From positions 1 to 38,982 of the forward strand of contig JAPYOG010000126.1 in the NCBI GenBank assembly GCA_028278785.1: a stretch of DNA of 38,982 nt. The letters are read 5' to 3'. Origin of the DNA: Candidatus Poriferisocius anaerobius (GTDB lineage Bacteria > Actinomycetota > Acidimicrobiia > Acidimicrobiales > Bin134). The position numbers and the translations under genes are program-made. This document shows positions 1 to 38,982 of this stretch, one piece after another (the first letter of the stretch is position 1; every line of letters begins with the position of its first letter). Under the pieces are notes generated by a model that was not told where the DNA came from, did no database searches, and worked only from the letters and a program-made list of their open reading frames with translations.

Positions 1-119
1 GGTGTGGAAGGTTATGGCCCGCCTAGACAAGCACGACCGGCGGCGGCGCATCGCCAAACGGTGGCTGGCTGGAGCCACCCTGGCAGCGGCGACAGTGGTC
101 TTTCGGAACCGCACCCGCC

Positions 120-289
120 GCTAGTGGTGTGTCTTGGGTTTATTCGCGCGTGTCCTGCTAGGCATCGACGCCCCTCGCGGCGTTGCGCCTCCTTGCCGTA
201 CGCTGGGAGTATGGCTGCGTCGGCGCGCCTTGCGAGGCACGCCGCTGCCGTCGCAATCCACGGCGCTAAACCCAAGACACACCACTAGC
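120..289. repeat. 170-nt palindromic element with perfect 23-bp terminal inverted repeats (120-142 and 267-289) around a 124-nt GC-rich core; MITE-like or a large structured RNA/DNA hairpin
   Basis: GCTAGTGGTGTGTCTTGGGTTTA at 120-142 is the exact reverse complement of 267-289. Pairing stops at both the inner and outer ends. ORFs 4..288(+) and 121..336(-) end in the same peptide KPKTHH because of the symmetry. The core is only partly self-complementary (for example CCTCGC 173-178 with GCGAGG 232-237). Confidence 0.9.
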
Positions 290-361
290 AACCAAACGCT
301 CTGTCTTTTTGCATTGCGGATGAATGCGTCTGGCACGATAGCCTTACTGCACCCCTGACTA

Positions 362-434
362 AGGGCAGTGGCTCAATTGGTAGAGCACCGGTCTCCAAAA
401 CCGGCGGTTGGGGGTTCGAGTCCCTCCTGCCCTG
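362..434 (+). tRNA. trpT: tRNA-Trp (anticodon CCA)
   Basis: 73-nt cloverleaf read by hand. Acceptor AGGGCAG/CTGCCCT, D arm GCTC-AATTGGTA-GAGC, anticodon stem CCGGT/ACCGG with loop CTCCAAA (CCA at 395-397), T arm GGGGG-TTCGAGT-CCCTC, discriminator G, no encoded CCA. It sits in the canonical position upstream of secE-nusG. Confidence 0.95.
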
Positions 435-478
435 CGTAAGCAGTTCCCCTCCCTCGTGCTGGCCGCACCGGAGTCACC

Positions 479-784
479 ATGACAGACATGAACAGACAGC
501 AAAAGCGGATGGCCCAAAAGCAAGGCTTCGTCGACGAAGAAGGCGAACTGGTTCGCGACCGGCGCCAGCCCCGCAACCAGCCCCGGCCCGGCGAGGAGCG
601 AGCGGGCCCGGTGCAGTTCCTGCGGGAGGTTCGCGGCGAGCTCCGCAAAGTGTCATGGCCCCGGCGCGAGGAAGTGGTCAACTACTCCATTGTGGTGCTT
701 GTGGTGCTTGTGCTGCTCACCGCGGCCATCGGCCTGCTTGACTGGGGCTTCAGCGAGGCAATCTTGAAATTGTTCGATCGATGA
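479..784 (+). CDS. secE: preprotein translocase subunit SecE
   Basis: 101-aa ORF with a basic N-terminus, the FLREVRGELRKVSWP motif and one C-terminal TM helix (VNYSIVVLVVLVLLTAAIGLL). tRNA-Trp/secE/nusG synteny supports it. Confidence 0.93.
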   Translation: MTDMNRQQKRMAQKQGFVDEEGELVRDRRQPRNQPRPGEERAGPVQFLREVRGELRKVSWPRREEVVNYSIVVLVVLVLLTAAIGLLDWGFSEAILKLFDR

Positions 785-805
785 ACCCTGAGATAGGCAA
801 GCAAG

Positions 806-1597
806 ATGACTGACCTCTTCCCCACAAGCACGGACACACCGGTGCCCGAGGCCGACGCGGCCGAGGCTGCTGCGGCCCTGCTTCCCACTGGTCCAGGCCC
901 CCAGGCCCCCTCGGAAACCGAAGACCGATCGGACGCGGGCGGGTTGGACCCGGCCTCGGCGACGGGTGGCGCAACCGAGGTTATCGACGCTGAAGAACTG
1001 GTCTATGAGAAGCCAGAAGAGGAGGCCCAAACCACGAGCCCTTACGACTTGCCCGGCAAGTGGTACGTGGTCCACACCCAATCGGGCTACGAGAACAAGG
1101 TGCAGCAGAACATCGAAGCCCGACGCCGGACGATGGGAGCGGAGAGCACCATCCACGACACCGTCATCCCCATGGAAGACGTGGTGGAGGTCAAGGGCGG
1201 CAAGAAAGTGACCACCAAGAAGAAGATGTTCCCCGGCTACTTGCTGGTTCGGGCCGATTTGAACGACGCCTCCTGGGACGTCATCCGCAACACCCCGGGC
1301 GTCACCGGTTTCGTGGGCCAGGGCCGTCGGGGCAGCAAGCCCAGCGCCCTGAAACGCAAGGACGTGGAGAACTTCCTCCAGGTCAAAACCGACGGCAAGC
1401 AGACAGCGCGCCGCACCAAGCCCCGCCTGCTGTATGAGGTGGGCGAGACCATCCGCGTCAAGGAAGGCCCATTCGCCGACTTCTCCGGTGAAGTTGCCGA
1501 GATCAACGAAGACCAGCTCAAGGTGAAGGTCTTGGTCAACATCTTCGGTCGGGAGACCCCGGTCGAACTCGAGTTCTCACAAGTCGCCAAGCTGTAG
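806..1597 (+). CDS. nusG: transcription termination/antitermination factor NusG
   Basis: 263 aa with an NGN domain ([14 protein letters not shown]) and a C-terminal KOW ([21 protein letters not shown]). The roughly 85-aa Ala/Pro/Glu-rich N-terminal extension is as seen in actinobacterial NusG. Confidence 0.95.
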
Positions 1598-1607
1598 AGG
1601 AAAGATC

Positions 1608-2036
1608 ATGGCCCCAAAGAAGAAGGTTGCAACCGTCATCAAGATCCAAATCCCGGCGGGCCAGGCCACGCCCGCCCCGCCCGTGGGCACCGCCCTCGGT
1701 CCACACGGTGTGGCCATCATGGACTTCTGTCGGGACTACAACGCCAGAACCGAGGACAAGCGGGGCCAGATCGTCCCGGTCGAGATCACGATCTACGAAG
1801 ATCGGACGTTCTCGTTCATCACCAAGACCCCGCCCACCTCTTTTTTGATCCGGGAGGCAGCGGGCCTGGAGAAGGGCGCCATGGAGCCGGGTCGGGAGCG
1901 GGCCGGTTCCATCACCGACGAGCAGTGCGCCGAGATTGCCAAGGTCAAGATGCCCGACCTCAACACCGGCGACCTCGAGCAGGCCAAGTTGCAAGTGGCA
2001 GGCACAGCCCGCAGTATGGGCATCGCAGTGGAATAG
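1608..2036 (+). CDS. rplK: 50S ribosomal protein L11
   Basis: 142 aa: [53 protein letters not shown] lies upstream. Confidence 0.97.
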
Positions 2037-2127
2037 CCGCTCGCCTATGAGTACCGCCGAGAAGTAATTGCCAACCCCCTGCCGGGACGACCTCGCCCGG
2101 CAGGCCGACAACACCGAGGGAGCCGAC

Positions 2128-2829
2128 ATGGCGAAAAAGGGCAAGCAATATCGCGACGCCGTCCAGCGCTACGACAAGCAGCACGCGCACACCGCCAAAG
2201 AGGGGGTGGAGCTGTCCAAAAGCCTGTCCTGTGCGAAGTTCGACGAGACGCTGGAGCTCGCAGCCCGGCTGGGGGTGGATCCCCGCAAGGCCGATCAGAT
2301 GGTGCGGGGCACGGTCAGCCTGCCCTCGGGCACCGGAACCGAGGTTCGAGTGGCCGTGTTCGCCCAGGGCGAGGCCGCCCAGCAAGCCGGCGAGGCCGGT
2401 GCCGACATTGTGGGCGCCGACGATCTCGCCGGACAGGTGCAGGAGGGCAAGATGGACTTCGACGTGGCCATCGCCACCCCCGACATGATGCCGGTGGTGG
2501 GGAAGCTGGGGAAGATCCTCGGTCCCCGAGGGTTGATGCCCAACCCCAAGACCGGCACCGTGACCGAAGACGTGGGCCGAGCGGTAGGCGAGTTCAAGGC
2601 CGGAAAAGTGGAGTACCGCACCGACCGGCAGGGCAACGTGCATGTGCCGGTGGGCAAGATGAGCTTTGAGCCAGACGCCCTGGTGGCAAACATCCAGGCG
2701 GTGGTGGAAGAGCTGAACCGGGCCAGGCCCGCGGCGGTCAAGGGCCGCTACTTCCGCAAGATCACCATCTCATCCACAATGGGGCCCGGAGTCCGGCTCG
2801 ACCCCGCCGACTTGGGGGTCAATCGCTGA
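2128..2829 (+). CDS. rplA: 50S ribosomal protein L1
   Basis: The ORF is open from 2068 (TTG), but the homologous N-terminus [11 protein letters not shown] starts at ATG 2128 after GAGGGA. L1 motifs include [10 protein letters not shown] and [15 protein letters not shown]. Confidence 0.94.
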
Positions 2830-3031
2830 TCTGATAGATTGCACCGCTCACAACTGATCTATTTGCCGCAGACATCAGGCGCGGGATCCGACCCCGCTCA
2901 ATCAGCTCCGGCTCCCTCCGACAGGGATGGACCCGAAGCGGCCTGACGAGGTGGACCCTCCTGAGACCATCGGAGCGGTCGCGTGTCTGCGGCGCCCCAG
3001 TGCTGGTTATCACGGAGGACTCGGCAAACAC

Positions 3032-3613
3032 ATGGAAAATCCCCGCCCCGAAAAGGTGGCCGTTGTAAATGAGGTGCGCGACCGCATCTCTGCCGCCGAA
3101 GCAGTGGTGATCACCGATTACCGCGGGCTGAATGTGCCGGCCTTGGCCCACCTCCGCAAACAGCTGCGCGAGGCCGGTGGCGAATACAAGGTGTACAAGA
3201 ACACTCTGACCCGGTTCGCCGCCCGCGAGCTCGATCTGGACCTCGACGAAATCCTGGTCGGGCCCACCGCGTTGGCCTTTGTCGGCACCCGCGACGACGG
3301 CACCCCCGGCGATGCGGTGTCTTTGGCCAAAGCTCTGTGCCAATACGCCGATGACTCCAACTTCTTCTCCATCAAGGGAGGGGTGCTCGACGGCCAGGTG
3401 CTCTCAGCCGGCGACGTGAGCGCTTTGTCCAAGCTCGGGACACGCGTCGAGATCCTGTCGGAACTCCTGGGACTTCTCGAAGCCCCGCTGGCAGAGACGG
3501 CCGCCCTTCTCGAAGCCCCGCTGACAGAGACGGCCGGGCTGCTGGACGCCCTGCTGACAGAGATGGCCGGGCTGCTGGAGTCGTTGAGCCAAAAAGGCAG
3601 CGAGGCGGGTTGA
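3032..3613 (+). CDS. rplJ: 50S ribosomal protein L10
   Basis: The frame is open from 2927, but the L10-like N-terminus (MENPRPEKVAVVNEVRDRISAAEAVVITDYRGLNV) starts at ATG 3032, 13 nt after GGAGGA. The C-terminal helix region carries tandem 11-aa repeats. Confidence 0.92.
   Translation: MENPRPEKVAVVNEVRDRISAAEAVVITDYRGLNVPALAHLRKQLREAGGEYKVYKNTLTRFAARELDLDLDEILVGPTALAFVGTRDDGTPGDAVSLAKALCQYADDSNFFSIKGGVLDGQVLSAGDVSALSKLGTRVEILSELLGLLEAPLAETAALLEAPLTETAGLLDALLTEMAGLLESLSQKGSEAG
3473..3580 (+). repeat. In-frame tandem repeat, three 33-nt units plus a partial fourth, inside the L10 C-terminal helix
   Basis: Units are 3473-3505, 3506-3538 and 3539-3571, plus 9 nt of a fourth. By hand alignment unit 1 vs 2 is 30/33 identical and unit 2 vs 3 is 28/33. 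They encode LLEAPLAETAA / LLEAPLTETAG / LLDALLTEMAG / LLE. Confidence 0.9.
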
Positions 3614-3691
3614 CCTGCCCACCGCAGAAACGGGCCGGCGCGAACACTGATTCACCACAAACCACCAGATAAAAGGAATAGAGGAACAGAA

Positions 3692-4084
3692 ATGTCCAAG
3701 GTTGACGAGATTCTGGACTCCATAGGGTCCATGACCGTGCTTGAGCTGTCAGAGCTCAAAGAAGCGTTCAAGGAGCGCTTCAACGTGGAGGCGGCGGCCC
3801 CTGCCGCGGCCATGCCGATGATGATGGCTGCTCCCGGCGCCGACGCAGGCGGCGGAGACGCCGCTGAGGAGCAGACCGAATTCGACGTGATTCTGTCCAG
3901 CGCCGGCGACAAAAAGATCCAGGTGATCAAAGAGGTGCGCTCTCTCACCAACTTGGGCCTCAAAGACGCCAAGGAGCTGGTGGACAACGCTCCGAAGCCG
4001 GTTTTGGAGAAAGCCTCCAAGGAGGATGCCGACAAGGCCAAGGAGCTCATTGAGGCCGCCGGCGGCACCGTCGAGCTCAAGTAG
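3692..4084 (+). CDS. rplL: 50S ribosomal protein L7/L12
   Basis: 130 aa with an N-terminal dimerisation helix, an Ala/Met-rich hinge ([17 protein letters not shown]) and a C-terminal domain ([24 protein letters not shown]). Confidence 0.97.
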
Positions 4085-4116
4085 CTAGCTAGCAGCGAGA
4101 CCATGCCGGTTACGGC

Positions 4117-4145
4117 TTGAAAACCGCACTCGGAGCGCGTATCAT
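4117..4145 (+). promoter_or_regulatory. candidate sigma-A type promoter for rpoBC (TTGAAA-17 nt-TATCAT)
   Basis: The -35 TTGAAA (4117-4122), an exactly 17-nt spacer and the -10 TATCAT (4140-4145) lie in the 209-nt rplL-rpoB spacer. This is a pattern match only. Confidence 0.4.
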
Positions 4146-4293
4146 ACCTCACGACGTGTTTGCCTGTGTTTCTTCCCGCGCCTTCTCTCTAGCCGCGGCT
4201 ACGTTTTCGGGATTCCCCTCTCCCGTTGATGTATAGGAACCCAAGCAGCCTGCCGGCGTTGCCCATCCACCCACATCATCTCAGGAGCTCACC

Positions 4294-7200
4294 TTGGCCC
4301 CCCGTTTGGCGACCCGTGACCGCTACTCCTTCGGAAACCTGGAGGAAGTCCTACCCCTGCCCGACCTCATCGCGGTGCAGAAGGAATCCTTCGAATGGTT
4401 CATCCGCCAGGGGTTGGCCGATGCCTTCCGCGATATCAGCCCCATCAAGGATTTCTCAGAAAATCTCCAACTCGACCTGGAGTTCGATCCCGACAACGAA
4501 GACCTGAACCCCGGCCCGCGCTGGGGCACCTCCGTGGACGAGTGCAAAGAGAAGGACATGACCTACTCCGCGCCCATCCTGGTGCAGGCCCGCTTCTCGA
4601 ATCGCACCACCGGCGAGATCATCGAGCAGGTTGTGTTCCTGAGCGACTTCCCGGTGATGACGGACAAGGGAACGTTCATAGTGAACGGCACCGAGCGGGT
4701 GGTGGTATCGCAGCTTGTGCGCTCACCCGGTGTGATCTTCCAGCCCGGTGAGCGGTTCCGCCTCCGCAACCTGAGCAAACACCAGCTGGTCACCGGCACC
4801 ATCCACCCCTATCGGGGAGAGTGGATCGAGTTCGACGTCGAGCACAAGCCGGGCCGCAATCCCACCGCAGGGGCCAGGGTGGCCCGCAAGCGGCGCATGA
4901 GCCTGTTCACCCTTCTGCGGGCATTGGGATACGACGAGGAGAACTCGCCCGGCTTCCTGGACCGGTTCGTCGCCCACTTCGATTTTCTGGCTGAGCAGTG
5001 GGAAAGCGACAAGCACCAGCACGCCACCAGAAACGATGCCCTGCTGGAGATCTACAAAAGGGCGCGGCCCGGCGAGCCGCAGTCGGTCGAAGCCGCCCGC
5101 AACTACTTCCACAACGCCTTCTTCGAGAACCGCCGATACGACCTGTCCCGGGTGGGCCGCTACAAGCTCGACCGCAAGCTCGGCCCGGAGCTCGACCGCA
5201 TACAAGAGCTGTTCGGCATGGAGCTGGAGCGGCCAGAGCCCGACCAGCCCGTGCTGTCCCCGTCTGAGGTGCTGGCCACCTGCACCTACCTGCTGCACTT
5301 GGTGAAGTTCGAGCCGGGCTACCGCCTCGACGACCAAGACCACTTCGCCAACCGGCGTATCCGCTCGGTGGGCGAGTTGATCCAAAACCAGGTCCGCATC
5401 GGGCTGTCGCGCATGGAGCGCGTGGTTCGCGAGCGCATGACCACCCAGGACGTCGAAGCCATCACCCCCACATCTTTGATCAACAACCGCCCGGTGTCTG
5501 CGGCCATCAAGGAGTTCTTCGGCACCAGCCAGCTCTCCCAGTTCATGGACCAGGTGAACCCGCTGTCGGGGCTCACGCACCGCCGGCGCCTGTCGGCTTT
5601 GGGGCCTGGCGGGCTGTCCCGGGAGCGCGCCGGCTTTGAAGTGCGCGACGTCCACTTCTCGCATTACGGCCGGATGTGCCCCATCGAGACCCCTGAGGGC
5701 CCCAACATCGGTTTGATCGGCGCGCTGGCCTCCTACGGCCGGGTCAACGAATTCGGGTTCATCGAGTCGCCCTACCGGAAGGTGATCGACGGCCAGGTCA
5801 CCGATCAGATCATCTGGCTGGCCGCCGACGACGAGGAGGAGTACGTGGTGGCGCAGGCCAACGCCCCCCTCGACGAGCAGAATCGATTCGTCAACGATCG
5901 AGTGCTTGTGCGGCGCTCCCCCCAAGCCGCCACCTTGAAGGGATTGCGCGCCCAGCTAGAGCAGGAGGTGTTCTTCGGGGCAACCACCGAGATCTCCTCG
6001 GTGCCTCCCGACGAGGTCCAGCTCATGGACGTCTCCCCCAAGCAGATCGTGTCTGTGGCCACCGCGCTCATACCGTTCCTGGAGCACGACGACGCCAACC
6101 GCGCCCTGATGGGGGCCAACATGCAGCGCCAAGCAGTGCCTCTGGTTCGACCCGAGGCGCCGTATGTGGGAACCGGCATCGAGGGCAAGGCAGCCCGCGA
6201 TGCGGCCGACATGATCATCGCCAAAGACAGCGGCACGGTTACCGATGTGGCTGGGGACTCCATCTCCGTGAGCTACAGGAACAACGGCGCCGCCAAGTAC
6301 CGGCTTATGAAGTTCAAGCGCTCCAACCAGGACACCTGCATCAACCAGAAGCCGCTCGTGCAGGTGGGCGACAGGTTCCCCAAGGGGGACATCCTGGCCG
6401 ATGGCCCGTCCACCGAGAACGGCGAGCTGGCGCTGGGCAAGAACCTGTTGGTGGCCTTCATGTCCTGGGAGGGCTACAACTTCGAAGACGCCATCATCCT
6501 CAGCGATCGGCTGGTGCGCGACGACGTGCTCACCTCCATTCACATTCACGAGCACGAGATCGATGCCCGCGACACCAAGCTCGGCCCGGAGGAGATCACC
6601 CGGGACATTCCCAACTTGTCGGAGGAGATCCTCGCCGACCTCGACGAGGAGGGCATCATCAGGCCTGGCGCCGAAGTCGGCCCCGGCGACGTGCTGGTCG
6701 GCAAGGTCACACCCAAGGGCGAGACCGAGCTCACCCCCGAGGAGCGGCTGCTTCGGGCCATCTTCGGCGAGAAGGCCCGGGAGGTGCGAGACACCAGCCT
6801 CAAGGTCCCCCACGGAGAGAACGGCAAGGTCATCGACGTCAAGAAGTTCAACCGCTTCAACGGCGACGAACTGCCCCCCGGCGTGAACCAGCTCGTTCGG
6901 GTCTATGTGGCGCAAAAGCGCAAGATATCGGTGGGGGACAAGTTGGCCGGGCGCCACGGCAACAAGGGCGTGATCTCCAAGATCCTCCCCCTAGAGGACA
7001 TGCCCTACATGGCCGACGGCACCCCGGTGGACATCATCTTGAACCCGCTGGGCGTTCCATCCCGGATGAACGTGGGGCAGGTGCTGGAAGCCCACCTGGG
7101 CTATGCCGCCCGCTGGGGATGGGAGGTGAACGGCTCAGTCGGCGAGAACCCCGACCTGGGAGCGGCGCGTAAAACCCGGCCCAGCACCCGGGCGGCCACA

Positions 7201-7878
7201 CTGGTGGCCACCCCGGTGTTCGACGGCGCCCACTGGGACGAGGCGGGGCACTCCGCCAAACACCCGACCATTCAGCAGATTCTGGGCAACATCAAACCCG
7301 AGTCCGACAATGGGGAGCGCCTCATAGGCGAAGACGGGAAAACTGTGCTCTACAACGGTCGCACCGGAGAGCCCTACGACAACCGCATCATGGTCGGCTA
7401 CATGTACATCTTGAAGCTGGCCCACCTGGTGGACGACAAGATTCACGCCCGCTCCACCGGGCCCTACTCGATGATCACCCAGCAGCCCTTGGGCGGCAAG
7501 GCCCAGTTCGGCGGCCAGCGCTTCGGGGAGATGGAGGTCTGGGCATTGGAGGCGTACGGCGCCGCTTACTGCCTCCAAGAGCTGCTCACCATAAAGTCCG
7601 ACGACGTTTTGGGCCGGGTGCGGGTGTACGAGGCCATCGTCAAAGGCGACAACATCCCCGAACCGGGGATACCGGAGAGCTTCAAGGTGCTCATAAAGGA
7701 AATGCAGGCCCTGTGCCTGAATGTGGAGGTCCGCGACACCGTCGGCCAGCAGGTGGAGATAACCGAGCTCGACGACGATGCCTTCCGCACCTCCGAAGAG
7801 CTGGGCATCGACATCTCCCGTCCCGAACGGGGTTCCGATGATGACGACGATCGCCGCTTCGCGGGAAGGACATTCTAA
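4294..7878 (+). CDS. rpoB: DNA-directed RNA polymerase subunit beta
   Basis: 1194 aa with a TTG start 6 nt after AGGAG. Conserved blocks are present throughout ([66 protein letters not shown]). Confidence 0.98.
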
Positions 7879-10800
7879 ATGTTGGACGTCAACGCATTCG
7901 ACCAGCTCTCGATCGGCCTGGCCACCGCGGACGCTATTCGGACTTGGTCCAATGGCGAGGTGAAGAAGCCCGAGACCATCAACTATCGAACGCTCCGCCC
8001 CGAAAAAGACGGGCTGTTCTGCGAGAAGATCTTCGGCCCCACCAAGGACTGGGAGTGCTACTGCGGCAAGTACAAGCGCATACGCTTCAAGGGGATCATC
8101 TGCGAACGCTGCGGCGTGGAGGTGACTCGTTCCAAAGTGCGCCGCGACCGCATGGGCCACATCGAGCTTGCCGCCCCGGCTGTACACATCTGGTATCTGC
8201 GAGGCACCCGGTCATGGTTGGCCTACCTGTTGATGGGCACCGAGCCCAAAGAGGAGTTGAAGGCCAAGCAGCTTGAGAAGGTCATCTACTTCGCGGCCAA
8301 TCTGGTCACCGAGGTGGATGAGGAGGAGCGCCATCGCAGGCTTCCCGAACTCGAGCGGGAAATGCGTGAAGAGGTTAAGGCCATAGAAGACGAGTGGGAG
8401 GAGCGCAAGAGGGAGCGGCTCGCCGAGCTCGAGGCTGAGCTCGCCGCGGCGGAGGCCGGCGATGGCCGAGATTCCGACAAGCGGCAAAAAGCAGCAGACA
8501 AAGACCTCCAGGCTTTCGAGGAGGAATGCACCGAGGAGATCGAGCTTGTCAAGCGCGCCTTCGAGGAGTTCTCCAGCCTGTTCCCCCGAAAGATCGTCGA
8601 GGACGAGGAACTGTGGCGCGAGATGGAGGACCGCTACGGCGATCTGTTTGCCGGGGGAATGGGCGCCGCGGTCATCGCCACGCTCATCGACCGCGTCGAC
8701 CTCGACGAGGAGGAGCGCAAGCTCCGCGAGCAGCTCGATCCGGTCGAGGGCAAAAAGAAGCTCTCCCAGCAGCGAGAGCAGAAAGCCATCAAACGCTTGA
8801 AGATCGTGTCGGCGTTCAACCAGCGCGACCAGCACGGACGCCGGATCAACGATCCCCGTGCCATGATCTTGGACGCCGTCCCCGTCATCCCGCCCGAACT
8901 GCGCCCTATGGTCCAGTTGGACGGCGGACGGTTCGCCACCTCCGACCTCAACGACCTCTACCGGCGGGTCATCAACCGCAACAACCGGCTCAAGCGCCTG
9001 CTGGATCTGGGCGCACCCGACATAATCGTCAACAACGAAAAGCGCATGCTCCAAGAGGCGGTGGACGCCCTCTTCGACAACGGCCGCCGGGGCCGTCCGG
9101 TGACCGGGCCGGGCAACCGACCTCTGAAGTCCCTGTCCGACATGCTGAAAGGCAAGCAGGGACGGTTCCGCCAAAACCTCCTGGGCAAGCGGGTCGACTA
9201 CTCTGGCCGCTCGGTCATCGTGGTCGGGCCCACCCTCAAGCTGCACCAGTGCGGCCTGCCCAAGCTCATGGCTCTGGAGCTGTTCAAGCCCTTCGTCATG
9301 AAGAAGCTGGTGGAAGAAGACCTGGCCCAGAACATCAAGTCGGCCAAGCGCATGGTCGAGCGTCGGCGGCCCCAAGTCTGGAATGTGCTCGACGAGGTAA
9401 TCCAAGAGCACCCGGTGCTTTTGAATCGGGCGCCCACGCTTCACCGCCTCGGAATCCAGGCATTCGAGCCGGTGCTGGTCGAGGGCAAGGCCGTCCAGAT
9501 CCACCCTCTGGTATGCACTGCCTTCAACGCCGACTTCGACGGCGACCAAATGGCAGTCCACCTGCCGCTTTCAGCGCAGGCGCAGGCCGAGGCCCGAGTG
9601 CTGATGCTCTCGGCCAACAATGTGCTGAGCCCCGCCCACGGCCGGCCGCTGGTGACCCCCAGCCAGGACATGATCATCGGCGCCTATTATCTGACCGAGG
9701 AAGTGGAGGCCGCCCGGGGCGACGGGCGGGTGTTCCGGCATCAGCATCAGATCGAGCGGGCCTACGAAGCGGGCGAAATCGACCTGCATGCCCGCATCGA
9801 ATACCGCATTCCCGCGCTGGTGGACACCCCGGCCAACGGCGAGGCCGCAACCTACACCCCCACCACGGTGGGACGGGTGCTGTTCAACAGCACGCTGCCC
9901 GAAGACTTCCCCTATGTGAACCGGACTGCCTCCAAGCGCGATATCACCACGATTGTGGACCAGCTTGCCCAGCACTACTCCAAGGAGGCGGTGGCCCAGA
10001 GCCTGGATGCTCTGAAAAACCTTACCTTCTTGTTTGCGAGCAAGTCGGGGCTCACCGTGTCGGTGGACGACATCAAAGTCCCCCCCGACAAAAAGAGCAT
10101 CCTCGACCGCTACGAGAAGGAAGCCGACAAGGTTGAGAGCCAATTCCGGCGGGGCATCATCACCGATGGCGAGCGCCGCCAAAAGGAAGTGGAGATATGG
10201 ACAGAGGCCACCGAGATGGTGCGTCAGCGCATGGAAGCGGTGCTCCATTCTGAGAAGTTCAATCCCATCGACATGATGGTGGGATCGGGAGCACGGGGAA
10301 ACATGATGCAGGTACGCCAGATCGCGGGAATGCGCGGCCTGGTGGCCAACCCCCGCGGCGACATGATCCCCCGGCCGATCAAGAGCAACTTCCGCGAGGG
10401 ATTGGCGATGCTGGAATACTTCATCGCCACGCCCGGCGCTCGCAAGGGCCTGGTGGACACCGCGCTGCGAACCGCCGACTCCGGCTACCTCACACGCCGG
10501 CTCGTCGACGTTGCCCAAGAAGTCATCATCAACGACCGTGATCCCTTCGAGCCCGGCGGGGCGATCCGGGGAATCTGGATCGAGGACGTGGCACCCGACG
10601 AACCGGGTAAGCGCACCTATCTGGAAACCAGGCTGTTCAGCCGAACATTGGCCGATGATGTCGTCCTGGGCGACGGCACCGTGCTGAACCGGGGGACCAT
10701 CGTAGGCGACGACGAGATGGTCATGTTGCGGGACGATCCGACGGTGACCAGGGTTCGGGTCATGTCCCCCCTCACCGACGACTCAGAAGTCGGCATCAGC

Positions 10801-11805
10801 CGGGCTTCTTACGGGCTCTCTTTGGCCACCGGCCAGCACATCGAGGTCGGGGAGGCAGTCGGCGTTATCGCCGCCCAGTCGATTGGCGAGCCCGGCACCC
10901 AGCTCACCATGCGGACCTTTCACACCGGCGGTGTGGCCGGCAAAGACATAGCCGGAGGCCTGCCCCGAGTGGTGGAGCTCTTTGAAGCCCGCACGCCCAA
11001 GGGCAAAGCCGAGCTGACCCGGGTCTCAGGAGTGGTGCGAATCCATGAGGATGACGGCAAAGCCAGCCGTCTTGCGGTGGTGGGCGACGATGGCGCGGAG
11101 TGGTCCATCGTCATCGACCCGGCGTGGAAGCTAGCGGTGCGCGACGGCCAAGACGTGTCGGCCGGAGATGCGGTGGCCCAAGCCGACGGGCCCCGCGATC
11201 CCAAGGAGCTCTTGGAGATCCGCGGCGTTCGCGAGACCCAGCAGTATCTAGTGGACGAAGTCCAGCGGGTTTATCGAGATCAGGGCGTTTCAATACACGA
11301 CAAGCACATCGAGTTGATCGTTCGCCAGATGACCCGGCGCGTGGCCATCCAGGAGCCGGGAGACTCCGACTTCTTGCCCGGCGAGCGGGTGGACTCCCAG
11401 GTATTCACCAACGTGAACCGGACCCTCGCCAAAGACGGCAAGCGGCCTGCCGAGGGAAGGCCCGAGCTCATGGGAATCACCAAAGCCTCTTTGGCCACCG
11501 ACTCCTGGCTGTCGGCAGCGTCGTTCCAGGAGACCACTCGGGTGCTGACCGAAGCTGCCATCGAGTCTCGAAGAGACGGGCTCATCGGCTTGAAGGAGAA
11601 CATCATCATCGGCAAGCTGATCCCTGCCGGCACCGGGATGGAGATATACCGGACAATTGCCGCTCACGCTCCCGACTACACCCCAATGGAGTACTACACC
11701 TCAGCCGACGAGGACGTTGACCTGTCCGACCAGTTCGCCCAGTGGGCGGCATCGGCCGAAGCCGTCGAGGCCGACGTGTTGCCGATAGGCGCTATTGAGG
11801 CATAA
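7879..11805 (+). CDS. rpoC: DNA-directed RNA polymerase subunit beta-prime
   Basis: 1308 aa. The ATG directly abuts the rpoB TAA (TAAATG). The Zn-ribbon CYCGKY..CERCG, the catalytic [12 protein letters not shown] and a charged coiled-coil insertion near aa 140-240, as in actinobacterial beta-prime, are present. Confidence 0.98.
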
Positions 11806-11870
11806 ACTTCGATTCTGGGCGCGGTTTTTCTGCGCCTTCCAACTCACTCCAATCAGCCCGAGGAAGTGCT

Positions 11871-12242
11871 GTGCCCACGATTCAGCAGCTAGTGCGCAAA
11901 GGCCGCCAGTCCAAATTCCGCAAAGAGAAGACGCCGGCCCTGAAAGGCGCGCCCCAGAGACGGGGAGTTTGCACACGGGTGTACACCACAACCCCCAAAA
12001 AGCCGAACTCGGCCCTTCGCCGCGTGGCCCGGGTCCGCTTGACCAGCGGCATGGAGATCACCGCCTATATCCCGGGCGAAGGGCACAACCTCCAAGAGCA
12101 CTCCATCGTCCTTGTCCGAGGCGGGCGGGTTCGCGACTTGCCGGGCGTGCGGTACAAGATCATCCGCGGCACCCTCGACACATCGGGAGTCGCCGACCGT
12201 CGCCAGGCTCGCAGCCGCTACGGCGCGAAAAAGGAGAGCTAG
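11871..12242 (+). CDS. rpsL: 30S ribosomal protein S12
   Basis: 123 aa, [25 protein letters not shown] start after GAGGAAG. Confidence 0.97.
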
Positions 12243-12294
12243 CCGTGCTCGGCAGACTCACCGGTGCAGCCAAAGACGAAGGGCAGGCCTGAAG

Positions 12295-12765
12295 ATGCCC
12301 CGCAAAGGCCCAGCAGGTCGACGCGACCTCCCGAGCGATCCGGTGTACGACTCGCTGCTCGTCACCCAGGTGGTGAACAAGGTTCTGCAAAGGGGCAAGC
12401 GCTCCACTGCGGAGCGAATCGTGTACGGTGCGCTCGACATCGTGGAGCACAAGACGAGCGCGGAGCCTCTCGGCACCCTCAAAAGAGCCGTGGACAACGT
12501 CCGGCCCCAACTCGAAGTCCGCAGCCGCCGAGTCGGCGGCGCGACCTATCAAGTACCCGTGGACGTGCGCCCCCGGCGCGCCAACACCCTGGCCATCCGC
12601 TGGATCGTGAACAACGCCCGCGCCCGGCGTGAGCGCACCATGACCGATCGGCTGGCCAACGAAATCCTGGATGCCTCCAATGGCCTGGGTGCGTCGGTGA
12701 AGCGGCGCGACGACTTGCACAAGATGGCTGAGTCGAACCGGGCCTTCGCCCATTACCGCTGGTAA
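12295..12765 (+). CDS. rpsG: 30S ribosomal protein S7
   Basis: The frame is open from 12112, but the S7 N-terminus [18 protein letters not shown] begins at ATG 12295. This gives 156 aa ending AFAHYRW. Confidence 0.96.
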
Positions 12766-12788
12766 GCAGCCCTACCCCCTTGAGCGTC

Positions 12789-14867
12789 ATGTCACGTCAC
12801 CCACTGGAGAAGACTCGCAACATTGGCATCATGGCCCACATAGACGCGGGCAAAACCACTTGCACCGAGCGCATCTTGTACTACACCGGCAAGGCCTACA
12901 AGCTCGGAGAGGTCCACGACGGGGCCGCCACGATGGACTGGATGGCCCAAGAACAGGAACGGGGCATCACCATTACCTCGGCGGCCACCACCGCAGAGTG
13001 GGCCGGTCACCGCATCAACATCATCGACACCCCCGGCCACGTCGACTTCACCATGGAAGTCGAGCGCTCCCTTCGGGTTCTCGACGGAGCGGTAGCGCTG
13101 TTCGACGGGGTCGCCGGCGTGGAGCCCCAGTCGGAAACCGTCTGGCGCCAGGCCAACAAATACCGCGTCCCCCGGATTTGCTTCATCAACAAGCTCGACC
13201 GGACCGGCGCCAACTTCGAGCGGGCCGTGCTCACCATCAACGAGCGCCTCCGGGCCAACACCGCAGTCGTGCAGCTGCCCATCGGCCTCGAAGCCGACCT
13301 GCTCGGCGTGGTCGACTTGGTGGAAATGCAGGGCCTGGTGTGGCGAGGCGACGATTTGGGCTCGACTTGGGACATCACCGACATCCCCGATGACCTCAAA
13401 GACAAGGCCGAAGAAGCCCGCCTCGAATTGATCGACTTGCTCACCCAGTTCGACGAGCATCTGCTGGAGAAGTACATCGAGGACGAGGAGTCGATAACCC
13501 CCGCCGACCTGCGCGCCTCGCTTCGGGCCTGCACCTTGTCGCTCGACGTGGTGCCGGTGCTGTGCGGCTCGGCGTTCAAGAACAAGGGCGTGCAGCCGCT
13601 GTTGGATGCGGTCATCGACTACCTTCCCTCCCCTTTGGACGTCCCCCCGGTGAAAGGCATGTACAAAGGCACCGAGAGCGAGCGTGCCGCCGACGACGAC
13701 GCCCCGTTCAGCGCGCTGGCATTCAAGATCATGAGCGATCCCCACGTGGGGAAACTCACCTATTTCCGGGTTTACAGCGGCCAGCTCGAAAAGGGCAGCC
13801 AGGTGGTAAATACCCGAACCGGGCGAAAGGAGCGGATCGGGCGCATCCTGGAGATGCATGCCAACGACCGCGAGGATCTCGACATCGTCAGAGCGGGCGA
13901 CATTGCCGCCGGCATCGGCCTCAAAGACGTGCGGACCGGCGACACCCTGGCCCATCTCAACCATCCCATCGAGCTGGAGCAGATGGATATTCCCGAACCG
14001 GTGATCCATGTCGCGGTGGAGCCCCGGACCAAAGCCGACCAGGACAAGCTGAGCCGGGCCATGGCCGCTCTGGCCGAAGAAGACCCCACGTTCCAAGTCC
14101 GCACCGATGAGGAGACGGCGCAGACCCTTATCGCTGGAATGGGCGAACTCCACCTAGAGGTTCTGGTAGACCGCATGCTGCGGGAGTTCCATGTGGATGC
14201 CTCGGTGGGCAAGCCGCAGGTGGCTTATCGCGAAACCATCTCCGTCCCGGTCTACAAGTTCGTCCACACCCACAAAAAGCAGACCGGCGGCTCGGGCCAA
14301 TTCGCAGAGATCGTCTTCGACTTGGCGCCGAACGACCCCGGCAAGGGCTACGAGTTCGCCAGCGAGGTCACCGGGGGACGCATTCCCAAGGAGTACATTC
14401 CCGCGGTGGACAGCGGCATGAGGGATGCCATGACCACCGGGCCGCTGGCCGGTTTCCCGGCCGTCGATCTCAAAGTGACGCTCACCGATGGCAAGCACCA
14501 CGAGGTGGACTCATCGGAAATGGCCTTCAAAATAGCCGCCACATCGGCTTTCCGAGAGGCGGCCCGCCGTGCCAAGCCCATTCTGCTGGAGCCCATCATG
14601 GCCGTGGACGTGGTGACTCCCGAGGAGTACATGGGCGACGTGATCGGAGACCTCAACTCCCGGCGGGGCAAGATCGACAGCATGGAGCAGCGGAGCCGAG
14701 AACAAATTGTCAAGGCCCATGTGCCACTCTCAGAAATGTTCGGATACGCTACTGAACTCCGCTCGCGGACACAGGGGCGTGCAACCTACACCATGCAGTT
14801 CGACACCTACCGGCAGACTCCGGTCAAGGTTCAAGAAGAAATCGTCGCCCGCATCCGGGGCGAGTAA
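12789..14867 (+). CDS. fusA: elongation factor G
   Basis: G-domain motifs [17 protein letters not shown] and NKLD are present. The ATG at 12789 gives the homologous [15 protein letters not shown]-terminus. An in-frame TTG at 12780 is the alternative start. Confidence 0.96.
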
Positions 14868-14904
14868 CCAGGGGTATACAACCCACCTTCGGAGGTTGAA
14901 GAAA

Positions 14905-16095
14905 ATGGCAAAGGAAACATTCGAACGAACCAAGCCGCACTTGAACGTGGGCACGATGGGCCACATCGACCACGGGAAGACCACACTTACCGCGGCCATC
15001 ACCAAGGTGCTGTCGGAAGCCGATCCCAGCACCACGCAGTTCACCGAGTTCGACAACATCGACAAGGCGCCGGAAGAGCGGGAGCGGGGCATCACCATCA
15101 ACGTGGCCCATGTGGAGTACGAAACCCCCAACCGCCACTACGCCCATGTCGATATGCCCGGCCACGCCGACTACATCAAGAACATGATCACCGGCGCTGC
15201 CCAGGTCGACGGCGCCATCTTGGTGGTGTCGGCTGCCGACGGCCCCATGCCCCAGACCCGAGAGCACGTCTTGCTCGCCCGCCAGGTCGGCGTGCCTGCC
15301 ATCGTGGTGGCACTGAACAAGGTGGACATGGTCGACGACGAGGAGCTGCTGGAGCTGGTGGAGCTCGAGGTGCGAGAGCTGCTGAACGAGTACGACTTCC
15401 CCGGCGACGACATTCCAGTGGTGCCGGTGTCGGCCCTCAAAGCTCTCGAGGGCGACCCCGAGTCCGCCCAGCAGGTGCTGGAGCTGATGGAACAGGTGGA
15501 CTCCTACATCGCCGAGCCCGAGCGAGATGTGGACAAGCCGTTCCTAATGCCCATCGAAGACGTGTTCTCCATCACCGGTCGGGGCACCGTGGTCACCGGA
15601 CGGGTCGAGCAGGGCATCGTGAACACCGGCGACAAGGTGGAGATAGTGGGCATCCGGGACACTTCCGAAACGGTCTGCACCGGTGTGGAGATGTTCCGCA
15701 AACTTCTCGACGAAGGCCGTGCCGGGGACAACATCGGGGCACTGTTGCGGGGCACCGACAAGAACGACGTGCAGCGCGGCCAGGTACTGTCCAAGCCGGG
15801 ATCTATCACGCCCCACACCCAGTTCGAGGCCCAAGTCTACGTCCTCACCAAAGAAGAGGGCGGGCGCCACAAGCCGTTCTTCAGCAACTACCGACCCCAG
15901 TTCTACTTCCGCACCACCGATGTGACCGGCACCATCGGCCTGCCGGAGGGCACGGAGATGTGCATGCCCGGGGACAACACCGAAATGCTGGTTGACCTGA
16001 TCGCTCCCATCGCTATGGATGAGGGTCTGCGCTTTGCCATCCGCGAAGGCGGCCGCACCGTCGGCGCCGGGACCGTCACAAAGATCATCAAGTAA
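14905..16095 (+). CDS. tuf: elongation factor Tu
   Basis: The frame is open from 14707, but the real N-terminus [27 protein letters not shown] starts at ATG 14905 after GGAGG. 396 aa with DMPGHADY and NKVD motifs. Confidence 0.98.
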
Positions 16096-16100
16096 CTCGC

Positions 16101-16421
16101 ATGGCGACGGGACAGAAAATCCGCATCCGGCTCAAGGCCTATGATCACGAGATCATCGACCAGTCCACCAAGAAGATCGTGGAGACGGTCAAGCGCACTC
16201 AAGCCGACTTGCGGGGCCCAGTCCCGTTGCCCACCGAGAAGCACCGCTTCACGGTGATCCGGTCTCCCCACAAGGACAAGGACAGCCGAGAGCACTTCGA
16301 GATCCGCATCCACAAACGCCTGCTCGACATCGTGGAACCGGGCCCCAAGACGGTGGACTCCCTCCAACGCTTGGACTTGCCCGCGGGTGTCGACATCGAG
16401 ATCAAGCTCCAACACGGCTGA
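16101..16421 (+). CDS. rpsJ: 30S ribosomal protein S10
   Basis: 106 aa: [48 protein letters not shown]. Confidence 0.97.
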
Positions 16422-16449
16422 GCGGCAGCCGCCACCGCTGGAGCAAGCC

Positions 16450-17622
16450 GTGGCAACCCCCCAGGTACTACTGCTCCGGGTATCAGGGCCTGACCGCCCC
16501 GGGCTGTTTGCGGCCCTGCTTGATGTTTTGACCGCAGGCGGGGCACACATCCAAGATGTTGAGCAGGTGGTCATCCGCCGTCAGCTCACCCTGGGCATCG
16601 TTATGGAGGTTCCCCCCGGCCAGGATCTGCTCAAAGACCTGCTGCTGTTCGGTTGGGAGCAGCGGATGGCGGTGGAGTTCGATGTGGTCGACCCGATGCC
16701 TTCGGCCCACATCGGCGCCCACGCCGTCACCGTGCTGGGCCGAGAGTTGACCCCGGCAATGCTGGCAGCCACCGCCACCGCCATCGCCTCCGGGGGCGGC
16801 AACATCAACCGCATCGTACGCCTCTCCCGCTACCCCATCTACAGCTATGAGCTGCTGGTCACCGGAGGCGACGCCGATGCCATCCGCCACAATCTGCTGT
16901 CGATTGCCGGCGCCAATCCCGAGTTCGATGTGGCCGTTCAGCGAGAAGGGCTGGCTCGGCGGGCCAAGCGTGTGGCCCTGCTGGATGTGGACTCCACCCT
17001 CATCCAAGACGAGATGATCGATCTCTTGGCCGCCGAGGCGGGATGTCTGGAGATGTGCCAATCCCTGACTGAGCAGGCCATGCGGGGCGAGATCGACTTC
17101 GAGGTTGCCCTGCGAGACCGGGTCCGCCTCTTGGCCGGATTGGACGAAGCAGCGCTGGAACGGGTGTGGGATCGGGTTGCCCTCACTCCTGGGGCCCGCA
17201 CTTTTCTGGCCGCCCTCAAACGGCTGGGCTTTACCATCGCCATCGTGAGCGGTGGCTTCACCCGGTTCTGCAACCGCCTCAAGGAGAACTTCGACCTCGA
17301 CTATGCCTACGCCAACACCCTGGAGATGATCGGCGGCAGACTCACCGGCAACTTGGAGGGACCGATTGTGGACCGCGGTCGCAAGGCCGAAATCCTCCAT
17401 GAGGTGGCTGCGGCCGAAGGGGTCTCATCCGAGCAGGTGGTGGCGGTGGGCGACGGGGCCAACGACATCGACATGCTCACGGCTGCCGGGCTGGGCATCG
17501 CCTTCAACGCCAAGCCCAAGGTACGCGAAGAAGTCGAGACCTCAGTCAGCGTTCCCTACTTGGACGCCGTGCTGTTCCTGCTCGGAGTCAGCCGCGAAGA
17601 AGTCGAAGCCGAGGGGATCTAG
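16450..17622 (+). CDS. serB: phosphoserine phosphatase with two N-terminal ACT domains (SerB2-like, HAD superfamily)
   Basis: HAD motifs LLDVDSTLI, SGGF and GDGANDIDML are present, with two ACT-like modules upstream (LLLRVSGPDRPGLFAALLDVL; AVTVLGRELTPAML). The frame is open from GTG 16387, which overlaps rpsJ by 35 nt. GTG 16450 lies 6 nt after GGAG and downstream of the rpsJ stop, so it is preferred. Confidence 0.85.
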   Translation: MATPQVLLLRVSGPDRPGLFAALLDVLTAGGAHIQDVEQVVIRRQLTLGIVMEVPPGQDLLKDLLLFGWEQRMAVEFDVVDPMPSAHIGAHAVTVLGRELTPAMLAATATAIASGGGNINRIVRLSRYPIYSYELLVTGGDADAIRHNLLSIAGANPEFDVAVQREGLARRAKRVALLDVDSTLIQDEMIDLLAAEAGCLEMCQSLTEQAMRGEIDFEVALRDRVRLLAGLDEAALERVWDRVALTPGARTFLAALKRLGFTIAIVSGGFTRFCNRLKENFDLDYAYANTLEMIGGRLTGNLEGPIVDRGRKAEILHEVAAAEGVSSEQVVAVGDGANDIDMLTAAGLGIAFNAKPKVREEVETSVSVPYLDAVLFLLGVSREEVEAEGI

Positions 17623-17687
17623 CCAGAATTGCGATGAACTCCGAGCCGCCAAACAGCTGACGCCGCCCCTTCCGGCCAGCGCAGGCC

Positions 17688-20645
17688 TCACGGACGAGTC
17701 TTCTTGCCGCCATGGACTGACGGCTCCGCACACCATTGCAACCGCAGGGTTGCCAGCGGATCGAGGACGGAGTCGGGCAGGCCCAAAACTTCGCACAGCA
17801 CCGCTTTGTCCAATTCTTGGCGGGCTTCGTCTCGATAAGCCTCGTTGGCCGGCAGCATGGGCCTTGTCTCGAAGTGGTCGAACACAGACGCCAAGGCCTG
17901 CCTCTGATCGGCGGCGATCGCCCTCAAATCCAACACCGGAATGCTCCCCATGGTGGTCACCGTCACGTTGGCCCGACCCTTTTGCTGCCGATTGGAAACC
18001 CACCAGCGGCCAAGCAGCCCAAGGGTGCTGTTCAGCCATACGCACAGTGCCTTCTCCCAGCTCTCATTCTCGGCCTCGTCATCTGCCGTCGGCTGAAACG
18101 AGGGCCATGCCCGCCCGCCGATGGCACGCTTGGGAGTCAAACAAGCCGCCACCGGCTGCGAGTTAACCCGAAAGTCTCTGTTGATGTGCAGGCGAGTGGC
18201 ACCAGCGATCGAGAACTCCCCCAAATCGGGACGGCCTTCCCATACCACAAGGGCGAACTCCCTCAACTCGGGACGCTCGGCCCCTTGAGAACAAGGCAGA
18301 ACGCACATGGCCGTCTCCGCCCTGTGATCGTGGCACCAGAGTACGGGCCAACTCGCTTGGGTATAGTCGGCGCGCTTTGACAGCTTGACTATCTCGAATG
18401 GCCCGCGGGCAAACCCGTCTGGCGTTCGACCTGAAATATCGCGATCCACCCATCCCCGGTAACCGAGTCGCCCCAACGGTGAGATTGGGAGCTCCAAAAC
18501 CCGGTGACGGGCCAAGGTCAACCGGCCTGTGGCCATCTCAGAGGCAGCCACAGCTACTCCGACGTTCGACACTCCGATGGGGTTTCCTTGCATGTCTCTG
18601 CCGAATGGCGCGATGGCATGAAGACCGATAGCTTGACCGCCAACGGTAAGTAGACTGCTACTTCCAGTCTTGGCATTGATTGCCTGTGCCATCTCCACTC
18701 CGGCGATTGGCGAAAGAGGCCGGTCGTTCAAGATGGCATGGACGACTTCTGATGCTCCCGCCACTGGACCGGTTTTCTTGGTAGCCAAGACAATGACTTC
18801 GGCCATTCCGGTGTCGGCCGAAAACGCGCGGGCTTCAGATGTCTCGTCTCCATGCCCAGATATGGATACAACAGCAATTTTTTCGTACTGAAGAGCCAGC
18901 AGCCATCGGGCCCCACCCCACGCCGCTCCCGAGACCAGCGACGCTGGCAGGATCAGGGCCAACACGCCGCCAGGCTTGAGCTTGGCGTGGGCCAAGTCGA
19001 TGAAGTTGGAGGCGATCCCCGCGTTGCCGTGGCTGGCCTTATTGCCTCTGATTTCACCCGTGCTCGCCGCCAGCGCGTCCGACATCGCCTTTTGATCCTT
19101 CGGATCATTGCCCAAGCCGGCAAAGGCCGGATTGGGCACATCGGCATGACCGGCCTCATGGTTGGTCGGACGGGTGAACGGCGGATTCATGATGGCGATG
19201 TCCAACGACCCTGCGGGAACGTCAGCAACGGCCAGCGCCTCTTCTCCTTGAGCGGCAGCCGCCATTGTCCCATCCCCCCAAAGGGCATATCGCGTGTTCG
19301 AGTGAAGCAGATCCAGCGCGCCGATCCGATATCCGACCACGCCTTGGGTATCGGCCACTTTGCCGTAGGGCATCACCCAGGTCTTCGTCCCGGTGTAGTC
19401 GATGTCGGGCCGCTCTCCCGACAAGCGCGCCGCAGTCAGATGCACGGCCGCGGCCATGATGTCGCAGCCGATCATCACCTCCTCCATGAGCGACCGGTGG
19501 AGTTTGGCATCATCGCCGCCCTCAACCCGATGCCGCTCCACGATGCGGCGATAAACCGCGGTCAAAAGCGCCCCAGTTCCGCACGCCATGTCACCCACTC
19601 GCAACCCGGCAATGGCCTCGGGATCCGACCAGTCCACATCGAGGCGGTCAACCGCCAACTCGGCCAACAGCGCCGCAGACGCGGGACGTGTGTAGAAAGT
19701 GGCGAGAAACTTCCGATCGCCGATCAACTCCCCAAACAGCCGTCCAACAAAGCCAGATGAGTTCGGGTCATCCACAATCTCTCCCGCGGTACGGCACAGG
19801 ATTTCGAGCGCTCGCTTAGCCCCCACGAAACTGTTCATAGCTCGCAACAGCTTCTGGCTCACCCCGAAAATAGGCCAGTAGTTCACTTCCAAGATGTCCC
19901 GCCACATCTCGAGGGCCCCACGCTGATCAAGCTTGTTGTCAGCCATCATCTGCGACGGCGTTGGTATCTCCGGGTGATGCTTGGCGATGTGGAACTGAAA
20001 AAGCACGGCGTTGAACAGGATCGCCATGGCCATCCTGTTGGTCTGCTCCCCTGGCGCCTGAGCCAGCACCTTCCCGAAGGCTTCGTCCGTGCCCACCCCC
20101 TCTGTAGCCCATTGCGCCGCAGCGGTCAGCCGCATCTCCACCAAATCCGCGGTCGCGCCGGTATCGGCGCCGTCGGCGCCAGCCCGATCAACGAACGCGG
20201 CCAACTCGGCAATCCTGCCCTCCAGCCATCCCGACTCAGGAAACCGGACAGGGGCGCCATCTCCGTTCAGCGACCACATGGCCCACTGGAATGTGATCTC
20301 GGTGAATGCTCCTTGGGCTAGTTCCTCATCGGAGAAGTCGTCGAGCCGCTCCGGGCTCCTCATCCCCACGACCACCCTCACCGGGTGCTCATCCTTGGCC
20401 CACCGCGTTCCGAAGTGCCCCAAGCACTGACGCTCCAACTGCTTGGCGGGAACGCCGGCGTACTTGTTCTCCACCAGCACCCGCTCCCGGCCAGGAGCTT
20501 CAACGGTGATGTCGGGCTGCTTGGATGAGCCGACCAGCTTGCTGGCGCGCTCCGCTTCCACCACCGACTGCGGATGGCATCGCCCAATCGCCGCGGCAAT
20601 GGCCGCATTCAGGGCCTTCTCGTCTCGGTGGTCGCCAGAAGCCAT
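17688..20645 (-). CDS. fused PD-(D/E)xK nuclease / gamma-class N6-adenine DNA methyltransferase / C-terminal specificity-like module (type IIG/IIL-like restriction-modification or related single-protein defence enzyme)
   Basis: Numbering follows the 1012-aa frame. QPDITVEAPGRERVLVENKY is at aa 70-89 (P-D..13 aa..E-x-K). FYTRP is at aa 344-348, VGDMACGTG at aa 377-385 and IAIMNPPF at aa 510-517 (NPPF = nt 19176-19187). About 400 aa follow, ending WLNSTLGLL..AVLCEVLGLP. The start is uncertain. ATG 20645 (MASGDHRDEKAL, 985 aa) is preferred. TTG 20726 sits just after GGAGGAGG but adds a Cys/Trp-rich 27 aa that does not look coding. Confidence 0.75.
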   Translation of the reverse strand: MASGDHRDEKALNAAIAAAIGRCHPQSVVEAERASKLVGSSKQPDITVEAPGRERVLVENKYAGVPAKQLERQCLGHFGTRWAKDEHPVRVVVGMRSPERLDDFSDEELAQGAFTEITFQWAMWSLNGDGAPVRFPESGWLEGRIAELAAFVDRAGADGADTGATADLVEMRLTAAAQWATEGVGTDEAFGKVLAQAPGEQTNRMAMAILFNAVLFQFHIAKHHPEIPTPSQMMADNKLDQRGALEMWRDILEVNYWPIFGVSQKLLRAMNSFVGAKRALEILCRTAGEIVDDPNSSGFVGRLFGELIGDRKFLATFYTRPASAALLAELAVDRLDVDWSDPEAIAGLRVGDMACGTGALLTAVYRRIVERHRVEGGDDAKLHRSLMEEVMIGCDIMAAAVHLTAARLSGERPDIDYTGTKTWVMPYGKVADTQGVVGYRIGALDLLHSNTRYALWGDGTMAAAAQGEEALAVADVPAGSLDIAIMNPPFTRPTNHEAGHADVPNPAFAGLGNDPKDQKAMSDALAASTGEIRGNKASHGNAGIASNFIDLAHAKLKPGGVLALILPASLVSGAAWGGARWLLALQYEKIAVVSISGHGDETSEARAFSADTGMAEVIVLATKKTGPVAGASEVVHAILNDRPLSPIAGVEMAQAINAKTGSSSLLTVGGQAIGLHAIAPFGRDMQGNPIGVSNVGVAVAASEMATGRLTLARHRVLELPISPLGRLGYRGWVDRDISGRTPDGFARGPFEIVKLSKRADYTQASWPVLWCHDHRAETAMCVLPCSQGAERPELREFALVVWEGRPDLGEFSIAGATRLHINRDFRVNSQPVAACLTPKRAIGGRAWPSFQPTADDEAENESWEKALCVWLNSTLGLLGRWWVSNRQQKGRANVTVTTMGSIPVLDLRAIAADQRQALASVFDHFETRPMLPANEAYRDEARQELDKAVLCEVLGLPDSVLDPLATLRLQWCAEPSVHGGKKTRP

Positions 20646-20776
20646 CACCCGATTGTATGAGCAGGTTGTGACAGCTTGGCTGCAACCCCCGTCCATGCGT
20701 GCCTGCGACCAATGAATCCAGCACAATCCTCCTCCACGGCAGCGAAACCGGCCCGCCGGGGTGCTACAAAACGGCT

Positions 20777-21277
20777 ATGGGCCAGACCACATTCAAAGAC
20801 ACAACCATCAACACCAGCGGCGACCTCCCCGCGGTGGGATCAGCAGCCCCCGCGTTCACGCTCACCGGAGGCGACCTGTCGCAGGTCACGCTGGAAAGCC
20901 TGGCCGGCCGCAACGTGGTGCTCAACATCTTCCCCAGCATCGACACAGGGGTGTGCGCTACCAGCGTGCGAACCTTCAACGAGCGGGCTGCCGGCCATGA
21001 CAACACCACCGTGATCTGCGCCTCGTTGGACCTGCCCTTCGCCAGTTCCCGGTTCTGCGGCGCCGAGGGCATCGACAACGCGGTCATCGGCTCGATCTTC
21101 CGCAACCGGGAGTTCCTAGACGACTACGGAGTGGAGATGGTCGACGGCCCCCTCGCGGGCCTCACCGCCCGGGCCGTGGTGGTCATCGGACCCGACGGCA
21201 CCGTGACCCACGCCGAGCTGGTGGGCGCCATCGCCGACGAGCCGGACTACGACGCCGCCCTCGCCGCCTGCTCCTGA
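20777..21277 (+). CDS. tpx: thiol peroxidase (Tpx-type peroxiredoxin)
   Basis: 166 aa collinear with Tpx: NIFPSIDTGVCATSVRTFN (peroxidatic Cys), DLPFASSRFCGAEGI (resolving Cys) and ARAVVVIGPDG. The frame is open from 20699, but the homologous start MGQTTFKD is ATG 20777. Confidence 0.92.
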   Translation: MGQTTFKDTTINTSGDLPAVGSAAPAFTLTGGDLSQVTLESLAGRNVVLNIFPSIDTGVCATSVRTFNERAAGHDNTTVICASLDLPFASSRFCGAEGIDNAVIGSIFRNREFLDDYGVEMVDGPLAGLTARAVVVIGPDGTVTHAELVGAIADEPDYDAALAACS

Positions 21278-21293
21278 GCCTGGCTCTCGCCGG

Positions 21294-22415
21294 TCAGGAG
21301 TCGGACTGCCTCCGGACATAGCGGGCAAGCCGCTGCCCCAGGGGGTCGCGGTGAGAATGCCGAGCTGCTTCGGCTTCTTCAAGCTCCTGCACAACTTCGC
21401 CCCTTTGCAGATAAGTGGACAGGAAAGCCTGGACGGTAGCTGCGGCAGGCAGAGCCAGCACCGCACCGACAGCCCCGAGCAACAAGCTGCCTGCGATCAC
21501 CGAGCCGAATGCCACGGTCACGTGGATTTCCATGGTGTGGGCCGTCACCTTGGGCTGGAGCAGGTAGTTCTCCACCTGCTGATAGGCCACGATCGCAATC
21601 AAAATGCCCAATCCGGTGGAGGGTTTGTCCAGCAGTCCGATCAGCACCGGCAGCGCTCCGGCGATGTAGGTGCCGACCACCGGCACGAACTGCGACACCA
21701 ACCCCACCCACATGGCCATGGGCGCCGGGAACGGCGCCCCCAGCAGCCAGAACACCAGCCAATGGACCAAAAACGAGATCACCGCCAAGATCAGCCGGCT
21801 GTAGATGTAGCCCCCGGTCTTGTCGATGGCCAGATTCCAAATGCCCAGCACGAGGCGTTGGCGCTCTGGGGGCAGCAGCGAGCAGATGTTGCGCCGCAGT
21901 TTGGGGCCCTCGGCAACCAGGTAGAAGGTGAAAAGCGCGATGGTCAGAACCTGGAACAGCACTTGCATCACCGTGGCCCCCAGGCTCACCAAGTTGTCGG
22001 CCAGCCGGGTGGCCAGATTGGCAACCGCTCCCCCTTCCTGGAACTCGTCAAGCAATCCCTGGGCATCAACCTCTATGTCGAAGGCATCCTCAACCCAGTC
22101 CTCGATGTCGTTGATGTAGGCGGGAGCGTTGTCGGTGAACTCCCCAACCTGATCGGCCAAAACGGTGCCGATGGCCCATAGGAAAAACCCCAGCGCCACA
22201 AGCACGACCAGAAACATGGCTCCGGTGCCCACGCCCCGGCGAATGCCCATCCGCTCCATGCGGTTCACGGCAGGCTCAAGCGCAAACGACAAGAAGAGCG
22301 ACACCAAAACGATCACGATCAGCGTCTTGAGCTGTTCGAGCAGCCAACCCAGCACATACAGCCCGCCGAGCGCAGCCGTGCCGGCCAAAATGGCCCGAGA
22401 CAGCCATGGCGGCAT
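21294..22415 (-). CDS. AI-2E family (PerM/UPF0118) membrane transporter
   Basis: 373 aa and polytopic. Family-typical blocks are LVSQFVPVVGTYIAGALPVLIGLL and VAYQQVENYLLQPKVTAHTMEIH..LALPAAA. It converges on tpx with a 16-nt gap. Confidence 0.85.
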   Translation of the reverse strand: MPPWLSRAILAGTAALGGLYVLGWLLEQLKTLIVIVLVSLFLSFALEPAVNRMERMGIRRGVGTGAMFLVVLVALGFFLWAIGTVLADQVGEFTDNAPAYINDIEDWVEDAFDIEVDAQGLLDEFQEGGAVANLATRLADNLVSLGATVMQVLFQVLTIALFTFYLVAEGPKLRRNICSLLPPERQRLVLGIWNLAIDKTGGYIYSRLILAVISFLVHWLVFWLLGAPFPAPMAMWVGLVSQFVPVVGTYIAGALPVLIGLLDKPSTGLGILIAIVAYQQVENYLLQPKVTAHTMEIHVTVAFGSVIAGSLLLGAVGAVLALPAAATVQAFLSTYLQRGEVVQELEEAEAARHSHRDPLGQRLARYVRRQSDS

Positions 22416-22544
22416 CTTCTTGGACGAGTCGGGGCGATCAGCGGCCGGAGTGGACCTGGGATCCGTTGATCCACCCGCAGGCGCAGAATCCGATACCTCG
22501 CCGATGGTTTCACATTAACCGTCGTCTTTTGCCCAGTTGTGGAT

Positions 22545-22573
22545 TTGGCCAAGTCCGCAACAACCGCTATCGT
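22545..22573 (+). promoter_or_regulatory. candidate promoter for the rplC-led operon (TTGGCC-17 nt-TATCGT)
   Basis: -35 at 22545-22550, a 17-nt spacer and -10 (TAnnnT) at 22568-22573, in a locally AT-richer part of the 337-nt perM/rplC divergent spacer. This would leave a 5' leader of about 170 nt. Pattern match only. Confidence 0.3.
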
Positions 22574-22752
22574 TTAACAACCGTGCTGACTCCGGTCGGC
22601 GCTGTTCGTCCCAATAGACGTCCGTCTAGGCCCATTACGAGCATTCGTCCTGCTCGGGGAACCGGACGGCACAATCCAAACCCGCTCCGCCGGAAAGCCC
22701 CACTAGCTGGGTCTGAGACCGTGCGGAGCGTTCGCGTGAAAGCAGGTTCGCG

Positions 22753-23397
22753 ATGGTTGCCAAGGCGATTGTCGGCGAAAAACTAGGAATGACCCAAGTA
22801 TGGGACGAAGACGACCGCGTCGTGCCCGTGACCGTGCTGAAGGTAGAACCCTGCCGGGTCGTGCAGGTCAAACGGCCGGAAACCGACGGGTATTCCGCCC
22901 TCCAGGTCACCTATGGCACCCAGAATCCTGACCGGCTGAGCCAACCGGAGAGGGGCCACTTGGCCAAGGCCGGTGTTGCCCCAGGCCGCAAGCTGGTGGA
23001 ACTGCGGCTCGACGATGTTGGGGCCTACGAGGCCGGACAGGAGATCGGGGTCGACGTGTTCGGTGGCGGCGAGTTGGTCGACGTCACCGGAGTGAGCAAG
23101 GGCAAGGGCTTCACCGGGGTCATGAAAAGGCACAACTTCAGCGGTCAAAAAGCCAGCCACGGCGCCCACAAAGTCCACCGCAAGCCCGGCGCTATCGGCC
23201 AGTGCGCCACACCCTCGAGGGTATTCCGAGGCAAGAGGATGCCGGGGCGAGCCGGCGCGGAAAAGGTCACCACGCTGAACCTCCAGGTTGTCGGCGTGGA
23301 CAGTGAAAACGATCTGATTCTGCTGAAGGGCTCGGTTCCCGGGCGTCGCGGGTCCGCGGTGCTGATTCGCAGCGCGGTGAAGAAAGAGCCGAAATGA
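22753..23397 (+). CDS. rplC: 50S ribosomal protein L3
   Basis: 214 aa: GEKLGMTQVWDEDDRVVPVTVL..VSKGKGFTGVMKRHNFSGQKASHG. Confidence 0.97.
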   Translation: MVAKAIVGEKLGMTQVWDEDDRVVPVTVLKVEPCRVVQVKRPETDGYSALQVTYGTQNPDRLSQPERGHLAKAGVAPGRKLVELRLDDVGAYEAGQEIGVDVFGGGELVDVTGVSKGKGFTGVMKRHNFSGQKASHGAHKVHRKPGAIGQCATPSRVFRGKRMPGRAGAEKVTTLNLQVVGVDSENDLILLKGSVPGRRGSAVLIRSAVKKEPK

Positions 23398-24026
23398 CCA
23401 CCGTCACCGTTCGCACCCCTGTCGGTGAAGAGGCCGGGTCGGTGGATCTGGATTCCGAGGTGTTCGGAATCGAGCCCAACGTGGCCGTTATGCACCAAGT
23501 GGTCACAGCTCAGCTGGCTGCCCGGCGCCGCGGCACGCAAAGCACCCTCACCAAAGCCGAGGTCAAAGGGGGTGCCAGCAAGCCTTGGCGGCAGAAGGGC
23601 ACCGGGCGAGCACGCCACGGGTCGACCCGCAATCCCCAGTGGCGAGGTGGAGGGGTGGCCCTCGGCCCGAAACCTCGCAGCTATCGCCAGCGCACCCCCA
23701 AGAAAATGGTCCGGTTGGCCCTTCAGTCGGCTTTGTCGGACCGGGCTCGAGATCACAAGGTGGTGGTGGTGGACCGCTGGCGTTTCGACTCGCCCCGCAC
23801 CAAGGAGGCGATGGCCGCCCTTGAAGCCCTAGGGCTAGATGGCCGGGTGCTGCTGGTGGCCGAGCGCGACCAGCAAGAGGTGTGGAAGAGCTTCCGCAAC
23901 CTTCCCCAAGTCCATCTGGTGAGCCCCGGAGAACTGAACGCCTACGACGTGCTGGTGTCTGACACAGTGGTTTTCACCCTGGAAACGCTGCCCGCATCCT
24001 CACCGGGCAAAGAGGCCGGAGCATGA
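23394..24026 (+). CDS. rplD: 50S ribosomal protein L4
   Basis: 210 aa with [35 protein letters not shown] overlap with rplC. Confidence 0.97.
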
Positions 24027-24313
24027 AAGACCCCCGCAATGTGGTGCTCGCCCCAGTGGTTTCCGAGAAATCCTATGAGCTGCTGGAGTCCAACGTGTAC
24101 ACCTTCAGGGTTCACCCGGACGCCGCCAAACCCGAGATCAAAGACGCGGTGGAGTCGTTGTTCAACGTCACTGTGCTCAAGGTCAACACCATGAACCGCA
24201 AGGGAAAACGCCGCCGCAACCGGCGCCGCCCCACCTTCGGCCAGCGCCCCGACATCAAGCGGGCTTTGGTCACTCTGGCTGAAGGTGACCGAATCGAGTT
24301 GTTCGACATCTAG
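24023..24313 (+). CDS. rplW: 50S ribosomal protein L23
   Basis: 96 aa: [48 protein letters not shown] overlap with rplD. Confidence 0.96.
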
Positions 24314-24329
24314 GGCACTGGGACACACG

Positions 24330-25166
24330 ATGGCAGTACGCAGACGAAACCCGACCAGCCCAGGCCGACGCTTCCAGACGGTATCGGACTTCTCCGGTAT
24401 TACCACGTCGCGGCCAGAGCGGTCGCTGGTGGGCAAAAAGCCCGGAACCGGTGGGCGCAACAACTACGGCCGCAAGACTGCCCGCCATCGGGGTGGGGGC
24501 CACAAGCAGCGATATCGAATCGTCGATTTCAAGCGGACCAAAGACGGAGTCCCGGCCACGGTGGCATCGGTCGAATACGACCCCAACCGAAACTGCCGCA
24601 TTCTGCTGCTGCACTTCCACGACGGCGAGAAGCGCTACGTTTTGGCCCCTGAGGGGGTGGGCGTGGGCGATGTTCTGCAAAACGGTCCCGGCGCAGAGAT
24701 CAGGCCGGGAAACGCCCTGCCCCTGCGCTACATCCCGGTGGGAACCACGGTACACGCGATAGAGCTCAAGCCAGGCGGCGGCGCCCGCATGGCCCGCTCA
24801 GCCGGGGCCAGCGCTCAACTCGTGGCCAAAGAGGGGAGCTTTGCCACCTTGCGGCTGCCCAGCACAGAGATGCGCCGCGTGCCCATCGACTGCCGGGCCA
24901 CGGTGGGATTGGTTGGCAATGCCGAAGCCGAGCTCGTCAAACTGGGCAAGGCGGGCCGAGCCCGGTGGAAGGGCGTGCGACCGCAAACCCGGGGTGTTGC
25001 CATGAACCCAGTCGACCACCCGCTGGGTGGCGGAGAGGGCAAGTCATCCGGTGGACGCCATCCGGTGTCGCCGTGGGGCAAACCCGAGGGGCGCACCCGC
25101 AACAAGAAGAAGAAGTCACAGCAAATGATTGTCCGGCGGCGCCGCACACGCGGCGGACGCCGCTAG
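24330..25166 (+). CDS. rplB: 50S ribosomal protein L2
   Basis: The homologous start [16 protein letters not shown] is at ATG 24330 (frame open from 24285). 278 aa with [13 protein letters not shown] and [13 protein letters not shown]. Confidence 0.97.
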
Positions 25167-25191
25167 GGAAAGGCCGAGAGGAGCGACCGCC

Positions 25192-25470
25192 ATGCCCAGG
25201 AGTTTGAAGAAGGGTCCATTCGTCGACGGCCACCTGCTCCGCAAGGTAGACGCGCTGAACGACCAGAACACCAAGCAGGTCATCCGAACATGGTCCCGCC
25301 GCTCTACCATCATCCCCGACATGGTGGGCCACACCATCGCCGTCCACGACGGGCGCAAGCACGTGCCGGTGTACATCACCGAATCGATGGTGGGCCACAA
25401 ACTGGGCGAGTTCGCCCCCACACGCACATTCCGGGCCCACGCCGGCCAGGAGCGGGGAGCCCGTCGCTGA
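25192..25470 (+). CDS. rpsS: 30S ribosomal protein S19
   Basis: [38 protein letters not shown], 92 aa. ATG 25192 lies within a longer open frame. Confidence 0.97.
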
Positions 25471-26186
25471 TGGCTGTCGTCGCCGTGGGGAGCGAAACCC
25501 GCCAGGGCAGCCGGGCCGTGGCCAAGTACGTGCGCTCCTCTGCCTTCAAGGCCCGCGAGGTGCTCGACCTGGTGCGGGGCAAGTCGTACACCGAGGCCCG
25601 CGAGATATTGACCTTCTCCGAACGGCGCATCTCAGACACGATCGCCAAGTGCCTCGACTCTGCGGTGGCGAACGCCGAGCACAACGACGAGCTTGACGGC
25701 GACGAGTTGTTCGTGGCCGCTTGCTACGCCGACGAGGGGCCCACGCTCAATCGCTGGCGGCCCCGAGCACGGGGGCGGGCCACCAGGATCCGCAAGCGGA
25801 CCTGCCACATCACCATGGTGGTGGCCCGCTATACCGACGAGGAGTTGGCCGCCATCGACGCCCGCATGGCCCTCAAAGGCACCGGTCGTCGCCGCTCAGC
25901 CGCTGAGGCCCGGCGCCAGAGGGTGGCCGCCAGCCGTCAGCGCGACGCCGAGCAAGCTGAAGAGCACAACCACGACGACGATGAAATCGAGGCATCCGAC
26001 ACCGACGCCGAAGAGATCCCCGACGACGACACCACCGACACCACCGACACCACCGACACCACCGACGACACCGACACCACCGACGACACCGACACCGACG
26101 AGAACCCCGACGACGACACCACCGACGACACCGACCACGAAGAGAACCCCACCGACGACGCCGACACCGACGAGAAGGAATCCTGA
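25470..26186 (+). CDS. rplV: 50S ribosomal protein L22 with a 118-aa C-terminal extension (basic linker plus hyper-acidic Asp/Thr/Glu tail)
   Basis: The L22 core is aa 1-120 ([40 protein letters not shown]). The start ATG overlaps the rpsS TGA (TGATG). The tail at aa 159-238 is dominated by D, T and E. Confidence 0.93.
26028..26099 (+). repeat. In-frame 9-nt microsatellite (GACACCACC and variants, 8 units) encoding (DTT)n/(DDT)n in the L22 tail
   Basis: GACACCACC occurs four times in perfect tandem at 26028-26063. It is followed by GACGACACC, GACACCACC, GACGACACC and GACACCGAC. Confidence 0.9.
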
Positions 26187-27091
26187 TGGGCCAGAAGATC
26201 AATCCTTATGGATTCCGACTGGGGGTGACCACCGACTGGAAGTCGCGCTGGTTCGCCAACCGCCGGGAGTACGGCGACTTCATCATCGAGGACTGGAAGG
26301 TGCGCGACTACCTGATGACGGAATTGCCCCACGCCGCCATCAGCCGCATCGAGATCGAGCGCACCCGCGACCGGCTGCGGGTAGACGTCCACACCGCTCG
26401 ACCTGGAATAGTCATCGGGCGTCGGGGCAGCGAAGCCGACCGCCTGCGCAACGGCCTGGCCAAGATCACCGGCAACAACCGTGTGCAGCTGAACATCCAG
26501 GAGATCAAGCAGCCGGAATTGGATGCCGCCCTCATCTCCCAAGGCGTTGCCGACCAGCTCGCCAACCGGGTGGCGTTTCGCCGTGCCATGAAGCGGGCGG
26601 TGCAAAACGCCCAGAAAGCCGGCGCTCTGGGTATCCGCGTGCAGTGCTCGGGCCGGTTGGGCGGGTCGGAAATGGCCCGCACCGAGTGGTACCGAGAAGG
26701 CAGGGTGCCCCTGCACACGCTTCGCGCCGACATCGACTACGGCTTCAGGGAGGCCCACACCACCTATGGCCGCATCGGGGTGAAGGTGTGGATCTACAAA
26801 GGCGACATCCTCCCCTACAAGACCCAGGCCGAGGACAAGATCAGCCGAGAGGCGGCCATGGCGGTGGGCGAAGCCTCGGGCGGCCAGAAGACACCCCGGC
26901 CCGTGGTGTCTTCAGCGGCTGCCCGCCGACAAGGCGACGGCGACCGCCCTGATGAGCCGGATGAACCCGCGCCCCTGATCAGAGAAGCCGATCCAGAGTT
27001 TGAAAAGCTGCTCGAGGAAGAAGAAGACATTCTCCGCACTACCCGCGAGCACCGCGAGACCCCGCATTTCCGGCCGGGCGACGCCGACTGA
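26186..27091 (+). CDS. rpsC: 30S ribosomal protein S3 (with a roughly 90-aa C-terminal extension)
   Basis: [24 protein letters not shown].., a KH domain and [31 protein letters not shown]. 301 aa. TGATG overlap with rplV. Confidence 0.96.
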
Positions 27092-27143
27092 CGGCAATGG
27101 CGACGCAAGCAACCACCGATCACTCCAAAGGCCAGGACCAGCC

Positions 27144-27557
27144 ATGTTGATGCCCAAAAAAGTCAAGCACCGCAAACACCACCGAGGCCGGACCAGGGGA
27201 ATGGCCAAGGGCGGCAGCAACGTGACCTTCGGCGAGTACGGCATCAAGGCCCTCGAGCCGGGATGGATCACCGCCCGCCAGATCGAGGCCACCCGTATTG
27301 CCATCACGCGGCACATACGCCGGGGCGGCAAAGTCTGGATCAACGTCTTCCCCGACAAGCCGGTCACCGAAAAGCCAGCGGAAACGCGAATGGGGTCGGG
27401 CAAAGGCAACCCTGAGCGGTGGGTGGCCGTGGTGCGGCCGGGCCGAATCCTGTTCGAGTTGTCCTACCACGATCGCGAGGTGGCCCGCACCGCCATAGAG
27501 CGGGGAATCCAGAAGCTGCCCATCAAAGCTCGTTTCGTCGAGCGCCAGGAGGGCTGA
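27144..27557 (+). CDS. rplP: 50S ribosomal protein L16
   Basis: [19 protein letters not shown] at ATG 27144 (frame open from 27000). 137 aa with [19 protein letters not shown]. Confidence 0.96.
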
Positions 27558-27562
27558 TAACC

Positions 27563-27811
27563 GTGGCCCGCAAAACCGGATGGCAAAACCTGAGCGACGC
27601 CGATCTCTTGGAGCGCCTAGACGAAGCCAAAGAAGAGGTGTTCAAGCTTCGCTTCCAGATAGTCACCGGCCGCTTGGACAACACCGCCCGCCTGAAGCAG
27701 GCAAAAAAAGAAGTGGCCCGGGCCATGACGGAATTGCGGACAAGGGAGATCCGAGCTGCGGAGGCGCTGGACGCCGACACAGGCCAGATGCAGGAGGCCG
27801 GCAATGGCTGA
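27563..27811 (+). CDS. rpmC: 50S ribosomal protein L29
   Basis: GTG 27563 lies 9 nt after AGGAGGG and just past the rplP stop. LLERLDEAKEEVFKLRFQIVTGRLDNTARLKQAKKEVAR is typical of L29. Confidence 0.9.
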   Translation: MARKTGWQNLSDADLLERLDEAKEEVFKLRFQIVTGRLDNTARLKQAKKEVARAMTELRTREIRAAEALDADTGQMQEAGNG

Positions 27812-28127
27812 CCCCACCACCGAACCCCAGGAGGCCGCAATGGCTGAGCACGCAGGCAAGGCGCAAACCCCAACTCGGCCCAACAGCCGCAAAATTCGAG
27901 AGGGCTTGGTGTCATCGGTGTCCATGGACAAGACCGCGATAGTGGTATCCACCGACCGCGTTCGCCACCCTCGATACAACAAGACCGTGCAGCGCACCAC
28001 CCGGCTGTATGTCCACGATGAGTCCAACCAGCTCGCAGTGGGCGACAGGGTGAAGGTGCAGGAAACCCGGCCCCTGTCCAAGACCAAGCGGTGGCGGCTG
28101 CTGGAGATCGTGGAGCGTGCCCGATGA
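27804..28127 (+). CDS. rpsQ: 30S ribosomal protein S17
   Basis: [51 protein letters not shown]. There are two in-frame candidate starts, each behind AGGAGG: 27804 (107 aa, overlaps rpmC) and 27840 (95 aa). Confidence 0.93.
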
Positions 28128-28492
28128 TCCAACAGGAGACAAGGGTCAAGGTGGCCGACAACTCCGGCGCCAAAGAGGTGCTGTGCATCCGGGTGATGGG
28201 GTCGTCCCGGAAGCGCTACGCCACCATCGGCGACGTGTTCGTGGCCACTGTGAAAGACGCCATGCCGGGAGCGGCAGTCCGAAAGGGTGACGTGGTGCAA
28301 TGCGTATTGGTGCGGACGAAAAAAGAGAAGCGCCGCAAAGACGGCTCCTACATCCGATTCGACGAGAACGCCGCTGTGCTCATCAACGACCAGCGGCAGC
28401 CCCGGGGAACCCGTATTTTCGGCCCCGTGGGCCGAGAGCTGCGAGACAAGCGGTTCATGCGCATCGTGTCGCTCGCACCGGAGGTTCTCTAA
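28124..28492 (+). CDS. rplN: 50S ribosomal protein L14
   Basis: [24 protein letters not shown].., 122 aa. ATGA overlap with rpsQ. Confidence 0.97.
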
Positions 28493-28496
28493 CGCC

Positions 28497-28805
28497 ATGA
28501 AGATCCGCAAGGGAGACCGGGTTCAGGTGCTCAGTGGGAAGGACCGGGGCAAAGAGGGCGAGGTGATCTCCGCCTTCCCAGCCCACCGAACCGTGATCGT
28601 CGACGGTGTGAACATCGCCAAGAAGCACCAAGGCCCCCGTCAGGGGGTCATGCAGACCGGGATCATCGACAAGGAGATGCCCATCAAGGCATCCAACGTG
28701 GCCGTGATCAGCCCGGCCGACGGCAAGCCCACCAGAGTGGGGTACCGCTTCGACACCAGCGGTCAGAAGATTCGCGTGTGCCGCCGCACAGGAGTCGACT
28801 TGTGA
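28497..28805 (+). CDS. rplX: 50S ribosomal protein L24
   Basis: [23 protein letters not shown] (KOW motif), 102 aa. Confidence 0.96.
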
Positions 28806-29371
28806 TGGCCGCCACCGCTACCGCCCCCCGGCTGCAAGTCCTGTACCGCGAAGAAGTCCGCCAGCAGCTCAAAGAGCAGTTGGGGCTGCACAACGTTATG
28901 CAGGTGCCCCGCTTCGAGAAGATCGTCCTGAACATGGGGGTTGGGGAAGCGGTGACCCAAGCCAAGCTGCTCGACGGTGCGGTGGCCGACCTGACCACTA
29001 TCGCCGGCCAGCGCCCGGTGATCACGCGGGCCAAGAAGTCCATCGCCAACTTCAAGATCCGCGAGGGGAACCCCATAGGCGTCAAGGTGACCCTCAGAGG
29101 GGTCCGGATGTGGGAGTTTCTCGACCGGCTCATCAACCTGGCCATTCCCCGCATCCGTGACTTCCGGGGCCTTTCGCCCCGGTCGTTCGACGGCAGCGGA
29201 AACTATTCGTTCGGGGTAACCGAGCAGCTCATATTCCCTGAAGTCGACTACGACTCCATCGATGCCATCAGGGGTATGGACATCACGATCGTCACCACAG
29301 CAACCACCGACGAGGACGGCAGAGCGCTGCTCCAAGCCTTCTCGTTTCCATTCCGACCCGAGGGGCAGTAG
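28805..29371 (+). CDS. rplE: 50S ribosomal protein L5
   Basis: [42 protein letters not shown].., 188 aa. TGATG overlap with rplX. Confidence 0.97.
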
Positions 29372-29374
29372 CTC

Positions 29375-29560
29375 ATGGCAAAAAAGGCGCTTATCCAAAA
29401 GCAACAGCGAACGCCTAAGTTCAAGGTGCGGGGCTACACCCGCTGTCGGCGCTGCGGCCGGCCTCGGGCCGTGTACCGCAAGTTCGGCCTCTGCCGAGTG
29501 TGCTTGAGGGATCTCGCCCATGCCGGCGAGATCCCCGGCCTCACCAAGGCGAGTTGGTGA
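29375..29560 (+). CDS. rpsN: 30S ribosomal protein S14, short zinc-binding type Z
   Basis: 61 aa with [20 protein letters not shown] (CxxC..CxxC). Confidence 0.96.
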
Positions 29561-29610
29561 GGTGGCAGAAACGATGTTTTACCCCAAAGAGCTGGTGAGG
29601 TGATGCTGCT

Positions 29611-30015
29611 GTGACCATGACCGATCCCATTGCCGACATGTTGACCCGTATCCGCAACGCCAATACCGCAATGCGCGACGAGGTGAGGATGCCCTCCTCC
29701 AAGATGAAGGTGGCCCTGGCCGGGGTCTTGAAGCAGGAGGGCTACATCAGCAATTTCGTGGTGGCCGAGGACGGCTCGGGTCCAGGGCAAACCCTTACCA
29801 TCGACATGAAGTACTCCGACCAGCGGGAGCGGGTCATCTCCGGCATCACCCGAGTGTCCAAGCCCGGGCTGCGGGTGTACTCGAAATCCGAGCACATACC
29901 CCGCGTGCTGGGCGGGCTCGGAGTTGCCATCGTTTCAACCAGCAAGGGCTTGATGAGCGACCGCGAGGCACGACGACGCCGCATGGGCGGCGAGGTCGTC
30001 TGCGTGGTCTGGTAG
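29611..30015 (+). CDS. rpsH: 30S ribosomal protein S8
   Basis: [20 protein letters not shown]... GTG 29611 is taken as the start; ATG 29617 is the alternative. Confidence 0.96.
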
Positions 30016-30025
30016 GAGGCCGGCG

Positions 30026-30565
30026 GTGTCACGAGTAGGGAAGAATCCGATCTTGCTGCCCGACGGCGTGGATGTGAGGATCGACAACGCCCGCGTCACC
30101 GTGACCGGAAGCCGCGGCACGCTTGAGCACGAGCTCCCCGAGGTCATCTCAGCCCGAATCGCCGATGGCGCCGTCGTGGTTGAGCGGGCCGACGAGCAGC
30201 GCAACACCAAGGCGCTTCACGGGCTGAGCCGCTCTCTGCTGTCCAACATGGTCACCGGGGTGAGCGAGGGCTACCGCAAGGAACTGGAGATTGTGGGAGT
30301 CGGCTACCGGGCTGTCGCCCAGGGCCCCGGCAAGATCGAGTTGCAGCTCGGGTTCAGCCATCCTGTGCATGTTGAGGCGCCTGACGGCGTCACGTTCGAG
30401 GTGCCCAACCAGACCAGCATCCATGTGCTGGGAATCGACAAACAAGCAGTGGGCCAAGTGGCTGCCGACATCCGGTCTATCCGAAAGCCCGAGCCTTACC
30501 GGGGCAAGGGCATCCGATACGCCGGCGAGCGGGTTGTCCGCAAGGCCGGCAAAGCCGCCAAGTAG
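30026..30565 (+). CDS. rplF: 50S ribosomal protein L6
   Basis: [17 protein letters not shown].., with [20 protein letters not shown] start 6 nt after TAGGAGG. Confidence 0.96.
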
Positions 30566-30582
30566 AGGATCTGGAAACCGAT

Positions 30583-30945
30583 ATGAGCAGCGTCAAACAC
30601 AAGCACGAGAGCCGGATCCGGCGCCATCGCCGGGTACGCAAGAAGATCCGGGGCACGCCCGAGCGCCCCAGATTGTCCGTGTACCGCTCCAACCGCCACA
30701 TGATCGCCCAGGTCATCGACGACACCGCGGGCCGCACCATTGCCTCGGCGTCCACCAACGAGCCTGAGTTGCGCTCGGGCCCCACGGGGAACACGGCGGG
30801 CGCCTCCGCAGTGGGCAAGCTGATTGCCGAGCGGGCCAAGGACAAGGACATCACCTCGGTGGTTTTCGACAGAGGCGGTTTTCGCTATCACGGGCGAGTG
30901 GCTGCGCTGGCGGACTCAGCCAGGCAAGCTGGACTGGAGTTCTGA
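30583..30945 (+). CDS. rplR: 50S ribosomal protein L18
   Basis: 120 aa: [62 protein letters not shown]. Confidence 0.96.
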
Positions 30946-31523
30946 TGGAAGAGACTGCAACCCCCACTGGCGACGCCCAGCTGCGCGACTCTCGGGTTAT
31001 CAACATCAACCGGGTGGCCAAGGTGGTCAAGGGCGGACGGCGTTTCTCCTTCACCGCGCTCGTGGTCATCGGCGACGGCGCCGGCCGGGTCGGGTTGGGC
31101 TACGGCAAGGCCAAAGAGGTGCCCCTGGCCATCCAGAAGGGCACCGAAGAGGCTCGGCGCAACCTGTTCCGGGTGCCGCTGGCCTCCTCGACTATCACCC
31201 ATCCGGTAATCGGTGAAACCGGCGCCGGGCGAGTGCTGCTCAAACCCGCCGCACCCGGAACCGGGGTGATCGCCGGCGGCGCTGCCCGGGCCATCCTCGA
31301 GGAAGCCGGAATCGGAGATGTGCTGTGCAAGTCTCTGGGCTCGGCCAACCACATCAACGTGGCGCGGGCAACCATCGCCGGGCTCAAGGCGCTCAAGCGC
31401 CCCGACGAGGTAGCCCGCCACCGCGGGATTCCCGCCGACGAGTTTGTTCCGGCCGGCATGCTGGGCGCCTATCGGGAATCTGAGCGGATGTCTGCGGCAG
31501 CCTCGGCGGATGGCGAGGAATGA
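30945..31523 (+). CDS. rpsE: 30S ribosomal protein S5
   Basis: [49 protein letters not shown].., 192 aa. TGATG overlap with rplR. Confidence 0.97.
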
Positions 31524-31714
31524 CCGCCATGGCTATCAAGGTGACTCAGACTCGATCTCAGATCGGGGCGCGGCCCAAGCAGCGGGGCACGCTTAGGGCA
31601 TTGGGCCTCCGGGGCATCGGCCAGACCAACACCCTGCCGGACGCGCCGGAAATCAGGGGGATGATAGACAAGGTGGCCCACCTGATCTCCTGGGAGGAGA
31701 CCGACGAATCATGA
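31520..31714 (+). CDS. rpmD: 50S ribosomal protein L30
   Basis: [35 protein letters not shown] 31520 overlaps the rpsE stop; ATG 31529 is the alternative. Confidence 0.93.
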
Positions 31715-32196
31715 AGGTCCACGATCTGAAACCAGCTCCCGGCGCCCGCAAGCGCCCGCAGCGCAAGGCTCGGGGCATCGCGGGCAAAGGCGGCAAGACC
31801 GCAGGCCGCGGCATGAAGGGCCAACGGGCTCGGAGCAAGATTCCCGTCGGCTTCGAGGGCGGCCAGATGCCTCTGGCCCGACGGGTGCCCAAGCTACGGG
31901 GATTCAAGAACCCGTTCCGGGTGGAGTATCAGGCCGTCAACCTCGACGTCATAGAGGCAACCGGGTTGGACGTGGTCACTCCAGAGGCGCTGCACCAACA
32001 AGGCTTGCTGCACAAGGGGGCCTTGGCCAAGGTGCTGGGCCGGGGCGAGCTGACCCGAGCGGTCACCGTCAAAGCCCACGGTTTCTCCGAGTCGGCAAAA
32101 GCGGCCATCATCGCCGCAGGCGGCAGCATAGAGGTGTTGCCCAAACCCTTCACCGGTCGCCCACCGGCCAAGGGCAACGCCCTCACCAATCGATAA
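31711..32196 (+). CDS. rplO: 50S ribosomal protein L15
   Basis: [42 protein letters not shown].., 161 aa. ATGA overlap with rpmD. Confidence 0.96.
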   Translation: MKVHDLKPAPGARKRPQRKARGIAGKGGKTAGRGMKGQRARSKIPVGFEGGQMPLARRVPKLRGFKNPFRVEYQAVNLDVIEATGLDVVTPEALHQQGLLHKGALAKVLGRGELTRAVTVKAHGFSESAKAAIIAAGGSIEVLPKPFTGRPPAKGNALTNR

Positions 32197-32225
32197 GCCA
32201 ACCGATAAGCAGAAAGCAGAGCCCG

Positions 32226-32239
32226 GCTGCGCGCGCAGC
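32226..32239. other. 14-nt perfect GC palindrome (GCTGCGCGCGCAGC) between convergent rplO and secY; a possible weak bidirectional terminator
   Basis: The sequence is self-complementary and flanked by CCGG..CCGG (32223-32226 and 32247-32250). There is no U-tract, so a terminator function is speculative. Confidence 0.25.
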
Positions 32240-32251
32240 ACGCAGAACCGG

Positions 32252-33601
32252 TTATCGCAGGAAGCCCTCGTAGTTTCTCATCATCAGCTGGCTGTCGATC
32301 TGCTTCATGGTCTCGAGGGCCACACCCACCGCGATCAGCACGGAGATGCCGCTGAAGCTGTACGCGGCGGCGCTTTGGCTGTCGATGTACTGGGAGAGGG
32401 AGATGGCGGGGATAACAGCCACCGCGGCGATGAACAGCGCTCCCGGCAGCGTGATGCGCGACAGGATGCGGCCGAGGTACCGCTCCGTTTGGCGGCCGGG
32501 CCGGATGCCGGGGATGAACCCCCCTTGTTTGCGAATCTGGTCGGCCTGCTTGACCGGATCGAAGGTGATGGCGGTGTAGAAGTAGGCGAATCCCACGATC
32601 ATCAGGGCGAAAACGATCAGGTACACCGTGTCGGCCGGGTCGCCCAAGTGGGTGTTCACCCAGTTCTGAACGCTCTCCCCCCAGGTATTGTGGTCAGGGT
32701 TGGAATCAGACGGCAGCACTGCGGACAACAGGATCGGCAGGTACAGCACCGAACTGGCGAAGATGATGGGGATCACGCCTGACTGGTTCACCTTCAGCGG
32801 GATGTAGGTGCTCTGCCCGCCGGCCATGCGCCTGCCCACCACCCGCTTGGCGAATTGCACGGGAATCTGCCGCTGCCCATTCTCCACGAACACGATGGCG
32901 ACCAGCAGCGACAAGTACATGACCGCGATGATGAACACCGCACCCCAGCCTTCCGACGCCTTCACCAGGGAGAACTGGTTGGGGATGGTGGAGACCACCG
33001 AGGCGAAGATGATCAGCGACATGCCGTTGCCGATCCCCTTCTGGGTGATGAGCTCGCCCATCCACATCAACAAGGCGGTGCCCGCGGTAAGGGTGAGCAC
33101 CACCAGGAACACCCGCGGGGCGGTGAAGTTGGGCAGCAGATCAGGAGGCTGGTTGGCGTTGCCGCCGGTGAGGTTGAACCCGCCTCCGCCATTGTGGAAC
33201 AAGAAGGTGAACGAGGTTGCCTGGATGATGGCGATGGCGATGGTCAGGTACCGGGTCCACTGGGTGATCTTCCGCTGGCCGACCGCGCCCTGGTTCTGCC
33301 ACTGCTCGATGCGGGGGATCACCACGCCCAGCACTTGCATGATGATGGATGCTGTGATGTAGGGGAAGATGCCCAGGGCGAAGATGGCAAATTGCGACAA
33401 GGCGCCCCCGGAAAAGAAATTCAACAGCCCGGTGACCCCGCCGGTATCGGCATTTTGGCGCAACAGTTCCACTGCATCAAGGTCAATGCCCGGCGATGGG
33501 ATGGCAACGCCGAGGCGGAAGATCACCAGCATCGACAAGGTGAACAGGATTTTGTTCCGCAGATCAGCCACCCGGAACATGTTGAGCACTCTGGTCAGCA
33601 C
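32252..33601 (-). CDS. secY: preprotein translocase subunit SecY, encoded on the strand opposite the surrounding spc operon genes
   Basis: 449 aa with unmistakable SecY blocks (LRNKILFTLSMLVIFRLGVAIPSPGID, FALGIFPYITASIIMQVL, IPGIRPGRQT). GTG start at 33601-33599, 6 nt after AGGAG (complement of 33608-33612). TAA stop at 32254-32252. Confidence 0.96.
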   Translation of the reverse strand: MLTRVLNMFRVADLRNKILFTLSMLVIFRLGVAIPSPGIDLDAVELLRQNADTGGVTGLLNFFSGGALSQFAIFALGIFPYITASIIMQVLGVVIPRIEQWQNQGAVGQRKITQWTRYLTIAIAIIQATSFTFLFHNGGGGFNLTGGNANQPPDLLPNFTAPRVFLVVLTLTAGTALLMWMGELITQKGIGNGMSLIIFASVVSTIPNQFSLVKASEGWGAVFIIAVMYLSLLVAIVFVENGQRQIPVQFAKRVVGRRMAGGQSTYIPLKVNQSGVIPIIFASSVLYLPILLSAVLPSDSNPDHNTWGESVQNWVNTHLGDPADTVYLIVFALMIVGFAYFYTAITFDPVKQADQIRKQGGFIPGIRPGRQTERYLGRILSRITLPGALFIAAVAVIPAISLSQYIDSQSAAAYSFSGISVLIAVGVALETMKQIDSQLMMRNYEGFLR

Positions 33602-33725
33602 ACGCGACTCCTAGTAGGGACCAGAGCAAGGATATCCAACGCGCGGATCAGATTCGCTATCCGAGCAGGAGAGCTGACAGGGGAGATGAGTTGTCTGGCG
33701 AAGCTGCATCGGCCACACTCCACAG

Positions 33726-34289
33726 GTGGAGCGCGGGCCGATACTGGTCATTCTGGGCCGCCAAGGATCTGGCAAGGGCACCCAGGCCGCGCTGATCGCG
33801 AGGCGCTACGGGGTTGTCCACATCTCTACCGGCGACATGCTGCGAGCCGCAGTGGCCGCAGGCACCGAGCTGGGGCAGCGGGCCAAGGCGGTGATGGACG
33901 CCGGCGACCTCGTGGGCGACGACATAATGATCGGAATCGTGGGTGAGCGCCTAGCGGGCGACGATATCCGCGTCGGCGGGGTGCTGTTGGACGGCTTTCC
34001 CCGCACCACAGCCCAAGCCGACGCCCTGGCTGAGATCCTGGAGGGGGAAGGCCCCGACTTGGCGGTAAACCTGGACGTGCCGCAAGGCGAGGTCACCCAG
34101 AGGATGCTGGACCGAGGCCGAGCCGACGACACAGAAGAGGCCATTGCTCGCCGACTGGAGCTCTACGAGGCTGAGACCGCACCCCTTCTAGCCTGGTTCG
34201 AGGAGCGGGGCTGTTTGCGCGTGGTGGATGGAATGGGAAGCGAAGAGGAGGTATTCAACCGGCTTGCCCAGGCCATCAGCAGCCTGTGA
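33726..34289 (+). CDS. adk: adenylate kinase (short-LID form)
   Basis: 187 aa with P-loop [19 protein letters not shown] and LLDGFPRT. The short LID has no Cys4 zinc knuckle. GTG start with no obvious SD. Confidence 0.93.
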
Positions 34290-34291
34290 GG

Positions 34292-34312
34292 GCTACCGGA
34301 TTCGCCGGTAGC
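34292..34312 (+). terminator. stem-loop immediately after the adk stop (8-bp stem GCTACCGG/CCGGTAGC, 5-nt loop)
   Basis: A perfect 8-bp stem starts 3 nt after the TGA. It is followed at a distance by a weak T-rich stretch (GGTTTGTTCT). A terminator role is inferred. Confidence 0.35.
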
Positions 34313-34328
34313 GAACCCGCCCGCCGGT

Positions 34329-34357
34329 TTGTTCTCGCCGCAGACGCCGGATACGAT
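34329..34357 (+). promoter_or_regulatory. candidate promoter for infA-rpmJ-rpsM... (TTGTTC-17 nt-TACGAT)
   Basis: -35 at 34329-34334, a 17-nt spacer and -10 TACGAT at 34352-34357 in the 152-nt adk-infA spacer. Pattern match only. Confidence 0.3.
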
Positions 34358-34441
34358 GTTGAACTTATCCGGCTCATCCGTTGGGCCACTGTTCGCGCGG
34401 TTCGCCGCAGCAGCTTGCCAAGACGTCAGGAGAGGTCGCCC

Positions 34442-34666
34442 TTGGCCAAGAACAAGGAAGACGCCATTATCATGGAGGGGACGGTCACCGAGTCTCTTCC
34501 CAATGCCATGTTCCGAGTCGAGCTCGAGAACGGGCACAAGGTGCTGACCCACATCTCGGGAAAGATGCGGATGCACTACATCAGAATCCTCCCCGGCGAC
34601 CGTGTCCAAGTGGAATTGACTCCATACGACTTGCAGCGGGGGCGGATCACCTACCGATACAAATAG
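34442..34666 (+). CDS. infA: translation initiation factor IF-1
   Basis: (M)[76 protein letters not shown] start at 34442, 6 nt after AGGAGAGG. The frame is open from 34286, but the upstream part is non-homologous. Confidence 0.93.
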
Positions 34667-34750
34667 CCAGAGAGCACAACGGATCAACGAAAGGCACTCC
34701 GTGAACATCAGCCCCAGCGCAAAAGACCCGCTCCCCCGGCGAGGCATGCC

Positions 34751-34864
34751 GTGAAGGTCCGCCCCAGCGTCAAGACAATCTGCGACAAGTGCAAGGTGAT
34801 ACGCCGCCACGGGCGCGTTCGGGTGATCTGCTCCAACCCCCGCCACAAGCAGAGGCAGGGCTGA
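34751..34864 (+). CDS. rpmJ: 50S ribosomal protein L36
   Basis: This is not in the ORF track (37 aa). The hand translation from GTG 34751 is (M)[36 protein letters not shown] with stop TGA 34862-34864. GAGG lies 6 nt upstream. Confidence 0.93.
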
Positions 34865-34867
34865 GCC

Positions 34868-35248
34868 GTGGCCCGCATCGCCGGCATCGACGTCCCCCGG
34901 GAGAAGCGCACCGTGGTCTCTTTGACCTACATCTACGGCATCGGGACGACCTTGGCCCGCCAGATATGCACCGACACCGGGGTTGATGAGAGCGCCCGGC
35001 TCCGCGACCTCACCGACGAAGAGGTGGCCCGTCTGCGCAACTACATAGAGGGCAACTTGCGAGTAGAGGGCGACCTGCGCCGTGAGACCAGCCAAGACAT
35101 CAAGCGCAAGATGGAGATCGGCTGCTACCAGGGGCTGCGCCATCGCCGTGGGCTCCCGGTACACGGCCAGCGCACCCACACCAACGCTCGGACCCGGAAA
35201 GGGCCGAAGAAGACCGTTGCCGGAAAGAAGAAGGTGATGAAGAAGTGA
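34868..35248 (+). CDS. rpsM: 30S ribosomal protein S13
   Basis: [26 protein letters not shown].., 126 aa, GTG start. Confidence 0.97.
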
Positions 35249-35270
35249 GATCAGAAAGGACTAGCCGCTA

Positions 35271-35669
35271 ATGGCCAAGCCGTCAGCCGGAGGGCGCAGG
35301 CCCCGCCGCCGGGAGCGCAAGAACATCCCCTATGGCGTGGCCCACATCAAGAGCTCCTTCAACAACACCATCGTGACCATCGCCGATCAGCGGGGAAACG
35401 TCATCTCGTGGGCCTCAGCCGGCAACGTCGGCTTCAAGGGGTCCCGAAAGTCCACCCCTTTCGCCGCCCAGATGGCGGCCGAGCAGGCCGGTCGCAAGGC
35501 CATGGAGCACGGCATCCGCAAGGTGGACGTGCATGTCCGCGGGCCGGGCTCGGGCCGCGAGACCGCAATCCGCTCGCTCCAGGGGGTGGGCATCGAGATC
35601 ACCGGTATCAAAGACGTCACCCCCAATCCCCACAACGGCTGCCGGCCGGCCAAGCGGCGGAGGGTCTGA
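35271..35669 (+). CDS. rpsK: 30S ribosomal protein S11
   Basis: [46 protein letters not shown].., 132 aa. Confidence 0.97.
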
Positions 35670-35671
35670 GC

Positions 35672-36289
35672 ATGTCCCGCTACACCGGCCCGCGATCCCG
35701 GGTGTCCCGGCGCCTCGGCGTGAACGTCTGGGGAACCAAAGGAGAGACCGTTGCCCTTGAGCGGCGACCCTACCCGCCGGGCGAGCACGGCCGGTCCCGG
35801 CGCCGCGGCAACGTCTCGGAATACCTGCTCCAGCTTCAAGAGAAGCAGAAGGCCCGCTACACCTATGGGCTCAACGAGCGCCAGTTCCGCAACGTCTTCA
35901 AGGAGGCTGCCCGCCAAAAGGGGGTCACCGGCGAGAACATGCTGCGGTTCTTGGAGCTCCGCCTCGACAATGTGGTGTACCGCCTCGGCTGGGGCGCTAC
36001 CCGCCCCCAAGCCCGCCAGCTCGTCTCCCACGGCCACATCGACGTGAACGGGCGCCGGGTGAACATTCCCAGCTACCGACTTCGCAAAGACGACGTGCTG
36101 TCGCTGCGGGACAAAGCTCGGCAGATGGTTGTGGTGGGGTGGAACCTCGACGTGCTGGATCGAACCCCGCCGGCCTGGTTGAACCGGGCCGATGACGGCT
36201 TCGAGGCCAGCGTCCGAGACGCGCCCCTGCGCGAGCAGATCGATGTGCCGGTGAGAGAGCAGCTCATCGTCGAGCTGTACAGCAAGTAG
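35672..36289 (+). CDS. rpsD: 30S ribosomal protein S4
   Basis: MSRYTGPRSRVSRRLGVNVWG.. at ATG 35672 (frame open from 35408). The S4 domain is RLDNVVYRLGWGATRPQARQLVSHGHIDVNGRRVNIPSY. 205 aa. Confidence 0.96.
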   Translation: MSRYTGPRSRVSRRLGVNVWGTKGETVALERRPYPPGEHGRSRRRGNVSEYLLQLQEKQKARYTYGLNERQFRNVFKEAARQKGVTGENMLRFLELRLDNVVYRLGWGATRPQARQLVSHGHIDVNGRRVNIPSYRLRKDDVLSLRDKARQMVVVGWNLDVLDRTPPAWLNRADDGFEASVRDAPLREQIDVPVREQLIVELYSK

Positions 36290-36400
36290 GCCCCAGCCGA
36301 TCGACTTCGCCAGGCCGACTTGAAGATGATCGCTCAAAAGGTCAACCCAACCAACTTCCAACTCGACAACAACCACTCAAAGAACTGAGGGAGCAGAACC

Positions 36401-37342
36401 ATGCTGGTCATGCAAAGACCCACCGTGGAATCCGTTACCGAGCCCGAGAACAACCGTCAGAAGTTCGCAATCGGCCCGCTGGAGCCTGGATTCGGGCACA
36501 CGCTCGGGAACTCGCTGCGCCGAGCCCTGCTGTCGTCCATTCCCGGCGCCGCCGTCATCAGAGCGCGCTTCGACGATGCCCTCCACGAGTTCGACACCAT
36601 CTCGGGCGTGGCCGAGGACGTGACCGACATCATCTTGAACTTGAAGGATCTCGTGCTGCAATGCCACAGCGAGGATCCTGTGGAGTTCCGCATCGACCAG
36701 CGCGGCCCCGGCGAGGTGACCGGGCAGAGCATGGCCGCAAACCCCGATGTGGAAGTGCTCAACCCCGAGTTGGTCATCGCCCGGCTGAATGACAAGGCCA
36801 GGCTGGCCATGGACATCACTGTCTCCCAAGGCCGGGGCTATGTCGCCGCCGAGGTGAACAAGGTTGACGCAACCATAGGCGTGATCCCCATCGACTCCAT
36901 CTTCTCCCCCGTGCGTCGCGTGGCTTACAACGTGGAGCCCACTCGGGTAGAGCAGTCCACCGAATTCGACCGCCTTGTGCTGGACATCGAGACCGATGGC
37001 TCGATCTCGCCAAGAGAGGCGCTGGCCTCAGCCGGGGCAACACTGCGATCGCTTGTGCAGCTTGTGGAGGAGATGAGCGACGAGCCTCAGGGACTCAGCA
37101 TGGCGGAAGCGGGAAGCGCCCCAGCCGGTGCTCCCGATTTGGATCTCCCCATCGAAGATCTGGAGCTGTCGGAGCGGCCCCGCAACTGCCTGAAGCGGGC
37201 CCAGATCAACATGATCGGCGAGTTGCTGACCCGCACCGAGGACGACCTGCTGGCCATCACCAACTTCGGCCAGAAGTCTCTGGACGAGGTGAACGAGAAG
37301 CTGGACGAGCGAGGCCTCGCCCTCGCCGGGCCCCGCTCCTAG
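36401..37342 (+). CDS. rpoA: DNA-directed RNA polymerase subunit alpha
   Basis: 313 aa with [28 protein letters not shown] and a C-terminal domain ([23 protein letters not shown]). GAGGGAG RBS. Confidence 0.97.
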
Positions 37343-37355
37343 ACAGGCGGAGCTC

Positions 37356-37709
37356 ATGCCCGGACAACCTCGAAAAGGCCGCCGCTTCGGCGGAAGCTCT
37401 CAACACCAGAAGCTCATGATGGCCAACTTGGTGGCCTCGCTGATAGCCGCCGAAGCCATCACCACAACCGAGGCCAAGGCTAAAGCCCTGCGCCCGGTCA
37501 CAGAAAAGCTCATCACCAAGGCCAAAAAAGGCGGCCTGCACAACCACCGCCAGATCATGGCGCAGCTGGGCGATCCTGAGATCGCCGACAAGCTCATGGT
37601 GGACATCGGCCCCCGCTACGCCAATCGCCCCGGCGGTTATACGCGAATCTTGAAGCTGGGCCCGCGCTACGGCGACAACGCCCCCATGGCCCGCATCGAG
37701 CTGGTATAG
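37356..37709 (+). CDS. rplQ: 50S ribosomal protein L17
   Basis: 117 aa with [23 protein letters not shown] and [27 protein letters not shown]. Confidence 0.96.
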
Positions 37710-37744
37710 GCCAACACCTGGCCCCGCTCTGCGAAGCCACGGCC

Positions 37745-38494
37745 GTGCGAGTTCGAGCCACCGTGGCCTACGACGGAAAGCCCTTTCACGGGTTTGCCGT
37801 CAACCAGGGAGTTCGCACGGTTGGCGGCGAACTGGCACAGGCCCTCGTCCGGTGCCTGCGCCAGCCGGTGGAGGTGACCTGCGCCGGTCGCACCGACACC
37901 GGGGTGCATGCGTGGGGGCAGGTGGTGAGCTTCGATGCCCCCGACGACACCGAACTCAGCCGCCTTGTCACCGCACTCAACCGCATGTTGGGCCCGGTGA
38001 TTGTCATGCGGGATGCTGCGGCCGCCCCCGAGGGGTTCAACGCACGCTTCCACGCCAGCAGCCGCACATACCGCTACACGGTATTGAACAGGCCGGTGCC
38101 CGATCCGTTCTTGGCGCCCACCTCCTGGCATTGCCCCCGTCCGCTAGACGTGGAGGCTATGAACACGGCGGCTGAGGCGATCCTGGGCGAACACAATTTC
38201 TCCTCTTTCTGCCGCCGGCAGCGCACAGCCGGCGGCGCCGAGAAGTCACGGGTTCGGATCGTTTCCCGGGCCGGCTGGGACACCGTGGAGGAAGATGTTC
38301 TGCGCTTCGAGATAGAGGCGTCGTCGTTCTGCCACCAGATGGTGCGCTCCATCACCGGTGCGCTGGTGGACATCGGCGCCGGACGCCGAAGCGCCGCTGC
38401 AATGGCTTCCATCCTGGCCGCCGAAGACCGTTCGGCCGTGCCCAACCTGGCCCCGCCCCATGGCTTGTGCCTCTGGTCGGTTTCCTACCCGTGA
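37745..38494 (+). CDS. truA: tRNA pseudouridine(38-40) synthase TruA
   Basis: 249 aa: VAYDGKPFHGFAVNQGVRTV..CAGRTDTGVHAWGQVVSFD (catalytic Asp), RTYRY and SFCHQMVRSI. Confidence 0.93.
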   Translation: MRVRATVAYDGKPFHGFAVNQGVRTVGGELAQALVRCLRQPVEVTCAGRTDTGVHAWGQVVSFDAPDDTELSRLVTALNRMLGPVIVMRDAAAAPEGFNARFHASSRTYRYTVLNRPVPDPFLAPTSWHCPRPLDVEAMNTAAEAILGEHNFSSFCRRQRTAGGAEKSRVRIVSRAGWDTVEEDVLRFEIEASSFCHQMVRSITGALVDIGAGRRSAAAMASILAAEDRSAVPNLAPPHGLCLWSVSYP

Positions 38495-38584
38495 CGTTTT
38501 CGCTCCGACACTTGTTGGCAGTTGTCACCGGTTGGAATAGGGCCGTATCATAGCTTCTCCGGGATCGCGCTTGAAGGAAAACCG

Positions 38585-38982
38585 ATGCCCACCTACAGCC
38601 CGAAAACCAAAGAAATCGAACGCGCGTGGCACGTTGTGGACGCCGACGGCTTGATTCTCGGCCGCATGGCCACCGAAGTAGCCCGAGTGCTGCGGGGCAA
38701 GCACAAGCCTCAGTTCACCCCCCATCTCGACACCGGCGACCATGTGATCATCGTCAACGCGGAAAAAGTGGTCCTCACCGGGAGCAAAACCACCGACAAG
38801 CAGGTGTACCGGCACTCTGGCTACCCTGGCGGATTGCGCGAGACCAGCTATGGGCGCCTGCTTGAAACCCAGCCCGCCGAAGCCGTGCGCCGAACGGTCA
38901 AGGGCATGCTGCCCAAGAACCGCCTAGGCCGCCAGATGCTCCGCAAGCTCAAGGTCTACGCCGGACCCGCCCATCCCCATGA
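38585..38982 (+). CDS. rplM: 50S ribosomal protein L13 (3' end truncated by the window edge)
   Basis: The hand translation from ATG 38585 (after AAGGAAAA) is [62 protein letters not shown]... There is no stop before 38982, which is why it is absent from the ORF track. Confidence 0.93.

Follow-up and report, generated by a model that had tools for sequence, protein, structure and literature searches.

BpuSI, a type IIG restriction-modification (R-M) enzyme, combines an N-terminal PD-(D/E)xK nuclease, a helical connector, a gamma-class N6-adenine methyltransferase (MTase) and a C-terminal recognition region in one chain and acts without a partner. The type IIL enzymes MmeI and DrdV share this architecture, and in the MmeI family, too, specificity is changed by altering the recognition domain. 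Here, we describe a gene from Ca. Poriferisocius, located in a 38,982-nucleotide stretch of DNA (the window), whose predicted product follows the BpuSI domain order in a single chain. Structural modeling suggests that it is probably a stand-alone, single-polypeptide R-M enzyme with a type IIG build like that of BpuSI. Systems of this kind are familiar; the family is new, large, unnamed and common in sponge-associated bacteria.

Predicted architecture and nearest known enzymes

The gene and its parts are listed below. Residues are numbered in the 985-aa frame; an earlier note on this DNA used the 1012-aa frame, in which P44 is P71.

17688..20645, minus strand: single-chain nuclease-methyltransferase gene, 985 aa from the ATG at 20645 (ORF list)
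20696 and 20726 (TTG), minus strand: alternative upstream starts of the same gene, giving 1002 aa and 1012 aa
20211..20645, minus strand: PD-(D/E)xK nuclease-like domain, aa 1-145, with an alpha-beta-beta-beta-alpha-beta core (AlphaFold2, AF2)
20463..20516, minus strand: putative catalytic motif P44-D45...E59-N-K61 (secondary structure and conservation)
19716..20210, minus strand: all-helical connector, aa 146-310 (AF2 helices 145-309)
18726..19715, minus strand: predicted gamma-class N6-adenine DNA MTase domain, aa ~311-640 (motifs, weak profile matches, Foldseek)
within the MTase domain, minus strand: motif X, DRKFLATFYTRP
19572-19592, minus strand: motif I, D352-x-A-C-G-T-G358
19176-19187, minus strand: motif IV, NPPF, aa 487-490
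18221..18917, minus strand: hypervariable recombining cassette, aa ~577-808, comprising the end of the MTase fold and the variable half of the presumed TRD
17691..18220, minus strand: conserved module at the C-terminus, aa ~809-985, presumed to be the scaffold half of the TRD
17688-17690, minus strand: stop codon

The minus-strand frame described in the earlier note, 17688..20726 with a TTG start and 1012 aa, is present in the ORF list, and the strings read from its translation were recovered: QPDITVEAPGRERVLVENKY at aa 70-89 of the 1012-aa frame (P-D to K at nt 20463-20516, with 13 residues separating D from E), FYTRP at aa 344-348, VGDMACGTG at aa 377-385, IAIMNPPF at aa 510-517 (NPPF at nt 19176-19187), and both WLNSTLGLL and DKAVLCEVLGLP near the C-terminus. 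Translation likely starts at Met28 of that frame (ATG 20645, 985 aa) or in the 1002-aa form, as favoured by gene callers and homologues: the JGI gene calls are 1002 aa and 985 aa long, and most homologues measure ~986 aa. The motif set is far beyond chance, because more than 3000 homologues were detected at E<=1e-3 and the motifs are near-invariant in 196 non-redundant members. Promoter and terminator scans, together with folding of the convergent spacer between serB and the R-M gene, yielded nothing above the shuffled background.

The full-length AF2 model (pLDDT 86, pTM 0.89) was compared with the PDB using Foldseek. The top match was BpuSI (PDB 3s1s; E 4e-17, about 1088 aligned columns), followed by CamA, DrdV (E 5e-12), PglX/BrxX, M.BseCI and LlaBIII. 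Structure prediction and fold search thus place a predicted endonuclease and a predicted MTase in one polypeptide and bear out the domain order that had been proposed by eye, in which the nuclease is followed by the helical connector, the gamma-class MTase and, at the C-terminus, the recognition region. In contrast to this agreement in layout, sequence identity with BpuSI is ~11% and no sequence-level relationship was detected; the global TM-score is 0.33-0.36, and the domain orientations therefore differ. The region behind the MTase, of about 345-385 aa, is also larger here than in BpuSI, and a very conserved ~180-aa module forms its end. The connector shows a mean pairwise identity of 41% within the family. 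PDB sequence searches with the single sequence and with full-length, N-terminal and C-terminal profiles gave nothing beyond a match of PglX to motif I (E 1e-3); a leucine-rich repeat match to YopM in the same searches was spurious.

The protein had been proposed to be an MmeI-like type IIL/IIG enzyme. As far as architecture is concerned, the fold matches to DrdV and BpuSI agree with this; membership in the MmeI family proper is unsupported by sequence. MmeI_Mtase matched 3 of 45 relatives, with E of at least 0.018, and no other MmeI-specific Pfam model, a set we take to be MmeI_N, MmeI_hel, MmeI_TRD and MmeI_C, matched any of the 45. The catalytic motif NPPF is a further difference from MmeI/DrdV. 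For Pfam Eco57I (PF07669), the score of the window protein is 12.6 bits (E 0.15), below the gathering threshold of 25.3 bits; 28 of the 45 relatives match this model at E<=0.1 (best 8e-8), one of them (P0073, 25.8 bits) just above the threshold. The MTase core and C-terminal DNA-recognition domain superpose best on CamA, M.BseCI and M.TaqI (target TM 0.55-0.61), but these gamma-class adenine MTases, orphan or type II and of about 420-585 aa, have neither an N-terminal nuclease nor a helical connector.

The highest query-normalised TM-scores (0.41-0.42) were obtained with PglX/BrxX of BREX, whose chains are of the same order of size (about 1205-1225 aa vs 985 aa here). PglX is also the one protein with a PDB sequence-profile match, through motif I alone, and the best curated-model matches include PglX and MAD2 (NCBIfam E 3.7e-6, PADLOC 6.6e-8). 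These matches would suit an MTase/specificity subunit of a multi-gene defence system (BREX PglX-, MADS MAD2- or DISARM DrmMI-like) with partners encoded elsewhere. However, PglX lacks a nuclease domain and does not work without other BREX genes, whereas the window protein has its own nuclease-fold domain. Scores also fall far under the family cut-offs: 25.5 bits vs 720 for MAD2 (NF047738), E 0.11 for NCBIfam BREX-6 PglX and E 1e-3 for PADLOC PglX. BREX, MADS and DISARM genes are absent from the window, the 83 related loci contain no BREX genes either, and all-vs-all ORF clustering of these 83 loci from many phyla revealed no recurrent partner gene, as the earlier description of a solo gene had it; those ORF clusters that did recur came from shadow ORFs within the gene or from synteny limited to a clade. 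We consider the subunit reading very improbable, and it is largely refuted by the context analysis. The 83 loci, the recombining cassette and the BpuSI match point to a recognition function in the same chain, without a separate M or S subunit.

Predicted nuclease and methyltransferase active sites

The isolated N-terminal domain was modeled by AF2 with pLDDT 92 and shows the secondary structure H9-23, E28-31, E46-49, E56-62, H67-76 and E91-97. In the predicted structure, D45 lies at the start of beta2, and E59 and K61 lie on beta3, which corresponds to the core fold of the PD-(D/E)xK superfamily with its Asp on strand 2 and (D/E)xK on strand 3. When the N-terminal 150 aa alone were searched in the PDB and BFVD, the named top matches were exclusively PD-(D/E)xK-fold proteins, namely 3ijm (E 6e-3, prob 0.99), Hjc, RecU/PrfA, McrC, Mrr and VRR-NUC. 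For this domain alone the significance is weak (best E 6e-3 in the PDB and 4e-4 in BFVD, TM about 0.45), which counts against the R-M reading, although the matches in the two libraries are consistent in kind.

Conservation was counted in the 196 non-redundant members, 176 of which have the N-terminal domain. Within those 176, the PD aspartate D45 is kept in 175, position 59 is Glu in 171 and Asp in 2 more, and position 32 is Glu in 144 and Gln in 27 more. Position 61 is K in 68 members and E in 105, which makes ExE commoner than ExK in the family, a further point against the R-M reading. In the MTase domain, motif I (DxxGxG) is present in 196/196 members, and in NPPF the residues N/P/P are invariant, with F in 195. 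Purifying selection, as judged from these alignments, is acting on both predicted active sites, nuclease and MTase.

The MTase region gave weak matches to the Eco57I, N6_Mtase, MTase_II and MAD2 models, and fold matches to BpuSI, CamA, DrdV, PglX and M.BseCI. Motif X DRKFLATFYTRP is followed by DMACGTG and then NPPF, an arrangement that does not vary in the 196 members, with the presumed recognition region on the C-terminal side, an order that defines the gamma class; because motif IV reads NPPF, adenine rather than N4-cytosine is the expected target.

The spread of residues at position 61 raises the question of an orphan adenine methyltransferase, in which the nuclease-like domain would no longer cut and would act in DNA binding or regulation, with an epigenetic role or a role as a strain-specific mark. 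Most members carry E-x-E instead of the textbook E-x-K; 20/196 have an unrelated N-terminus in place of the nuclease-like domain; and a distant plasmid relative annotated as 'N-6 DNA methylase' matches aa 204-958 only, without that domain. However, known enzymes with an E-x-E or E-x-Q variant, BamHI and BglII among them, are active, and a dead nuclease domain is hard to explain because the acidic motif residues are almost invariant wherever the domain is present. We regard such an orphan enzyme as unlikely.

Recombining putative recognition region and spread of the family

A contig of the same species (L002) was compared with the window. The cassette (~700 nt) fails to align in blastn, whereas its flanks are 99.2-99.5% identical at the nucleotide level. 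At the protein level, identity is 56% in the cassette (aa 577-808), 99-100% upstream and 95% downstream, and the neighbouring proteins are 99-100% identical. On sequence comparison, positions 18221-18917 look like a recognition cassette exchanged between near-identical strains. No other region varies as much across the clade, and cassette and backbone identities are discordant in both directions: 94% and 79% for one pair of proteins (P0019/P0025), and 32% and 75% for a pair of tandem paralogues (L035). This natural swap marks the likely seat of specificity at aa ~577-808, which makes the family attractive for the design of new specificities and, in long-read metagenomes, for assigning m6A motifs to their alleles. 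Regulatory methylases that are phase-variable have variable recognition domains as well, which would suit an orphan methyltransferase.

The C-terminal ~400 aa had been noted to end like specificity (TRD) modules. The variable recognition part is presumed at aa ~577-808; the last ~180 aa fit a TRD poorly, as their mean pairwise identity (57%) is as high as that of the MTase core. Judged from the alignment, this stretch appears unusually conserved for a recognition domain, which counts against a BpuSI-like R-M enzyme. Its motifs are WLNSTLGL, RQQxGRA, LPANEAYRD and QWCxEPSVHGGK; WLNSTLGL and LD..VL..LGLP may resemble the ends of TRDs. The module has no Pfam or PDB sequence match: neither TaqI_C (PF12950) nor an HsdS-type model was found in 23 C-terminal segments at E<=10, and whole-protein Pfam scans likewise gave no TaqI_C match. 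Its profile matched 1659 cluster representatives; in the best 150 of these 1659, the module forms the C-terminus, and those that are full-length measure about 950-1060 aa.

For the type IIG enzyme that we favour, we infer all enzymatic activities, the cleavage geometry and the defence phenotype as follows. The C-terminal region would read a specific DNA site through the variable cassette (aa ~577-808) held on the conserved scaffold (aa ~809-985). The gamma-class MTase (DxACGTG, NPPF) would use S-adenosyl-methionine to place N6-methyladenine in that site on the host chromosome, and unmethylated incoming DNA would be cut at a distance by the N-terminal PD-(D/E)xK domain (E32, D45, E59, K61), held on the helical connector. 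By analogy with BpuSI, MmeI and DrdV, cutting would probably need at least two enzyme molecules. Specificity would be diversified through recombinational replacement of the cassette.

Relatives come mostly from sponge symbionts and from many phyla, and all of their database names read 'hypothetical protein'. No curated model from Pfam (Eco57I, N6_Mtase, MmeI_*, TaqI_C), NCBIfam or PADLOC (REase_MTase_IIG) reached its threshold on the window protein; the NCBIfam and PADLOC matches are sub-threshold and confined to the MTase core. These results agree with the suggestion of a diverged or undescribed family. In the literature, general statements on R-M enrichment in sponge microbiomes were found, and nothing on this enzyme family. 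If the prediction holds, this is an uncharacterised type IIG family overlooked by current annotation and defence-finder models, and, because every database copy is called 'hypothetical', it is under-represented in inventories of the defence systems of sponge and coral symbionts.

The family is spread over many phyla at 39-51% identity; the loci are unrelated, and some genomes have several copies. Long relatives, one of them full-length, were found on two plasmids, and a third plasmid holds an IS-flanked fragment; the relative on a Nitrosospira plasmid adjoins T4SS genes, that on an Aminobacter plasmid adjoins an annotated zincin-like metallopeptidase, which we take to be ArdC-like, and one integrase-bearing IMG/VR contig (n=1) carries a full-length relative. 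This distribution could point to a mainly selfish or mobile-element gene, either an addiction module or a methylase shielding transferred DNA, kept by horizontal spread instead of by an advantage to the host. In the clade of the window, however, the gene resides on the chromosome in conserved synteny, and integrase, transposase and flanking repeats are absent; moreover, selfish behaviour is compatible with type IIG R-M activity rather than an alternative to it; as the main explanation, we find it quite improbable. A wider reading, possible rather than probable, is that the protein is the first example of an undescribed, very large family of modular single-chain R-M enzymes (at least 1659 clusters at 50% identity) with an exchangeable N-terminal effector and recognition cassette on an invariant C-terminal module, traded across at least 10 phyla. 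In such a kit, the effector would be a PD-ExK/ExE nuclease or an unrelated ~170-aa domain, the C-terminal module might serve oligomerisation or the coupling of recognition to cleavage, and trade among sponge and coral symbionts would create a shared yet strain-individualised methylation and restriction code.

The rpsJ-rplC islet in Ca. Poriferisocius

The surroundings of the gene are as follows.

16101-16421: rpsJ, flank of the islet
16450..22415, no strand assigned: four-gene islet parting rpsJ from rplC (Pfam-annotated identical/syntenic contigs)
in the islet, plus strand: serB, convergent with the R-M gene
20777-21277, plus strand: tpx, divergent from the R-M gene
21294-22415, minus strand: AI-2E-family transporter
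22753-23397: rplC, flank of the islet

The neighbours had been described correctly: serB is convergent, tpx is divergent, and both are flanked by rpsJ and rplC. The gene is indeed located between rpsJ and rplC, not as a lone insertion but as one of four genes in an islet. The earlier emphasis on a position inside the ribosomal super-operon is overstated, because a variable islet of several genes already interrupts the junction in this genus and the R-M gene is encoded on the opposite strand. Around the gene in the window, neither meaningful repeats, direct or inverted, nor an integrase or an adjoining tRNA were found; the sole tRNA of the window is tRNA-Trp at 362-435, and Rfam returned only tRNA. 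A search for a gene-free site via serB relatives in metagenomes gave one further Poriferisocius locus, also occupied and frameshifted; the ancestral empty state was not recovered because more distant Acidimicrobiia have no serB at the ribosomal locus.

The R-M gene is syntenic at 12 Poriferisocius loci. This is longer retention than many R-M genes show; it counts against the favoured type IIG enzyme and would suit an orphan methyltransferase. Against the latter, the gene is disrupted in two sister genomes, amid IS elements and candidate defence genes. It is non-essential, since one copy is broken by an IS3-family insertion (L012) and another by a frameshift (L093). A housekeeping methylase conserved at the locus does not match this picture: the gene is syntenic within the genus, yet cassettes are swapped and the two copies are disrupted. 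The sister-genome neighbourhood contains a PADLOC PDC-S39 candidate, an LmuA-like MBL protein and IS3 transposases, and islet content differs among Ca. Poriferisocius genomes. The R-M gene is horizontally mobile, and the small islet in which it is found varies and keeps rpsJ and rplC apart in Ca. Poriferisocius; in this one actinobacterial genus, the normally rigid junction has become a small hotspot where variable genes and defence genes are found.

Domain architecture, fold and conserved motifs

The open reading frame on which the earlier note had built its reading exists as described:

17688–20726, minus strand: ORF of 1012 aa with a TTG start (ORF list), the R-M gene

A JGI contig identical to the window carries calls of 1002 and 985 aa for this gene, and homologues mostly measure ~986 aa, so the start is likely the ATG at 20645 (Met28 of the 1012-aa frame), from which residues are numbered here; adding 27 restores the longer frame. 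The quoted strings were all found in the translation at the positions given for them: QPDITVEAPGRERVLVENKY (P-D to K at nt 20463–20516), FYTRP, VGDMACGTG and IAIMNPPF (NPPF at nt 19176–19187), and the C-terminal WLNSTLGLL and DKAVLCEVLGLP.

Curated profiles reached the methyltransferase (MTase) core alone, and always below threshold: Pfam Eco57I scored 12.6 bits (cut-off 25.3), NCBIfam MADS MAD2 25.5 bits (cut-off 720), and PADLOC returned MTase_II (E 1e-8) and REase_MTase_IIG (E 2e-4). A single-sequence search of the PDB gave nothing meaningful, and a profile of the family reached motif I of BREX PglX alone (E 1e-3). The protein falls outside Pfam Eco57I, the MmeI family models, TaqI_C, BREX PglX and MADS MAD2, and its sequence lends no support to membership of the MmeI (type IIL) family, with whose domain order the earlier note had compared it. 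The suggestion of a diverged or undescribed family fares better, since all curated matches are sub-threshold and, of the over 3000 proteins matching at E<=1e-3, every named one is a 'hypothetical protein'; the kind of system is well known, the family new and unannotated.

AlphaFold2 modeling of the full-length protein on a 61-sequence alignment (pLDDT 86.3, pTM 0.89) and a Foldseek search of the PDB gave the type IIG enzyme BpuSI as the top match (3s1s, E 4e-17, ~1088 aligned columns), followed by CamA, the type IIL enzyme DrdV, PglX/BrxX, M.BseCI, a type I M subunit and the type ISP enzyme LlaBIII. Global TM-scores were low (0.3–0.4, sequence identity 10–16%), as expected for multi-domain proteins with differing domain orientations. 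Modeled separately, the N-terminal 150 aa (pLDDT 91.9) form helix 9–23, strands 28–31, 46–49 and 56–62, helix 67–76 and strand 91–97, with D45 opening strand 2 and E59-N-K61 on strand 3. Foldseek matches to this domain were weak (best E 6e-3 in the PDB and 4e-4 in BFVD, TM ~0.45) and uniform in kind: in the PDB 3ijm ('restriction endonuclease-like fold'), the Hjc and RecU/PrfA resolvases, McrC, HincII, BstEII, R2 endonuclease domains, Bax1 and the SPARDA nuclease, and in BFVD Mrr, VRR-NUC and 'PD-(D/E)XK nuclease' proteins. The models thus support a restriction-nuclease fold at the N-terminus, as the earlier note had anticipated; catalytic competence is presumed. By predicted fold and motifs, the protein has a type IIG architecture, a PD-(D/E)xK fold and a gamma-class MTase.

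Conservation was counted over 196 non-redundant members, 176 of which have the nuclease-like domain. Motif I (D352-x-x-x-G356-x-G358) and the N, P and P of NPPF are invariant, and the F is present in 195/196. Where the nuclease-like domain is present, D45 is Asp in 175/176 members, the E59 position is Glu in 171 and Asp in 2, and E32 is Glu in 144 and Gln in 27; at position 61, Glu (105 members) outnumbers Lys (68, the window's clade). Active nucleases with an E-x-E third motif are known, e.g., BamHI. The remaining 20 members carry an unrelated N-terminal segment of ~170 aa (LF..LGWD ... VDVW.VP ... SLE.L.VFDG.DG.MLW.WPE), which has no Pfam match, before the same core, and the rest of the protein stays ~50% identical; this subgroup includes P0073, P0074, P0076, P0077, P0081–P0083, P0088, P0091, P0093 and P0097. 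A profile of the C-terminal domain matched the representatives of 1659 clusters (50% identity); the best 150 have this domain at their C-terminus, and those that are full-length measure ~950–1060 aa.

Mean pairwise identity by region of the R-M protein
Nuclease domain: 37%
Helical connector: 41%
MTase: 55%
aa 601–765: 40%
aa 766–985: 57%

With the fold, the conserved motifs and the solo loci described below, the reading of nuclease, MTase and recognition region in a single chain is supported, and the protein is probably a stand-alone type IIG-like restriction-modification enzyme with predicted activities. The C-terminal recognition region would read a DNA site, the NPPF methyltransferase would mark an adenine there in host DNA, and the N-terminal PD-(D/E)xK domain would cut DNA that lacks the mark some way from the site, probably by several enzyme molecules acting together, by analogy with BpuSI, MmeI and DrdV.

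Exchange of the presumed recognition cassette

The most informative result is a cassette swap between the window and L002, a contig of the same species: a clear natural case of exchange of the presumed recognition cassette. The products of fusA, tuf, rpsJ, serB, tpx, the transporter gene, rplC, rplD and rplB are 99–100% identical between the two, whereas the R-M proteins share only 89%. At the DNA level, identities of 99.5% and 99.2% flank a non-aligning block of ~700 nt (window 18221–18917).

Protein identity between L002 and the window
Nuclease, connector and MTase, to aa 576: 99–100%
aa 577–808 (the cassette): 56%
aa 809–985: 95%

Block edges this sharp in near-identical surroundings indicate that recombination replaced the allele and that the cassette did not diverge gradually.

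Across the clade the cassette is the most variable region (50–78% identity versus 80–94% for the MTase). Cassette and backbone (the remainder of the protein) also differ in identity between homologues: P0019 and P0025 share 94% in the cassette and 79% in the backbone, and tandem paralogues share 32% and 75%, respectively, in L035 (6474–9923 and 9995–12979) and 96% and 83% in L057 (6860–9859 and 9863–12943). Judged from these alignments, the cassette varies in the way that diversifying selection on a target-recognition module would produce, which would place specificity at aa ~577–808, more precisely ~640–808, beyond the final strands of the MTase. A scaffold role would then fall to the conserved C-terminal ~180 aa; this module has no Pfam match and no PDB sequence match, and may resemble the ends of TaqI_C/HsdS-type recognition domains.

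The rpsJ–rplC junction

The gene order in the window is tuf, rpsJ, serB (plus strand), the R-M gene (minus), tpx (plus), an AI-2E-family transporter gene (minus) and rplC. The R-M gene lies between serB and tpx in twelve further loci of the Ca. Poriferisocius clade (L001–L003, L005–L010, L012, L013 and L093), and at 70–89% identity, versus 79–99% for the neighboring proteins, it is the fastest-evolving gene there. In L012 (11768–12685) an IS3-family element interrupts it, in L093 (15889–18917) a frameshift, possibly an assembly error, breaks it into ORFs of 817 and 221 aa, and in L004/L011 a homologue of 60% identity lies at another site, with ligA on one side and other methylase genes on the other. 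The gene is therefore not housekeeping, contrary to the conserved methylase that the earlier note had weighed against its own reading. That the protein is an orphan methylase whose N-terminal domain does not cut is unlikely, given the strict conservation of the acidic nuclease-motif residues and the gene decay in sister strains. The L004 region (1–9758) also holds two N6_N4_Mtase genes and an MvaI/BcnI-type endonuclease gene around the homologue, and looks like a restriction-modification cluster adjoining ligA.

In all Ca. Poriferisocius genomes compared (window 16101–23397; L006, L009, L012, L084 and L093), serB, tpx and the transporter gene occupy the rpsJ–rplC gap; some add an HpcH/HpaI lyase gene, an MBL-fold LmuA-like gene, a PADLOC PDC-S39/DUF7380 candidate defence gene with IS3 transposases, or an unassigned ORF of 1184 aa. 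In other Acidimicrobiia, serB (at most 59% identical) was never found beside ribosomal genes. Since rpsJ follows tuf by 5 nt, rplC has an upstream spacer of 337 nt and the gap content varies, the classical S10 operon is already split in Ca. Poriferisocius, and the R-M gene sits on the opposite strand in a small variable islet. Such an arrangement is unusual for this junction, whose conservation the earlier note had stressed, but less dramatic than a toxic gene within an intact operon would be. The sole Rfam or ARAGORN match in the window is a tRNA-Trp (CCA) at 362–435, upstream of the rpoB-rpoC ribosomal-protein cluster.

Distribution and mobile relatives

Scanning GTDB with one genome for each species gave at least 585 relatives, and taxonomy was taken from the best 79 loci: Acidimicrobiia, Latescibacterota, Gemmatimonadota/Longimicrobiales, Rhodothermales and Bacteroidota, Alpha- and Gammaproteobacteria, Dehalococcoidia, Binatia, Spirochaetales and Acidobacteriota. 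Several genomes hold two or three copies. The distribution among sponge-associated bacteria is striking: many record titles carry sponge-derived names (Ca. Poriferisocius, Poriferihabitaceae, Palauibacter rhopaloidicola, Hopanoidivorans cymbastelae), and the remaining bins are presumably of sponge origin, as read from their isolate codes. Together with the spread of the family at 39–51% identity across roughly ten bacterial phyla or classes (L005–L083), these names suggest that sponge holobionts are a setting of extensive horizontal exchange.

When the ORFs of 83 loci, taken with 10-kb flanks, were clustered all against all, no gene family but the enzyme itself was common to the set, and synteny was confined to clades, which bears out the claim of a solo gene. 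This gene context contradicts a subunit role in a BREX- or MADS-like system, which we regard as highly improbable. A primarily selfish or mobile-element gene is hardly probable either, and that reading would not conflict with restriction-modification activity.

More distant relatives occur on mobile elements. On Nitrosospira plasmid pNRS527-2, a full-length relative (34% identity) adjoins T4SS genes. The 'N-6 DNA methylase' of Aminobacter plasmid pUSP4 matches aa 204–958 only, without the nuclease-like domain, and adjoins an annotated zincin-like metallopeptidase, which we take to be ArdC-like in leading-region-like surroundings. The relative on Dinoroseobacter plasmid pDSHI04 is an IS-flanked fragment. 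In IMG/VR, five contigs carry relatives, four of them near-full-length matches, and one of the five (L085) also carries two integrase genes.
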